From: Atractiella rhizophila
Lineage: Eukaryota
Assembly (NCBI GenBank): GCA_021432655.1
Contig: MU271180.1
Span: 161,183-225,182, forward strand
Length of the DNA: 64,000 nucleotides
Direction: 5' to 3'
This document shows, one piece after another, positions 1 through 64,000 of this stretch; within the stretch, counting starts at the first letter, position 1; the number at the start of each line of letters is the position of its first letter. The notes beneath the pieces are model-generated. The model did not search any database. It was not told the origin of the DNA and worked only from the letters and a program-made list of their open reading frames with translations. The translations under genes were made by a program, and so were the position numbers.

Positions 1-1655
1 AATTACGACCCCAGCACAGAAGGAATCTGCAATATGGCAAAGGCGGAGCTATTCGCGGAATTCAAGGAATGTGAAGACAGTGAACCTTTCTACTCAGATG
101 GTTCTGAAGCAGAAGATGATGACGGGACGAGGACCCGAGGGCAAATAACGATCTACCATACCACTATTGAGGCGAGACAGCACAGAACTAGCGTTTTCTC
201 CTTCTACATTCGACATAATCTCGCAAGATTATTCTCCCATTCGCGAGGCGGCACTCTATTCTCGAAACTCTTTGACTACACGAAAGATCACCATCTTCAA
301 GAATTTCTCTGGCGGTACACCCATTCCACCGATGAATATCGCGGGCACGATGTCAGCGTTCAACCTGCCATTAAAGTTGTTCCTGAGAGCGACTGGCAGG
401 TTGCAAGGAGCTGCCTTGGTATGGCAGACGACGAAGAGGTATCCGCCGTCATGATCGGCTCCGAGGGTCCTTTCTTGTTTGCCTCCTCTATTACCCAAAT
501 GCACCTTCGACCTACTGGACGAGGGACTTGCTGTTACAGGGCCTACAACTCTAAATACGGCGTCGTTCTCCTGAAAGATACCTGGAGAAAGTCCGAATAC
601 CCAAGAGAAGGCGAGACTTACAGTTTGCTTCAGAACCCTCCAATCCCCCATATTCCCGTCGCATTAGCTGAGGGGGATGTTGGCGGACACGGTCAAGAGG
701 TCGAACTCATTAGAGAAGACGCTCCGGATGCGCGGCCGACAACCCTTGTTCATTATCGTATCATATTACACAAGATTGGGAAACCAATCGACTCGTTTAA
801 AACCTCGTGGCAATTTGTGAAGTGTGTCTCAGATGCGCTAGAAGGTTTGTTTTATGTTCCCTAGGTACAATTTCTGAGATCGTCTCTCACAGCACACACC
901 GCCGCGGTTCGACGTGGGATCCTGCATCGCGACATTTCGGTCGGCAACATCCTCATTTTCCAGAAAGATGAGGCCTCGGAACCTGAAGGTCTTTTAATTG
1001 ATTGGGACGTTGCGCAGAGGATGGGTAAAGAGTGGGAGCCGCCTGGTATAGAGCGAATGGTTTGGATCTTCTTTTTGACGAATGCAGCCAAAAGGTTGCT
1101 GATTCCATTTATGACCAGGGACCGTTTCAGTTCATGGCCTGGGAGCTGGCAGACAACAATACGGTCGAGCACCTCCCCGAACACGATCTTCAGTCTTTCT
1201 TCTACCTTCTACTCTGGCTTGCTCTACGATACTGTCCGGGCGCAGCAACGATGGAGGAACGACAAGAGGCGCTGAACAAGTTCGAGCTAGGGGACAATGT
1301 TTACAGTGGCGTACTAGAAAAGCAGAAGATCCTGTGGGGTAGTCGGACGGTCGACCTCATCGGTTTACAAGCCAAGGAATTTGAAGGCCTGCTGCAAAAC
1401 CTTCGGAAAGTATTGCGCCAGCACAGTTTACGTTTAGACTGGAGTACGACTGCAGAAGAGACACCATCAAAGGGTTTGACCACCACATACCGAGAACTGT
1501 TCAGCGATTCTTTAAAGAATGAGAACTGGCGGGATATGAAGGACAATTCTAGGGATTTCTTAGCCCCTGCAGGGGAGAATAAACGCAAGCGGGAAGAAGA
1601 GGACGAAGCTCAGTCCGAAAGGCGAAAGAGGCAGCGGAGCAGTGAGAATGAGTAG
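1..1655 (+). CDS. Fungal-type (FunK1/Pkinase_fungal) protein kinase, probably 5'-partial; introns ~845-892 and ~1060-1118
   Basis: Spliced translation gives TGRGT, LLKDTW, HRDISVGNILI, LIDWD, GPFQFMA and HDLQSFFYLLLW, all FunK1-type motifs. GT..AG introns restore the frame. The frame is open from base 1. Confidence 0.85.
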
Positions 1656-1874
1656 ATCTGCTGTTGTCGTCCACCTTTCTTATTTTCATGAGATTTTCTG
1701 TTCAACCCCTTCTCACAGAGCCTCGTTCATGATTTGTAACAAGGTAATTTCTCCGTGCTTCATGAGCATTGGTGCATTATCATTTTCTGGTTATTAGGCG
1801 AATGGCAAACGTGACGACGCAGCTACTTGAAGCACAGATGAACGACCCTTTGATTAGACTTGTACTAACGCCAA

Positions 1875-4083
1875 TTAAATGACTGCATAAATGATCCTCC
1901 AATACCACTTTTTCCTCCTTTCCTCCTCCTTCTCAGCTTTCGCCTTATCCACCGGATCCATCTCTTCGTCATGGTACTCATGCTCGTACAGGTCTACTTT
2001 GCTAATATCCACCGCATCCCAGACCCAGCTGGTCCATCGCTTTAAGGGTTTCTCCTCTCCCTCTTCATGTGCCTCAAAGCCCAGATAGGCGCGACGGAAG
2101 ATAGCCCAGCCAAAGTATAGGACGACCATGAGCGGGATTTGAATGTAGAGAGAGACGAAGTCGACAGAGTTGAAGGACGGTGAGAATGAAGACCATCCTT
2201 GAACTGAAGATCCGGAATTCAGTCAACACAACAAGTCATCTCAGAATGATTATTAGAGGGACCTACTGATGATCAAACAGCTAACAGAGATGATAACGAA
2301 GTAATGTGCCCATCCCCATGTCCATCTGTCCGTCAAATCAGTTCATTCTGGGCTGGCAGATAACCAGGAGCGTACCGTGCATGATATTTCAGCTCCTCCT
2401 TTCTCCTCCCTTGCTTAACCCACGCCTTCCGGAATCTCCAACTCGCAAGACCGATGCTAAGCCATGCAATCTGTAACCATACACATATCAACGTCTAAGT
2501 CTTCGTCCACTTCGAAAGAGATGGATGTACCTGATTCGATACCCCAACCAGATTTTGCAACCAGGACCAGAGATCCCCAGCGCCGATATAGGAGCTTCCG
2601 AAGCAGAGGCCGCTCACGCTTCCAGTTGCTAGGAGAGCGAAGATGGGTACACCGTTCGGCGTGGTCCATTTGAAGATGGCTGGTGCCTGAGCAGGCTGAG
2701 TGGTCGCAAGACCGTACAAGACTCGAGTGCCGGCATACAGCGCATGGTTTCCTGCTGATAGCACAGATGTGAGGATGACGGCGTTCATGAAGGAGCCGGC
2801 GCTCTCTATATGTTACGTTCCTCGTTAGATGGCGCAAGAGGCATGAAAACACGAAAGTGGCGCACTTGAACCCACTTCTCTGAAGATGATGGTGAAAGGG
2901 GAAGTAGCAGAGGAGCGTGTGGAGAGGTTAGGGTAGTCGTATGGAACTGGGAGCCTTGAATTAACATATTGTATGCGTTGTGAGATAAGAACATACCGTC
3001 CAATCCGATGAGCAAAACGGAGAGGATATAGAAGATGAGGATGCGCCAGAAAACAAACTTGACGACCCTCGGCATATTGCGAGAAGGGTTCTTCGTCTCT
3101 CCCGCCGTGATTCCCAAGCTTTCAGTGCCTCCATCTGATCACCCATCCCATCAGCACAAGACCTTCGACATGCAGAGGGTATGAACAACTTACAAGCGAA
3201 AGAAGCTGTCACGAATACGCGCGCAAACCCACCGAATCCACCAACGAACGGCGCGTCCCCTCTTCTCCACAGCTCGCCGCCGATGTAGGAATCTGTGGAG
3301 TTCGCACCACAGTTGACTGCTATTCCAAGGATGATGAAGATCACGATTGTGATGACTTTGAGGACGGAAAGCCAGTATTCTATCCAACCCAACAACACGC
3401 AGACGAACCGTTAGTTTCTCCTCACTCGTCCAAGTTGATACGGAGGGAGGAGGAAAAGACGAGAACAAACCTAGTTCACCGTATGCCCGAACGCTGAAAG
3501 AGTTGACAGCGATGAGGAAGACCCAGAAACAGAGACTGATGACCCAACCATGGAAGTCTGTCCAATAAGCCAACAACAGTTGAGCGGCGGTGAGATCTGA
3601 GGCGACTGAGATAGCGTCGTTGGCCCAATATGACCAAGAGAGAGCAAATCCGTAGGAGGGACTGACGAAGCGGACGGCGTAGTTATTGAAAGATCCAGCG
3701 ACAGGGTATTGTGTCGCCATTTCTCCTAGTAGCTGGAGAGTGAGGTAAACAATGAAACCAATAACCGTGTAGCAGATGAGTAGAGCGGCGGGTCCACCTT
3801 GAGAGAGAGAGCGTCCAGTTCCCAAGAAAAGGCCAGTTCCTGTCCCCTTTCTATGAGCACACTGTCCTTGAAGGGGAAGGAGACAATAAAAAGGTGTACC
3901 GATGGTCCCTGCGATGGCTATCATTTGAATCTGCCGTGCAGAAAGCCCACGATGAAGTCCTCTCTTTTCTCCCGCTTCCAAGTCCAATCCTCCACGCCCT
4001 CCATGTTTCTCATGCTCAGTGAGGTCATGAGCGTGAAGGCCAGCATCCTTCTCGTCGTGTACAGACAGATCCTCTTTTGACAT
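1875..4083 (-). CDS. Amino-acid permease (APC/YAT family), multi-exon
   Basis: Motifs [61 protein letters not shown] and many hydrophobic segments are spread over exon ORFs. Confidence 0.92.
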
Positions 4084-4160
4084 TTTGCCAAACTAATGAC
4101 GCCCGACTTCACGTCTTACTACAGAGATGCAGACCCGATTTTGACTTGTGGCGGGGCCAG

Positions 4161-7100
4161 AACTAAGCAAGGTTGGCTTTTGAGTGAGAAGAAATTTTAA
4201 GGCGGAGATCATGTTGTGGTCGATGGCGAGCATGCTGTGATGTATGGCGCGAAAAGGTCGCCCGAAGGTGGGACAGAGGACTGAATTCCTTTCGATTCAT
4301 ACAATACAGCGAGGCCAAGGAGGCGAGGAACAATCCGCTTTGTTGAATGAAGCTGAGCTGTTGAGGCAGCAATGAGAGCAGCCATCGAGGATGGAGATGA
4401 GCAAAAAAGAAGCCGTGAGGACACAATGAGCAGGAGGCACCGATGGGAAGACCCCGTCTTTCAAGCGTACTGTATCTCAGCTAGCTTTCCAAGGCCGACG
4501 ACGATGTACCTGGACAACTGCTAAGCTCTTAGCAGATATGTGGTGATGGATGGTCACGTGCACGACTTCTACGCGCCGTGTCGAGTTGAAAGAATGAATG
4601 AATGGACTTGTCATTGGATTATTGATTAGGAGTTTGACTGGGTCTAAAGAAAGGAAGGAGTCCAACCGACATTGAAGGGACAATCGTAATATCCAATATC
4701 CAATTCGTTGTCGGTGACAAATACAGGTTTTTCATCAAATGGAACGTCTCCAAGCTTTCTACACCGTCAGCATGATAAGTCTATTAATCTCTATCGACCG
4801 CGTTCTTCGACATCTTCCTAATCTTTGGTCCAAACTTGAACAACACTAGCGGGATCTAACAACAGGAGCACAGGGCACTCAGCATATACCTTTACTTGGA
4901 GGAATGAAGAGACGCACTGGTGCGCCAGCTAGGGCGACAAAAGCAAGGAGGGAAGTAGCCCAATGCACGTTCAGAGCATCATACACTGTTCAGCCAAACC
5001 ATCAACCAAAGCTCGCCTGAGAATAATCGGAATGAGCTTACTCTGAGTAGCGAATAATGGGAAACCGGCTCTGAAGCGTTCTATCAGTTTGAGCGACAAC
5101 AATGTAAAGCTTGGTGAAGAATACCGTACCCAGCTATGGAGCGCACCACTGTGGAAGCAGCGAGAGCAGTAGCCGCGAACCTGATATCCGACACACGTAA
5201 GACGAATACGAAGCAGATGCAGGAAAGAGCAGAACGCACATGAGGTAGGAGTCGACGATGTAGTTGATCAACGAAAGGAAGATGAGGAAGATGCAGCCTC
5301 CCATGATCGTTCTACCATCCATCGATCAGCCATCACCTTGAAAAGATGACACGTGAAATAATCTACCCAGCTACGATACAGCTCCAATAACTTGTACTCG
5401 GGAAACAGGACCAAGCAAGCCAAAACATGGCGATGGGGAGGATGGCGGCGGCCGGAATGCAAGGTAACAACCTCTGTTCTGGAGGAACCGGTTTCGGAGC
5501 TAGCTCTTCCACCTTTCGTCTGTATCGAGGGCCAGATATGAAGATATCGGCCAGGTTCGCGATTGTGCCTCCACTAGAAACCAACGGATCAGTAAGGTGC
5601 ATTATGAAACCACAAACGGTGCGGCTCACATAGAGATGGTGAGGAAAGTGAGACCGTTGATTCCAGCAGAGAAGCCATAGACGCGGACGAAAATGTAGGG
5701 ATAAGCTTCGAAGAGGAGGTAGACGACACCATAAATAAACTAAGCAAGGTTGGCTTTTGAGTGAGAAGAAATTTTAAGGCGGAGATCATGTTGTGGTCGA
5801 TGGCGAGCATGCTGTGATGTATGGCGCGAAAAGGTCGCCCGAAGGTGGGACAGAGGACTGAATTCCTTTCGATTCATACAATACAGCGAGGCCAAGGAGG
5901 CGAGGAACAATCCGCTTTGTTGAATGAAGCTGAGCTGTTGAGGCAGCAATGAGAGCAGCCATTGATGGGGATGAGCAAAAAAGAAGCTGCGATGACACAA
6001 TTAGCTGAAAGCGCGGTTGCGAAGATTAAGCGTACTGTATCTCAGCCAGCTTTCCCAGGCCGACGAGGATGTACGCAGACAGCTACGCTCTTAGCAAGAT
6101 GGATGGTCACGTGCACGACTTCTACGCGCCGTGTTGAATTGAAAGAATGAATGGACTTGTTATTGGATTATTGATTATTGGAGGAGTTGACTGGGTCTAA
6201 AGAAAGGAAGGAGTCCAACCGACATTGAAGGGACAATCGTAATATCCAATATCCAATTCGTTGTCGGTGACAAATACAAGTTTTTCATCAAATGGGACGT
6301 CTCCAAGCTTTCTACACCGTCAGCATGATAAGTCTATTAATCTCTATCGACCGCGTTCTTCGACATCTTCCTAATCTTCGGTCCAAACTTGAACAACACT
6401 AGCGGGATCTAACAACAAGAGCACAGGGCACTCAGCATATACCTTTACGTGGAGGAAGGAAGAGACGCACTGGTGCGCCAGCTAGGGCGACAAAAGCAAG
6501 GAGGGAAGTAGCCCAATGCACGTTCAGAGCATCATACACTGTTCAGCCAAACCATCAACCAAAGCTCGCCTGAGAATAATCGGAATGAGCTTACTCTGAG
6601 TAGCGAATAATGGGAAACCGGCTCTGAAGCGTTCTATCAGTTTGAGCGACAACAATGTAAAGCTTGGTGAAGAATACCGTACCCAGCTATGGAGCGCACC
6701 ACTGTGGAAGCAGCGAGAGCAGTAGCCGCGAACCTGATATCCGACACACGTAAGACGAATACGAAGCAGATGCAGGAAAGAGCAGAACGCACATGAGGTA
6801 GGAGTCGACGATGTAGTTGATCAACGAAAGGAAGATGAGGAAGATGCAGCCTCCCATGATCGTTCTACCATCCATCGATCAGCCATCACCTTGAAAAGAT
6901 GACACGTGAAATAATCTACCCAGCTACGATACAGCTCCAATAACTTGTACTCGGGAAACAGGACCAAGCAAGCCAAAACATGGCGATGGGGAGGATGGCG
7001 GCGGCCGGAATGCAAGGTAACAACCTCTGTTCTGGAGGAACCGGTTTCGGAGCTAGCTCTTCCACCTTTCGTCTGTATCGAGGGCCAGATATGAAGATAT

Positions 7101-7289
7101 CGGCCAGGTTCGCGATTGTGCCTCCACTAGAAACCAACGGATCAGTAAGGTGCATTATGAAACCACAAACGGTGCGGCTCACATAGAGATGGTGAGGAAA
7201 GTGAGACCGTTGATTCCAGCAGAGAAGCCATAGACGCGGACGAAAATGTAGGGATAAGCTTCGAAGAGGAGGTAGACGACACCATAAAT
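4161..7289. repeat. Tandem duplication ~1.55-1.58 kb (4161-5736 vs 5738-7289)
   Basis: Identical ORFs at offset 1553 (5134/6687, 5427/6980). The copies differ mainly by indels in the intergenic part. Confidence 0.9.
4784..5736 (-). pseudogene. 3' fragment copy of the DHA1 MFS transporter
   Basis: Near-identical to 6337-7289 but lacks the 5' part of the gene. Confidence 0.75.
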
Positions 7290-8730
7290 GAAGCTCATGT
7301 CTATAACAGGCGAACGAGTTAATCACTAGACAAAGGAGCAAGAAGGAAAGGTAGAAGCTCACAAAACGTGATGACAGCCAACATAGGCTCCTGGGAGAAG
7401 AGAACAAAAGGTCGGACAAAGGAATTATGAAGGACGTGTTTGATGTCCTTCGGCTTCTTGTCCAAAGGAGCCCACCACCTCTGATCTCCAGTCTCTCGTC
7501 GTTTCTTCGCAGCCTTCCTCGCCAAAATGAGGGGAGTGTAGGTTTCGGGGAGGAAGACGAAGAGCATGAGTGAGACGGCGCCACCAAAGATGGCGATCGT
7601 GTAGTGTGTCCAGCGCCAAGAGGTGCCTGTCACTTCGATGAAGCCACCGACAGTGGGACCCAGGGCAGGCCTGTTTCAGACTCAGCATGAAGTTTGATGG
7701 ACGCGTTGTTGAGAAACCCACCCAGCAAAAGGAGCCAATGCGAAGACGGAGAGCGCAACTCCTCGCGTTTTTGCGTCCCATCTGTGCATCCATCAGATTT
7801 CTCTTCCAGCAGAAGCAAGAAGTTACGCACATATCAGCGGTCAAACCACCAGCAACAGTCAAGGGACAGCTCCTGCAGGAGCACATTCAATATTTGGCAA
7901 CAAGGCAAAACGTGGGAGAGAGCAACTCACCCCCAGACGCCGCCCAAGAAACGGAAGATCAGTATCGACGCCGTGTTCTTGCTGAGCCCAGCACCGAGCG
8001 CGAAGAGTGAATACGGAATGAAGGCTGCTAAGAAGCAAAGCCGACGCCCAAAGAGCTCGGATCCAGGCCCCCAGATCTGCAGTTTATTTCGAGAGTAAGA
8101 CGTGGATAATTAGGAATAAGACGTGAGAAAACGAACGAGAGGACCGCCTAAAGTAATTAAAAGCAATTTAGAATCGTGAGAGTTTCGGAGATGGAGAAAA
8201 CAGACCAATGTATCCTGCTACGAATAAGGAAACGAGAAGAATAGCAACTTCTTGACTGAACCCAAAGTACTCCATGACGGATGGGGTATTGGAGGACGGG
8301 GCAGAAGAGGCGAAAGTGACATTGAGGGTAGCGAGACCGCCGATCATAGTGATTGCCCTTTCGATCATCCTTCAGTCAATACAACTTCCTTTGGAAAGCG
8401 CAGAGTAACGTACCAACGGCGCGGTCTGCTCCAATTAAGAGGATTTTCAGGATCGTCATCTCCCTCCCATCCGACCAAAAACAGCTGCTCCTCCTTCTCA
8501 TGATGTCCTTTTTTCTCTTCTTCCAGCTTCAAATTCGCAAGCTCCAGCTCCTCCCTTTCCCTCTCTCCCCTTTCCAGCTCTCCTCTCGAAAACTCCCTCT
8601 TTAACTCGTTTTTCTTCACCTCCTCTGGACTCGGAAAAGAGTCTTCGACCAGTCCACTAGCTCCTTCTGCGTCTGAGGCACGCTGTGCCAGTGTGCGTTC
8701 CGATGGTGAGGGTGAGCGTGAAGGTGACAT
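6337..8730 (-). CDS. MFS multidrug transporter, DHA1 family, multi-exon
   Basis: Motifs VGWEGDDDPENPLNWS, FLPETYTP, PPEQRL and YIVDSY, with C-terminus FKFGPKIRKMSKNAVDRD*. Confidence 0.9.
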
Positions 8731-10457
8731 TATAAGTTAGTAGGTAGGATAAGAAGAGAGAACATGGACGAAGAAGCGGCTCTTTTATTATTCTATTTTA
8801 GCTGCGAAGGCCTGACTGACTGAACATGCTGAGCTCAACGGCGTCACTTGCCGCCTTCGGACAAAAAGTCCGAAGTGGAGGACTAGTCCCGTTACACCGT
8901 CCGTTACCACCGTGCCAGATTTGCGAATTGCAGTGAGGGCCCACCATTATTCCGACATCGCGACGACTGCTACTGGTGTGACGATGCTGATGCGGTGGGT
9001 CGGCGCGGTTAGAGAGGGCAGTAGCACCGTGCCATTGGTGCGCGAGCCGCTCAGCATGAACCTGAAAGTATCTTTAATGCCCCCGAGTCCTCATCCTCTT
9101 CGTTCGAATAGTGTACATGATTTACAGCAACAATGGATCAAGTCAAGTTAGCAAGGTAGAGAGGAGTTTCGGTGCAGCTATCTGCGTAACTGCTTTCAAA
9201 TGCTGATTCATCCTGTTGTTGAGTGAGGGTCTGGCGGAGCTAAGTCACGGGTATAGCAGCTCCTTTAACAGCGAGAACGGCGGTCCTTCACAAGCATATA
9301 CCATGACACGTTCTCCGTGGTTTGTCATGTTCTTTCAGCGTCACGATTTCCGGTCCTTAACCGTTACTTCTGCTATGAGTCGGTTTGGGACTTCGAGCCG
9401 AGCTATAAGTCCTTACATCACTCTGTAAACCAGCGGTTGACAGAGTATATCTACGTACCTTTCGGTTGCAGAAGTCCCTCTTCGTCCTGTAAGCATTGAG
9501 AGTGACGAATTCGTTATAATTACAATACTTTACTAGCTTTACCCTTGAAAGCTTCTCTGGCTAATCGTAGGATTTTGGTCAACTGCACCAAGACACCTAG
9601 CCGTGGTCACCTTGGACTGGATGGGCTCATTTCTGGGTAGGCGCGAGCTTGCTTTGCTTCGAGACAATAAACATCGTATTTTCAGACGTTGCAAAGCTAT
9701 TGGAGGTTGGTCTCATGAATAGCGCTTGCTCCACCACTTCTCCTAATCTTATGTGCCAATGGGGCATGGAGAAAACTCAACCATCAGTCCAACCATGATA
9801 ACGTATATTGCGAGGGTCATAGCATGTCGTATCCGAGTAAGGCGGCGGAATGCTGCAATTAGTCATAAAAATCGACCGTCTTGACTACTCAGGCTGATGC
9901 CAATATAAGGTGGATCGACAGTGGGGTGGGATTCTCTTTTGGCATCACGGACGGGAATAAATCCCGTTGGATGCAAGGTGTTCCAGTGGAAGGACCTCAA
10001 TGCCATCGTCCGAAAGATGTCATTGGAAGACTGCCTATGTATACATAGATAGGTACTTGGACGTTATAGTGAACTTGAAAAGTCTTACTTTCTGATCGAG
10101 TGTGATTTGGACGATTCCTGCCTTGCAATTACTAGCACCAGCAAGAATGTAGAATCAAGGAGAATGGACGAGAGGACAAGAGAGGAAACTGCGACGCGGC
10201 CCGACCCGCTCCACTTTCCACGAATAACATTGATGTCGGACGCTTGGCAATAAATCAAAACAAACATCGCCACAGATTTGGTTTGGCAAAGATGAGAGCA
10301 ATGCTCATAGACACACATTCTTATTCTTGTTTCCAGATGTTTAGACTGTATGCTCTTGCAAGAGCCAAACCAAAGATTTTGTCAAGACAATAAAACAGTA
10401 AAATGCAATCAGATTGTGAGCTAACTCACTTTTGTGTTTCCATCACTGCAACATCAA

Positions 10458-10913
10458 TCAAACTTTCCTCCACCTCCTCCCAGCTTCCGCCTCCTTCCTC
10501 CACATCTCGTATTCCTCTCCTAGCACACCTAAGCTTTCAACCTCCAAATCCAGCGCTCTGACCACATTTTCCAAATAACCCAAATCCGCGGCCAGCTGCT
10601 GTGCTCCTTGTTGAGGCAAAGTGCTCGGGAGAGAGGGGAGGACGTTAGTGAGGAGATGATGGATCATCGAGATGGTAAGACTCATGAGATGCGATCCGAG
10701 CGCATGCTGTTCCGACGTCTCTCCATCACCTTCCGGTATTGATTGGGACTGCGAAGTCGAGAGAGATGGAGAAGGCGCTTCCAACATGCCTAACCTCGAC
10801 GCTCGCTTATTCAACCTCTCCTTCTCCTCTTCTTTTTCCCTCTCTTCCCTCAAAAATGGAAGTCCCTCCACTTCCCACCCGAGTGCATCTTCTTCCGCAT
10901 GATAAATCTCAAA
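10458..10913 (-). pseudogene. 3' fragment copy of COG7
   Basis: Translation is identical to the C-terminus at 13062-13517. Confidence 0.7.
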
Positions 10914-11311
10914 AGACCGCCGATCATAGTGATTGCCCTTTCGATCATCCTTCAGTCAATACAACTTCTTTTGGAAAGCGCAGAGTAAACGTACCAACGG
11001 CGCGGTCTGCTCCAATTAAGAGGATTTTCAGGGTCGTCATCTCCCTCCCATCCGACCAAAAACAGCTGCTCCTCCTTCTCATGATGTCCTTTTTTCTCTT
11101 CTTCCAGCTTCAAATTCGCAAGCTCCAGCTCCTCCCTTTCCCTCTCGCCCCTCTCGAGCTCGCCTCTCGAAAACTCCCTCTTTAACTCGTTTTTCTTCAC
11201 CTCCTCTGGACTCGGAAAAGAGTCTTCGACCAGCCCACTAGCTGCTTCTGCGTCTGAGGCACGCTGTGCCAGTGTGCGTTCCGATGGTGAGGGTGAGCGT
11301 GAAGGTGACAT
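10914..11311 (-). pseudogene. 5' fragment copy of the DHA1 MFS transporter
   Basis: MSPSRSPSPSERT...DPENPLNWS duplicates 8334-8730 and is truncated at the junction. Confidence 0.7.
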
Positions 11312-13061
11312 TATAAGTTAGTAGGTAGGATAAGAAGAGAGAACATGGACGAAGAAGCGGCTCTTTTATTATTCTATTTTAGCCGCGAAGCCTTGAGTGA
11401 CTGAACATGCTGAGCTCAACGGCGTCACTTGCCGCCTTCGGACAAAAAGTCCGAAGTGGAGGACTAGTCCCGTTACACCGTCCGTTACCACCGTGCCAGA
11501 TTTGCGAATTGCAGTGAGGGCCCACCATTATTCCGACATCGCGACAACTGCTACTGGTGTGACGATGCTGATGCGGTGGGTCGGCGCGGTTAGAGAGGGC
11601 AGTAGCACCGTGCCATTGGTGCGCGAGCCGCTCAGCATGAACCTGAAAGTATCTTTAATGCCCCCGAGTCCTCATCCTCTTCGTTCGAATAGTGTACATG
11701 ATTTACAGCAACAATGGATCAAGTCAAGTTAGCAGGGTAGAGAGGAGTTTCGGTGAAGCTATCTGCGTAACTGCTTTCAAATGCTGATTCATCCTGTTGT
11801 TGGGTGGGGGTTGTGCTACGATCCACACAGTCTCGCGGAGCTAAGTCACGGGTATAGCAGCTCCTTTAACAGCGAGAACGGCGGTCCTTCACAAGCATAT
11901 ACCATGACACGTTCTCCGTGGTTTGTCATGTTCTTTCAGCGTCACGATTTCCGGTCCTTAACCGTTACTTCTGCTATGCGTCGGTTTGGGGCTTCGAGCC
12001 GAGCTATAAGTCCTTACATCACTCTGTAAACCAGCGGTTGACAGAGTATATCTACGTACCTTTCGGTTGCAGAAGTCCCTCTTCGTTCTGTAGGCATGGA
12101 GAGTGACGAATTCGTTATAATTACAATACTTTACTAGCTTTACCCTTGAAAGCTTCTCTGGCTAATGGTAGGATTTTTGGTCAACTGCACCACAGAACCT
12201 AGCCGTGGTCATCTTGGACTGGATGGACTCATTTCTGGGTAGGCGCGAGCTTGCTTTGCTTCGGGATAATAAAGATCGTATTTCAGACGTTGCAAAGGTA
12301 TTGGAGTTTGGTCTCATGAATATACGCTTGCTCCGCCACTTCTCCTGATCTCATATGTTAATGGGACATGGAGAAGACTCAACCATCAGTCCAACCATGA
12401 TAACGTATATTGTGACGGTCATAGCATATCGTGTCCGAGTAAGGCGGCGGAATGCTGCAATTAGTCATAAAAATCGACCGTCTTGACTACTCAGGCTGAT
12501 GCCAATATAAGGTGGATCGACAGTGGGGTGGGATTCTCTTTTGGCATCACGGACGGGAATAAATCCCGTTGGATGCAAGGTGTTCCAGTGGAAGGACCTC
12601 AATGCCATCGTCCGAAAGATGTCATTGGAAGACTGCCTATGTATACATAGATAGGTACTTGGACGTTATAGTGAACTTGAAAAGTCTTACTTTCTGATCG
12701 AGTGTGATTTGGACGATTCCTGCCTTGCAATTACTAGCACCAGCAAGAATGTAGAATCAAGGAGAATGGACGAGAGGACAAGAGAGGAAACTGCGACGCG
12801 GCCCGACCCGCTCCACTTTCCACGAATAACATTGATGTCGGACGCTTGGCAATAAATCAAAACAAACATCGCCACAGATTTGGTTTGGTCAAAGATTCAG
12901 AGCAATGCTCATAGACACACATTCTTATTCTTGTTTCCAGATGTTTAGACTGTATGCTCTTGCAAGAGCCAAACCAAAGATTTTGTCAAGACAATAAAAC
13001 AGTAAAATGCAATCAGATTGTGAGCTAACTCACTTTTGTGTTTCCATCACTGCAACATCAA

Positions 13062-16000
13062 TCAAACTTTCCTCCACCTCCTCCCAGCTTCCGCCTCCTT
13101 CCTCCACATCTCGTATTCCTCTCCTAGCACACCTAAGCTTTCAACCTCCAAATCCAGCGCTCTGACCACATTTTCCAAATAACCCAAATCCGCGGCCAGC
13201 TGCTGTGCTCCTTGTTGAGGCAAAGTGCTCGGGAGAGAGGGGAGGACGTTAGTGAGGAGATGATGGATCATCGAGATGGTAAGACTCATGAGATGCGATC
13301 CGAGCGCATGCTGTTCCGACGTCTCTCCATCACCTTCCGGTATTGATTGGGACTGCGAAGTCGAGAGAGATGGAGAAGGCGCTTCCAACATGCCTAACCT
13401 CGACGCTCGCTTGTTCAACCTCTCCTTCTCCTCTTCTTTTTCCCTCTCTTCCCTCAAAAATGGAAGTCCCTCCACTTCCCACCCGAGTGCATCTTCTTCC
13501 GCATGATAAATCTCAAATAGACGTGGGAGGTTTAGCAATCCATCCGCTACACGAGAGATGGTTTCGGAGGGAGAGAGGGAGAAAGTGGGTATGGGTAATT
13601 GTTCGAGTTGGTTCACCGGTTTGGGTAGATTGGGAGTAGTAAAGACGGGTAGTGAGGGATACGGTTTGAGGTGATTCTTGAGCGGACGGAGGATGCGAGA
13701 GTGCAATGCAAGTTGCAGAGCGCGCGTTAAGTCCTTCTCCTTCTTCATCGTCTGCAGCAACAAGACCGTCTTCTCGTCTCCCAATCCAAAAAAAAAAATC
13801 CTTCTCCTCTTCTTTTTCCCTCTCTTCCCTCAAAAATGGAAGTCCCTCCACTTCCCACCCGAGTGCATCTTCTTCCGCATGATAAATCTCAAACAGGCGT
13901 GGAAGGTTTAGCAATCCATCCGCTACACGAGAGATGGTTTCGGAGGGAGAGAGGGAGAAAGTGGGTATGGGTAATTGTTCGAGTTGGTTCGCCGGTTTGG
14001 GTAAATTGGGAGTAGTGAAGATGGGTAGTGAGGGATACGGTTTGAGGTGATTCTTGAGCGGACGGAGGATGCGAGAGTGCAATGCAAGTTGCAGAGCGCG
14101 CGTCAAGTCCTTCTCCTTCTTCATCGTCTGCAGCAACAAGACCGTCTTCTCGTCTCCCAATCCTTCTAAGAAATCCATCAGCCTCCTCTCCTCCTCCTCC
14201 AACCTCGCTTCATCCTCCACCTCGCTCCCAACGAGTACAGAGCGTTTGAGGATGGCCATACCCCCTCTAGTGATATTCATCGCCTTCCCTCCATTCGCTT
14301 CTCCTTTGCTCAGACTCTGTATCTCTCCGAGGATCTTACTCTTCACCTTCTTCTCCCACACACCTCTCTTCCCCACCCAACTTTTCACATCCCTCAGTCC
14401 CTCCAAAGCAACCTTAAAAGCCTCCCAATCCCTCTGCCTATACTCCAACCCCTCCACCTCCGCACTACTGCCACCTGTAGCACCAGCACCAGGGCCTCCG
14501 AATGCAAGTGCATCCCCATCCTCCCCAATCCTCCTCGCCACGTCTGCGACCAAGCCTCCCAGCCATTCAGCAACCGAACGATCCACGACTTCCTCCATCC
14601 ACTTCCTCCCCGCCCATCCCTTCGTAGCCTCCGCCACCCTCTCCCAACTCTCGTCCGCCGCCATCCACACCCCTCCGCTCTTCTCCACGCCTACGCCCAC
14701 TCCCGCCCACTTCGCCCTCCCACCGTCCCCATCCCTCTCCATCACATTCGTCGGCGCGTTCGGATTCGGCCGCGCAAGTTGGGTGCGAGCGCGATAATTC
14801 TCCCCACCTGGCAACGAAGACCTGAAATACGCTCTCTCGATGGAGAGATAAGAGTCTAGGAGAGGAAGGAAGGGGGAAAAGAACGCGATCTCCCACTCCG
14901 TCGGCTCCTCCTCCCCACTCGCCAACTGCATCTGCATCTCTCCCCGGTCCTCGTTCAACCCAGACGCCGCAGCGGTAGGTGTAGGGGGCATGAGGGCTCC
15001 GAGGCCAGTGATAGAAGCCTGACGACGGGATCTCGAGGGTGCTCCTGCTCCTGATCCTGTTGCTCCCGGCACGGCAGCGGAGGAAGCGGCTTGGGAGTGA
15101 GAATGGGTGTGTGACGCGCTGTTATCCCTCGAACGGGAGAGCGAGAACGACATCCGCTTCCCGCCGCCGGTGGTGGCGGTTGAAGGATTGGGGAAGGCGG
15201 ATGGGGAGAGCGGGCCGGCGATGGATTGGCGGTGGTGCGTGTGCGAGTGGTGGTGTCTGCGGCCGGGAACGGAGGTGGTTGAGCTTCCGCTCCTCAGTAG
15301 TGGCGGTTGCGCTTCTCCTGTGGATGAGGAGGAAGAGGGAGATATGGCGAGAGATATGGCGAGAGATGTGACTGTTCGTTCGCGGAGGAGGGCGATGAGA
15401 CGCTTCAAGGTTGTTCCTAGTGATTGAGATTGAGATTGGACGGAAGGGGAGAGTAGTCTTTCCACCTCTGCTTTCGTCGTTGCTTGCACTGCATGGAGTA
15501 TCGGTATTAAGAGACCCTCCCTCACTTGTACGTAAGGATTGACGGTATGTACGCTCGCGGAGAGGACAGACGGGAGATGTGTGCGAGTCTCGAGTGCGAG
15601 GAGGGAGAGGAGGTGGGCATGATGTGCCGACAGGAATGAGGGGAAGGTAGTAGTATCGTCTGTCGAGCTTTGGGATCGAGAGAGGGTGAAATCCTCCCAT
15701 TCCTTGAGTATAGAAAGCCGTCGAATGCCGAAATAGTATGACCAGAATTCGGAGACGCGACCTATGCGGAGGAAGATGGAGAAGTATGTCTTGAGTAGAT
15801 TGATGCTCGATTCGCTTAGCTTCTCCACTCCAGCTCCACCGACACCAACATTCGACGAAGGAGGAGTATCGGAGGCGGCGGTGACGAGGGCAGAGGAGAC
15901 AGAAGCCTCGAGCTGGTTCTTGAGCGAAGTGAGGATCGACAGCCGCTCTTCTTCCTTCGCACCTCCCACTCCCACACCCAAGGCGGCCGCAGAAGAATTA

Positions 16001-16638
16001 CTGGTAGAGCTCACCTCCTCCAGCCTCTCAGCAGCCTTCAAATACTCTCCCTCCCCAATCAACCCCGTCACCTCACTCTCCAGAGTGGACCAAGACGAAG
16101 CTTCGCGTTGAATTTCCCTCGTGAGTGTCAGGCGAGAGTTGAGCGTTGAGAGCAACGAGAGCTGCGAAAGGACCTGATTTATACCTCCTCCTTTTCCTAA
16201 GCCAGATCCAGTCCCATTCGAAGATGGAAAAGCGCCTTTGGACTGAAGCTGTTCGATGACAGCCTCGAGCGACTTGACATTTTCCCTGAATATCTCGATG
16301 TCGAACTTCTCGACGCGCGGGAGGGAGCGCTGGATGGACTCGAGCGTGTTGTCGAGTGTGGCGTTGAGCGTGGAGTGGGTGTGGGCGAGATGGGCAGACA
16401 GGGAGGAGAGGGTGGAGTCGAGCGAGTGGAGGGTCGATGACGGGGCAAGGAGGGAGTTGAGGTAGATGTGTGGGGGTGAGGTTGGCGCAGGGAAGGACAC
16501 CTGAAGTTGTCTTGTCAGGGAAACAGCACAATCATACCATAATAGAGGGAGTGGCTCACCACACCAATCGTCGTTTCTGGTCGTTTGCTTTGCTGGACGT
16601 GACCACTTCCCGGTTTGCAAACAACGTGATCTCAACAT
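13062..16638 (-). CDS. COG7: Conserved oligomeric Golgi complex subunit 7-like protein; interrupted in this sequence by a 376-bp internal duplication; start uncertain
   Basis: N-terminal coiled coil (LESIQRSLPRV, REASSWSTLESEV, LKNQLEA) and C-terminal PTFSLSPSETISRVADGLLNLPRLFE and QQLAADLGYLENVVRAL resemble COG7. Removing one repeat unit joins the two ORFs in frame. Confidence 0.75.
13423..14163. repeat. 376-bp-period tandem duplication inside COG7 with an A11 linker (13788-13798)
   Basis: 13423-13787 matches 13799-14163 apart from a few SNPs. Confidence 0.9.
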
Positions 16639-16925
16639 GATTTCTGTCGCTTTGGCTTATTTTATCCTTGCTTTCACGCTATAGCCTTTAGCAATAGCAA
16701 GCTGGTGATATCTAGAAAGAGGCTGAAGCGTTTAGTACTGCTGAGATGACAGAGGGGAGTTGCCATTTACTCAATTACTGTTTAAATATCTACTATACTA
16801 ATGCTAATGTGCTTTATCTACTACGTAGTATAGAGGAATGTCTACCAAAAACTGAGTTGCAGCTCGAAATAAGTTAGTTGTAAAAAAACGAATCGTTTCG
16901 CTCATAATTGAAAGCGAATCTAAGT

Positions 16926-19900
16926 CTATCGCAGCCGCGATATTTTTTCTAACCAAGAGGAAACAGTGCTCGATTTCGTCGGTTCTTGACTAGTGTCGGC
17001 ATTTGCAGGGGGGGAGAGTGGAGTTACTTGATCCGAATCAGTAACGTTTTCGTTGTGGGAAGAGGAGGATGATATGTCCTCAGTAGCAACTGAGGATTCG
17101 AAAGAGCCTGTCGAGGCATCACGATGTGCAGACGACGACCCGATGTTGGATGCCGCATTGTCAGTTGAAAGAGAAGGTACCTTTTCGTTTTGACTGGAGG
17201 TCGAGACAGGTGGAGGACTGTCAGATGAGCGGGAAGCGGCCTTATAGGCTAGGTGAGGTGGGAGTTCCCTCTCCATGTCCGGATCCACAATCTCGTTCTT
17301 CTTCCCCGTTGCCTGATTGTAGGCTTTCAGAGATAGCTGTCGAATTTCGTGGACCATACGTGGCGGGTCGTTGGTATAACTGTGTCCAGGACTTGAAACG
17401 TTACAGCCATCATCAGCGTGAATCTTGCATATCAAAAAAGAAGTGAAAAGAAGACGCACAGAAGCATTATCCTATTCCTCTTCTCCCTCGTCCCAATCCA
17501 CACCTGCTCCTCCACACCTTCAAGCGCCATCTCCACCTCCTCATCCAACAGATTCGGAGGCAAAAAGTGAGATCTTGCGACTTTATCGAGCATCAGATCA
17601 TGTCGTCTTTTCACCGTTTTAACCTCACTCTCCACCTCGATGCTCATCTTCACCGTCCACTCGATCCCATCCAGCGAACCCCCGTCTGCAAAATTGGTGA
17701 AGGAGACGTCTCTACCGACGTGGCGCCCGTTGAGGTAGGACTCGGTTTTGATCCGCATACATACTCGTTTGTCAGGATCTGAAGTCGGATTGACGAAGAC
17801 CGCCAAACGGTTACCTGTCCCGTCGAAGACCAGTCTCACGTTCTATCGCCAAGTCAAAAGGAGGATCAGTTACAGCTTTTGGAGGAGAAGATGAGGTACG
17901 CACTTCTCTCGGAAACATCGCGGTCGCTTCCACCAACACCCTCTCCAACAGCGCGGTACAGAGTCCAAAAGCCTGCTCAGCCTGCTGCACGCTCCCACAG
18001 GTAGCAGCGTCCATATCCTCGAGAGGTATATACTGGAACCCAAACCACTGTTTTCCATTATGATGCGCACAAAAGATGCCATCCATATTCCCAAGGCGGG
18101 CTTGAAAGGAGTATTTGAGGAAGGCGTTCCGGATGAGATCAAAGTATTCTCGCTCAAATGATTCAAGCTCGCCTTCGCGTGTCGTTAGGCGGTAATACAT
18201 TCCGGTCTACATCGTCGCAACGAATCAGGGAGAAGGGAAACGAGGGATGAAGATAAAGGACGAACCTGGTAGTTCATTGGGTCTATTCGTAAAGGCATAA
18301 CAGGTCGCGTTTTGACGTCGAAAGCGGGTTTGGGCAAGTTTGGATTCCAACTATCGAGCTGTGAGCGAACGATGAGTCGCCCCACCTGTCGTCGATTTAT
18401 CAGTCTATGATTGCATAAGTAAAGAGGAGGATAATGAGCGCACTCTAGAATAGTGGTATACATGTTCCAGCTTCTCTGGCTGACTTTCTTTCGGGCGGGT
18501 GAGCAGATAATCCTCGAATTTGTCTCCTTCTGAAGTCAAGAGAGCTTCACCTAAGGTGCCCTACGAAAGACCACAGATTTGAGACCTACGAAGACTGATC
18601 GAAGAAAGGAAACTGACGAATTTAGAGAGCATATTGAACCAATGAACACCCGGCATAGCATCCGCATCCCTCTCCGTGTCCCACTTCGCCGCATCCACAG
18701 CGTACCTCCCTCCCCCACCGTCCTCTCCCTCTCCGCCAGATTTGATCCACACCAACTCCACCGCCGCCGGCTTCAACGCTCCACTCCCAAACGGCGTCTT
18801 CGATTCCCTAAACGAGGCATGTTTCAACATGGAATAGTTCGGTCCGGCCCTACTGAGTGATATGAAGATCTGTTCGAGAGGTCCTCCGACCTGGCTCGTC
18901 GACGAGACGAACATCGGCCCTGCTTCCTGGCGCGTGTGCTCTTTAGACTGCGAGTCTGCTCCTGCTCCCGCTCCAGCTTCCCGTTCTGACGGACAGCCGA
19001 CCGGGACGAGGTCGAGGAGCTGCAGCAGTTTCTTGTCGCAAGATGGTTTGGTGAAGGATCCAATGACGTCCCAATCGACGTCCTCGAGCGGCGGTATCTC
19101 TACCGGGATATCAAAGTTCTTCACACCAGTCCTCGGGTCGACGAGCATGTGCAAGCCGGGATTGGTGAGGCAGCGTTCGAGGGCGTGTTTGAGGCGTGGG
19201 AGGGTGGGGAAGTTGGGATGGGGAAGAAGGGGTTCGAGCGAGAGTGGCTCCAGCCTCTTGTTGGTGCTATTGCCGTTCGTTCGGGATATAGTGGCCTTTT
19301 GAAATTCCATCCCTGGAGCTAGCGGCGGGAGAGACGAAGATGCTGGGTCCTCTGATATAGAACTTGCGAGAGCACTACCATTGCGTTCCCGCTTCTGCTT
19401 CCCTGCCCTCGGATGCGATCCCGTCTCCGTCTCTCCGTCCACTCCCTTCACACTCAGCATCTGCTTCGACAGCTCAAACAAGAAGCTCGCAGCCATGGGA
19501 TAACCCTCTCCTTCCTGTTGTTGCAGCACGCCTGATTGGTGCCCAATTTCCGAAGAGGCGGAGGGGGTGGCTAGGTAGGAGGGATGCAGGATGGCCTCAG
19601 TGCCCAAGTGGAAGTCGGGTATGGAAGTTTTGGGGGTTGAAGCGGTCTGTAGACGTCTGTTGTTCGGACATCCGTACGGCGTCAGCAAGGGAAGTTGAAG
19701 CGTCGTCTTCATGGCTATGGCTCGTACTCGCATTGTCCATCAATACCGTACCTGTTTGGACAGCCTTGAATAGGGACCTAATCAACCAACCAACACGTGG
19801 AGTTAAATTCTCCCAGTTTGAAGAGGAGAGAGAAAGTGAGAAAGAAAGGAGGGCAAACATTCTCTTCTCCCGCAGCGCTTTCCTACTCCTCCAAGACTCC

Positions 19901-20893
19901 GGCTTCAACCTGCTCTGCAGCGTGAAGATCCGACCCCTCAGCCTCTGTATCCTCCTGTCCTTCTCCGGCGCCACCATCTTCCCCTCCAACACCACTATCT
20001 GCTTCCTCAGTTTGGCTATTTTCTTGAGCACCGCTTCTTCGTACTCTTTATAGTCGTCGCTTTCTCTTATTTCTTCCGCGTCGTCTCCTTCCGCCAATTG
20101 TCCGTTTTTGATATTGCGTGGGAGGTGGTACCGATGTTGATGCTGATGCTGAGGGTGATGTTGATGGTGCTTGCGATGAAGGAGTGAGCGAATTGATACC
20201 CGTACCAAAAGCGCGATACGACGAAAGGCCTTCAGCTCTCCACTGTACCTCCTTCACTCTACTTCCCTCCTCCTCCAGCTCCTCCTTTTCTTTACTACGT
20301 TCGATACGACCTTCCTCACGCCCGCGCTCCACAGCATGAACCGCAAGCCTCAAGAACGACCTCATAGCCCTCGCCTCGGATCGAAGCTGTTTCTCTATCT
20401 GCCGAAGATCGCGAAGGTCACCCATGATGCGATGGATGAGGCGTTGGATGTCATGTCGTGCATTTCCGAGCTCTCCTCCTCCTCTCCCTTCTACTTCTCC
20501 ACTTCCACTTCCGTCTGCATTTTCTTTTCCCTTTTCATTTTCATTTTCGTTTTGGTTTTCGAGCCGACTTCCACTCCCTCTTCTACTTTGTTCTTCAGCC
20601 ATCCTCCCAACAAATCCACTCCTGACCACCCCACTAGTACGTCGTCCGCCTCTTCCTCTTCTACTGCTGCCAATGGCGGCCATGTGACCTAGCGAAGAAA
20701 CGGGAGGAGCAGATGCCTGACTGGGGAGGGAGGTCGGCGTTGGAGCGAGGCTGGTGTTGGATGACGGAACTGGTGAGGAATGCAAGGAAGCGAGGGAGGA
20801 GGAATGGAACGCTCCATAGGTATACATTGCCGTTGATGTGCTACTGTGGATGGCGCTGGTCGACGCGTGGAGGAAGCTGGAGAGACGCTTCAT
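16926..20893 (-). CDS. PET127: Mitochondrial RNA 5'-processing nuclease Pet127-like, copy A (multi-exon; apparent 1-nt frameshifts near 20105 and 19635)
   Basis: FDVKTR..PLRID, ESFEREYFDLIRNAFLKYSFQARLGNMDGIF and FGFQYIPLEDMD match the Pet127 core. The N-terminus is Ser/Arg-rich like a presequence. Confidence 0.85.
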
Positions 20894-21658
20894 TACGCTT
20901 TCGACAAAATATAAGACGTGTATTATAATCTTTATGAAAACATTTGTTTCGCGTCCAAATATCAGAGATAGAGATGAGATAGGAATAGCCCTGGATATAA
21001 TAGCTAGGCACCACTGTGCAAAAATGTCAAGGAGTCATGGTGTTGAGCGCATGACTCATATTTGGAGTTCATTCAACTTCAACTCACATTGTGCTTCTTT
21101 GACCGTGAACGTTGGAGGTGCTCACTCTACGCAAAGCAAACCAACTTCAACAATCGACGACGAGAGCTTTGTTTGTTAAGGAAAACCGTCATCTCAAATA
21201 CTCAAGTGATTGGGAGAGTATATTTCCGTTGGCGAGCACGGAAAGTCTCTGGTTCCAGTTCCTCCGTCAGTATTCTCCTTTTATGGCGGAAAGGGATGCA
21301 AGTGGGAGCGATCTTAATAAACGCCTGACTACCGTTGAACTTTTTTATAGAGGTCGAAGCAGAGCAGTCTTGCGTTCGCGATCTCGAGTTTCATCTGTCA
21401 CAGTGAACGTACGTGTGGAGGGAGGAATGGATTCCAAATAGCCTCTACGTCTCTTTGTGGAGAATATTAGTTGTGGTATCCATGAAATACCCAGATGGGA
21501 AATAATTGAGCGGCAAGGCGGTTTGATTGATGAACTCGCCAACATGCTGATTATCTGCAAACCATGGAAGCTGATGAAATTGGTGCTAGGACCCATTCGA
21601 ACTCACGCATTTTTCTTCTTCCTTCAAATTTTGGCACTATTGACGCTTCCGACCCTTG

Positions 21659-23598
21659 ATGTCAACGATCGCCTTGCAATCTAACCCTTTTACTGCCGCC
21701 CATATGTCTGCAGATCATTCTGTCAAGATCTTCAAGGTCCCTGAGACCATCAAGAAAGTGAATCCCTTGGGATTGCGGATCCTTTGCATTGACAGCGGGG
21801 ACATGCGCTCCTTCTCTGTGCCGTACATGCTGGAACACATCATGACTCAAGTTGCACATCTTCTCGACGTGCCTAATAACGAAGAGCTTCGTCCCTGCGA
21901 TATATTTGATCTAATCTGCGGAACTTCAACCGGTGGATGGATCGCGCTCATGCTCGGGAGGCTGGGCATGACCGTTCGCCAGTGCATTACGGCATGTGAA
22001 GAGATCACACAGAAAGTTTTTCAAAAAAATGACTCGATCTCCAGTGGCGAGTACGCTTACTCGGCGGAAAAGCTTGAAGAGACTTTTATCGCTATCATCC
22101 AGCAGCATATGAGCACTTCTCACGATTCTGCGAAATCGCTATCTATGAAAGATGCATCCTGGCATGACAGGTGTAAAACTTTTGTAGTTTCTGCCTACGA
22201 GGCCAACGTCGCCGTTTCCACGGAGATGCGCACCTATGATATTCCTGGTGCTTTATCCTCTCCGGACTCCCCTGCTTCTACCTGTATGGTCTGGGAAGCT
22301 GCAAGAGCGACTGCTGCCCGTCATCCCTTCTTTCCTCCTATCAACGTGGATAAAACCATGTACGTTAATCCAGGTCTTGGCAACCCTGCAGCAACAGCCC
22401 TTGAAGAAGTGGAGCGAATCTGGGGACGCAGTAGTGAGATCGCCTGCCTTGTGTCTCTCGGCTGTGGCATTACACCTGCCATCAAATTAGGCCGTATTCA
22501 AGATGATGTTGAGCAAGCATTGGAGGCAATAGTCATGAATTGCTCAAGGATTTCGAACGAGGTGAAGATGAGGATGCGAGAACGCAGCATGGGGCATTGC
22601 TACCACCGTTTCGCAGTCGATACGTTTCAAGATTTCAAGAGACAGGACTGGGAGCGAAAGAATGATGTTGTAGGCTCTACAAAGGCTTACATGGAAGCGA
22701 TGAATCATGACGTATTGAGTGTTGCTCGTTCTCTGGTAAAAGGTATATTCGTCATCCTTGGTATTTGCATGCTAACTTTTGTTCATTAGAATATAAAGAT
22801 CGTTTCGCCCGGTATCGGAAGATTCCTTTACCTCCTCCAACGGCTTGTTATGGGAGAGAAGAGGAAGTTGGGAAGGCGATAGAAGTCATCCTTACCGACA
22901 AGAAACACCTTGCTATTATTGGTGGCACAGGCAGTGGCAAATCTACCGTGGCATTGGAAGTCATCCACGCGGAAGACATCAAGAATGCATTTACGACCGT
23001 AACAGGTGGTCAAGAAGAAGACTTTCGCTTTTGGGCGAGATGTGATGCCTTCTCCACCTTCTCCTCTCTCACCACCCACCTTTGCAGGAACGTTTTTGGA
23101 TTAGCTCCTCCGCCTGGCGAAGATGAGCTTAGTGCTGTAGCACAATATTTCAACACTTACAAGTGCCTGCTTATCCTCGATAGCTTTGAGACCCCCGTGC
23201 GGTCTGATACCAATAACCTGCAGCGATTCTTCCAGACTATTTTTGCCACCGAATGTGCTTCTGGTTCCATTCTTGTCATAGTCCATCGTGGCCATCAAGT
23301 TGAACCTGTAAACTTGACAGGAGTGAGATTTCAAGAACTGGTGATTGCAGGCTTGAGCGAAACTAGCGTGCTCAACATGTTCGAACACATGTACTTCGCG
23401 GAAAGAGGACATTATTCCCATGAAGATGAACAGCTGGTCAAGACAATTGGCGCCAAGCTGGATCATCATGCCTTGTCTATCAAGCTCTTCATTCTTCGTG
23501 CAAATGATGAATCGACTAAGACCTTAGCGGGTTTGGTGAGCGAATGGGAGGCAAAGAAGACCAGCATGCTCTGGCGTGGAGATAGTGAAGAGATCTGA
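21659..23598 (+). pseudogene. Truncated patatin + NB (STAND P-loop) NLR-like gene, copy A; intron 22743-22789
   Basis: Patatin motifs FDLICGTSTGG and VWEAARATAA, Walker A GGTGSGKST, Walker B LLILDS. It stops where copy B continues into helical and TPR domains. Confidence 0.8.
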
Positions 23599-24833
23599 TG
23601 GACATTATTGCATTCTCATTTCTCACAACCTATGTCATTTCGGTCTTGTGACCTTTTCTCTTTCTCTTTCTATCTTGTATTGCTTGATAATTGGCTCAAG
23701 GAAGGGCAAAAAAACAACTGTGATAATTTCTCACAAATATGTAAGACCCCTGCATTGTGAGTCCCATCACTTTTGTGGCTCGCATTTGCAGCTAAAGTTG
23801 TTTCTCTTAAGTAAGATTGAAATGTATTCTCATTGCTTTTCTTTTGTGGCTCGCATGTGAGATCCATATTTCGTCAAGACCCACACGCCTGCAAACGAAA
23901 TAAAGAAGCCAACGAGCTGACTCAATCATAGCGCTATAGTGTTAGCTCCTAGGCGTCTATAGTGACCAGGTGACAAGAACCCTATGAGCTATCATGATGA
24001 GATTAGGAGTGCGTGGCGAGACCGAAATAAGCAGTGGGTCTCGCACTTGCAGGGCAATTCTTCTTATAGCAAAGAAAGCTGAGTAATAAGAAAGCGCAAG
24101 CAAAGTGTGAAAGAAAGCCTTAAGACACACCAAACGTGATGGCAGGAGGAGGCGCAAGTGCTCCTGTGGCGTCCATAGGGCTCAGAGCTCCATAGATACC
24201 CGTCCAGAAAGTGCTGATGTGAAGGTCCTCATTCTTCTCAAGCAGCAGTGAATCAAGTGAAAACGATATTGAAGTTATAGGATCCTTCTTGTACTTTGTG
24301 ACATATATGCAACGAAATCCATTATATTAATCAAGACACTCTCATAGTTTACACATGTTGCACTGTAAACTTGAATCATTTGCCTGTTCTATCACATCCC
24401 ATCACCACCTCCTATCCAGCCTACAGTTTCACCATTCTAATGTTTAAGACAACCTTTCGGTTTAAGGAAAAATATGAGGAAAGAGGGAGGTAGATTGGAT
24501 GTTGTGGGTTGTGTGGAGCCGATCTGCACTAAACAGGGCAGGTTGACACAAAGGTTGACAAACGCATTGCCAAAGTGCCTTTGAGCTAAAGGACTTTGGA
24601 AGAAATATAGACTCATAAATAGTGCACAGATCTATGTCAGCAATGTAGCTCAAGTAGATTGAAATATTTTCATGTCACTTTGCTCCTTCCTCAACTCAGA
24701 TTAGGACTGCCATTAGAATGATGACCATACTCACTAGATTTCAAGCTGAATACTAGAACATTTGAGGGTCTGTGGTCCCAACACAGCTTGAACAGTCCAA
24801 GTCGCTTCAATGACCATCTGTTGACTCCCGGGC

Positions 24834-25720
24834 GTTAGGGCTGACACTATGTACAGTCGCCAATGGGTGATGCCTCTGTAGTGGAGATAAACCTAAGAAT
24901 AATATGACATGAGAAGACTAACCTGTAGTGGAGATAAACCTAAGAGAATACTCTAAGGTCATCACCACTACATCTTGATTTATATTTACATATGTAAGGG
25001 CACTACCATGAACTGTAAAGTGTGTCTCATGAAACATATAGAATGGCTGGATCATGAAAGCGACAAAGGGAATAATCAGAAATAAGACAATTGAGAAAGG
25101 ATGTCAAATGAAAACGGTGATGGTGCAGACCGACGAAACGTACAAGGCTTACTGAGCGGCGATTTGTATGAGAAGAGGGAAAGTGGTGATGGATAGACAC
25201 ATGATCCTATGAAGTAGGAAAGGTAGGTCACATGACTTAGGCCGGTGCATTTTGGTAATGTGCAGGAGCAAGCCTGTGTTAGGGCAAACACTATGTGCGG
25301 TCGCCGATGGGCGATGTGTCTGTAGTGGAGGTAAACCTAAGAGAATACTCTAAGGTCACCACCACTACGTCTCGATGTATATATACATAAGTAAAGGCAC
25401 TGCCATAAACTGTAACATACGTTGCTTGAAACGTGTAAGATAGCTAGATCAGGAAAGTAATAAAGGGAATACTCGGAAATAAGATATACTGGGTAGTACT
25501 AGTCAGAAAGGACAATAAGGCGAAAATGGAGACGGTGCAGATGCAGACCGGCGAAATGTACAAGGTTTGCTGAGCGGCGATTCGTGTGAGGAATGGAAAA
25601 GCGGCGAACAGCGCAGACCTGTACAGTGCGACAATGGGTAGGTATGTGATCTCATGATAAGTAAGGTAGGTCACGTGACCTCAGATAGTGCATTTCGGTA
25701 ATGCGTGGGGCAAGCCTGAC
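24834..25720. repeat. Two diverged ~445-bp direct repeats plus a partial internal repeat, each unit with a hairpin GTAGTGG..AGAG-AATA-CTCT..CCACTAC
   Basis: The motif tgtagtggagrtaaacctaag occurs at ~24876, ~24924 and ~25321, and gttagggc..acactatg at 24834 and 25278. Confidence 0.75.
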
Positions 25721-25849
25721 AGCCTGATCCTGGGACCTCGTTTTACCTGCATGCATTCAAGGAAATTGAAGAGAATGTAAGCAGATCCTTCATGTCATGC
25801 GAGCAAGTGGGACAGAGGCGGATGGAGTGGTGTCACAGACACACATGAT

Positions 25850-28800
25850 GAATGGGCAAAGTGGTAAGCTGTGATGCGGAGTGTAATGACAAGACCGTTC
25901 AGGTGATAAGAGGTTCAGTGAGGAAGGAGTGTAAGCGGGAGGGTGGAGAGAGACAAGATCTAGACAATAATAAAAGAAGAAATATTAAGACTGTCACATG
26001 TCTTCCCATCTTGTTCACTGATGGTATGCTGAAGAGAAGGACAACATACCTTAAACACTTCTCTGCTACCCCTCACATAGTCCAACACCTAAATGAGCAC
26101 AGTTCACAGAAACAACTCCCTCCAGGCTGATCCAGATTCCATAGTGGCAATGGGGATTTGTTGTACCAAGTCACAGCTAGGGCTTTGCACCGTCCCGTCT
26201 GTCGATTTTTGTGCCTGAGACGGCGACGGGACGGGTGACCCCGTCCCGTCACCCGCACCGTCCCTGAACACAGGGACTGTCTGATGGTGACGGGACTGTC
26301 ACGGCAAGAAAAGGGGTGCAGACGGATGGGTTTGACGGCGAACACGGGTGTTCAACAAAATGTTCCTTTATTCTGTCCGGCACCACCGGAATATCTCATT
26401 CATGCCATGTTCTAGCCACTAACTACTAATGCCGGCAAGCCTAGGCCTATTTGGCTGGGCGGAAAGGTGATTTGGTTGAGCCGGCTATGGCCCACATGCA
26501 GCTGGCCCACATAAGGTTAGGTTTGTAGTGACCCGGAAGTCCCTTCTGGCCGTTTCGGGCCATGCAAAGGAATGTTTGCTCTGCTGCAAACAAGAAAATA
26601 TGAAATTACGAAAAGCTTGCAGCAAAACAAGCAAAAAACCGGTAAAACAGGTTTAAAACTTAAAATTCATATATACCACCCATTGTTCCCTGTCTGACCC
26701 ATCATGGAAGCGCATGAGAGGGCTGACGGACGGGTAGCACCCATCCATTTATACCGTCTGTCGTCAAAAAATCAAAGTTGTGACGGTGACGGGACGGGTG
26801 GCCAAAAATGCCATCCGTCCGGGACCCGTCACCCGTCTTGACGGTGACGGCGCAAAGCCCTAGTCACAGCACTAGATTGTGGAAGGGGTGAGTTGGTCAG
26901 TTGAGATGCAGCTTCCATGTTCAGAAAGGATGTTGAGAGAAAGGGAAGGCTTGTACGAAGAAAGGGGAGTAACTGCAGAAAATTGGGCAAGGAGACGTTG
27001 AAGATGTTTGATGCGGATGGACTTGTGAAAATTTCAAAGAGGGCAACAGCCCCTAACCTGCACTGCCCCTGGCTGGCCCCTGTGGCAATGGAAATGTGGT
27101 GAGTCACTTTGGAGTCATGGATTAGTTTCAAAGTTTGCTTTAAAGTTTGCCATAGGTTGCAACAAGGTCTTCTAGCACCACAGGAGTGAGGGCATATGAT
27201 GAGCTGTGGACTACTAAGCGCTGGTGGAAGCTTCAAGTGAGTCTTCTTCATGTTATTCACTCACAAGAGTATCATACTCAAATGTTCTCAGGACTTGTTA
27301 CCCAATCACAACGGGTGCATTGGTGCCATCATCCTATATTCGGATGGGACGAACGCAGTGAAATTCGGACAAAAGACAGTTCACCCAATCTATATGTGGC
27401 TGGGGAATGTACCTTTACGAGAGAGGAGTGCTAGTGGAAAGGGAGGGTGCCAACTCATTGGCTTTCAGCCCGAAGTAAGTACAATAGCTTTCCCTATTAC
27501 TTTATGACATCGATGAACGAGCGAGTAGATTTCAGGTACAGAACAGCAGAAAAAAAACAAAAAGTTTCGCCTATATCGTCGCTCGGTCTAAAGTTTTGGG
27601 GATTGTCCTCAGGCAAATACGGCGATTTGAACAAGTGGGTTTCAGGGTTAGAGTTGGCAACGAGTTCGACAAGCTGGTGTTTCCACGCCTTTTCCTTTTG
27701 CAGGCTGATCTTGCAGAGCTGTACGTCGTTTCAAATCATTCGCAATGACATAAGTGACTACTACGACAAGTTACAATATGCTCCTCCTTCTTGGAGTTAA
27801 CTCTAAATTCAGATGTCCTGTTTGCCTTGTCCCCAAAGAACACCTCCACCTCATCTCTCATCAATTCCCAAAGAGAACAGTGGAACAGGCTCAATTTCAT
27901 CTGGAGCAATACCGGCAGACAGAACAGCACGACGGCGCAACTGCAGCGGTTAAAGAGTTGACAAGTACTTCGTCACTACGTCCTGAAAAGGTGCGTTACC
28001 ATCCTCTCTGCAGCTGGATCTTATGCCTCGGTAGTCTGCTTTCTATCGCTTGCGGTGTAGCGATGTTTATGATGCCATTGCAGCGGACTCATTACATGTT
28101 TTTGGTGGATTGTACAAGGATCACATTATGCAGAAGATTTTTGAGAAGCTATCGACAGCAAAGAATGAGAAGGTGGACTCATAGTGAGTAATTGTTTATG
28201 TAGATCCAGTTTGTTTATCAATTTTTATTACAGTCTCCTCTCCCTCCCTATGGCTCTTTACGTCATGTACCCAAACGAGGATTGACTAGCCTGGAGAGCT
28301 TTACCTGCATGGAAATTCAGGATACGATGAAAGTACCTCTCCGCTTCAGTATTGCTGATATCTAATCATAGAATTGGCAGTGCCTAATTGTTGCTATGAT
28401 CGGGATTCTTCCCGCTGAGATCGAACAAGAGGTTATTCCTGCCTTACGATCATTAGCTGTCTTCGAGCTTCTTGTCAAGATGCACGTTCAAGATGAAGAT
28501 CAAATCGCAGTGCTGCGAAATGAGAAGATTTTATCCTTTGAACCTGCTCTCACGGTACATTTCAAGTTTCTGAGGGAGTCTCTAATCCAATTTCCTAATG
28601 TTGGGGTTTAGACACTGCACGAGCATTTTGGCATGTCGACTAAATTTCCAAAGGGTCACCTACCTGTACATTTTGTTGACATGATCAGCAAAGGTGGAAC
28701 GCTGGACCATCAGACCACTGCACATGGGGAGCGAGCGCACCGTCCTCTCAAAGAGAACGTCATCGCTCGCGCTGTTCGCAGTACGATCGATGGAGAAACT

Positions 28801-29618
28801 GAAGAATCAGTGAGTTCACATATTCACAGTTAACTTTAGCTCAAGCAGGTACTCTTCGTGCATTTGAATTGATGCAGCTCCAAGCGATTCAACGACGGTT
28901 TGATGCAGCCAATGCATCGCGGCTTGACCGTGGTGCACAGGAACAACGTTCGCCTCAGCGTGAGACGTCAACTTTCTGTCTCTGCGGCTCGTCAAAGGAT
29001 TTTTATATTAAAGCCTACTTCTGCAAAATAGCAATAGAATTCAACACACGTCAAGATCTTATCAATGCTCTTCGACTCTTCCTCCTTCGGCTGATCAATC
29101 CTTCGACCCCAGTGCGTGTCCGCCAACAGCAGCTGCCGCAGATTGATCGGTCTATGGTATGTCCACCTTCAATTCAAGATAGTCATTGATGTATCTCCCA
29201 GATTTGTGATTACACGCTCTTCCGTTGCCCGTTCAACTCATGGATGGATGAAAGGGAGTACGAAGACCTCATCCGCTGCCACCCTGATTGGCAAACGAGC
29301 GGGAAACCACGCTACGACGATGTAATAATCAGAAATGAAGACTGCACTATCTCTTTTGGGCAACTAGTCCGTTTGTTTTCTTGTCGTGTGGATGGGCGGG
29401 AGTTCCAGCTGTTATTACTTCGTGAATACCAGTGGGTCGGAAGGCACCATTTGTCAGGGATGCCTTTCATCAAAGAACAGGAGGTATTCAGATTCCATCT
29501 TCCCACTAGTATTGTTCGCAGTTGCTATGTTCAACCAGATCCCATTGACGATGGTTTCTACCATGTCAATGATCTCGCAGAAGCAGATCTATTTCTTCGG
29601 TTTCAAAATTTATCCTAA
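25850..29618 (+). pseudogene. Plavaka-family transposase, multi-exon, disrupted by stops and a MITE
   Basis: Motifs RAYDELWTTKRWWKLQ, IILYSDGT..KFGQKTVHPIYMWLGNVP...GKGGCQLIGF, CPVCLVPK, KFPKGH, TAHGERAHRPLK and PRYDDVII are typical of Plavaka transposases. Confidence 0.8.
26178..26862. mobile_element. Non-autonomous hAT-type element (MITE), 685 bp
   Basis: TIRs TAGGGCTTTGCACCGTC / GACGGCGCAAAGCCCTA, a perfect 8-bp TSD GTCACAGC (26170-26177 and 26863-26870), and subterminal GACGG/CCGTC arrays. Confidence 0.92.
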
Positions 29619-29980
29619 TCATTAGGTTCACTATATATTGACTTGAAGTACATGCTCGTGTCGTAAAAATAACATTTTTCAGTCTCATTAATGATCAGTA
29701 CCTAACCGGGACCCATCAGATCATGCGTAGTCCATCATTCAGTCATCAGGCTTGACCATTCCTCTGTAGGTAGTGATCAGTACCCGTTCCCGTCCCCTCA
29801 GCCGTCAGGGGCCGTCAGGAAATGATCAGTCTTTAAAGCTTTTCATGACGCTTACATCGATCCGACTGAACGATGAACGATGTGATTCAAGGCAACTGCA
29901 GCCCGTCCCCTCCAACGAGGGTCCCACCACCAACCTCGTCCACCGCATACGTCACATGCACGTCTCTCACCCATCCAAGG

Positions 29981-31614
29981 CTATAACAGCACGCCGGCAC
30001 CCGCCACTCCCAACCCTACCATCACCGCCCCTCTCCATCCGACCTCCGCCATGCCAGCCCAACCGACCCTAAGCGTAGGAGCCCACGAATGCTCATACGG
30101 AGGAAGAGACGCCTCCGCTTGCGTCCCCTTCGGTCCTGGCCCATGTGTTCTCGTTGCATTAGACTGATTAGCGGCGAGGAGGGACATAGTAAAATTGCTC
30201 GTCAAATTGCTCCTCGCCAACGGCGCAAAGCCGACCGCGGGCGGATCGTACTGATAGACGCTGTACACGTTCTTGAGGAACGTGGCGCCGATCACCCAGG
30301 TGGTGATTGACTTTCCAAAGTGAAGAAGGAGCCGAGACAGCGCGTCTCGTCGGATGATGTGTAGGGACCGAGGTTGAAGTCGTCGGGGGTGATGTTGTAT
30401 GTTCGAGAACCGAAGGTTAGGGGCATGTGTACGGTCGTGTTGCAGGGGTAGGAGTAGTAGCCTTCGAATTCGCCCGTTGCTGGCGCGCTCCCTATCCATC
30501 AATCCCATCTCAGCAAACATCCTCAAGCAGTACCAGTAACCAACAGCAATAGTAGAAAACGACCAACCTGGGATGAGGCTATACAGCGCCTGAATAGCCG
30601 CTGCAGGTCCACCAACGAGTGTGGTCCTCGTATCAATAGCGACATTAGTACTCTTCACCGCCGTCAAATTAGTCCCATTGATAGCCATCCTCTCCAGGGG
30701 TACGACCCAATAACTGTCCAAATTATCGGGAATATCCACCCAGTCTCTCGCTCCCTCATACAGCGTCTTATTTGTCAAGCTGGTAGCCTCCGAACCCCGT
30801 CTCCTCGTACGGCGTCACGTTCAGCAGACGAGAGAAGGTGAAGGCGAAGTTGGGGAAGGGGAGCGCGTCGCGGGAGGTGCGGGAAAGGGAGGCGAGAGAC
30901 TGCCACCATGGTGTTTGGTCGGACGTCGCTAGTGAAGACCAGCCCATGCCTGCACATCCATCCACCACACATCAGTCAGTACACTTTGTCGAAACATAGA
31001 AAGGGGTGGAAGAGAACGACGAACCCATCAACCCGCTCACTTGGCCTTGAATCAGGTCCACTGATACGTTGTCGCACAGTGCAAAGCTCTGTTCTGATAC
31101 ATTGTACCCTGCTAGCTTCACCACGTCCGTGTAGAGCTCTCCGGTCGCGTTCCCAAGGCCGTAACGGATGAAGAAGGGTGTATTTGTAGAGGTGGAAGTG
31201 TTTGAGGAGGAAGGGAGGTACGAGGCGCCTTCTGCACAAGCTGTGCAGTTGGGAGAGGTCACCCACAGGTCTGCGGATCCCGTATCGAGTACGACATTGA
31301 AGGTTTGTGGAGGAGTGCCAATCTCTAACGGTGCCTGTTGCAATCATTCATTCCTAAGTAAGGCAAGACCTCACATAGGAATGAAGGGCGAGGACGCACA
31401 AAGTACTCCAAGTCCGCTTTATAATTCGTCAACTCGACCGTTCCCCCAGTGCTCGACTGCGTCTTCGTCGTCACTGTCCCAGTCCCAGTTCCAGTCATTC
31501 CAGTCCCTCCGCGGCCTCCATCACCAAAGGTAGGCGTGCCGTTCTGCTACCTATTCTTCACCCTCCTCTCTTGGTTCTCCCTGCTGTATTTGGGCTGTAA
31601 TCGTGCCATATTTG
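29981..31614 (-). pseudogene. A1 aspartic protease, copy A: 5'-truncated and frameshifted
   Basis: Lacks the signal-peptide region. The second catalytic motif is DTRTT instead of DTGTT. There is a 7-nt deletion at ~30320 and another deletion at ~30780 relative to copy B. Confidence 0.8.
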
Positions 31615-32135
31615 AGCGTCAGGCGAGAGTTGAGCGATGAGAGCAGCGACAGCTGCGAAAGGACCTGATTTATACCTCCTGCTTTCCCTGAGCTAGAGCT
31701 AGTCCCGTTCGAAGATGGAAAAGCGCCTTTGGCCTGGAGTTGCTCGATGACAGCCTCGAGCGCCTTGACATTTTCCCTGAATATCTCGATGTCGAACTTC
31801 TCGACTCGCGGGAGGGAGCGCTGGATGGACTCGAGCGTGTTGTCGAGTGTGGCGTTGAGCGTGGAGTGGGTGTGAGCGAGGTGGGCGGAGAGCGAGGAGA
31901 AGGTGGAGTCGAGCGAGTGGAGGGTCGATGATGGGGGAAGGAGGGAGTTGAGGTAGATGTGTGGGGGTGAGGTTGGCGCAGGGAAGGACACCTGAAGTTG
32001 TCTTGTCAGGGAAACAGCAGATGTCATATCATATCATAAAGAGGAAGTGGCTCACCACACCAATCGTCGTTTCTGGTCGTTTGCTGGACTTGACCACTTC
32101 CTGGTTCACAAATCAACAACGTGATTGCGACATGA
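31615..32135 (-). pseudogene. 5' fragment of COG7 at the duplication junction
   Basis: Matches 16126-16638 with scattered substitutions and runs out of frame into protease copy A. Confidence 0.8.
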
Positions 32136-32374
32136 GTGGCTGAAGCAGTTTGTACGGCAGAGATGACACAGCGGAGTTGACATTACTCGATTACTGTTTC
32201 AATATCTATATGTACTATACTAATGCTAATGTGCTTTATCTACTACGTAGTATAGAGGAATGATGAATGTCTACCAAAAATCGAGTTGCAACCGAAATAA
32301 GTTAGTTGTAAAAAACGATCGTGCGCTCATAAATTGAAAGCGAAGCTAAGTCTATCGCAGCCGCGATATTTTTT

Positions 32375-35300
32375 CTAACCAAGAGGAAACAGTGCTCGAT
32401 TTCGCGGTTCTTGACTAGTGTCGGAATTTGTAGAGGTGGAGGGTGGGGGAGTAATGTGATCGGGGTCAGCGACGTGCTCTTTACGGAAAGACGATATATA
32501 CGTGTTGTCCGTTGAGACTGAGGATTCGCCTGAGGGCATGACACGTTGCGTAGCAAGCGACTCGATGTTGGATGCCGCAGTATCAGTTAAAGGAGAAGGC
32601 ACCTTTTCGTTGTCGCTGGAGGCCGAGACAGGTGGAGGACTGTCAGATGAGTTGGGAGCGGCCGTATAGGCTAGGTGACGTGGGAGTTCCCTCTCCATGT
32701 CCGGATCCACAACCTCGTTCTTCTTCCCCGTTGCCTGATTGTAGGCCTTCAGAGATAGCTGTCGAATTTCGTGGACCATACGTGGCGGGTCGTTGGTATA
32801 ACTGTGTCCAGGACTTGAAACGTTACAGGCATCAACATCAGCGGGAATTATGAGAACGAAAAAAGAAGTGAAAAGAATACGCACAGAAGCATTATCCTAT
32901 TCCTCTTCTCCCTCGTCCCAATCCACACCTGCTCCTCCACACCTTCAAGCGCCATCTCCACCTCCTCATCCAACAGATCCGGAGGCAAAAAGTGAGATCT
33001 TGCGACTTTATCGAGCATCAGATCATGTCGTCTTTTCACCTTTCCAACCTCGCTCTCCACCTCAATGGTCATCTTCACCGTCCACTCGATCCCATCCAGC
33101 GATCCTCCGTCTGCGAAATTAGTGAAGGAGACATCTCGACCGACGTGACGACCGTTGAGGTAGGACTCAGTTTTGATCCGCATACACACTCGTTTGTCAG
33201 GATCTGAAGTCGGATTGACGAAAACCGCCAAACGGTTACCTGTCCCGTCGAAGACCAGTCTGACGTTCTATCGCCAAGTCAAGAGGAGGATCAGTTAGAG
33301 AGTGTTGGAGGAGAGGATGAGCTACGTACTTCTCTCGGAAACATCTCCGTTGCCTCCACCAACACCCTCTCCAACAGCTCAATACAGAGTCCAAAAGCCT
33401 GCTCCGCCTGCTGCACGCTCCCACAGGTAGCAGCGTCCATATCCTCGAGAGGTATATATTGGAACCCAAACCACTGTTTTCCATTATGATGCGCACAAAA
33501 GATGCCATCCATATTCCCAAGACGGGCTTGAAAGGAGTATTTGAGGAAGGCGTTCCGGATGAGATCAAAGTATTCTCGCTCAAATGATTCAAGCTCGCCC
33601 TCGCGTGTCGTTAGGCGGTAATACATTCCCGTCTACATCGTCGCAACGGATCAGGGAGAAGGGAAAGAGGGATGAAGATAAAGGACGAACCTGGTAGTTC
33701 ATTGGATCTATTCGCAAAGGCATCACAGCCCGCGTTTTAACGTCGAAAGCGGGTTTGGGCAAGTTTGGATTCCAACTATCGAGCTGTGAGCGAACAATGA
33801 GCCGTCCCACCTGTCGTCAATTTTATCAGTCTGCGATTGCCCAAGAGAAGAAGAGGAGGAGAATGAGCGCACTCTAGAATAGTGGTATACATGTTCCAGC
33901 TTCTCTGGTTGCTTCTCCTTCGGGCGGGTGAGCAGATAATCATCGAATTTGTCTCCCTCTGAAGTCAAGAGAGCTTCACCTAGGGTGCCCTAAAAGACCC
34001 TAGATTTGAGACCTACGAGGACTGATCAAAGAAAGGAAACTGACAAATTTAGAGAGCATATTGAACCAATGAACACCCGGCATGGCATCCGCATCCCTCT
34101 CCGTGTCCCACTTCGCCGCATCCACAGCGTACCTCCCTCCACCACCGTCCTCTCCCTCTCCGCCAGATTTGATCCGCACCAACTCCACCGCCGCCGGTTT
34201 CAATGCTCCACTCCCAAACGGCGTCTTCGATTCCCTAAACGAGGCATGTTTCAACATGGAATAGTTCGGTCCGGCCCTACTGAGTGATATGAAGATCTGT
34301 TCGAGAGGTCCTCCGACCTGGCTCGTCGACGAGACGAACATCGGCCCTGCTTCCTGGCGTGTGTGCTCTTTAGACTGCGAGTCTGCTCCTGCTCCCCCTC
34401 CAGCTTCGCGTTCTGACGGACAGCCGACCGGGACGAGGTCGAGGAGCTGCAGCAGTTTCTTGTCGCACGATGGTTTGGTGAAGGATCCAATGACGTCCCA
34501 ATCGACGTCCGCGAGCGGCGGTATCTCTACCGGGATATCAAAGTTCTTCACACCCGTCCTCGGGTCGACGAGCATGTGCAAGCCGGGATTGGTGAGGCAG
34601 CGCTCGAGGGCATGCTTGAGGCGAGGGAGGGTGGGGAAGTTGGGATGGGGAAGAAGGGGTTCGAGCGAGAGTGGCTCCAGCCTCGTGTTGGTGCTATTCC
34701 CATTCGATCGGGATCTGGAGGGCTTTTGAAATTCCATTCCTGGAGCTAGCGGCGGGAGAGACGAAGATGCTGGGTCCTCTGATATAGAACTTGGGAGAGC
34801 ACTACCATTGGGTTCCCGTTCCCGCTTCTGCTTCCCTGCCCTCGGATCCAATCCCATCTCCTTCTCTCCCTCCACTCCCTTCACACTCAGCATCTGCTTC
34901 GACAGCTCAAACAAGAAGCTCGCAGCCATGGGATAACCATCTCCTTCCTGTTGTTGCAGCACGCCTGATTGGTGCCCAATTTCCGAAGAGGCGGAGGGGT
35001 GGCTAGGTAGGAGGGATGCAGGATGGCCTCAGTGCCCCTGTGGAAGTCGGGTATGGAAGTTTTCGGCGCCTTGAAGCGGTCTGTAGATGTCTGTTCTTTT
35101 GACATCCGCACAATGTCAGCAAGGGAAGTTGAAGCGTCGTCTTCATGGCTATGGCTCGTACTCGCATTTTCCATCAATACCGTATCTGTTTGGACAGCCT
35201 TGAATAGGGACCTAATCAACCAACCAACACGTGGAGTTAAATTCTCCCAGTTTGAAGAGGAGAGAGAAAGTGAGAAGGAAAGGAGGACAAACATTCTCTT

Positions 35301-36329
35301 CTCCCGCAGCGCTTTCCTACTCCTCCAAGACTCCGGCTTCAACCTGCTCTGCAGCGTGAAGATCCGACCCCTCAGCCTCTGTATCCTCCTGTCCTTCTCC
35401 GGCGCCACCATCTTCCCCTCCAACACCACTATCTGCTTCCTCAGTTTGGCTATTTTCTTGAGCACCGCTTCTTCGTACTCTTTATAGTCGTCGCTTTCTC
35501 TTATTTCTTCCGCGTCGTCTCCTTCCGCCAATTGTCCATTTTGATATTGCGTGGGAGGTGGTACCGATGTTGATGCTGATGCTGAGGGTGATGTTGATGG
35601 TGCTTGCGATGAAGGAGCGAGCGAATTGATACCCGTACCAAAAGCGCGATACGACGAAAGGCCTTCAGCTCTCCACTGTACCTCCTTCACTCCACTTCCC
35701 TCCTCCTCCAGCTCCTCCTTTCCTTTACTACGTTCGATACCACCTTCCTCACGCCCGCGCTCCACAGCATGAACCGCAAGCCTCAAGAACGACCTCATAG
35801 CCCTCGCCTCGGATCGAAGCTGTTTCTCTATCTGCCGAAGATCGCGCAGGTCGCCCATGATGCGGTGGATGAGGTGTTGGATGTCATGTCGTGTATTTCC
35901 GAGCTCTCCTCCTCCTCTTCCTTCTACTTCTCCACTTGCACTTCCACCCGCAGTTTCTTTTCCCTCTTCATTTTCATTTTCTTTGTCGTTTTCGCGCCGA
36001 CTTCCACTCCCTCTTCTACTTTGTTCTTCAGCAACCCTCCCAACGAATCCACCCCTGACTACCCTACTAGTATGCCGTCCGCCTCTTCCTCTTCTACTTC
36101 TACCAATGGCGGCCATGTGACCCAGCGAAGAAACGGGAGGAGCAGATACCTGACTGGGGAGCGAGGTCGTCATTGGAGCCATGCTAGTGTTGGATAACGG
36201 GACTGGAGAGGGATATAAGGAGGCGAGGGAGGAGGAGTGGAACGCTCCATAGGTATACGTTGCCGTTGGTGTGCTAGTGTGGAGGGAGGCGCTGGTCGAA
36301 GCATGGAGGAGGGTGGAGAGACGCTTCAT
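32375..36329 (-). CDS. PET127: Pet127-like, copy B (multi-exon; apparent 1-nt frameshift in a G-run near 34995)
   Basis: Same Pet127 core motifs as copy A and colinear with it. Confidence 0.85.
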
Positions 36330-37073
36330 TGCGCTTTTTCGACAAAATATAAGAAGTGATTATAATCGTTATGAAAACATTTCTTTCGCATCCGAATATC
36401 AGAGATAGAGATCAGATAGGAATAGCCCTGGATAAACACCACAGTGCAAAAATGTCAAGGAGTCATGGTGTGAGAACATGACTCATATTCAGAGTTCCAA
36501 ATTCACCATTGCCCTTTGACCGCGAACGTTTGAGGTGCTCACGCTACGCAAAGCAAACTAGCTTCAACAATCGACGACGAGAGTTTTGTTTGTTAAGGAA
36601 AACCGTCATCTCAAATATTCAAGTGATCGGGAGAGTATATTTCAGTTGGCGAGCACGGAAAGTAGTTCCTCTGTCAGTATTCTCCTTTGATGGCGGAAAG
36701 GGATGCAAGTGGGAGCGATCTTAATAAGCGCCTGACTACCGTTGAACTTCTTTATAGAGGTCGAAGCGGAGCAGTCTGTTCGCGATCTCGAGTTTCATCT
36801 GTCACAGTGAACGTACGTGTTGACGGAGGAATGGATTCCAAATAGCCTCTACGTCTCTTTGTGGAGAATATTAGTTGTGGTATCCATGAAATATCCAGAT
36901 GGGAAATATTGAGCGTCAAGGCGGTTTGATTGATGAACTCGCCAACATGCTATGCTTTTGAGGATTACCTGCAAACCATGGAAGCTGATGAAATTGGTGC
37001 TAGGACCCATTCGAACTCACGCATTTTTCTTCTTCCTTCAAATTTTTGGCACTATTGACGCTTCCGACCCTGG

Positions 37074-40000
37074 ATGTCAACGATCGCCTTGCAATCTAAC
37101 CCTTTACTGTCCGCCCATATGTCTGCAGATCATTCCGTCAAGATCTTCAAGGTCCCTGAGAACATCAAGAGAGAGAATCCCTTGGGATTGCGAATCCTTT
37201 GCATTGATAGCGGGGACATGCGCTCCTTTGCACCGTACATGCTGGAACACATCATGACTCAAGTTGCACATCTTCTTGATGTGCCTATTGACGAGGAGCT
37301 TCGCCCGTGCGATATATTTGATCTAACCTGTGGAACTTCAACAGGCGGATGGATCGCGCTCATGCTTGGGAGGCTGGGAATGACTGTTCGCCAGTGCATT
37401 ACGGCATGTGAAGAAATCGCGCAGAAAGTGTCCCGAGAAAACACCTCGATCTCGAGTGGCGAGTACGTTTACTCGGCGGAGAAGCTTGAAGAGACTTTCA
37501 TCGCTATCATCCAACGGCATATGAACACTTCTCACGATTCTGCGAAATTGCTATCTATGAAAGATGATTCTGTGCAAGACAGATGCAAAACTTTCATCGT
37601 TTCTACCTGCGGGGCCAATGTCGCCGTTTCTACGGAGTTGCGCACCTACGATATTCACGATGCTGCCTCCTCTTCGGGTTCCCCTGCTTCCACTTGTATG
37701 GTCTGGGAAGCTGCAAGAGCCACTGCTGCACGCCATCCCTTCTTTCCTCCTCTCATCATGGATTCCATTAGTCACGTTGGCCTGGGTGGCGACAACCCTA
37801 CGACAATAGCCCTTGAAGAAGCGAAGCGAATCTGGGGACACGGTGGTGAGATCGCCTGCCTTGTGTCCCTCGGTTCTGGCATTACGCCTGCCATCCAGTT
37901 GTGCCACACTCGAGATGACGTCGCACGAGCATTGGAGACCATAGTCGTGGATTGCTCAAGGGTTTCGAACGACGTGAATGTTATCATGCGAGACCGGAGG
38001 ACGGGGCATTGCTACCACCGTTTCTCGGTCGATACATTCCGAGATTTCAAGTGGCAGGACTGGGAGCGAAAAAATGATGTTGCCGGCTGTACAAAGGCTT
38101 ACATGGAAGCGATGAATCATGACGTGTTGAGTGCTGCTCGATGTCTGGTGAAAGGTACATACCGCATCCTTGGTACTTGCATGCTAACTTTTGTTCATTA
38201 GAACGCGAAGATCGTGTCATAGCATATGGGAAGATTCCTTTACCTCCTCCAACGGCTTGTTATGGGAGAGATGAGGAAGTTGGGAAGGCGATAGAATTCA
38301 TCCTTAAGGACAAGAAGCACATTGCTATTATTGGCAGCATAGGTAACGGGAAGTCTACTGTGGCACTGAAAGTCCTGCATGCAGACCAGATCAAGGATGA
38401 ATTCACAACCGTGATGGATGGTAAGGAAGAAGACTTTCGTTTTTGGGCACGATGTGATGCCTTCTCAACCTTCTCCTCTCTCTCCTCCCACCTTCGCAGG
38501 AACGTTTTTGGATTAGCTCGTGGACGTGGTGACGAAGACCTTGGGACAGTCACACGATATTTGAACACTCACAAGTGTCTTCTAATCTTGGATGATTTTT
38601 GGATCACCGCTCAGCTTGATGAGAATAACCTACAGCCATTCTTTCAGGCTCTTTTTTCAACCAGATGGAGCTCTGGTTCCATTCTTGCCATAGTACACCG
38701 TGGCGAGCAGGCTATGCGTGTGAATGTGCAAGGTGTGAGATTTGGAGCGCTGAGGATTGGAGGCTTGAGCCACCATGTTGCACTGGGTATGTTCAAATAT
38801 ATGCACGTCCCACAGAAAGAATATACCGAGGATGATGCACGGCTAATCAGGACCATTATCGCCAAGCTGGATTATCATGCCATGTCCATCAACCTCTTCA
38901 TTCGTTATGCCAATGCAGAACCAACCAAGGGACTAAAACATCTACTGGAAGAGTGGGACGCAAATAAGGCAAATTTCTTTTCGAGCGAGGAAGAGGTCAG
39001 CCTTGAAGCCTCAATGTCTTTTACAATCAATGCACTTGGTCGCAGAGAAGATCGTGATCTTTGTACTTTTATCCTCGGCCTGTTATCGTGGAGTCCTGAT
39101 GGTCTTCTTGCTGAAGACATTGTAGCAATGGCGGATAACTCCGAACCTCATCGCTCAGGACAGTCTTCCATGATCATCACCTCAATCTTAAGTGCTGGAC
39201 TGGCTGAAGATGTTACTGATGCCCTAACGAATTCTGTTCGAGTGCGTATGCTGGTCCCAATTCGTCGATATGTCAATAGCTTGGTCTTGCGTGCCAATCC
39301 ACCTTCTACAGCCGGGGGGGTATGTCTTGAAAAGTTAGCTGAAGCCCTCATTGATAAGGCTCGTGCAAATGCTCAACGATTCAAGGATGGTGTTGAAAAG
39401 ATGGGACTGCTATCCTTTCGCAGCGATTGTTCCAACCTTGAACATGTCCTTATGGCTGCTTTCGAACACCTCAATGATCTGACAACTGTTCTCAATTTCT
39501 TAGTAGAAATTTGGGAATTTATGCATCATCAAAACCTCCTCTCAGTAGCATTGGTCCAGTGTGCTCTGTCCTACACAACATTTCATCATATGTCTCCAAT
39601 CACAGCCGAATTGACTAGGGCTCTTGGGTCAGTTTTTCAACAGAAGGGAAACACACAACAGGCGCTGAGACAATTTGAAGAGGCGAGGGAGTTGTTTTTG
39701 CTGGTGGGAGATCAGCATGGTGAGGCCCACTGCATTCGTAGCATGGCGGAGGTTGAGCAGTCTCATGGACAGTATAATGAGGCACTGAAGCGGTTGGAGG
39801 AGGCAAAGAAGCTGTATCTGTGGGTTGAAGATCAGCGTAGCCAGGCGCACTGCATTCGGAGCATGGGGGAGATCAAGCAGTCTTGTGGACAGAACGATGA
39901 AGCACTGAAGCGGTTGGCGGAGGCAAAGGAGCTGTATCTGCGGGTTGAAGATCAGTTTGGCCAGGCACACTGCATTCACAGCATGGGGGAGATCGAGCGC

Positions 40001-41968
40001 TGTCGAGGGCAGCTCGAGGAAGCACTAGTACTGTTGGAAAGGGCGAAGGAGTTGTATCTGGTGGTGGAAGATTGGCATGGCCTTGCCCACTGCATTCACA
40101 GTATTGGGGAGATTGAGCAGCATCGTGGGCAGATTCAAGAAGCCATGAAACAATTTGAAGAGGCGAGGCGGGTGTATCTGCGGGTGGAAGGTCAGCATGG
40201 GGAGGCCCGCTGCCTTCACAGCATGGGGGAGATTGAGCGACATCGAGGCCAGATTGGGAATGCCTTAAGACATTTTGAAGAGGCAAGGGAGTTGTTTTTG
40301 CTGGTGGGAGATCAGCATAGTGAGGCTCACAGCATTCGCAGCATAGGGGAGGTTGAGCAACATCGAGGACGGATTGTAGAAGCAGTGCAATGGCTTGAGA
40401 AAGCAATGGAGGTGTATCTGTTGGTGGAAGATCAGTGTGGCGAGGCTCACTGCATTCGTGGCATGGGGGAGATCAAGCAACATGAAGGGCAGTTTGAGGA
40501 AGCACTGATACAATTTGAGAAAGCAATGAAGCTGTATCTGCAGGTAGAAGATTGGCATGGGCAAGCCCACTGCAATCGTGGCATGGGGGAGATCAAGCAA
40601 CATCAAGGGCAGTTTGAGGAAGCACTGATACAATTTGAGAAAGCAATGAAGCTGTATCTGCAGGTAGAAGATTGGCATGGGCAAGCCCACTGCAATCGTG
40701 GCGTGGGGCAGATCAAGCAACATCAAGGGCAGTTTGAGAAAGCACTGATACAATTTGAGAAAGCAATGAAGCTGTATCTGCAGGTGGAAGATCGGCATGG
40801 GCAAGCCCACTGTGTTCGTGGCACAGGGGAGATTCAGCAACATCGAGGGCAGACCGAAGAAGCACAGAAACTGTTTGAGGAAGCCAGGAAGTTGTATCTG
40901 CAGGTGGAAGATCGGCATGGTGCGGCCGACTGCATTCGCAGAGTAGGGGAGATCGAGCAACACCGAGGGCAGTTTGAGGAAGCACTGAAACAGTTTGAGG
41001 AGGCAATGAAACTGTATTTGCTGGTGGACGATTGGCACAGTGCGGCCTGCTGCCTTTGCAACATGGGGGAGATCGAGCAGCTTTGTTGGCGAAATGAGAA
41101 GGCATTGAAATGGTTTGAGGAGGCAAAGCAATTGTATGGCCAGTTGGAAGATTGGCAAATGGCTGCCAACTGCATTCGCTGTATGGGGGAGATCGAGCAA
41201 CATCAAGGGCGGGTCGAAGAAGCAGTGAAACTGCTCAAGGAAGCGATGGGGCTCTATCTGTTGGCAGGAGATCTGCATGGCAAGGCTCACTGCATTTGTA
41301 GCATGGGGGAGATTGAGCAACATCAAGGGCGGATTGAAGAAGCAGTGAAACTGCTTGAGGAAGCGATGGGGCTCTATCTGCTGGCAGGAGATCTGCATGG
41401 TGAGGCTCACTGCATTCGCAGCATAGGGCAGATTGAGAGGCATTGTGGGAGAAACAAGCAGGCACTGAAACTGTTTGAGAAGGCGGACCGGTTGGGTCGA
41501 GGACATGAAGATGTGTACACTGTCACCCGTCGCATTCATACCATGGCCAAGATTGCACACGTTCACAGGTGCACTGAGGTGGCAATAAGTCGATTCAAGG
41601 AGGCGAAGGGTCTTTATTTGGACTTGAAAGATGTTAAGGGTCAACTCAACTGCCTTGAAGACTTGGGTTCTGTTTACATTCAGGACCGCCAGTTCCTAAA
41701 AGCAGTCAAGGTTCATGAGGAAGCAATCGATTTGAGCAGGAAAGTCAGCAGGCACTGTGAGGCTATTGCCAGAGAGAAAATGGTTGAACTACTCCTCTTC
41801 AAACTGTCAAAATACACTGATGTGAACAAGGAACTTGAATATGCCCGTCAGCTTTGTATTAAAAGCTGTGCAACGTCAGGGATACCATTTTGTGTTGTAA
41901 CAATGCACCTTTCTTCATCTCTTCCTATCTCATCTAACATAGATCTATGTCTTAGGGACCAGACTTAA
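37074..41968 (+). CDS. Fungal NLR-like protein: patatin-like domain + NB (NB-ARC/NACHT-like STAND) + ~18 TPR repeats; intron 38155-38201
   Basis: GTSTGG patatin motif. The intron gtacat..gctaac..tag joins the two ORFs in frame. Walker A GSIGNGKST, Walker B LLILDD, RVRMLVPIRRY motif, then 40-aa TPR units. Confidence 0.9.
39605..41764 (+). repeat. Intragenic array of ~18 x 120-bp (40-aa) TPR units
   Basis: Consensus AHCIRSMGEIEQHxGQxEEAxKxFEEAxxLYLxVEDxHGx. Units 8-10 (~40445-40804) and 14-15 are nearly identical in DNA. Confidence 0.95.
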
Positions 41969-43596
41969 CTGCATGTGCCCATCTCATCAGCCCAACAGCA
42001 TACACCGCTTCCCTGCATCTGTCCATTCTTCCTTCTTTCCTATTTCATCTGCCACGGTCAATTCACTCCCTCCGGATCACCTTTGTCTTACCTCTTAGAC
42101 ATGCTTATCACTCTCCTGCAAATGTGTCCTCGAAATTATTCTATTTCTCCCTTCCAAGCCTCCTACATTCATTCGGAAACAGGGCCGAACAAGATGGTAG
42201 AGCGGATCTTTGCGTTAGGTTCGATCTTGAAAATGTCACAGTCAAATTTGGGAACGGCGAAGAGTTTTCAGACCATGAATTCCAAGGAGTAAGGAGTGTG
42301 TTTTCTCGCACATTTCCTCTTCTTTCCGATTGGTCGCAGGCAATCTTTGCCCCTGTTGCCTCATACTCTGTGGCCAAAAATGGTTTTGTCCCTATCACGG
42401 ATAATGAATCGTCATCCCTCGTATCCTTCCATCAAGCTGTGAGCCTTATCCAACTCTCATTTTCCCCTACTACAAAGGATAGGACATGCTTTATCTCATG
42501 CTTGCCTCCTGAGCTGCTCTCCTTCATTTTCAGTTGTCTTGTGGCAACAGGGGATGCAAATTGGAACATCTCCCGCATCTGCAAGCACTGGAGTGTTGTT
42601 TCAGCCCCCTATTGGAAGGAACCTTATTCTGTGTTGAAGAAGCATACACGTTTAAAACTGTATGCTGATTCTGGACGTCTGTGGAAGCAACTCCAGTTTC
42701 GACAATGCATGGATGTTAAGATGGTGGAAGTGGTCATCTTGGGTTCGCCGAATGTTACGAAGGTATGGCTGGACGCATTTTGGAGTGAAGAGGAGGCTAC
42801 AATGGTGTTAAATGCAATTGGGGGCTTGCCAAAGCTGGAGGTTGTAACCTTTGGACATATGGGTTCAAGACAATGGAGGAAGCAGGAGGTAGAGGACTTC
42901 ATGCAGAGGATGAGGGGGACGATTGTACAGCTCTCCATTCAGGCAGCAGAAGACTATTCCTCCTTCTCTCCCTCCTTCATGGCATTAGACAGTCGTCGAT
43001 TACCTCCTGGCTCCATATCCCTAACGCTCTTAACATATCCACCTTTCGTACGGCTCTCCCTCCCACACACTCTCCTTGAACCGAGCCTCACCACCCCGAG
43101 TCCTCTCCCAACCTCGATGTCAAGCTCCCCTCTGCCAGCTCATCTAAAATATCTGACAATCGAGCTTACCGGCACCTTGCCTGATGGAAATACCTCCATC
43201 CCGCCCAGACCTCTCGACTCTAGACCGCTCAACTTATCACGGCTCAAACAACTGACCTACCTCAACCTCGATGGTGGTGAGGAAACTTCGAACCTAGTTT
43301 GCGCCCAGTTTTTCAGGAATCTCAAACATGCCGCAGTGATTGAACATATATCCATTGCTTACTGTGCGGTAAAGTGTTCCGATTTGCTCTCTTTCATCCC
43401 CTGGTTCTTTGAAGTTCAGCGGCTGGAGCAGGCTGGAGTTGGACAGATGAATGAGACAAGTGAACCGGTGTTACGTGTTCTCTTATTCTTTGGAGATTGG
43501 TATCAAGAAGATATTTTGGCTACCAGGACGGTGATGGAAGGGTGTGGAGTAGGCGAGGGCTATAATTCGTCATGGGTAAAGGAGTCTGGAGAATAA
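41956..43596 (+). CDS. F-box + LRR-like domain reading frame (separate gene or last exon of the NLR)
   Basis: ISCLPPELLSFIFSCL...ISRICKHWSVVSAPYW is an F-box, followed by leucine-rich segments (LSRLKQLTYLNLDG). The frame is open from 41956 with no ATG before the F-box. Confidence 0.75.
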   Translation, partial: GPDLTACAHLISPTAYTASLHLSILPSFLFHLPRSIHSLRITFVLPLRHAYHSPANVSSKLFYFSLPSLLHSFGNRAEQDGRADLCVRFDLENVTVKFGNGEEFSDHEFQGVRSVFSRTFPLLSDWSQAIFAPVASYSVAKNGFVPITDNESSSLVSFHQAVSLIQLSFSPTTKDRTCFISCLPPELLSFIFSCLVATGDANWNISRICKHWSVVSAPYWKEPYSVLKKHTRLKLYADSGRLWKQLQFRQCMDVKMVEVVILGSPNVTKVWLDAFWSEEEATMVLNAIGGLPKLEVVTFGHMGSRQWRKQEVEDFMQRMRGTIVQLSIQAAEDYSSFSPSFMALDSRRLPPGSISLTLLTYPPFVRLSLPHTLLEPSLTTPSPLPTSMSSSPLPAHLKYLTIELTGTLPDGNTSIPPRPLDSRPLNLSRLKQLTYLNLDGGEETSNLVCAQFFRNLKHAAVIEHISIAYCAVKCSDLLSFIPWFFEVQRLEQAGVGQMNETSEPVLRVLLFFGDWYQEDILATRTVMEGCGVGEGYNSSWVKESGE

Positions 43597-44106
43597 TGTG
43601 TGTTTTTGTTTCTAATGAAGGACCATCTGTCTAACGTGCCACCGCTTGCAGTGCTATGGAGCAAGTTGGGACTGGACGTCCTGAGGTTCCGCACTAGTTT
43701 CGAGCACGATGACATGAAAGGTGGCAACATTGGAACCGTCAGAGCTGGGTTGGCGCGCCTATCCATTGCGCATTCTTCTTCAACAAAAAGAACACTTGAA
43801 TCTTGAATCAGTACTCAATTTGTACTCAAAGTACTCAAGGCTTGTCGGCATCAGAGAAGGGAAGGGTAGGTAGGGAAGTGAAGGAAAATCATAAATAATA
43901 CTATTAAACACACGTCCTCCAAGTACCTCAAACGTCTCAACCTGATATATTATATGTTACATCCTTTCACTTACACCGATCCGACTGAAGGATGAACGAT
44001 GTGATTCAAGGCAACTGCAGTCCGTCCCCTCCAACGAGGGTCTCACCCACCACCCACCGTCATCCACCACCTCACGCGTCACATGCACCTACATCTCCAT
44101 CCAAGG

Positions 44107-45937
44107 CTATAATAGCACGCCCGCACCCGCCACTCCCAACCCTACCATCACCGCCTCTCTCCACCCGACCTCCCCCACGCCCGCCCAACCAACCCTAAGC
44201 GTAGTAGCCCACGAATGTTCATACGGAGGAAGAGACGCCTCCGCCTGCGTCCCCTTCGGTCCCGGCCCATGCGTTCCCGTAGCATTAGACTGATTAGCCG
44301 CGAGGAGGGACATTGTAAAGTTGCTGGTGAGGTTGCTCCTCGCCAACGGCGCAAAGCCCACCGCGGGCGGGTCGTACTGATACACGCTGTATACGTTCTT
44401 GAGGAACGTGGCGCCGATCACCCAGGTGATGATTGACTTTCCAAAGTCGAGGGTGAAGAAGGAGCCGAGACAGCGCGTCTCGTCGGATGATGTGTAGGGG
44501 CCGAGGTTGAAGTCGTCGGGGGTGATGTTGTATGTTCGAGAACCGAAGGTTAGGGACATGTGTACGGTCGTGTTGCAGGGGTAGGAGTAGTAGCCTTCGA
44601 ATTCGCCCGTTGCTGGCGCGCTCCCTATCCATCAATCCCATCTTAGTAAACATCCTCAAGCAGTACCAGTAACAAGTAGCAATAGCGGTATAGAAAGCGA
44701 CCAACCTGGGATGAGACTATACAGCGCCTGAATAGCCGCTGCAGGTCCACCAACGAGTGTGGTCCCCGTATCAATAGCGACATTCGTGCTCTTCACCGCC
44801 GTCAAATTAGTCCCATTGATAGCCATCCTCTCCAGGGGTACGACCCAATAACTCTCCAAATTATCGGGTATATCCACCCAATCGATCGCTCCCTCATACA
44901 GCGTCGTATTTATCAATCCCATGCTGAAGTAGCCTCCGAACCCCGTCTCCTCGTACGGCGTCACGTTCAGCAGACGGGAGAAGGTGAAGGAGAAGCCGGG
45001 GAAGGGAAGTGCGTCGCGGGCGGTGCGGGGGAGGGAGGCGAGAGACTGCCACCACGGTGTTTGGTCGGACGTCGCTAGTGAAGACCAACCCATGCCTGCA
45101 CATCCATCCACCACACATCAGTCAGTACACTTTGTCGAAACACAGAAAGGGTGGCAGAGAAAGACGAACCCATCAGTCCGCTCACTTGGCCTTGAATCAG
45201 GTCCACTGATACGTTGTCGCACAGTGCAAAGCTCTGTTCTGATACGTTGTACCCTGCTAGCTTCACCACATCCGTGTATAGCTCTCCGGTCGCGTTACCC
45301 AGACCATAACGAATGAAGAAGGGTGTGTTTGTGGCTGTGGAAGTGTTTGAGGAGGAAGGGAGGTACGAGGCGCCTTCTGTGCAAGCTGTGCAGTTGGGAG
45401 AGGTCACCCACAGGTCTGCGGATCCCGTATCGAGAACGACATTGAAGGTTTGCGGAGGAGTGCCAATCTCTAACGGTGCCTGTTGCAACCACTCATTCCT
45501 AAGCAACCCAAGACACCATGTAGGGATGAAGGGGGAGGACACACAAAGTACTCCAAGTCCGCTTTATAATTCGTCAACTCGACCGTTCCCCTCGGGATCG
45601 GTTTCGACGTCGCAGTGCTCGACTGCGTCCTCGTCGTCCCCGTCCCAGTCCCAGTGCCCGTCCCCGTTCCCGTTCCAGTCCCTCCGCCGCCTCCATCACC
45701 AGAGGTGGGCGTGCCGTTCTGCTGCCTCTTCCTCACCCGCCTCTCTTGGTTCTCCCTGCTGTATTTGCTCTGTAGTCGTGCCCTATTCCCCGCGGCCCAA
45801 CGTCCGATTTCAGGTCGAGATTGCCGTTTGGCGGCTGGAGGGAGCAGGGCTGGGTGTCGGACGGTTGGGTAGGATTGGGAGTGGGACGGTGCGGTGAGGG
45901 AGAGGAGGAGGAGGAGGAAGAGTTCGAGCGAGACCAT
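44107..45937 (-). CDS. Secreted pepsin-like (A1) aspartic protease, possibly GPI/membrane anchored, copy B (intact)
   Basis: Signal peptide MVSLELFLLLLLSLTAP, KR site, Gly-Thr repeat, VVLDTGSADLW and AIDTGTT catalytic motifs, WVIGATFLKNVY and a hydrophobic C-terminus. Confidence 0.9.
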
Positions 45938-48291
45938 CGATTGTGTACGTCTTCTGAAATTTTGGTGGATGTTCGTGGATGAAGTTGCGGGTGGAGGATT
46001 GAGGGAGAGATAAGGAAAAGGATGAAAGGAGAGGGTAAAAGAGAGGAATTAAGCTGAGGGAAGAATGAACCAAGACCCAAGGTTGTGCCAATCGAACCAA
46101 GCAACCGCGCTCACGTTTTGTGTTGTACCCCGCCAAACCAACAAGACAAGTGGTGCCAATCCCCAAGCTGGCTGTATCCCTGGTCCAAAGTAGAGTAATG
46201 CCTGATCACCGAAGGACAGCTGATCCCAGATGGAGCGAATGGCAGGAAGGGGAGACGTCGTCGTTCGTTTTTAGCTTTATAGTGTTGTTGGTGTGCCGAA
46301 CTCCCGCTGTTGGTTGCTTTGCCGCGTCCTGATAACGTTCAATATTTCACTGGCTTGCAGCTCCGTCACGCCTTTTTATTCTGCCTGCCAAACTGCTTTG
46401 GTCTGGTTCAAGGACTCGGTGGGTTGGGTCTATGTTACTGTTACCTCCGTTACTTCAGCTTCTGAAGGGATGAGGTCGACGTGTTGAAAAACATTAGAGG
46501 GAGATGAGTCTTTTCCCTGTTTCTTTCACGTTCTCAACAGTACATTGCCGGCTCATACTCACCATGAGTTTGATCATCAAGCGCCATGGAGGTAGAGGTT
46601 GATCACTCGCGTCGTACCACGAGCCGCCGTTTGGGGACCGTGACGACGCAACAGCTTGAATTCATCACTCACAATCAAGCTTTGAACGAGTCCCGAGTCG
46701 CAGTTGCGAAGCGCCTTATGTCAATATATTCGCTTACTGTGCCACAATGAACGACGTTGATACAGGACGCTCGGGACTGATTGGACGTCGTGGACTTATT
46801 TGTCAGACTGTCAAGTTCAACTTGACGGGGAAAGCCGACTTTCCCTCACTCGTGTGTTGTGTTGTGTGCCGCAAGCTGGCCAAGAGCTGTCATTTGGGCA
46901 AGCAGAAGTAATTGCATAATCTCACATCCGCCTTGTTCTTGCAACTCTACCTAGGCCGTCTTCTCCTCCACATCTGGCTGTTGACCCATCAATGCATCAC
47001 TGCTGAGCGAGACGGCTCCTTCGCGGGCTGCGAATACTGTCACGGTCGATAAGGGTCGGTCGGACCAGTAATCATTGTAACAATATCGAACGTCCGGTCT
47101 GAAGAAAATGTTTGAATGCCAGCGACTCCCGACGATTGTTTTCGGCCAGCCATTACGCGTGTCCCCTCCACAACGAGCGACTCGAGACCTTGGCTTGAGC
47201 TGATGTAGCACAGCACGTCTACGGAGGAAGAGGAAGGGAGGAAGGTCGAATCATAATCGCTATCTCTCCAGCTTTCACTGCTCCGAGTCCCCATGCTTAA
47301 CTCAACCGCTTTTCGTACCACGACACAACGTGCTGCAGTGGTATTTACATCTCCTCCCGCCAATGCCACTTGAAGTGTGATACCTTACCATGCCCCAGAC
47401 TTCCTAAGCAGCCTCTATCCGGTGATCGTTCGCTTATGATAATAAAGAGAAAGGAGCACTTTCTAGGCTTGAAAGAGTTTGTGGCACTGGGACGCGGCGT
47501 GAAAACTTCAGTTGCATTTCTTGCCCCTGCCAGCATCAAATCTCCTCCATGATTGAGCGTTACTAGCAGCATTGGAGGATATGCATGTTTGCGGAGTGGA
47601 CGGCAAGGTGCAATGAACCAGTGCTTGAAATAACAAGCAAGGACCTGTCAGCTAGGTAAAAGGTATACAATCGACGCAGAATTTGTATTATTATACAAGT
47701 GGAATCGAGGTAGGAGATGAGGGCGTCACACTGGCATGTAGAAAACTTGAAGAAAGAAAAGAAACGAAGAGGGAACGAGAAAATTAGAGGTGATCGCCTC
47801 AGCTCATTACGTCACTCCAGCTCCCATTACACTTAAAAGCCTGTCCATCCCTCCCTCTCTGCTGCGACTGACCCATACTCAAGAAAAAGGATATCATCAT
47901 TCCTGTAACCTGATCGGAACAGCAAATCGAAGGAAAAGACTGCAAGTTGCCTATTCTGGAAAACGGAACAAGAGTCTTGTTTGATTGACCTTGACAGGCA
48001 TTGTTCGGATCTCGATCCCGCGCGTCCGCCGACGCTTCATTCATTCATTCGTTCCAGTCGCTCCAGCGCTCGCCTGCCCAAGGTCAACTGGGCCATACTA
48101 GGCACCTCAAAAAATTTTCACCAACCAACTCAGCCGACATTCCTGTCGATATATAACGCAGAGCGCTTAGTATACTGCAGTAGAGTAGAGGAGGGATAGA
48201 CGGACGCAGCCCTACAAACAAGTTTACAAATTACATTTACAGGTGGCGGTACGACTCGAAGTGCTAGAGTAATAGAAAAGAGAACTTGAGG

Positions 48292-51200
48292 ATGTCCCTC
48301 GTCGACAAGATGCACGACTCGAAGGCTGCAGCTCTGTGGCTCGCAGGCACGACCGCCGTCGTCCTCACTGGCGGAGTCTTGGCTGCTCACGCTCACGCTT
48401 CTGGGTCGCAGACGAATTCGGAAAAGCAGAAGCGGAGGAGGGAGCCAGAGAGGGTGGCGGTAGTTGGGGAGGAGGTGAAGAAGGATGGGGAAGGAGAGGT
48501 CAATGTGAAAGCGGTGGAGTCAGACGCTCTGGTCGCTGATACTACTGGAGGAGCTGTGGACAACGGAGAAGAGGCGGAGGCGGCGGAAGGACAAGAGAAG
48601 GAGAAAGAGTTCTGGAAGAGGATCAATCAGGTTTGGTACGTCCACCTCATTCAACGCCTGCCTTCAAGGTTCTGACATGTGATTCCTGTACTCAGGTCTA
48701 ACAACTCGTGGGAAGAGAGCGCCGCTTCCAAAACTAAAAACCAAAAACCAGCAGTCGATGCTGACATGAGCTTCACCGTCACCGTTCGGGAGCCAAAGGA
48801 TGCCTCTTCCGGTACGACTGACCTCCCACCTCTGACCGTATGCCGACGTTGACGTTCGTTGCATGAGTAGATCCAGACCCGACCGTTTCAGTGACGCTCC
48901 ACTGCAAATGTCTCATCTCTCGCCTCAAGTGCGTCTCTGCCCTCTCCCCTTCTTCGTAGACTGAGACTGCAACTGACGCCGAGCGGGGAAATAACAGGGA
49001 CATGTTCTCCTCCCTCGAAGAGTTCCGGTCAGACACACCGACCATAGACGGCAAGATCCTCTTCGTCGCTCTCGCCGCCCTCCAACGCATGTCAGTCCTC
49101 ACCCCTTCATCCAAATTCCACCCTGCATTTGACATTTGACAGCTGACAAAGCTGACCATCGCCCACTTACAGCCTCGACGAAGATACGAACGAACTCAAT
49201 CTCCATCCCTCCCTCGCGCTCCAAAAGAGCCTGTCGAGCGAATCCCAGCCTTGTCACAAGTGTGGCACATCCAGTGCGTCTCCTCTCCTCTCCCCATCCT
49301 CCCTGACACATAAGGAGAGGAAAACTGAGGCAATCTTTTCGTCAGCTCCAGCGCTTGAAACCGCAGCCGCGACTGAGACCGCGGAAGAGAAATCGGAAGA
49401 GGTGGATGGAATGAAGAGGAGGCGGCTGGAGCTGAGGGTCTTGCATCTTTCCGCTCTCATCAAGTGCATACGAGAAGAATTCGCTTCTGTGTTCGTCTTC
49501 CCCTCTGTGCTTTCGAGTCAGGTGGGTGAGGCTGACGGATGGTCGGGCGGGAAAAAAAAAAAAAAAAGCAGAAGCGGAGGAGGGAGCCAGAGAGGGTGGC
49601 GGTAGTTGGGGAGGAGGTGAAGAAGGATGGGGAAGGAGAGGTCAATGTGAAGGCAGTGGAGTCAGACGCTCTGGTGGCTGATACCACTGGAGGAGCTGTG
49701 GACAACGGAGAGGAGGCAGAGGCAGCCGAGGGACAAGAGAAGGAGAAAGAGTTCTGGAAGAGGATCAATCAGGTTTGGTACGTCCACCTCATTCAACGCC
49801 TGCCTTCAAGGTTCTGACATGTGATTACTGTACTCAGGTCCAACAATTCCTGGGAAGAGAGCGCCTCTTCCAAAACTAAAAACCAAAAACCAGCAGTCGA
49901 TGCTGACATGAGCTTCACCGTCACGGTTCGGGAGCCAAAGGATGCCTCCTCCGGTACGACTACCCTCCCACCTCTGACTGTATGCCGACGTTGAGGTTCG
50001 TTGCATGAGTAGATCCAGACCCAACCGTTTCAGTGACGCTCCACTGCAAATGTCTCATCTCTCGCCTCAAGTGCGTCTTCACCCTCTCCCCTTCTTCTTA
50101 GGCTGAGACTGCAATTAACACCGAGCGGGGAAATAACAGGGACATGTTCTCCTCCCTCGAAGAGTTCCGGTCAGACACGCCGACCATAGACGGCAAGATC
50201 CTCTTCGTCGCTCTCGCCGCCCTCCAACGCATGTCAGTCCCCACCACTCCATCCCAATTCCACCCTGCATTTGACATTTGACAGCTGACAAAGCTGACCA
50301 TGGCGCACTTACAGCCTCGACGAAGATACGAACGAACTCAATCTCCATCCTTCCCTCGCGCTCCAAAAGAGCCTGTCGAGCGAATCCCAGCCTTGCCACA
50401 AGTGTGGCACATCCAGTGCGTCTTCTCTCCTCTCCCCATCCTCCCTGACACATAAGGAGAGGAAAACTGAGGCAATCTCTTCGTCAGCTCCAGCGCTTGA
50501 AACCGCAGCCGCGACTGAGACCGCGGAGGACAAATCGGAAGAGGTGGACGGAATGAAGAGGAGACGGTTGGAGCTGAGGGTCTTGCATCTTTCCGCTCTC
50601 ATCAAGTGCATACGAGAAGAATTCGCTTCTGTGTTCGTCTTCCCCTCTGTGCTTTCGAGTCAGGTGGGTGAGGCTGACGGATGGTCGGGCGGGACAGGAC
50701 TAAGAAGCTCGAGAGACTGGACGTGGATAATGGCATTCCGTTCAAGTTGCTATGGACCTTGTTCCCCCTTGGAGAGTTGGTGGGAACCAGGGATCCCGCC
50801 AGTGAGGAGAAGGTTCGCATTCTCATCCCGTCTCCCTCCCCCGTGCAATTATCTTCGGAGGAGGAGAGCTGATGAGAGGAGTTTGTAGATGTCGTTCATC
50901 GTCAAGAAGGCTTACTACAATGGCACCGAGTACGTTCTCTCCCTACAAGCCCAGAGATGCTCATACTCATCATGATGGGTGGACAGAAACTTTGTCGTTT
51001 CTGGCACCCGTATCGAATGGGTCGGAACGACGTTCGTCAAGACGCTCGTGGAACGTCAGATTGCCTCTTACAAGGTACCGGTCCCTCAATCCTTCCACGG
51101 CAGCACTGATTTCTGTTACGTGTTGTGTTATGATGCATACAGGACTTGAAGCGAGTCCGGACCCTCAACGTCTATCCCTTGCAGCCGGCGTTGCGCGAGA

Positions 51201-53280
51201 AGTTGTTGGAAAGAGGCAGGAAGTATCTCCAGGTCCGTCTCCATGTTTACTCCCTCCTATGCGATTTCCAGCTCAATGTTGCTGTTGTGGCCCTGTAGTT
51301 CTGCCAGCCGACCCATATCGAGTATGAAGGTCCACTGGTGAGAGTGGGCACAAATGGCGCTTACAAAGTCATGGTCACTGGACGTGGTATGTTGGATATC
51401 AAAACCTTGAGAGCGACGAGGCCAAACGAGGTACGCAACGACTTTGTCATCCGACCACTCATCTGCCTTCTTCGTACTGACAGGGCTGTTTATTAGGATT
51501 ATTGGAATTTGGTCGAGTTTGACTCGGAAGGAGAGAGCGCGAGCTTCTTTCAGGACACCAGCTCCATGTTCGATAGTTTGGAGGAAGCGGAGAGGGAGAA
51601 GGAAATCATCACCCTTCCCCCGTGGCATTATGGTTACTGTTTTTACCTTTCCGTATGCTTTCTTCTCCTGCACCAGTGGTCGAAGAGTAATAATGAATGC
51701 CGAATGTGTGCCGTAAAGTGTTGGGGAAGGTTCTTGATTGACTTCATACAGCTGGTCGTTTATGATAAGACCCTGATAGATGATCTTTTGATGGATGAAG
51801 ACAGCAAGGTTTGCCGCATCTGCTCTCCTTTCCGCCTATTTTGTCTATGTTTGACACATCGATCTACAGCGCGTTCTCATGAATGTGACGCGGGCGAGCA
51901 CACAAGGCGTGGACCTCAAGTTCGGCTTCGAAGGCGTGCGAGTCTTGCTACACGGGGTACGTCCATACTCCTATATCATGATACATCCCTGAGGTTTTCT
52001 ATGTGTTCGATGTAGCCATCAGGCAGCGGAAAGACTTTCAGCGCGCTCGCTATTGCGGAACATCTCGAACGTCCCCTGCAGAGGATCCCCTTGACTGAGA
52101 TGGCCGCGAACGCATCGAATCAGGAGGCTCTCGTCGAGGTCTGCCATTTAACTTATCAATTTGTTTGGCGTTGACTGACCCGCTTCAATAGGGCGTGGTC
52201 GAGCTCGCATCCGTTTGGAATTCGGTCATCTTGCTTGAAGGCGCAGACACGTATTTCGAAGCACGGAGTGAGAGAGATACCTATCGTAATACGGCAGTCG
52301 CTGTTCTACTTGACTTGTTGGATGCGTTCAAGGGTGTTTTGGTCCGTCTCACATATTGATCCTGCTGAAAGCGATAGTGATGTACAGAGCAGTTTATGAC
52401 GTCCACGAGGCTGAGAAAGTAAGTGATCTCCTCCCCTCCGGCGAGACCTGAATGCTAACTGCAATCAGCTACGACGAAGCGCTCATCAGTCGTGTTTCGC
52501 TGGCTGTCAAATACCCCGCTCTCAATCGCTCCAAACGAGAAACGATCCTTCGATCCGTACGAGCCTTACCTTAACTCTCACTCCTTCCTAACAGTAGTGT
52601 TTCAGTTGTTACATAAAGCTGGAGCAAAGGTGCAAGAAGCCGAAGTCATCCTGCCGAAATCGCTTGCTCGCCTCAAGCCTCACATGATCCAAAGAACTCT
52701 AAGCGAGAATCAGGTGACGACTTTACCCGACGGGCACCTCATACCTCCTCTTCATCTCCGTAGACAAGGCCACCATGGGGAAGCCACGACGCATAGTCTT
52801 CCTGGTTCGCCGCCGAAGGAGAAAGCGAGGTTGTTGTCAGAATCGATCACCTTCCAGGATATCAAGTCTTGGGCATCGAAGCCAATCAATGGTCGAATGA
52901 TAAACGAGATAGTTAGAACAGCTAAATTGCTCGCGACTGCCGAAGGACAAAGTCTGCGATCGACTCATGTCGAAACGGTCCTCAATCTCAGTGAGCCTTC
53001 TCTTTCAACTTGCGAACAAATAGAAGTTGATGTAAACGCAGCTCTAGGATTCCATGACGATTATAGTGCGGTTGACGAAGAAGGGTTTGTCTCAGTCTAC
53101 TTCGTTGACAGATTCTTTACTAAAATCTGATTTTCAGGTCATACATTGATGAACGAAACGAAAGATGGAACTCGAAGGTGAGTTTCCTTAGCCGCTCTCA
53201 TTTCCGGACTAAAGACAAATAATTGATTGTTTTGGTAATCCAGTTGCCACTATACAGTTGAACGGGTTGACCTGAGAATC
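48292..53280 (+). CDS. Fungal AAA+ ATPase with N-terminal hydrophobic anchor, many exons; 5' part internally duplicated; 3' end approximate
   Basis: Spliced Walker A LLHG|PSGSGKT, AIAEHLERPL, VILLEGADTYFEARS, DEALISRV and INGRMINEIVRTA. Confidence 0.75.
48423..50693. repeat. 1142-bp-period tandem duplication with an A16 linker (49552-49567)
   Basis: 48423-49551 matches 49565-50693 with scattered SNPs. Confidence 0.9.
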
Positions 53281-54195
53281 AGTTTTCACTTTTTTTGGCT
53301 TTACTCCTTTACCGTATCATCTTATCTTAGACTGGACTACAAACCTAGCTCTTTAGAGCTGCTTCTCCCTTTAGTCGTTTATATCCTGCTCTAATTCAAG
53401 TGGTTTCATTGTCGGTTTCCGTGCTACTAGTCTGTTGCTTCATTCCACTAATTAGCTGCCCATACGTGACCTTTATCTTACATTATACGTACTACTTCGT
53501 GTCCATAAGCCCATTTTGTACATAGACATCGTCTCGCATTTGCACTGGGAACTATATCTACATCATCTTCATATTCCCATATCGCGGTTGCATAACCTAA
53601 GGCTCAAGACAGAAGTCACCTTCTCCTGCTGTCACTTAAGCCTTGAGCACTGCTCTCTACCTTGCTCTACAGCACCTCTCACCATGTTACACCGTACGTT
53701 AGTAGTGATGGAGGAAGGACAATGTAGAATGGGATGATCCTAATTTTCCGAGGGAGACCATACATGATTGAGACTGGAACCTGAACAACTGAGCGGATGC
53801 TACGATGTTGTAATGTCAAAGGCATGTTTAATCAACAAAGGGAGCTGTTGCTGTTAGCTCCCAACCAAACGCACGCACCTCTCTGGGGTAGTCTGAGGAT
53901 CCGAGGATTGTTAAGTAACTATGGCTTTGCACGTTACGATGCAAAGTAGGATTTCCAAAGGTAAGAGAAAGCTAGATCCGTTTGTTCGAGGTCATGAAGC
54001 AGGTTTATCGCTCATAGTGATAAAGAGGTCGACGTATGGATATGGTCACACATGGGCCCCAGGTTGACGAATGTCTGAATTAAGCAACGGACGGCCAGGA
54101 GCTCAAGATGCAGTGTATGATAAAAAGCTTCAATTTCAGCCTCTCGAGCTCGATGAGGTCGAGGAGTCTCACAATGACTGTAAAGAAAGAGTGAC

Positions 54196-55386
54196 TTAGT
54201 TGCGGAAGTCGATCCCCTTCACACTCCTTTCGCTGCCCCTTGATCTCTCTGGGTAGTGAATGCCAGTCGTGTTCACGCAGTTTGTTTTAAAGGTGGTCTC
54301 GACTGGTTTGAAGTTGCCAAATTGTTCGGTGCCATAAACGTGCATGTAGTACCACACCTCGCTCAGGACAGTTCCATTTTGAGTGCAGCCAACGTGAGGG
54401 ACAGCGCCGGTTTGGGACTTGAGAGCGTTGATGATGCTTCCTATGGGGTAGGTGGTCTTGTTGGACGGAACGATCCCGGCAGCAGCGAGAAGGTCGAAGG
54501 TGGGGAATTGCTGGAAGGCTCGAATGGTAGCATCGAAGGCATCGACAACCTCAGCATGCTTCTTATATGTGGGACCGTAGCATTCGAGATCGAAGGTGGA
54601 TGTGCAAGTGAAGTGCTTCGAGAACTCATGTGCCCAAAATGCGTCGTTAGGAGCTCCTTGGTTCACCCAGAAGGCGTTCACTACATCATTTCTCAGACGG
54701 CGCGAAGGATATTGAGAGATGACATGCTGTATTCGAGTAATCCGGGTCTGTTAAACCTAGACACCATTGAGGTGATGCTCTCTCCCGTCCATGGTTTTAC
54801 GACAACCACCTCTCCGTTCCTTGTGAAGTTCCTACAATCAATAAACCGTATTAGCAAAACCCAAAAGAGGAGAAGCAGTAATAAAGACATACGCAGGGTC
54901 CGGCTTCGGGTCATATTGCCTGTCCAAATCGCAGTACTGGTCGAAGGAGCCTGTTGCAGCGTTCAATTTCTGGGATCAAGCGAATCTACTAGCACGCACC
55001 ATCACAATTGTCCGGCCCTTTTATACTTATCAGTATGAAGTCCTGCCAATGGAAGGAAGAGCGCACATAAACCGTGAATCGTCCATGAACCCTCAGGCAA
55101 AAGCTGCCCCTTCTTCTCAAGGCCGGTATATGTGCTCCAGAACTACCCGAAATTTCAGCAAGAGGGTTAGGTAAAGGATCTTACCGCCTACCTGGGTCTG
55201 TAAAACAAGTCCGCCTGGAGTAGGCGAGCAGCAAGTGTTCGTAATGGCAGTGGTATTCTCACAAGAGTAGAAAGAGTCGATCGCTGCGCAGGCGGTGATA
55301 TTAGGGAAGGTAGAAATCTTCTGCCCATAACCAGGAAGGAGGGTGGCTGAAGCCGCGAGCGGGAGGACAGCGAGAAAGAGGGACAT
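54196..55386 (-). CDS. Secreted ribonuclease T2, multi-exon
   Basis: Signal peptide, TCCSPTPGGLVLQTQ, CAS I WTIHGL(W)PDNCDG and CAS II FWAHEFSKHFTC. Confidence 0.92.
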
Positions 55387-55745
55387 GATGGCAACTGGGT
55401 GGAAAGTTGAATGAGGCACCAATGCGAAAAAGTCTTTGGGCTTTATAGAATCGCGGGTGAGCTCTTAGCACGTTCGATAAGCTGCCACGCGTCGACGGAA
55501 TTAGCGTCCAGACAGTCAGGGATTGCAAACTTATGTGCGGCCGTTTCAAGCGCGATGAGCAGCTTCTTGATTCACTCAATGAAGTTCGGTCAGGGTCAGG
55601 CATTGCCACGAAATGGTTCTTCATTCCACAGAGATCAAGAAACGTGTACAATATTGAGAGAGGAACTGAGTCGTAAGGAAGACCATTGAGAGGTGAATGT
55701 ATCCAGGCGCAAGGAAATATTGAGCAAAACAAACACAGATCAAGG

Positions 55746-57148
55746 TTATTCGCTGTCCTCTTCATCTGCTTGTTCCAACCAATGGATAAAGTTCTTCGCC
55801 TGCTTCTTGACCTTCGCACTCGTCTCCTTATCGACATACTACGTCCCGCAACGCTGTCAGTGAGAGCAGAAGAAAGGCAGAGGAGGAAGAACGGACCTTC
55901 TTGGAGACGTGAGTGCCCCAGTGCAGCAAGACCTCTTCTTCAAGCACGTCCGCTTGGTACAATTTCATCAAGATATTCTGCACCGTCTTGTCCCCGTCCG
56001 TCAACCACTCGGGATGCTGGAGGCCAATGAAGCGCTCCAATCCTCCCAAAAGGGACTTCTGGTGCTTTTCAGAGGTCGTCATCTGCATCCCACTTCCTCA
56101 GCACTTGTTCTTCAAGATATTAAGAAAAGTGCAAACCTTCTTCAACAATCCAGCATGTTCGCCAACCTCCTTTGCTGCATCCTCAGAGAAGAGAACTTGA
56201 GCAAGGACCGTCAGTGTTTTGTTCTTCTTCTCGATGCTCATCTCCTTCGCCTTCTTGAAGATCTCCACATCACCTTCCTTAATGTTGTCTTTCACCCAGT
56301 CTCCAAAAATCTTATAGGGGCTGTCTTCCCCCTCTCCCTCTTCATCGTCTCCATTCATCCCCAAGGAGTTCTTAAACGTGTTCTCCAACTCCTTCACCCT
56401 CTCAGACACATCCGCCGACTCGTCCCAATCCTCGTCCAAGCCTTTGCCATGCTCCTTCTGGATCTCCGCAAGCGTCGGGATATTGACTTCTTTCCCAGCA
56501 ATCGTCTCCTTCTGCTCATCACCATCTCCAGTTTGCACTTCCTCTTCTTCAGGCGGAGTCTTATCGCCCGCAGCTCCACCAATCCCATCCGCGGCACCGG
56601 AGATGTCCTTCTTCTTCTTCCCGCCCTTCCCCTTCGTTCCACCGCCGGTCGAAGGGGGGTTCTTCAATATAAAAGTAGTCAGTTTGTGCCTCATGTCCAC
56701 GCTACCTTTGTGGCCGCACGCTTGGCAGTCTCTGGTGATCATCTCATCTCTGCCAATCACGAGCGTGGTCTCGGGGTTCTTGCAGGAAGGACAGAGCACG
56801 AATTTGTCGATGAAAGCATCCAAGAGTTCGCGGAGACGGTCGGCTTGGTGTGCTCCGTTGACAATGTAGCGGTCGGCGGCAATGTCAAACGTGGTTTGTG
56901 CGCCTAACTCGCAACCGAAAAACTTTGTAGGATCTGCATCCCGCCCATCACCATCAGTACCACTGTCGTTTGAAATTGTCAGAAGACGTACAAGTAGCTG
57001 GTCTACTGAGGGAGCGCGCAATGTCGCTCATGTTCGGAATGACCGTCTTAATGCCGTTTCCTTTGCCTTCGATCTTGATTTGAAGAACGGGCATCTTGTA
57101 CCGATAGAATTTATCGGAGACGTCCCTTCTAATGTTGACGGTCGCCAT
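55746..57148 (-). CDS. TIF5: Eukaryotic translation initiation factor 5, multi-exon
   Basis: [55 protein letters not shown] and CQACG zinc finger, and a W2 domain ending in [14 protein letters not shown]. Confidence 0.96.
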
Positions 57149-57163
57149 ATTGATTGATGAGTT

Positions 57164-57339
57164 TTACTACGGCCACGGACGAGTCAGTCAGTTGAGAAGA
57201 GATGGAATGAGCAGCAAAGACGTACAGATGATTGAGGTATGTGAGGTATATGGCCTTTGTGCCGTTCGTGAATGTTCAATAATTTCGACTTCGAAGAGTA
57301 GATTGTGGATCGGAGAAATTGCGTGCTCTGAAAAGGCAT
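57164..57339 (-). promoter_or_regulatory. Spliced 38-codon uORF in the eIF5 5' leader with a poor-context AUG
   Basis: TTC-ATG-C at 57339, open to donor GTACGT (57225). After the intron (57225-57167) the next codon is TAA, ending 15 nt before the main AAT-ATG-G. Confidence 0.7.
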
Positions 57340-58467
57340 GAAACTGTTCTCTCCTTGCTTCTTGGGTTTGATGGGTTCCGAGGTGAAGGTTCAAAGGTGT
57401 TGATCTGTAGCTTTGGTCGTCAGCACGTTGAAGTATGAGCATAAACATGATAAAGAAGGAAGGCAGCGAATAAACATTAGATGACGTGACACTGAACAGG
57501 ATTTCGACGAGAAATCAGGGGGAACATTATCCTGCCGGTCCAATAATGAAAGGAAAATGTGTTTCCCGAGGTTAAGGCTAGATTGACTGCTCCAAAGAAT
57601 GTAAAAGGCCGATAGAGAAATCGCTTTAAGCTTCTCAAAGGTGGAACCCAACCCGAAAACTGTGAAGATGAAAAATAATGGAATGCTGGAGACACACAGT
57701 GGGACCAAGTTCCCGGCCAAATCGTTGGGACACTAGACATATGAAAAGGGAACCAGGCAGTACAGGGCAATACAATTACAAAGGCTTCAATTTATAGGCG
57801 CAAATTCTCCATTCATCGCTGAGACAGAAGACAAAGAGCAAACAATACCCTGATCAACACAGAGAAAGCTTCAATCTTTCTGGAGTATTGTAACCATGAT
57901 AATTGATTATGGATCGAGGGTTGAGATTTGGCTTTTTCAGAATAAATATTGCCTTCATGACGTGGCCAATGAGACCGCTTCATCCGTTTCTGAATTCAGA
58001 TGCATCCTGCCTCCCGGCCTCCGAACGAGGCCAAAGGGACACGTGTTTGGTCAAAAAAACACGTTCAGCCTACAGTTTTCCAAACTCCAAACGATGGGTT
58101 GAGCTGAGAGGCAGGATGGTAGAGCAGGATAGATGTTTGGGTTGTGTGTTGACACAACCGTTGCCACCTCTTCTATCCGCTCAAATCTCGCCTTCCTTCG
58201 ACTCCAACGACACACTCCTCTTCCACACTCAATTTGACGCACAACAGAATGAAAAGGACGCAGATGAAACGAAAACATGATCCCAACATATTGTAGCATG
58301 ACCTAGATGGAAAACGACAGACTCACAGTAGCACACGCAGTCGAGTAATCGCTTTTCCCTCCTTTCAGGCGGGGTAGCTCGCTTCTTCTTTCTCTCTCTC
58401 TTGCTCTTGCTTTCCGTGTTCGTTGTTGAAAGAAGAATTGCCACCCTGCTTTGATGACTCCGTTCAA

Positions 58468-58484
58468 GGTTAGGGTTAGGGTTT
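58468..58484. promoter_or_regulatory. Interstitial telomere-like motif (GGTTAGGGTTAGGGTTT) between divergent genes
   Basis: Direct sequence match. It lies between the eIF5 leader and the ATG at 58613. Confidence 0.5.
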
Positions 58485-58612
58485 TTGCCATTCCACGCCT
58501 GCAGTCTCACTTTCGCTCAGGTACTCCGTACGCGCCTGCCCAGTTTCAACACCGTGTCCGCATTCCTGTGACTAGTTGTGCCAGAAGTCGCGAAGAAGAA
58601 GAAGAAGGAAGG

Positions 58613-60352
58613 ATGACGGTCGTGCTGGACTCTCCCAACCTCGAACGGCTCTGGGCTCTCCTCTCCGAACTCTCAGCCCAGCTGAGCGCGAACAAGGAGC
58701 AGTGTGTCGCCTTGCAACGGCAGGCTGAAGAGTTGAAGGTCTCTTTTCCCTCCTACCCCTGTTCCTGTCCCTTCCTTGCTTACAACTTGTGTGTGTGGAC
58801 AATAGGCCCAGGCCGTACATACCAATACTGGCTTCGCCCTCAAGCGGTTCAACGTCGATATCACCCAGGAACGGTTCGAGAGCGAACTGGAGAGGTCGAA
58901 CGCTCAGCTGACGGTCGAGAATCAGCAGTTGCATTATGAGAATCGACAGCTGAACGCTCTGTTGAAGGATTATGAGGGGACGTTGGAGAGCGTCATGGGA
59001 AGGTTTAGAGGACTTGCGGTGCGTTTTTATTCTTCGGTTTGGAAGGATGGAGGACTACATCGGAGGAATGTATGTATGGTGGAGGAGGTTGCGCCTGTTC
59101 CCTTCTTCCGCATTTCTACGACCTCCTGTTCATTGCATGACGTTGAAAGCCCATTTCGATTCTTGGGCGAGCACTAGCAAGTTTCAATGTGTTTTTTCCT
59201 TCATGGAACGAGGGTATCGAGAGACCAAAGGATTCTTTCGTCGAGTTGGAGAACGAGCATCCGGAAAATATTTCTGCAATCCTCACTCAAACTGTGCTCG
59301 ATATTTGACCCAAAGTGCGTACTCGAGCTGCTTAGAAGCGGAGCAGCCTAGCCTGGGGACAGAAGTCGGGCCATTAGAGTAGAGATGGAGACTGCGCAAC
59401 AGGAAGCTGGTGTGTTGCCCTAGTCCATCGTTTTCTTCTCCCCTTCATTTATGCCCTGCCCCTCTTCATGAGAAAGTAAAGGAGGCAGAGGAGAGGAAGG
59501 AATACGCTGTTCGCGCTCCTCGTCCTAGTTGCTGGAGCTCCGAGCATGATTGCCTCTATCTGTCTCGCAGCCCTTGTCCTAGCTCCTGGGAGGCGAAGGA
59601 AGATCGACCGTTGGGATGACGGTGCCAGGTAGTTACCATTACTAGTTGAAATAATGCTGGTGAGGAGCCACGAACAACAAGTGCTCCTGATTCCTTTTCC
59701 CCGTAAACCTGTGCATGAAGCTAGCATTCCTTTCCCAGTTGATTTTAAATGAAAGTCGCGTCTCCTTTGTTGTTCAATGGCACATGTGAGAGAACGATAA
59801 TTATCCAAACCAGTGGATTAGAGGTTGGAAAAAGACAATGTGAAGTAGAATTTTGAAGGAGTTTTTTAACGAAGAACTGACAAAGTTTGAACAACATGAA
59901 ATGGTGCTGATACGTTCCTCTAGCATTCGACGCAGCAACATGAACTTGCACTTCACCGCCATTACGAATCACTTCTCCTTAATTACATGCAGCAACAAGC
60001 CTCGCCCACTTCCCCCTACAACTCCCAATTCGAACACGAACGAGAACCTTCCAAAGAACAAAACCAGCCTAACGGCTTCTACACCTCCCCGTCTTCTTCA
60101 CAAATTTACGATTCGCCGGCGTCGGCACCGTCCGCTCAACAGCTCCAGCAATCCAATTTAGAGCGGAGAGGATCGACGGCATCCGTTTCTGGACTCCCGC
60201 CTGAGATGGAGCGATCGTTGGACCGTCTCTCGACTTTGCTGAGGAAAACGATGCGGTCGTTGAACGACGAGGAATTCGAAGCGGAAGACGACGAACCCCT
60301 GTCTCCGATCACGTCTCCAATCCAAGCACCGACTTCGCCTCAACGCGCAAAG
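58613..60352 (+). CDS. SIKE/FGFR1OP2-like coiled-coil protein (putative STRIPAK subunit), normally oriented part; exons 58613-58738, 58806-59018, 59924-~60352
   Basis: LERLWALLSELSAQL, GFALKRFNVDI..FESELER, ENRQLNALLKDYEGTLESVMGRFR (SIKE-like) and QQHELALHRHYESLL. GT-AG introns keep the frame. Confidence 0.75.
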
Positions 60353-62019
60353 ACCGCCTTGAGCGCTTATTTCTACAACCGTATCCTTTGTAGCGCTACC
60401 TATTCCAGCACTAGCAAATTGTACCGATTAAGACTGTTGTTTAGTTCCGTTCGGGGTTTTGCTTTTCTCTCGTGCGTGCGCAGTTCTGTGGAAACTTGCG
60501 CAGCTCGTGTAGCAGTTCTGCAAGTCGACTTCTTTCTCCCCTCCGGCCGGCATCTTAACATCTACTCCTGCCCTTAATCCAGTCAGAGGTACTGGAGGCT
60601 TTGTAGCGGGTGGTAAGGTCTCACGTAAAAACCTGTCCTAAAAAGACCAACTTTCTAATCCGACTCTTTCTTACTCTGCTCCTCACACAGCTTCGGTAAG
60701 GTTTAGGCAGCGTAGACGACCGCTAGGTAGCTCTAAAGCACCGCCAACCAGGAAGGTTTCGAGGGAGGTTTGTAACTTGACGAAATGCACGAGGAGGTTG
60801 GAAAAGTTGTGCAGGAGGCAGTCGGTATGTACGAATTACTGTGGTATGGGTGGAGGAAGGTCGAGCGTGTAGGTTTGGACGCAAGGAGACGGCCATTACC
60901 TTATACTTGCTTTATCTTAAAGGACCTGGGTCAACCCGAACTTGAGCCTTGGGAACGGCTGTTGTAGGGTAGGGAAGTTGTAGGCAAATCCAGGTCAAAT
61001 TTAAACACTAATCCCAAACCCTGCTTAACGCTTCCTTCCTCGTATCACCTGGTACCGCACCAAACATCTACGCCTACTACCGAGCGACTTCCGTTGCTCT
61101 ACAACCCCCTCGACCGCGCCCTTGAACTCTCCCTTCACAAAAACCTCCGCCCAAGGACTCAAGCTCTGGCTGACGGATGGAGGGTCCACTTCACGGTGCG
61201 ACCTAGCACTAGTTTCTACAACTCTTTAGGCTAAACAAGGAGCGAGCGAAAGCGTTTGGAACGCTACTAGACACGCTGAAGAAACTTCACCAGAAGCTCC
61301 GCAAAACCAAAAGGGACTTTCACGGGTGGTGCGTATGATAATTGGGTTCTCATTACAAATAGAGGTCGACATAGTTAGTTGTCTCAGGTCTGTTTTGTCG
61401 CTCCAGAGCGGGGCTCTCACATCCGTCGCAAAGCACGATTAACCCACAAGAGCACGCTTGGTCGTAAGAGTTCTACAGAGACTTAAGATTACGGTCGCTA
61501 TACAAGCTCATGCGGAAGTGTCCTCCCAGCTAGAGTACCACCTGGTTCTAAGGCAGGTCGAGACTTCTTAGGAACCAGCTGTCTAAGAGACTGTTGACGT
61601 AAGCACATGGTGGAACCGTCATAGACCTGAAAAGGAACGCGTGCTGGATCTGGCACAGAAGTAAGTACCACGAGTTAGTTGACACTTAGTGAGTGCGCTA
61701 TGTCGAGTAGGTAGGTTCAAAATTAGCTCAAGAGTAGGAAGGTCAGGCGACGTAATATGCAACAATCGAGCTCACCGTCAAGCTGGAGTCCATACAATTA
61801 CAAACCGGCATCTAGGAGGTTGTGGTGTTGCCCACTAAGGTTCAGCTCAAAAAGTGGATCACCGTCCAACGCGACGTTGCCAAACTTCAAACCCCTGTGG
61901 CAAGAACTTCAACGGAGAACAACTATAAAAACGAAACACAAAACTTAGCTCAGCCCTCACCGTCCACCACCGCCCCTAGGAGAGAAGTAACGTCAGAAGA
62001 AACAGAAGGAGAAGCAGTA
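60350..62019. CDS. FunK1 kinase N-terminal and catalytic part, readable only in mirror orientation (62019 down to 60350); contains apparent frameshifts; start uncertain
   Basis: Mirror translation gives QLARNAAYTLGARPRCFVW, SITGRGTQVW, VIKHVW and LIHRDVSYANIFIRE, with a GTGAGT..TAG intron. Confidence 0.85.
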
Positions 62020-62760
62020 GATCTCCTCTCCGCTCAGTTACGTCCTCTGACCTACTAATTATAATGCTACACGCGACAGGGTCAGTAAACTGAGCTTTCT
62101 AGTTTACGGTACTATAGGACGGTACTTCGTAGTGGGAGAAGAGAGGAGACGTCCAACAGGAGGTCGTGTGAGATAAGGACGCCCTTGCTGAAAGTAGTAA
62201 GGCAAAAAAGACGACGGAGTCCCATGTCCGTTAAACGCTCTATTGAGGTGAAGCGCTGAGTAGAGGAAGGTTTCAGCTGTTGGCTTTTGGAAATAGGGGG
62301 AGGACTAGGGTTTGATGAGAGGTGTCGCGTTTGTGGTTGCGTTAGGAAATGGAGGCAGTACAACGAAAGACTCAGCGTAAGCGTAACTGCATCACCGTCG
62401 TCCAACTCGACATGTCCGCGCGTAAAAACTGCGAGAAGTGGAACCACTCCTCCAGGAAACGACTAGTAAGAGTAGTGTCTGACACGCTTCACTCACCTAT
62501 TATAAACCATTAAAATATTGGAACTAATTTGTTGGAAGTCGTCAAGGCTGAGACTCCATTGCTCAGTAATGTAAGTTCAACACGCACCACTCCCCTTGCC
62601 TTCTCCCTCTACTACAACCGAACAACACTACACCCTAAGAGTCCAAATCGTACTGCCTCATGACAAGTGTGAGCCCTGGTAGCTTTGCCTCCCTTTACAA
62701 ACACTTCTTGTTTGCTCTTACTTACTCTGTTTTTGAGTACTGTGCGTAAGGTTTGAGTAG

Positions 62761-63309
62761 AGTGAGCAGAAGTAGGAATTACTCCGGGTAGAGGTTGAGG
62801 CCAAGGTGGAGGGCTAGGGATTTGTATTGTAGTAGCTCGAGGTAGCGGTAGAGGCCGAAGTGCTTTACCCCTAATAGGTTGTGGTCGCCCGACGGGTTGA
62901 ACCGGACTGAAAGAAAGTTTACGCCGAAGCGAGAGGGGTTCGACTTAGGAGGGAAGGTGGGTGAAGGAAGGCGAAGGTGACCCAGGTTTAGGTTTGGATT
63001 TCTTCTCCACTGCCCGCTGCAGGAGAGACGGACGCGAACCCCTCCCCTGGTTAGGAGAGGTCGCGAGCCACCTCCTGAGCTTCCGCCCGGTGAATTTCTC
63101 CCACTGCCACGACCTCCCTCCTCCAGTAGTAAACTTTGCAGGCAGAGCTAGGGGTTGTCGGAAGCGTCGAGGGATAAGAGGAAAAGGTTGGACACGGAGA
63201 GCGAGAGAGCGAGGTTTCGCGACAGCATAAAGCAGTTATGCGGTCAGCTCGGCTACATGGGGTTGACTCGGACTAAGTCCAAAACATAGCTTGCCTGCAA
63301 ACATTTCCA
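62761..63309. CDS. C-terminal ~182 aa of the SIKE-like protein, readable only in mirror orientation (63309 down to 62761)
   Basis: Mirror translation TFTNVRSIQNLNQAQLGYIG..YDSALERESERHRLEKENRELRRLLGI...LIKDEDE* is uninterrupted and in frame with ...SPQRA at 60349. Confidence 0.85.
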
Positions 63310-63596
63310 NNNNNNNNNNNNNNNNNNNNNNNNNNNNNNNNNNNNNNNNNNNNNNNNNNNNNNNNNNNNNNNNNNNNNNNNNNNNNNNNNNNNNNNNNNN
63401 NNNNNNNNNNNNNNNNNNNNNNNNNNNNNNNNNNNNNNNNNNNNNNNNNNNNNNNNNNNNNNNNNNNNNNNNNNNNNNNNNNNNNNNNNNNNNNNNNNNN
63501 NNNNNNNNNNNNNNNNNNNNNNNNNNNNNNNNNNNNNNNNNNNNNNNNNNNNNNNNNNNNNNNNNNNNNNNNNNNNNNNNNNNNNNNNNNNNNNNN
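63310..63596. other. Assembly gap (N run)
   Basis: Run of N characters. Confidence 0.99.
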
Positions 63597-63598
63597 CG

Positions 63599-64000
63599 TA
63601 CGAGCAGTCGGTTATGGATGACATCGAGTCCGTAATCTACTGTGTTATCTACTTTTTCTGCAATTTCTATCCGGGCACTGAAGGACGGCTCGTGAGGCGA
63701 GATTGGAGCCGCAAGCCGGACACACCGACAGGAGAAGGGACTGGAAGGACCTTCAGTGGTTCCAAGGAACTGGAACAGAATGCCGAGGCGGATGAACGAT
63801 CCTCGTCACATCACAGCGTCAAATCCAGGAAGGAACGATCCTCAACCCTCCACGGCGTCAAATCTGCAAAGGATCGATACTCGACACTTCGGAGCACCAA
63901 ATCTGCAAAGGAAAAATCCTCAACAATTCAAAGCGTCAAATTCGTTCCACAGAACGGTGACTATCCGCTCCAACTGTGGTTGACTTTGGAAAGTGCCTTC
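63599..64000 (+). CDS. C-terminal lobe of the FunK1 kinase (partial, runs off the window)
   Basis: YEQSVMDDIESVIYCVIYFFC is a subdomain IX-like DDxES motif. The frame is open to the window end. Confidence 0.75.

Follow-up and report, generated by a model that had tools for sequence, protein, structure and literature searches.

An intact patatin/NB-ARC/TPR gene of the fungal NLR class, with an incomplete catalytic dyad in its head, in a duplicated locus of Atractiella rhizophila

Fungal NLRs that combine a patatin head with an NB-ARC-type NOD and a TPR sensor are represented by PLP-1 of Neurospora crassa, HET-Z of Podospora and the Cryphonectria vic2 patatin NLR. In the accessible text on PLP-1, the death it drives is described as requiring a functional patatin domain and P-loop, the protein oligomerises, and the sec-9 (SNARE) partner gene lies nearby; NLR/SNARE systems are likewise described as having appeared in four fungi. 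The class was catalogued by Dyrka et al. 2014, and in the accessible part of that survey Patatin occurs almost invariably with NB-ARC, NB-ARC prefers TPR, and the TPR motifs of NLRs are mostly 42 aa long. The same tripartite design is found among basidiomycetes in Agaricomycetes predictions from Mycena latifolia, Termitomyces and Hypsizygus, with patatin identities of ~30% to the protein described here. The bacterial anti-phage CBASS effectors CapV and CapE presumably carry the full Ser/Asp dyad of the patatin family, respond to a cyclic-nucleotide trigger and have no fused NOD. According to the titles of their structure entries, both act as immune effectors and assemble into filaments on activation. 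Apaf-1, CED-4, NRC2/NRC1/ZAR1 and Streptomyces AfsR share the NBD-HD1-WHD fold with the NOD of the Atractiella protein, and AfsR also shares the NOD-TPR order, but their N-terminal effectors and ligands differ.

The window, a stretch of 64,000 nucleotides of A. rhizophila DNA, contains a gene in which the original prediction had recognised a patatin effector, a STAND NTPase and TPR units within one protein. The parts of the gene are as follows (window coordinates):

37074-38154, + strand: exon 1, encoding the patatin-like domain (aa 1-360 and the first base of codon 361)
38155-38201, + strand: intron of 47 nt, with a GTACAT start, a TGCTAAC branch site and a TTAG end
38202-41968, + strand: exon 2, stop codon included, encoding the NOD and the TPR array
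36673-36757, + strand: extra intron of 85 nt (GT..AG) 5' of the start codon, bridged by one contig from read run X3 (36672>36758)

Once 38155-38201 is removed, the plus-strand ORFs 37059-38201 and 38123-41968 fuse in frame, and translation of the spliced product gives 1615 aa with zero internal stops. The 47-nt intron is also present in the upstream copy of the gene (22743-22789), and Atractiella proteins align unbroken across its site (P0062, residues 1-149 and 148-561); the splice 38154/38202 was not seen among the read joints listed. The intron at 36673-36757 probably lies in the 5'-UTR of the NLR transcript, to which we infer that it belongs. The protein starts with a head of patatin fold, continues with a STAND NTPase of NB-ARC type and ends in ~18 TPR units. 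The HMMER check that had been proposed for Patatin, NB-ARC/NACHT and TPR returned 34.6 bits for Patatin (PF01734; cut-off 27.7) on the head, a marginal 24.3 bits for NB-ARC (25.8 bits on the module alone; cut-off 23.5) and 313.5 bits for TPR_12. The predicted folds concur for patatin and NB-ARC, and the three-part composition is upheld. The locus is a real, intact gene, with three modules, an open frame, and the P-loop and Walker B kept; we place the probability of the patatin/NB-ARC/TPR architecture at about 0.95.

Contigs from the runs X1, X2 and X3, a single strain-like data set, were matched to window positions 26001-46000. Because contigs with 0 differences to the unique parts of the NLR gene (38242-39715 and 41071-42048) are present in all three runs, its sequence is not an invention of the assembly. 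X3 resembles cDNA, since three introns of the neighbouring aspartyl protease are absent from it (joints with CT..AC ends); it also carries 38229-39316 with 0 differences, and the cDNA-like character of this run suggests that the NLR gene is possibly transcribed.

The central module was recognised by Pfam, profile search and Foldseek, and its motifs were read from the translation:

38204-39613, + strand: NB-ARC-type STAND NTPase module, aa 362-831
38333-38359, + strand: Walker A, GSIGNGKST (Lys411), with G/G/G/K almost invariant in the NOD family alignment
38579-38602, + strand: Walker B, LLILDDFW (Asp491-Asp492), with the first Asp as the sole invariant column of that alignment

The sister (upstream) copy scores as NACHT (34.4 bits) instead of NB-ARC, and in the NOD family (n=30) NB-ARC is found in 18 members, nSTAND1 in 14 and NACHT in 11. 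A profile of this family matches AfsR (8k60, 9.3e-37) over NOD and TPR and ZAR1 (6j5t, 4.5e-17) over the NB-ARC part, and a model of the NOD (pLDDT 89.0) has NRC2, Apaf-1 (ADP), NRC1 NB-ARC and CED-4 as its top Foldseek matches. The claim that the central domain is a STAND NTPase is thus borne out by the Pfam match, the NB-ARC fold of the model and the retained Walker A and B. The site that we take to correspond to the MHD motif, aligned by eye, reads MLVPIR. Other death-type N-termini are found on the shared NOD-TPR module (SIR2_2 in 7/30, MLKL_N in 2/30), and such predicted head swapping among relatives is the usual NLR effector-swap pattern.

The C-terminal part is formed by the repeats, as located by Tandem Repeats Finder (TRF), a unit table and TPR_12:

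39581-41740, + strand: TPR array, 18 units of 40 aa

Fifteen units at 39701-41500 (aa 861-1460) are well kept and three more are degenerate; TRF reports a 120-nt period with 14.8 copies, 77% match and 0 indels. The array had been described as 18 high-identity TPR units, which does not hold as worded: compared in pairs, the 15 clear units are on average 55% identical in amino acids (range 38-93%), and only one pair, units 1141/1181, exceeds 85% (92%, with 85% for 1101/1141 and 78% for 1101/1181). In the accessible text of Dyrka et al. 2014, highly conserved repeats are those with >85% inter-repeat identity across at least 100 aa, and the array falls below this level. Moreover, with a mean pS of 0.465 and a pN/pS of 0.52 over 105 pairs, the units appear unlike a fast-shuffling sensor. 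The 40-aa unit length differs from the predominant 42 aa of that survey and, together with the phylum, sets the protein apart from the PLP-1 group.

Three sites in the head were located from alignments:

37206-37226, + strand: degenerate glycine-rich (oxyanion) loop, D45-S-G-D-M-R-S51
37332-37346, + strand: GTSTG nucleophile elbow, G87-T-S89-T-G91, with Ser89 kept
37770-37799, + strand: S233-HVGLGGDNP-242, at the site of the DG[GA] motif, the catalytic Asp of which is missing

An AlphaFold model of the exon 1 head (pLDDT 73.6, pTM 0.82) is predicted to adopt the three-layer α/β/α patatin fold. Its best structural matches are CapV and CapE (E 5e-13 to 1e-11, query-normalised TM 0.58-0.63, 15-16% identity), with CapE 9ioq at 5.4e-13 and CapV 8zr9 heading a list that also holds patatin 1oxw (4e-11, TM 0.65) and iPLA2beta 6aun (7.6e-10). 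The Ser/Asp dyad is described in the accessible literature as the conserved catalytic device of the patatin fold. In the Atractiella head, the glycine loop reads DSGDMRS, compared with DGGGxRG in relatives and DGGGxR/K as the loop motif of PNPLA/iPLA2-type enzymes (Arg50 is kept and two of three Gly are replaced). Gly236 occupies the Asp column of a 62-row MAFFT alignment, where the sister copy has Asn and the public Atractiella proteins show Ala, Ala, Leu or a gap; a weak pairwise HMMER alignment to iPLA2beta puts His234 at the Asp position. The nucleophile Ser is present in 24 of the 62 rows and the Asp in 26, and both occur together in only 17, the named ascomycete proteins included. Neither residue is found in 29 rows, mostly from Mycena latifolia, plus Termitomyces; in contrast to most Mycena rows, the Atractiella NLR keeps the Ser. 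All six Atractiella-clade rows (the two window copies and four public proteins) lack the Asp and retain Ser89 with the GTSTG elbow.

The head could have weak or unconventional lipase activity, or may act non-catalytically, and canonical phospholipase chemistry appears rather unlikely. It is tentatively suggested that the head is a pseudo-enzyme that signals or kills by non-catalytic membrane binding or scaffolding, or that the protein is a regulatory or decoy member of the family. The clade-wide absence of the Asp and the many rows with neither dyad residue are in line with this, as is the fact that dyad loss is common in the basidiomycete proteins of the match list, whose frames are still open; however, conservation of the elbow throughout the clade suggests that some chemistry is retained, and Asp240, which is near in sequence, might substitute.

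The nearest relatives are A. rhizophila proteins named 'FabD/lysophospholipase-like' and 'TPR-like' (KAH8928614.1, KAH8928804.1 and others), with 42-50% identity in the patatin domain and 33-38% in the NOD; the missing Asp, the degenerate glycine loop and the patatin-to-NOD junction are common to them and the NLR. No public protein is at least 50% identical to the NOD, the best reaching 38%, and therefore the NLR and its sister copy are absent from the deposited protein set; the eIF5 of the window is almost identical to an A. rhizophila protein. The attributes of a fungal NLR are found together here, namely an NB-ARC NTPase with Walker A and B, C-terminal TPR and the catalogued N-terminal effector Patatin. 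Judged from its sequence, the protein is a lineage-specific Atractiella member of the known patatin/NB-ARC/TPR class.

The gene lies in a duplicated region, the elements of which are given below:

16122-31612: duplication unit A (self-blastn)
31613-45787: duplication unit B, with a COG7 5' fragment, Pet127, the full-length NLR gene, an F-box-like ORF and the aspartyl protease
21659-23598, + strand: truncated NLR copy of 630 aa, patatin and first part of the NOD (tblastn, Pfam)
23520-29851: stretch private to the upstream copy, with repeats and a decayed Plavaka transposase (self-blastn)
13065-16656, - strand: COG7 (Pfam scan)
4161-5739/5738-7292: tandem duplication, 95.9% (self-blastn)
8334-10917/10914-13522: tandem duplication, 97.1% (self-blastn)
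13423-13787/13799-14163: tandem duplication, 97.8% (self-blastn)
48422-49552/49564-50694: tandem duplication, 96.0% (self-blastn)

Units A and B align by self-blastn over 16122-16640/31613-32135 (90.4%), 16718-23520/32135-38929 (89.3%) and 29851-31612/43970-45787 (90.1%). Pet127, the F-box-like ORF and the aspartyl protease are the immediate neighbours of the NLR gene. The truncated copy, 15.4 kb upstream, comprises exon 1 (21659-22742), the intron and exon 2 (22790-23598), with frame and stop checked, and scores 43.4 bits for Pfam Patatin; by tblastn it is 78.4% identical to the NLR over 361 aa of the patatin part and 61.0% over 259 aa of the first half of the NOD, with no match beyond the latter. 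In unit A, the private stretch occupies the place of the remaining NLR gene and the F-box-like ORF of the downstream copy. The decayed transposase, at 27241-27504 (PF18759, 34.4 bits; cut-off 26.3), lies beside the truncated copy, and the summed contig depth of X1 is 4381-8260 at 26001-27334 compared with ~147 for contigs of the NLR unique parts. The picture of a duplicated, transposon-hit locus is confirmed, and so is the presence of a truncated copy some 15 kb away; its status as a paralogue is another matter. Nucleotide identity between A and B is 54-90% inside the NLR gene and 92-99% in the flanks, that is, divergence rises from 1-8% to 10-46%, a peak that would speak for divergent allele classes only in the case that the two units are allelic. 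The copies show no sign of positive selection overall, as dN/dS is 0.33 in the patatin part and 0.47 in the NOD; dS is 0.35-0.57 for the NLR and 0.09-0.30 for most flanking coding pieces, with 0.55 for one piece of 58 codons.

Two accounts of the upstream copy are equally probable, each a little short of an even chance. It may be the other haplotype of a heterozygous (dikaryotic or diploid) strain, set in tandem by the assembler, so that a full-length allele stands next to a truncated, transposon-bearing one, or the window may hold a true tandem segmental duplication of ~15.4 kb, after which a transposon-associated rearrangement removed the 3' half of one NLR copy and the NLR parts either outpaced the surrounding DNA in divergence or exchanged sequence with other members of the family. 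The window holds five zero-spacer tandem duplications, A/B among them, and the flank identity of A/B is mostly within the range of the other four pairs. In particular, a duplication of 376 nt leaves COG7 in two separate frames, and deletion of one unit in silico restores a single 1072-codon ORF; this favours misassembly of haplotypes and makes every tandem repeat of the assembly doubtful. An X3 contig points the same way: it fits unit B from 31613, and its preceding letters mismatch the DNA 5' of 31613 and match the COG7 body at 16092-16121 (2/30 differences). Idiomorphic het alleles of Aspergillus fumigatus, one full-length and one stub-only, are described in the accessible literature. Yet a true tandem duplication would show an identical layout, and contigs of the Pet127 region at approximately double depth match neither copy exactly; therefore more than two versions exist, which is not a simple two-haplotype picture. 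The layout and the A/B identities are also consistent with segmental duplication: the intron is kept in both copies and their frames stay open as far as the breakpoint, stretches private to A (29201-30026) and to B are both present in X3 with 0 differences, and clustering and duplication are frequent for NLR genes; against it, the dS of the NLR lies above that of most flanks, an excess for which accelerated evolution of the protein cannot by itself account.

The elevated divergence over the NLR, together with a domain order like that of PLP-1 and the appearance of NLR/SNARE systems in four fungi, could also be read as the mark of a PLP-1/SEC-9-type allorecognition pair in which the NLR guards a linked trafficking protein, for which COG7 had been proposed. 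This is highly improbable. A scan that covered 337 of the 451 ORFs of at least 60 aa in the 64-kb window gave no SNARE/SEC-9-type family (E<=1e-3, one scan 1e-4). COG7 serves as a subunit in Golgi tethering rather than as a SNARE and lies 20 kb from the full-length NLR gene; its duplicated 5' piece is no more divergent than other flanks (92-94% identity), and its only tie to the NLR is that its 5' end sits at the left edge of the duplication. Nothing here points to COG7 as a guardee; it is a neighbour that marks the boundary. Of the patatin domain that PLP-1 requires, the NLR has the Ser, but the dyad is incomplete and the loop degenerate. Among 60 patatin-bearing matches, a set that did not include the PLP-1 sequence, the NOD showed phmmer similarity to only three, all from Atractiella, and therefore orthology to PLP-1 is not indicated. 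What stands of the proposed basidiomycete counterpart of PLP-1 is the basidiomycete host and the shared class; the status of a demonstrated counterpart is not supported by these comparisons, and no tie to the Neurospora cell-death system was found in this analysis.

As a lineage-specific member of the patatin/NB-ARC/TPR class, the protein fairly probably works as a switch of the NLR type that triggers cell death or defence. By analogy with STAND/NLR proteins and PLP-1, the TPR array would keep the NB-ARC switch closed pending a ligand, the binding of which would lead to nucleotide exchange and oligomerisation; as in the PLP-1 group, oligomerisation-driven death would be expected, with the gathered patatin-like heads damaging or remodelling membranes in a non-self or danger response. 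Membrane damage and death driven by the head form the weakest step of this mechanism, because the head has neither the dyad Asp nor an intact glycine loop, though Ser89 is kept. If A and B were alleles, the narrow divergence peak would be what prolonged balancing selection is expected to leave at a het-like non-self recognition locus, and the dyad-less head would need a non-canonical mechanism; the full combination, a Pucciniomycotina NLR locus with idiomorph-like full-length and transposon-associated stub alleles, a balancing-selection footprint and a head without the canonical dyad, is improbable. The NLR itself belongs to Pucciniomycotina, a subphylum with zero NLRs in the accessible part of the 2014 survey, and would place a member of this class there.

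The full-length NLR (37074-41968, + strand) is real and intact, falls into an already known fungal NLR class, and belongs to a lineage-specific family. Its coding sequence lies on the + strand in two long open frames that overlap at 38123-38201; within the overlap, a 47-nt stretch (38155-38201) has GTACAT as its first and TTAG as its last letters, with TGCTAAC located 18 nt from the 3' end. Removal of this stretch fuses both frames into one of 1615 codons, whose ATG lies at 37074 and whose stop codon lies at 41966-41968, with no stops in between. An equal-length intron with identical signals is found at 22743-22789 in the truncated sister copy upstream (21659-23598, + strand, 630 aa), and annotated Atractiella proteins span the exon junction unbroken (amino acids 1-149 of one of them, P0062, correspond to 37638-38168 and 148-561 to 38213-39454). 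This indirect evidence from sequence suggests that 38155-38201 is spliced; the joint 38154>38202 was absent among the 15 of 40 read joints listed.

In the sequencing runs X1, X2, and X3 (two samples), 0.77-0.85 of the sampled gene words are present, and contigs identical to the unique parts of the NLR are found in each run; the identical recurrence of these parts shows that the gene did not arise as a chimera of the assembly. The soil metagenome X4 contains 0.05 of the sampled words and matched in five short pieces. Since three aspartyl protease introns are missing from X3 (a run of unrecorded kind), which also has a GT..AG joint (36672>36758) directly upstream of the NLR start codon, we infer that this run, which carries no RNA record, is cDNA-like and that the NLR is transcribed. 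At 33209, 33223, and 36099, most or all X1, X2, and X3 contigs differ in letter from the window, which thus has consensus differences even where the runs otherwise agree. Across the patatin exon (37340-38673), summed contig depth in the three runs is 3-5 times that of the unique NOD stretch. Further copies, alleles, or overlapping unitigs are candidate causes, and X1-X3 may hold extra copies of the 5' half of the gene that are at least 90% alike.

The N-terminal head scores 34.6 bits with Pfam Patatin (cut-off 27.7). A model built from 13 sequences (pLDDT 73.6, pTM 0.82) has as its best structural matches the CBASS effectors CapE and CapV, potato patatin, and human iPLA2beta, with E values of 5.4e-13 to 7.6e-10. 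The Ser/Asp dyad is described as the conserved catalytic device of the patatin fold. In an alignment of 62 heads (60 database matches and the two window copies), 24 rows, all six of the Atractiella clade among them, have the nucleophile serine (GTSTG, Ser89), and 26 rows, none of them from those six, have the dyad aspartate. In the aspartate column, the full-length NLR has Gly236 and the sister copy Asn, and the Atractiella proteins show Ala (twice), Leu, or a gap. A weak HMMER pairwise alignment with iPLA2beta (E 0.13) places His234 at this position and likewise yields no Asp. DSGDMRS takes the place of the canonical DGGGxRG in the glycine loop. Judged by these residues, the head probably departs from canonical lipases. 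Both dyad residues are kept in 17 of the 62 rows, named ascomycete proteins among them, serine alone in 7, and aspartate alone in 9. The remaining 29 heads have neither and come mostly from Mycena latifolia, with two from Termitomyces and one from Flagelloscypha; no paper on patatin heads lacking both residues was found in the literature searched. The dyad-less heads of P0013-P0049, a set of database matches, are nevertheless part of long open NLR-type proteins. As cell death driven by PLP-1 reportedly requires a functional patatin domain, the incomplete dyad makes the effector step the least secure part of the usual model. The lack of one or both dyad residues across the whole Atractiella clade and most of the Agaricomycete relatives matched raises the question of how such heads act.

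The central domain is a STAND NTPase, as the original prediction required. Its Pfam NB-ARC score is marginal (24.3-25.8 bits, cut-off 23.5). With a profile of 30 relatives, AfsR is matched at 9.3e-37 over NOD as well as TPR, and ZAR1 at 4.5e-17 in its NB-ARC part. The NOD model (pLDDT 89.0) has NRC2, ADP-bound Apaf-1, the NRC1 NB-ARC domain, and CED-4 as its first structural matches, and the NACHT protein NOD2 comes no higher than rank 40. The motifs are intact, with Walker A GSIGNGKST (Lys411) and Walker B LLILDDFW. An HMMER scan of 1.84 billion cluster representatives with the NOD gave 269 matches at E<=1e-3, of which 16 had E<=1e-10 and 6 had E<=1e-30, and all of which stayed below 50% identity; the full-length NLR and its sister copy are therefore missing from the deposited protein sets. 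The closest public NLR relatives all belong to A. rhizophila (42-50% identity in the head, 33-38% in the NOD). Of the 60 patatin-bearing database matches, phmmer relates the NOD to only 3, all from Atractiella, and more distant NOD relatives bear other heads (SIR2_2 in 7 of 30, MLKL_N in 2 of 30). Since patatin-bearing NOD matches are confined to Atractiella and distant relatives carry other heads, the sequences fit modular assembly of the architecture and not inheritance from an ancestor like PLP-1. In the NOD search of the whole library, the first match after the Atractiella proteins is a plant RPM1-type protein, and the NOD-TPR module is also present in bacterial proteins (alignment A2 of NOD-TPR relatives).

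The C-terminal array scores 313.5 bits with TPR_12, and Tandem Repeats Finder gives a period of 120 nt, with 14.8 copies that match at 77% and contain no indels. In a 40-aa register, 18 units are counted (aa 821-1540), 15 of them clear (861-1460) and three degenerate. The array had been predicted to consist of 18 high-identity TPRs; this overstates the repeats, as the 15 clear units share on average 55% of residues in pairwise comparison (38-93%; DNA 71%, maximum 97%), below the identity of >85% over 100 aa or more given by Dyrka et al. (2014) as the criterion of high internal conservation. Units 1141 and 1181 are the only near-identical pair, with three differences, each non-synonymous, and the 105 unit pairs have a mean synonymous difference of 0.465 and a pN/pS of 0.52. 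The unit length of 40 aa differs from the 42 aa described for most TPR motifs of fungal NLRs (Dyrka et al. 2014). The family consensus, bacterial members included, likewise has a 40-aa period with a conserved Cys and AxCxxxLG every 40 residues. At 39701-41500, His6, His10, Cys11, and His21 are conserved per unit (Cys11 in 14 of 15 units). A TPR face this rich in Cys and His is unusual, and any suggestion that it senses metals or redox state would be pure speculation.

Atractiella belongs to the class Atractiellomycetes of the Pucciniomycotina. The eIF5 ORF at 56101-57027 is 98% identical to an A. rhizophila protein, in contrast to the much lower identity of the NLR to its relatives from that species; by exon, 52/52 and 30/30 positions agree, and the middle part has 3 mismatches in 345 columns, including 18 gap columns. 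The family of this NLR type in Atractiella comprises at least nine public proteins and the two window copies. The 2014 survey (Dyrka et al.) reports no NLR in Pucciniomycotina, and no later report of NLRs in this group was found in the literature searched.

This architecture has been on record since 2014. Its best-studied member, PLP-1, shares its domain order with the full-length NLR and is reported to work with a 'nearby' sec-9 gene. In contrast to this arrangement, Pfam recognized no SNARE family in the 337 ORFs scanned out of the 451 stop-to-stop ORFs of at least 60 aa in the window. Thus, the proposal of a PLP-1 counterpart is upheld for the architecture and weakened by the lack of a SNARE family in the ORFs scanned, by patatin-bearing NOD matches confined to Atractiella, and by the incomplete dyad; the analogy is limited to architecture only. 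The genes bordering the NLR and the duplicated block are as follows.

Genes around the full-length NLR and at the left edge of the duplication
13065-16656, - strand, COG7, at the left edge of the duplication
33294-36359, - strand, Pet127, neighbour of the full-length NLR
41956-43593, + strand, F-box-like ORF of 546 aa, unit B only (weak match, E 9.8e-4, below cut-off)
44110-45563, - strand, aspartyl protease, neighbour of the full-length NLR

The start of the F-box-like ORF coincides with the NLR stop codon, and the window contains no further copy of this ORF. COG7 had been put forward as a candidate guardee. This idea finds no support: COG7, the first 0.5 kb of which is repeated at 31613-32135, is simply the gene that borders the duplication on the left. 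Elsewhere in the window lie pieces of a Pkinase_fungal gene at the left edge (1-1652, + strand, up to 55.4 bits), a ribonuclease T2 gene (54199-54750, - strand, 80 bits), and the eIF5 gene (55749-57148, - strand).

Self-comparison revealed a tandem repeat of approx. 15.4 kb, made up of unit A (16122-31612) and unit B (31613-45787), and unit A contains a decayed Plavaka transposase, in line with the proposed duplicated, transposon-hit locus. The units match at 16122-16640/31613-32135 (90.4%), 16718-23520/32135-38929 (89.3%), and 29851-31612/43970-45787 (90.1%). The middle of A consists of 6.3 kb of repeats with the transposase; that of B comprises the F-box-like ORF and the remaining NLR. These A-private and B-private stretches showed no similarity to each other. 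At 26001-27334, summed contig depth in X1 is 4381-8260, compared with approx. 147 for unique NLR contigs, and this stretch is a high-copy repeat beside the Plavaka relic. Direct repeats at 24923-25189 and 25320-25607 are 75% identical.

In 300-nt steps, the identity of A and B is 92-99% across Pet127 and intergenic DNA (one step 78%) and falls along the NLR through 90, 84, 81, 86, 75, and 69 to 54%. Nei-Gojobori estimates are dN 0.113 and dS 0.348 for the patatin part, dN 0.266 and dS 0.568 for the NOD part, and dS 0.09-0.30 for Pet127 and protease pieces (0.55 in a 58-codon piece). As dS is raised too, the peak cannot be put down solely to faster protein evolution; no sign of positive selection was seen, dN/dS being below 1 wherever measured (A/B coding pieces and TPR units), and diversifying selection is accordingly not claimed.

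Four more duplications in the window, with 96-98% identity, bear on the relationship between the two units.

Tandem duplications without a spacer
4161-5739/5738-7292
8334-10917/10914-13522
13423-13787/13799-14163, inside COG7, period 376 nt
48422-49552/49564-50694

These are probably heterozygosity-derived assembly artefacts or very recent duplications. In particular, the 376-nt units within COG7 differ at 8 of 365 positions and split the gene into two frames, and removal of one unit in silico restores a single ORF of 1072 codons; the duplication looks like two alleles written in succession by the assembler. Units A and B may correspondingly be two haplotypes of one locus or true tandem paralogues, and the two readings are about equally likely. 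The haplotype reading is favoured by the resemblance of the COG7 duplication to successive alleles and by the divergence of the A/B flanks, which is about that of the other tandem pairs. Moreover, an X3 contig fits B from 31613 onwards, and the letters preceding this point differ from the assembly sequence there and match the body of COG7 at 16092-16121 with 2 differences in 30. However, contigs of approximately double depth over Pet127 match neither copy perfectly (depth span 26001-46000), and two loose-end strings of X3 (43847 and 31973) have no counterpart in the window even with up to three mismatches allowed, which argues against a simple pair of haplotypes and means that the runs contain versions absent from the window.

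The gene class itself is not new; the Atractiella (Pucciniomycotina) family, the loss of dyad residues, and the divergence peak are modestly so, and the incomplete catalytic dyad and the possible allelism of the two copies are the loose ends of interest. If A and B are alleles, a full-length allele would be paired with a stub allele across a narrow divergence peak, a pattern like that described for the idiomorphic het loci of Aspergillus fumigatus, and part of the isolate survey suggested with the original prediction would be answered. Given the sharp divergence peak at the NLR, the two units would then represent a candidate recognition locus in an endophytic basidiomycete.

Follow-up and report, generated by a model that had tools for sequence, protein, structure and literature searches.

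The closest described counterparts of this locus are the fungal NLRs surveyed by Dyrka et al. 2014 (PMC4986451), in which the same order of patatin, NB-ARC, and TPR is found; the 40-aa TPR units of this locus are highly similar to one another, as described for the repeats of fungal NLRs. The survey did not find LRRs in fungal NLRs, and the term F-box has no occurrence in its main text; a C-terminal F-box/LRR module would lie outside the architectures described there. Non-canonical domains, for the most part C-terminal, are present in 8% of the NLRs of Sordariales (PMC12258605). Within the supplementary files searched, F-box and F-box_5 each occur once, on truncated NACHT/NB-ARC proteins that the main text does not discuss. 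In these NLRs, as in plant NLR-IDs, an extra domain that has free-standing paralogues follows the repeat domain (PMC12258605), and the locus described here would share this arrangement if transcribed jointly. The F-box/LRR receptors of SCF ligases (Skp2, COI1, TIR1, FBXL17, and yeast Rad7) consist of an F-box-type motif followed by an LRR-type solenoid. We analyzed a 64,000-nt stretch of Atractiella rhizophila DNA (the window; contig MU271180.1, positions 161,183 to 225,182), in which an initial annotation had proposed that an NLR gene continues into an F-box/LRR module. Literature listings on the A. rhizophila genome contained nothing about this locus. Our results favor two neighbouring units, an NLR and a start-less F-box/LRR copy, over a single protein. 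Coordinates below are those of the window, on the plus strand unless noted.

The upstream gene possesses all the elements by which fungal NLRs (STAND proteins) are recognized, namely an effector domain, an NB-ARC/NACHT domain with a P-loop, and C-terminal superstructure-forming repeats, and its initial description as a patatin/NB-ARC/TPR gene was borne out by Pfam matches above the cutoffs. Its patatin exon (37074-38154) begins at the first ATG of the ORF at 37059-38201, of which residues 73-236 matched Patatin (PF01734; 34.5 bits, cutoff 27.7). A 47-nt intron at 38155-38201 (GTACAT...GCTAAC...TTAG), predicted from the DNA sequence only, would connect the patatin frame to the NB-ARC and TPR exon (38202-41968), which lies in the ORF at 38123-41968 and ends with TAA at 41966-41968. 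The NB-ARC score was marginal (24.2 bits; cutoff 23.5), with the P-loop GSIGNGKST visible, and TPR_12 matched 13 stretches of the ORF at 312.7 bits. Repeat period analysis placed the TPR array at 39665-41437, with a period of 120 nt, 14.8 copies, and 77% matches. A second NLR in the window, copy A, has a patatin ORF at 21644-22786 that is 78% identical, the same patatin|NB-ARC intron structure with the donor GTATAT, and a nucleotide-binding domain that scores as NACHT (34.4 bits). When the NLR tail (residues 1095-1281) was used as a query, the sole return was the deposited model of this locus.

The downstream ORF occupies frame 1 from 41956 to 43596, 546 codons from stop to stop, and on sequence grounds it is coding from its first codon at 41956. 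It matched positions 25-562 of a family profile at 711.6 bits. The family has the layout of N-terminal domain, F-box-like motif, and LRR fold, and comprises at least 33 proteins, every one of them named Atractiella rhizophila. The 33 near-length homologues, found among 4083 candidates scored, are free-standing and 34-48% identical to the ORF; even the closest annotated paralogue is merely 48% identical. A search of the window with the family profile found no member beside NLR copy A. In full-length paralogues, a Met of their own precedes the position at which the downstream ORF opens by 15-85 residues, whereas the first in-frame ATG of the ORF (42709-42711) lies 3' of the F-box-like motif, in agreement with the initial annotation. 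The equivalent Met serves as the model start in several paralogues (P0032, P0034).

The F-box-like motif (42493-42621, residues 180-222) scored 19.3 bits with PF12937, under the cutoff of 24.3. The distant relatives P0073 and P0076 exceeded this cutoff at 31 bits, precomputed PF12937/PF00646 assignments are present on some paralogues, and the F-box segment of the family profile also matched proteins with clear F-box domains. Downstream of the motif, at 42613-43545 (residues ~220-530), the AlphaFold2 model predicts an LRR domain of the substrate-binding type, with strand and helix alternating across residues 245-530. Block-mean pLDDT was 78-93 at residues ~220-330 and 43-85 (mostly 66-85) beyond. 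The best Foldseek matches were COI1, Skp2, TIR1, and FBXL17 (E ~1e-4), with TM-scores of just 0.2-0.33. The ORF thus resembles the SCF receptors in the order of motif and solenoid but differs from them in its sub-threshold motif, in these low TM-scores, and in the beta-rich N-terminal domain of ~180 residues ahead of the motif. For these 180 residues, the best ESM Atlas score was 0.83, under the meaningful level; metagenome scans gave 0 matches with the family alignment and likewise 0 with a 30-nt stretch just past the 41955 acceptor. The N-terminal domain deviates at 1 of 26 family-conserved columns, equal to the conservation seen in annotated paralogues, and the F-box region at 5 of 19, making it the most deviant among 25 sequences.

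Between the two frames the intergenic space is zero, as the initial annotation had reported, since the NLR stop overlaps the opening codons of the downstream frame. All the features it had listed for a 59-nt phase-0 intron at 41897-41955 are also present: a GTAACA donor, TCTAAC at 41933-41938 (CTAAC at 41934-41938), and a TAG acceptor at 41953-41955, with ...GIPFCV joined in frame to GPDLTAC. If this intron were spliced in at least part of the transcripts, the patatin/NB-ARC/TPR protein would continue into the N-terminal domain, the F-box-like motif, and the LRR; the fused module could recruit Skp1/SCF to the activated NLR, or be an integrated bait copied from the free-standing F-box family. 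We consider such a fusion unlikely, although a number of features speak for it. The length is within the range of the other introns seen at the locus (47-76 nt), and the distance of 18 nt from CTAAC to AG is near the 14 and 17 nt of the two best-supported plus-strand introns. The ORF is intact, its N-terminal domain is conserved, it has neither a spacer nor a start codon of its own, and free-standing paralogues are what would be expected for an integrated domain. This geometry is also rare by chance. We took the 172 pairs of adjacent ORFs in the window with a minimum length of 70 aa and asked which could be joined in frame by a GT..AG intron (45-75 nt) whose CTAAC precedes the AG by 10-25 nt. 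Only 8 pairs, representing 6 distinct junctions, qualified; the patatin|NB-ARC introns of the two NLR copies account for two of them, and the NLR/F-box junction is another. Looser rules (CTRAY, 40-90 nt) admitted 45 of the 172 pairs, so that only the strict geometry is unusual.

The donor, already called weak in the initial annotation, indeed lacks both the +5 G and the +6 T, unlike most likely introns of the window (GTGCGT, GTTCGT, GTACGT, GTGAGA, GTGTGT, GTAAGA, and GTACAT). The NLR's own intron uses GTACAT or GTATAT, however, so donors without the +5 G do occur at the locus. The deviant F-box region weighs against the fusion, and so does the reach of family homology. With an N-terminal profile built from 16 paralogues, frame 1 was the sole match; the match begins at S-[TAG]-GPDL and scores 33.5 bits over profile positions 36-67. 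Frames 0 and 2 did not match this profile (E 0.33 and 0.46). Homology to the family thus starts at ~41950-41956, with ~24 profile positions missing relative to a full member, and runs through the acceptor TAG. In the frame-1 stretch at 41935-41955, which reads TAA (41935-41937)...ATG (41947-41949) TCT TAG (41953-41955), the TAG aligns with the usual Q of the family, found in 11 of the 16 paralogues as read from the printed alignment. Base composition switches at ~41900, where G falls from ~0.23 to 0.03-0.12. The CT-rich segment at 41990-42180 was considered as a promoter and ruled out, as it aligns with the conserved N-terminal domain of the paralogues.

A separate, decapitated F-box-like/LRR copy next to the NLR is the reading we favor, to which we give an even chance. 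The first unit would be a canonical fungal NLR with a patatin lipase effector, NB-ARC, and ~15 TPR units, its frame closing at the TAA. The second would be a member of the Atractiella-specific family that has lost its own 5' end, leaving it without a usable start codon and with a stop where its paralogues keep the conserved Q. We infer that a once-independent gene was decapitated, either by a rearrangement near 41900, where the composition switches, or by the nonsense codon TAG, and that this happened too recently for the 546-codon frame to have been broken. Any translation product would be LRR-only, from ATG 42709, and a fusion protein would not be made. The weak donor, the full-length members with their own Met upstream, and the frame-1 homology through the acceptor all agree with two units. 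Other observations fit them less well. The N-terminal domain is conserved although it lies outside the product from ATG 42709, which implies either continued selection or a very recent loss; yet the distance to the closest paralogue makes the copy old, not a fresh dead-on-arrival duplicate. The zero spacing is odd for independent genes, the strict intron geometry is rare and at least two of its six junctions are the NLR's own intron, and that intron also lacks the +5 G.

The public record already holds a fusion: P0037, 'TPR-like protein [Atractiella rhizophila]', of 1169 aa, has the exact 41896|41956 splice, with exons at 39717-39719, 39773-41896, 41956-42438, and 42697-43593. It begins with a 3-nt exon (ATG) and a 53-nt 'intron' placed inside the continuous TPR ORF (39717-39772), and an in-frame 258-nt 'intron' at 42439-42696 would delete the F-box. 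The joint of the latter was absent from the contigs of run X6 that cover 42262-42662 and 42633-42761. Because of these two flaws, P0037 is poor evidence for a fusion, and its sharing of the joint is not independent support. It also lacks patatin and NB-ARC and has the F-box spliced out, so the patatin-NB-TPR-F-box-LRR architecture of the initial annotation is not what it encodes. The joined protein is a gene-prediction product that relies on this weak donor too. On present evidence, the public model halves one NLR, attaches its TPR half to a start-less neighbour, and drops the neighbour's F-box; architecture surveys relying on such models would either miss or miscount the NLR/F-box case.

The initial annotation had pointed to RNA across 41850-42050 as a check on the fusion, and the splice did not appear there. 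X6, a run of unrecorded kind that we take as RNA solely from two canonical joints of 52-54 nt, was the only one with near-identical contigs across the junction. Its 1018-nt contig matches the window over 41129-42038 without a single difference or gap; the 59 nt at 41897-41955 are therefore retained and an indel is absent. Depth was flat at 9.46 across 41470-42033, hence no second, spliced contig exists there. In the contigs of four runs, which drop rare transcript forms, the 41896|41956 joint was absent, the one contig across the site being unspliced and perhaps antisense. That same contig carries a 52-nt intron at 42040-42091 of the minus strand (GTAAGA...AG; CT..AC on the plus strand). In X6, the only informative run, the antisense-spliced form predominates. 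The contig may derive wholly from antisense RNA, in which case it is uninformative on sense-strand splicing. Runs X1, X3, and X5 (small shares, 0.06-0.08) cover just 42792-43240 and are thus silent on the junction. No contig cover is listed at 42200-42261 and 43239-43418.

Plus-strand RNA is present for the 3' part of the F-box-like/LRR ORF. In an X6 contig that includes 43419-43597, a 54-nt GT..AG intron is spliced out at 43598-43651, one base past the stop codon and with TCTAAC at 43630-43635, which places it in the 3' UTR of a plus-strand transcript. This RNA would suit a still-working independent F-box gene, whose transcript starts in the NLR 3' end and uses the acceptor at 41955 with its own short first exon (ATG 41780, which is in the NLR frame, being one possible start), or which has a non-AUG start. 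The intact, conserved ORF, a good branch site and acceptor, and the 15-85 residues that paralogues carry ahead of the homologous point are also compatible with it. Such a gene would nevertheless depend on the same weak donor; its joint is in no contig, although transcript starts are invisible in contigs, and the tail in the NLR frame lacks similarity to the N-terminal profile (E 0.46). We consider it improbable. Its protein would be free-standing, yet its first exon would overlap the NLR coding sequence. X6 depth was 4.78 over 42262-42662 and 14-23 further downstream, a step that could hint at a transcript start near 42650, although contig depths cannot rank gene parts and paralogue contigs add depth downstream of 42662. 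A start of the F-box gene's own at ATG 42194, in a frame-2 mini-ORF with a candidate 51-nt intron at 42289-42339 (GTAAGG...CAG), was rejected, as the phases misfit and the X6 contig over 42262-42662 is unspliced.

A separate gene from ATG 41903 with a frameshift, the alternative offered by the initial annotation, fared worst, and we hold it to be very improbable. The 1-nt shift would lie near GGG 41955-41957 and reflect either a genuine mutation or a mistake in the assembly. A homopolymer is indeed at the site, and ~38 codons separate the ATG from the conserved LSILPSF motif, compared with 35 codons in the paralogue P0009. However, this ATG (41903-41905) is in the NLR frame, the frame-2 peptide did not score against the family N-terminal profile, and the gapless X6 contig makes an assembly error unlikely, provided that X6 represents independent data.

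Recurrence of the joint elsewhere was examined in a representative library, which returned 107 family matches, of which the 20 long or fused ones were scanned for domains. Apart from the model of this locus, none of the 20 contained NB-ARC, NACHT, or TPR, so the fusion was not found to be kept in relatives or paralogues; in other long models, the family sequence was merged with that of unrelated neighbours, for instance RhoGAP or a second family copy. What stands of the fusion proposal is the patatin/NB-ARC/TPR NLR, a coding downstream frame whose F-box-like motif is followed by an LRR-type fold, and a public model with the same splice; that the two form a single protein is made doubtful by the flawed model, the weak donor, the unspliced contig, and the lack of recurrence. 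If true, it would be without precedent among described fungal NLRs in having an LRR, as far as PMC4986451 and PMC12258605 go. An F-box/LRR module would then be added to fungal NLR architectures, wiring NLR activation directly to SCF-type ubiquitin ligation or presenting an F-box protein as integrated bait, a fungal integrated decoy. The Atractiella-specific F-box-like/LRR family is a secondary point of interest; many fragments were seen besides its annotated members.

The NLR gene opens with an ORF encoding a Pfam patatin domain (37059-38201, plus strand). A 47-nt plus-strand intron (38155-38201; GTACAT...GCTAAC...TTAG) connects its frame to that of a second plus-strand ORF (38123-41968), which encodes an NB-ARC domain of marginal score with a clear P-loop, and a large TPR array. 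This intron structure is repeated in a paralogous copy at 21644-23598, and the gene is of the same known type as the fungal patatin/NB-ARC/TPR NLRs of a 2014 survey (PMC4986451). The NLR frame stops at the TAA at 41966-41968 and overlaps an ORF found by ORF scan, open in frame 1 for 546 codons (41956-43596, plus strand), leaving no intergenic space, as the initial annotation had noted. Its earliest in-frame ATG (42709) indeed lies 3' of the weak F-box-like match (residues 180-222), and the sequence contains the claimed 59-nt candidate intron at exactly 41897-41955 (plus strand). Of the patatin-NB-TPR-F-box-LRR fusion drawn from these features, the domain reading proved right; that a single protein spans them is unproven, and we judge it the less probable outcome.

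To define the downstream ORF, we compared it with its relatives. All 33 near-length homologues are named Atractiella rhizophila, with identities of 34-48%. In an alignment with 14 of them (15 rows), residues 1-180 matched the conserved family N-terminal domain, a match that rules out reading the underlying DNA as a CT-rich promoter; the ORF is coding from its first codon on. A whole-family profile matched it over profile positions 25-562 (711.6 bits), and it is the sole family copy within the window. AlphaFold2 on the 15-row alignment (mean pLDDT 60.5; block means 78-93 over residues ~220-330) modelled a solenoid of alternating strand and helix C-terminal to the F-box, for which the top Foldseek matches, at low TM-scores, include COI1, Skp2, TIR1, FBXL17 and Rad7. 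Since, in addition, the F-box-like domains of distant library relatives exceed the Pfam threshold, "F-box-like plus LRR" is a fair description. An ESM Atlas search with the N-terminal 180 residues gave no usable match.

Full-length paralogues have a Met of their own and extend 15-85 residues further upstream than the opening of this ORF. With a profile built from 16 paralogue N-termini, frame 1 alone matched, from S-[TAG]-G-P-D-L (33.5 bits), the homology beyond 41956 being based on very few residues. The TAG (41953-41955) falls in a column where 11 of the 16 paralogues have Q, a frame-1 ATG lies two codons 5' of this TAG, and TCTAAC contains another frame-1 stop (TAA, 41935-41937). The intron-like signals TCTAAC and TAG are therefore also both stops of the family frame. 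Base composition changes at ~41900. These features fit truncation or inactivation of a family copy at its 5' end, and we rate two separate units, the second a recently decapitated family copy, as about as likely as not.

A real spliced fusion is possible, if doubtful. In favour of a functional product, no stop interrupts the 546-codon frame, the nearest annotated paralogue is just 48% identical, and the N-terminal domain deviates at only 1 of 26 conserved columns (those kept in the other 24 full-length family members). Within the F-box region 5 of 19 such columns deviate, which ranks last of 25 sequences, and within the LRR 16 of 92 (22nd of 25). That the N-terminal half of so old a copy has not decayed implies either very recent loss of the start or continued translation via an upstream exon. 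Expression as an independent gene seems unlikely, whether a first exon of its own is spliced to the acceptor of the candidate intron or translation begins at a non-AUG codon. At 42963 the window has C where every covering contig of sequencing runs X6, X3 and X5 has A, a synonymous TCC/TCA change within the ORF that may stem from strain variation, from a second, near-identical copy or from an error in the assembly.

The branch and acceptor of the candidate intron are good: CTAAC precedes the AG by 18 nt, compared with 14 nt in the NLR intron and 17 nt in a 3' UTR intron. A strict in-frame candidate intron occurs in only 8 of 172 adjacent ORF pairs of the window (6 junctions), including both copies of the NLR intron. 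The donor, GTAACA, is weak, as the initial annotation had said, lacking +5 G and +6 T relative to a heuristic list of likely window introns (GTGCGT, GTTCGT, GTACGT, GTGAGA, GTGTGT, GTAAGA and GTACAT). In our judgement, the favourable 3' signals are about offset by the poor donor.

Among longer proteins the search found a single match, the deposited 1169-aa "TPR-like protein [Atractiella rhizophila]" (model P0037) from the same locus, with 100% identity over 55% of the ORF. It reads ...GIPFCV|GPDLTAC..., the very splice proposed initially, and a script confirmed its exons as 39717-39719, 39773-41896, 41956-42438 and 42697-43593. The fusion is thus already publicly recorded, but as a poor model: the 3-nt first exon is carved from the uninterrupted TPR ORF, patatin and NB-ARC are absent, and 258 nt, exactly the F-box, are dropped in frame. 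Because of these three defects P0037 is not independent support for the splice. Also against a fusion, none of the 20 long matches scanned, among 107 family matches in a representative library, contained NB-ARC, NACHT or TPR; other long family models are merges with unrelated neighbours. P0058 merges a family member with a RhoGAP domain protein and P0038 with a second family copy, P0045 and P0048 are considerably lengthened at the N-terminus by sequence with no clear Pfam domain, and short fragments account for many other library matches. Partial copies and chimeric gene models seem to be common in this family. The 2014 survey reported no LRR among fungal NLRs, and F-box is absent from its main text (PMC4986451). 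In a 2025 Sordariales study, 8% of NLRs are reported to have non-canonical domains, mostly C-terminal, and 12 of its 17 supplementary files together list F-box once and F-box_5 once, on truncated proteins (PMC12258605). Our literature search found no paper on this NLR/F-box locus.

The locus belongs to the second unit (copy B) of a ~15-kb tandem segmental duplication (16122-31612 versus 31613-45787), both flanks of which are ~89-90% identical. In copy A, patatin survives together with the beginning of the NOD domain (21644-23598). The place taken in copy B by the remainder of the NLR and the F-box ORF is occupied in copy A by 6.3 kb of unrelated sequence (23520-29851) with no TPR, no family copy and no Pfam match in ORFs of at least 120 aa. 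The next gene, an aspartyl protease in three ORF pieces (Pfam Asp; 44107-45563, minus strand), is convergent with the F-box ORF and duplicated in copy A at ~29851-31612. Four more tandem duplications (4161-7292, 8334-13522, 13423-14163 and 48422-50694) have units of ~0.37-2.6 kb at 96-98% identity.

Six sequencing runs share words with 41000-43800, and contigs of four were compared with the window. Only X6 covers much of this region (share 0.70), with near-identical sequence. Its run kind is unrecorded; two joints of 52-54 nt in its contigs, both with canonical ends, led us to treat it as RNA. A 1018-nt X6 contig follows 41129-42038 with 0 differences and 0 gaps, retaining the 59 nt. It thus shows no indel by which ATG 41903 could be brought into the F-box frame, and the NLR-frame peptide from that ATG gave no score against the paralogue N-terminal profile; a separate gene starting there with a frameshift, the alternative first offered, is accordingly very improbable. 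Depth is flat at 9.46 over 41470-42033, so there is no second contig there, spliced or not. The same contig skips 42040-42091, whose ends are CT..AC on the plus strand, that is, a 52-nt minus-strand intron (GTAAGA...AG). A spliced antisense transcript thus runs across the 3' end of the NLR and the beginning of the F-box ORF; no long minus-strand ORF accompanies it, and a regulatory or non-coding RNA is one possibility. Because of this intron the contig itself may derive from antisense RNA, in which case it carries little information on sense-strand splicing; contigs also lose minor transcript forms. A second X6 joint marks a 54-nt plus-strand 3' UTR intron (43598-43651; GT..AG, TCTAAC) starting one base past the F-box ORF stop. 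As the same contig contains 43419-43597, the 3' portion of that ORF is represented in plus-strand RNA.

Follow-up and report, generated by a model that had tools for sequence, protein, structure and literature searches.

A 3-kb block of the Atractiella rhizophila genome assembly very probably deposited in reversed, uncomplemented order

Introduction

Why does a stretch of about 3 kb in an annotated fungal genome, flanked by parts of two genes, resemble no protein in any reading frame? The stretch lies in the assembly of Atractiella rhizophila (GCA_021432655.1) on contig MU271180.1, which is 316,639 bp long. We analyzed the forward strand of this contig from 161,183 to 225,182, a sequence of 64,000 nt which is called the window here and whose own numbering is used throughout. 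On the left of the unreadable stretch stands the normally oriented N-terminal part of a SIKE-like gene, and on the right a run of N. The initial annotation, made from the letters alone, had proposed that the stretch is DNA written backwards, that is with the order of its letters reversed but without complementing, and that it hides the end of the SIKE-like gene and a FunK1 kinase. In the following, we describe what the stretch encodes, where it begins and ends, and how it probably came to be deposited in this form.

Materials and Methods

For all backwards readings, the order of the letters was flipped without complementing, and the resulting strings were compared by script with proteins; the block as deposited was searched in six frames. 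Searches were made by tblastn with five proteins and with 149 SIKE-family homologues, which had been gathered with the normal N-terminal part of the SIKE-like gene as query. As a control, the entire 64-kb window was also read backwards and searched with 154 queries at E ≤ 1e-3. As an alignment-free measure, we calculated a k-mer polarity score, the log ratio of the frequency of each 5-mer to the frequency of the reversed 5-mer, in windows of 600 nt; the score was trained on the remainder of the 64-kb window, using both strands. Contigs from four public sequencing runs (designated X1-X4) were compared with positions 58600-64000. Their direct support for the backwards order concerns the left junction, with 30 letters per loose end.

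Results

In its deposited form, the block, located at 60358-63309 and 2,952 nt in length, gave no match in any of the six frames with the five proteins, apart from the self-match of P0001, the protein of the SIKE-like gene, which was itself modelled on this assembly. The best E-values other than this self-match ranged from 0.064 to 0.5. The claim that the native frames hold no recognisable gene was thus borne out. Likewise, none of the 149 SIKE-family homologues matched the native block, and its minus-strand frames were without match both for the five proteins and for the 149 homologues. Pfam searches of the native flank pieces 59987-60349 and 63599-64000 detected no family.

When the block was read from 63309 downwards, frame 1 was open for 182 codons (TFTNV...ALERESERHRLEKENRELRRLLGI...DEDE) up to a stop codon at native 62763-62761, in agreement with the open frame described in the initial annotation. 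This C-terminal part of the SIKE-like gene, including the stop, occupies 62761-63309 and is assigned by its open frame and its homologues. The backwards reading was matched by 50 of the 149 SIKE homologues with a best E-value of 1.4e-8, and among the matches listed (n = 40) the homologues aligned to backwards positions 22-186 in frame 1. In the SIKE homologues, the ALERESERHRLEKENRELRRLLGI motif is located downstream of the N-terminal domain, which is the same order as in the backwards reading. The 5′ part of the gene lies in normal orientation on the plus strand at 58613-60357, as delimited by tblastn with P0001 and by read contigs that reach 60357. Its exons are located at about 58613-58736, 58804-59017, and 59923-60357 according to the P0001 alignment and to spliced contigs of X3 and X4. 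P0001 scored 20.1 bits (E 6.8e-4) against the SIKE family model PF05769, below the gathering score of 24.3 bits, a cut-off that was passed by all 12 homologues tested (24.7-37.6 bits). Because P0001 falls under the cut-off yet is a relative of family members, we designate the gene SIKE-like.

Further along the backwards reading, the predicted FunK1 (Pkinase_fungal) kinase named in the initial annotation was recovered with its motifs GRGT, VIKHVW, and HRDVSYANIF. Its first ~480 residues are encoded at 60358-62019, read downwards from an ATG at native 62019-62017, and align to residues 4-481 of P0002 with E-values of 2e-111 and 4e-85 (tblastn). P0002, a FunK1 paralogue of A. rhizophila, has a normally oriented annotation on the same contig (316,639 bp), and it is through this paralogue that the putative kinase is assigned to FunK1; the backwards kinase pieces are 57-90% identical to P0002 where aligned. 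Inspection of the junctions in three frames resolved six changes of frame into two canonical GT..AG introns and four one-base frameshifts. The introns are recognisable in the backwards reading only and comprise 49 nt at native 61695-61647 (GTGAGT...TAG) and 47 nt at native 60478-60432 (GTGCGT...CAG). The frameshifts relative to P0002 lie near native 61465, 60979, 60610, and 60540, and three of the four fall in homopolymers, with one base missing from a T run and one base too many in a G run and in a C run. The indel-type frameshifts noted initially therefore stand for four one-base changes, but two of the six changes are introns. The reference for these frameshifts is a paralogue with 65-70% identity. 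They could also be real, and the kinase would then be a pseudogene rather than a gene with sequencing errors.

The N gap adjoins the block, as had been stated initially, and is the sole gap in the 64-kb window (63310-63596, 287 N). Directly behind it, the post-gap part of the same kinase (YEQSVMDDIES...) stands in normal orientation on the plus strand at 63599-64000 and runs past the end of the window. It matches P0002 residues 541-674 and also 1185-1318 with 80-82% identity, in agreement with the DDIES motif that had been noticed just past the gap. Because P0002 residues 4-481 align on one side of the gap and residues 541-674 on the other, the flipped block and the post-gap sequence are colinear, and the break in the alignment between 481 and 541 means that the gap should hold ~59 kinase residues (P0002 482-540). 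A loose end of 20 letters of an X1 contig in front of 63599 reads MTKDAA by eye, which is the sequence of P0002 just before YEQSVMDD. The catalytic-loop motif HRDVSYANIF of the backwards reading and the DDxES stretch from 63599 onwards follow each other in the correct order; we take an HRD motif together with a DDxES stretch to be defining of Pkinase_fungal/FunK1. The Pfam model PF17667 covers residues 430-557 of P0002 (124 bits, cut-off 24.1), and the domain of the mirrored kinase therefore straddles block, gap, and right flank. The idea that flipping the segment mends both flanks was thus upheld on either side, by the 50 of 149 SIKE homologues that match backwards and by a kinase that is colinear across the gap.

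Between the two genes lies a spacer (62020-62760) for which no protein match was found in either the native or the backwards reading. It is mirrored as well, as judged from k-mer polarity, which was negative throughout. The 24 polarity windows inside the block, those of the non-coding spacer included, had a mean score of -65.1 and a maximum of -46.5, whereas the scores of 598 windows to its left averaged +50.1 (sd 27.6), with a minimum of -17.1. Polarity was thus inverted in 24 of 24 block windows, and no comparable value occurred among the 598 outside. In the control search, the window read backwards yielded 39 HSPs from 34 of the 154 queries, all within the block. Chance is excluded as the source of the backwards matches, since 39 HSPs were found inside the block and none outside. 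Read normally, the window yielded 236 HSPs outside the block, and the sole HSP overlapping it was that of P0001. When the native window was searched by blastn with the backwards block, no match was obtained, and consequently the window holds no paralogue of it at the DNA level.

The initial annotation had suggested read mapping as a check, and the contigs of the public runs contradicted the deposited order at the left junction. In X1 and in X3, one contig crosses 60349, fits the assembly up to 60357, and then departs from it. The next 30 letters of these contigs are ACCTTTACAAACGTCCCGTTCGATACAAAA, and the block, when read downwards from 63309, starts with ACCTTTACAAACGTCCGTTCGATACAAAAC; by eye, the two are the same except that the contigs have one more C in a C run. 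Since the contigs enter the backwards reading after 60357, the deposited order is contradicted by the reads at this junction. The X3 contig extends 255 letters past 60357. The one left-flank contig inspected for indels (X3 record 22), covering 59927-60357, showed no gap against the assembly, and small indels occurred further left at 59043-59881. Spliced contigs of X3 and X4 omit 58737-58803 and 59018-59922, both with GT..AG ends, and because of these two joints in the upstream part of the SIKE-like gene, X3 and X4 look like RNA, although the search for sequencing runs had listed no RNA data. As a separate observation, which is not counted as evidence here, the bins at 60410-63486 were without cover in all four runs; the flanking bins were covered in X1, X2, and X3.

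These contigs also correct the left boundary. The mirrored segment had been thought to start at 60350, but the X1 and X3 contigs agree with the assembly as far as 60357. The eight bases 60350-60357 are therefore real forward sequence, and the mirrored block begins 8 nt later, at 60358. The P0002 alignment agrees with this boundary, as it ends at IREF at native 60358 with no meaningful alignment beyond. The limits 60358-63309 thus derive from k-mer polarity, homology, and the loose ends of the contigs, and the true order of the locus is the left contig to 60357, the block in descending order (63309 to 60358), the gap, and then the sequence from 63597 onwards. The shift of 8 nt also bears on the reading frame. 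According to the loose ends of the contigs, one C is absent from the assembly in a C run ~16 nt from the 63309 end of the block, and a plain flip of 60358-63309 leads to a stop at residue 135. The in-frame continuation after PTSPQRA proposed initially does keep the frame, but partly by luck: joining at 60349 works because the eight genuine bases and the one missing C add up to nine.

The deposited order has left its mark on the public gene set. P0001 is the NCBI nr protein BT69DRAFT_1345076, a 330-aa model that is 100% identical to the normal part of the SIKE-like gene. Its C-terminus is the exact native translation of 60350-60574. The false tail comprises 67 residues; 75 residues follow PTSPQRA, and the first 8 nt encoding these are genuine. 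The conserved C-terminal motif is absent from the protein. As this tail was translated from mirrored DNA, the error is present in the assembly as deposited. For the kinase, no gene model was seen for the part within the block. The expectation that both genes had been lost to annotation was accordingly right for this part of the kinase, but not for the SIKE-like gene, which was annotated with a false C-terminus.

Discussion

Our results indicate, with a probability of about 0.97, that block 60358-63309 is a software artefact of the deposited A. rhizophila assembly, in which real sequence was reversed without complementing. A computational error had been favored from the outset, and it is supported by contigs that follow the backwards reading, by flanks that are repaired on flipping, and by a public protein with a nonsense tail. 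A real genomic stretch would have entered the scaffold as a reversed string; equivalently, sequence of the opposite strand may have been complemented without being reversed, which would give the identical string. We infer a partial gap fill with long reads as the most likely route, because the block adjoins a gap, its left junction has none, and it carries five one-base indels. Four of these were found against P0002 and one against the reads, and they lie in homopolymer runs in three of four cases and in one of one case, respectively; one-base frameshifts of this kind, which are mostly found in homopolymers, suggest a gap fill from long reads that had not been polished. On this view, the left contig would have grown into a gap of ~3.2 kb by the addition of poorly polished long-read sequence, a mistake would have been made in orienting the fill string, and 287 N would have been left of the gap. 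In JGI pipelines of that time, a short-read assembler was used together with a gap filler for long reads, but our data do not point to a particular program. A literature search found no description of how the A. rhizophila genome was assembled.

The main competing explanation places the error outside gap filling: a separate contig would have been misoriented in scaffolding, AGP building, or submission. Orientation is assigned per component at these steps, and the block does adjoin a scaffold gap. However, there is neither a gap nor an N at 60357/60358, and read contigs pass through this junction in the true order. In the genome, the block thus directly continues the left contig, which is what one would expect of an extension. 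Moreover, the one-base indels mark the block off from the left-flank sequence covered by X3 record 22, where no gap was found, although this point is qualified by the small indels at 59043-59881. On balance, we consider a misoriented separate contig rather unlikely.

Two other explanations have a far smaller share of the probability. A reversal confined to the analyzed copy of the sequence, whether planted or due to local corruption, with a correct public assembly, is extremely improbable and in effect ruled out by BT69DRAFT_1345076, since this public protein ends with the exact native translation of 60350-60574. The idea that the block is real DNA in its deposited order, a true mirror segment that arose for some unknown biological reason, has in its favor the deposited record alone, and its probability is close to nil. 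Beyond 60357, the read contigs abandon the sequence as written in favor of the backwards reading, and the direction of splice signals, codons, and k-mer polarity is likewise reversed, from which it follows that a string and not a molecule was reversed. In addition, we know of no route by which strand polarity would permit a pure reversal, so that a real mirror segment is ruled out by chemistry as well as by the junction contigs.

A software artefact at this locus has no bearing on the biology of A. rhizophila, whose DNA is ordinary here; the value of the finding lies in database curation. A deposited and annotated genome holds a block that is unreadable by any homology search, no six-frame search can reach the ~480 N-terminal residues of a FunK1 kinase, and a kinase of an expanded family is apparently absent from the gene set. 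A software bug would predict that the fault recurs at other gaps. It is conceivable, though we would not count on it, that the fault is systematic and that the same orientation bug reversed numerous partial gap fills, both here and in further assemblies from the same pipeline. If so, many unreadable blocks next to gaps would be present in public fungal genomes, hiding or corrupting genes, and all of them could be found by a simple k-mer polarity scan; with the polarity score, entire assemblies could be screened for this fault cheaply. Truncated models were seen among the paralogues of the kinase, with P0004 starting at MDDIES and P0003 and P0005 at the equivalent of P0002 residue ~420. These models are no more than a hint of further trouble at other copies of the kinase family.

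Among known phenomena, a biological inversion resembles the present case in that, compared with the flanks, the order of the genes within it is flipped. Such an inversion yields the reverse complement, whereas the block is a reversal without complement, and it is ruled out by the lack of matches in the reverse-complement frames. Orientation misassemblies of contigs or gap fills in draft genomes share with the block an error of orientation handling beside a scaffold gap, in a repeated gene family that is poorly assembled from short reads. They produce reverse complements in which genes stay readable on the other strand; here, neither strand is readable. Our literature search found no printed report of blocks reversed but not complemented in genome assemblies, nor of such cases among rRNA/ITS entries. 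Whole rRNA/ITS database entries have been submitted reversed but not complemented, and these resemble the block in the string operation involved and in that all homology is lost. The difference is that those are whole short entries, whereas here an internal block of 2,952 nt corrupts gene models.

Paralogues of the FunK1 kinase

The gene model P0002, a FunK1 paralogue in normal orientation with a length of 1,427 aa, is located on the same 316,639-bp contig as the window, but outside of it. Alignment to the block, the segment deposited reversed without complementation, and to the kinase sequence following the gap (63599-64000) revealed two tandem FunK1 copies within P0002. Residues 4-482 and 636-1126 aligned to the block, and residues 541-674 and 1185-1318 to positions 63599-64000. 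P0002 probably represents two adjacent paralogues that were merged by annotation.

The paralogue models P0003, P0004, and P0005, which are encoded on other Atractiella contigs, are all N-terminally truncated, and the truncations occur at recurring places. P0004 starts with MDDIES, similar to the post-gap piece in the window, and P0003 and P0005 start at a position equivalent to residue ~420 of P0002. It is possible that gaps or faulty fills of a similar kind are present upstream of all three models.

Sequence surrounding the block

A second contig of the public sequencing run X1 departs from the assembly at window position 60354. It continues into a diverged version of the backwards-reading sequence, with about 5 differences in 27 letters as judged by eye. 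The sample may thus contain two haplotypes of this locus, or the contig may stem from a close paralogue.

Outside the block, the alignment-free k-mer polarity score, which is on average positive for normal orientation, was lowest at 9001-9700, 11501-12400, and 52901-53900. These minima reached -17, whereas scores of -47 or lower were obtained inside the block. The three regions probably reflect compositional noise rather than further mirrored blocks.

One intron of the SIKE-like gene (59018-59922) is supported by spliced contigs of the runs X3 and X4 and has GT..AG ends. The 155-aa model P0006 runs on into this intron past residue 113. With 905 nt, the intron is long by fungal standards.
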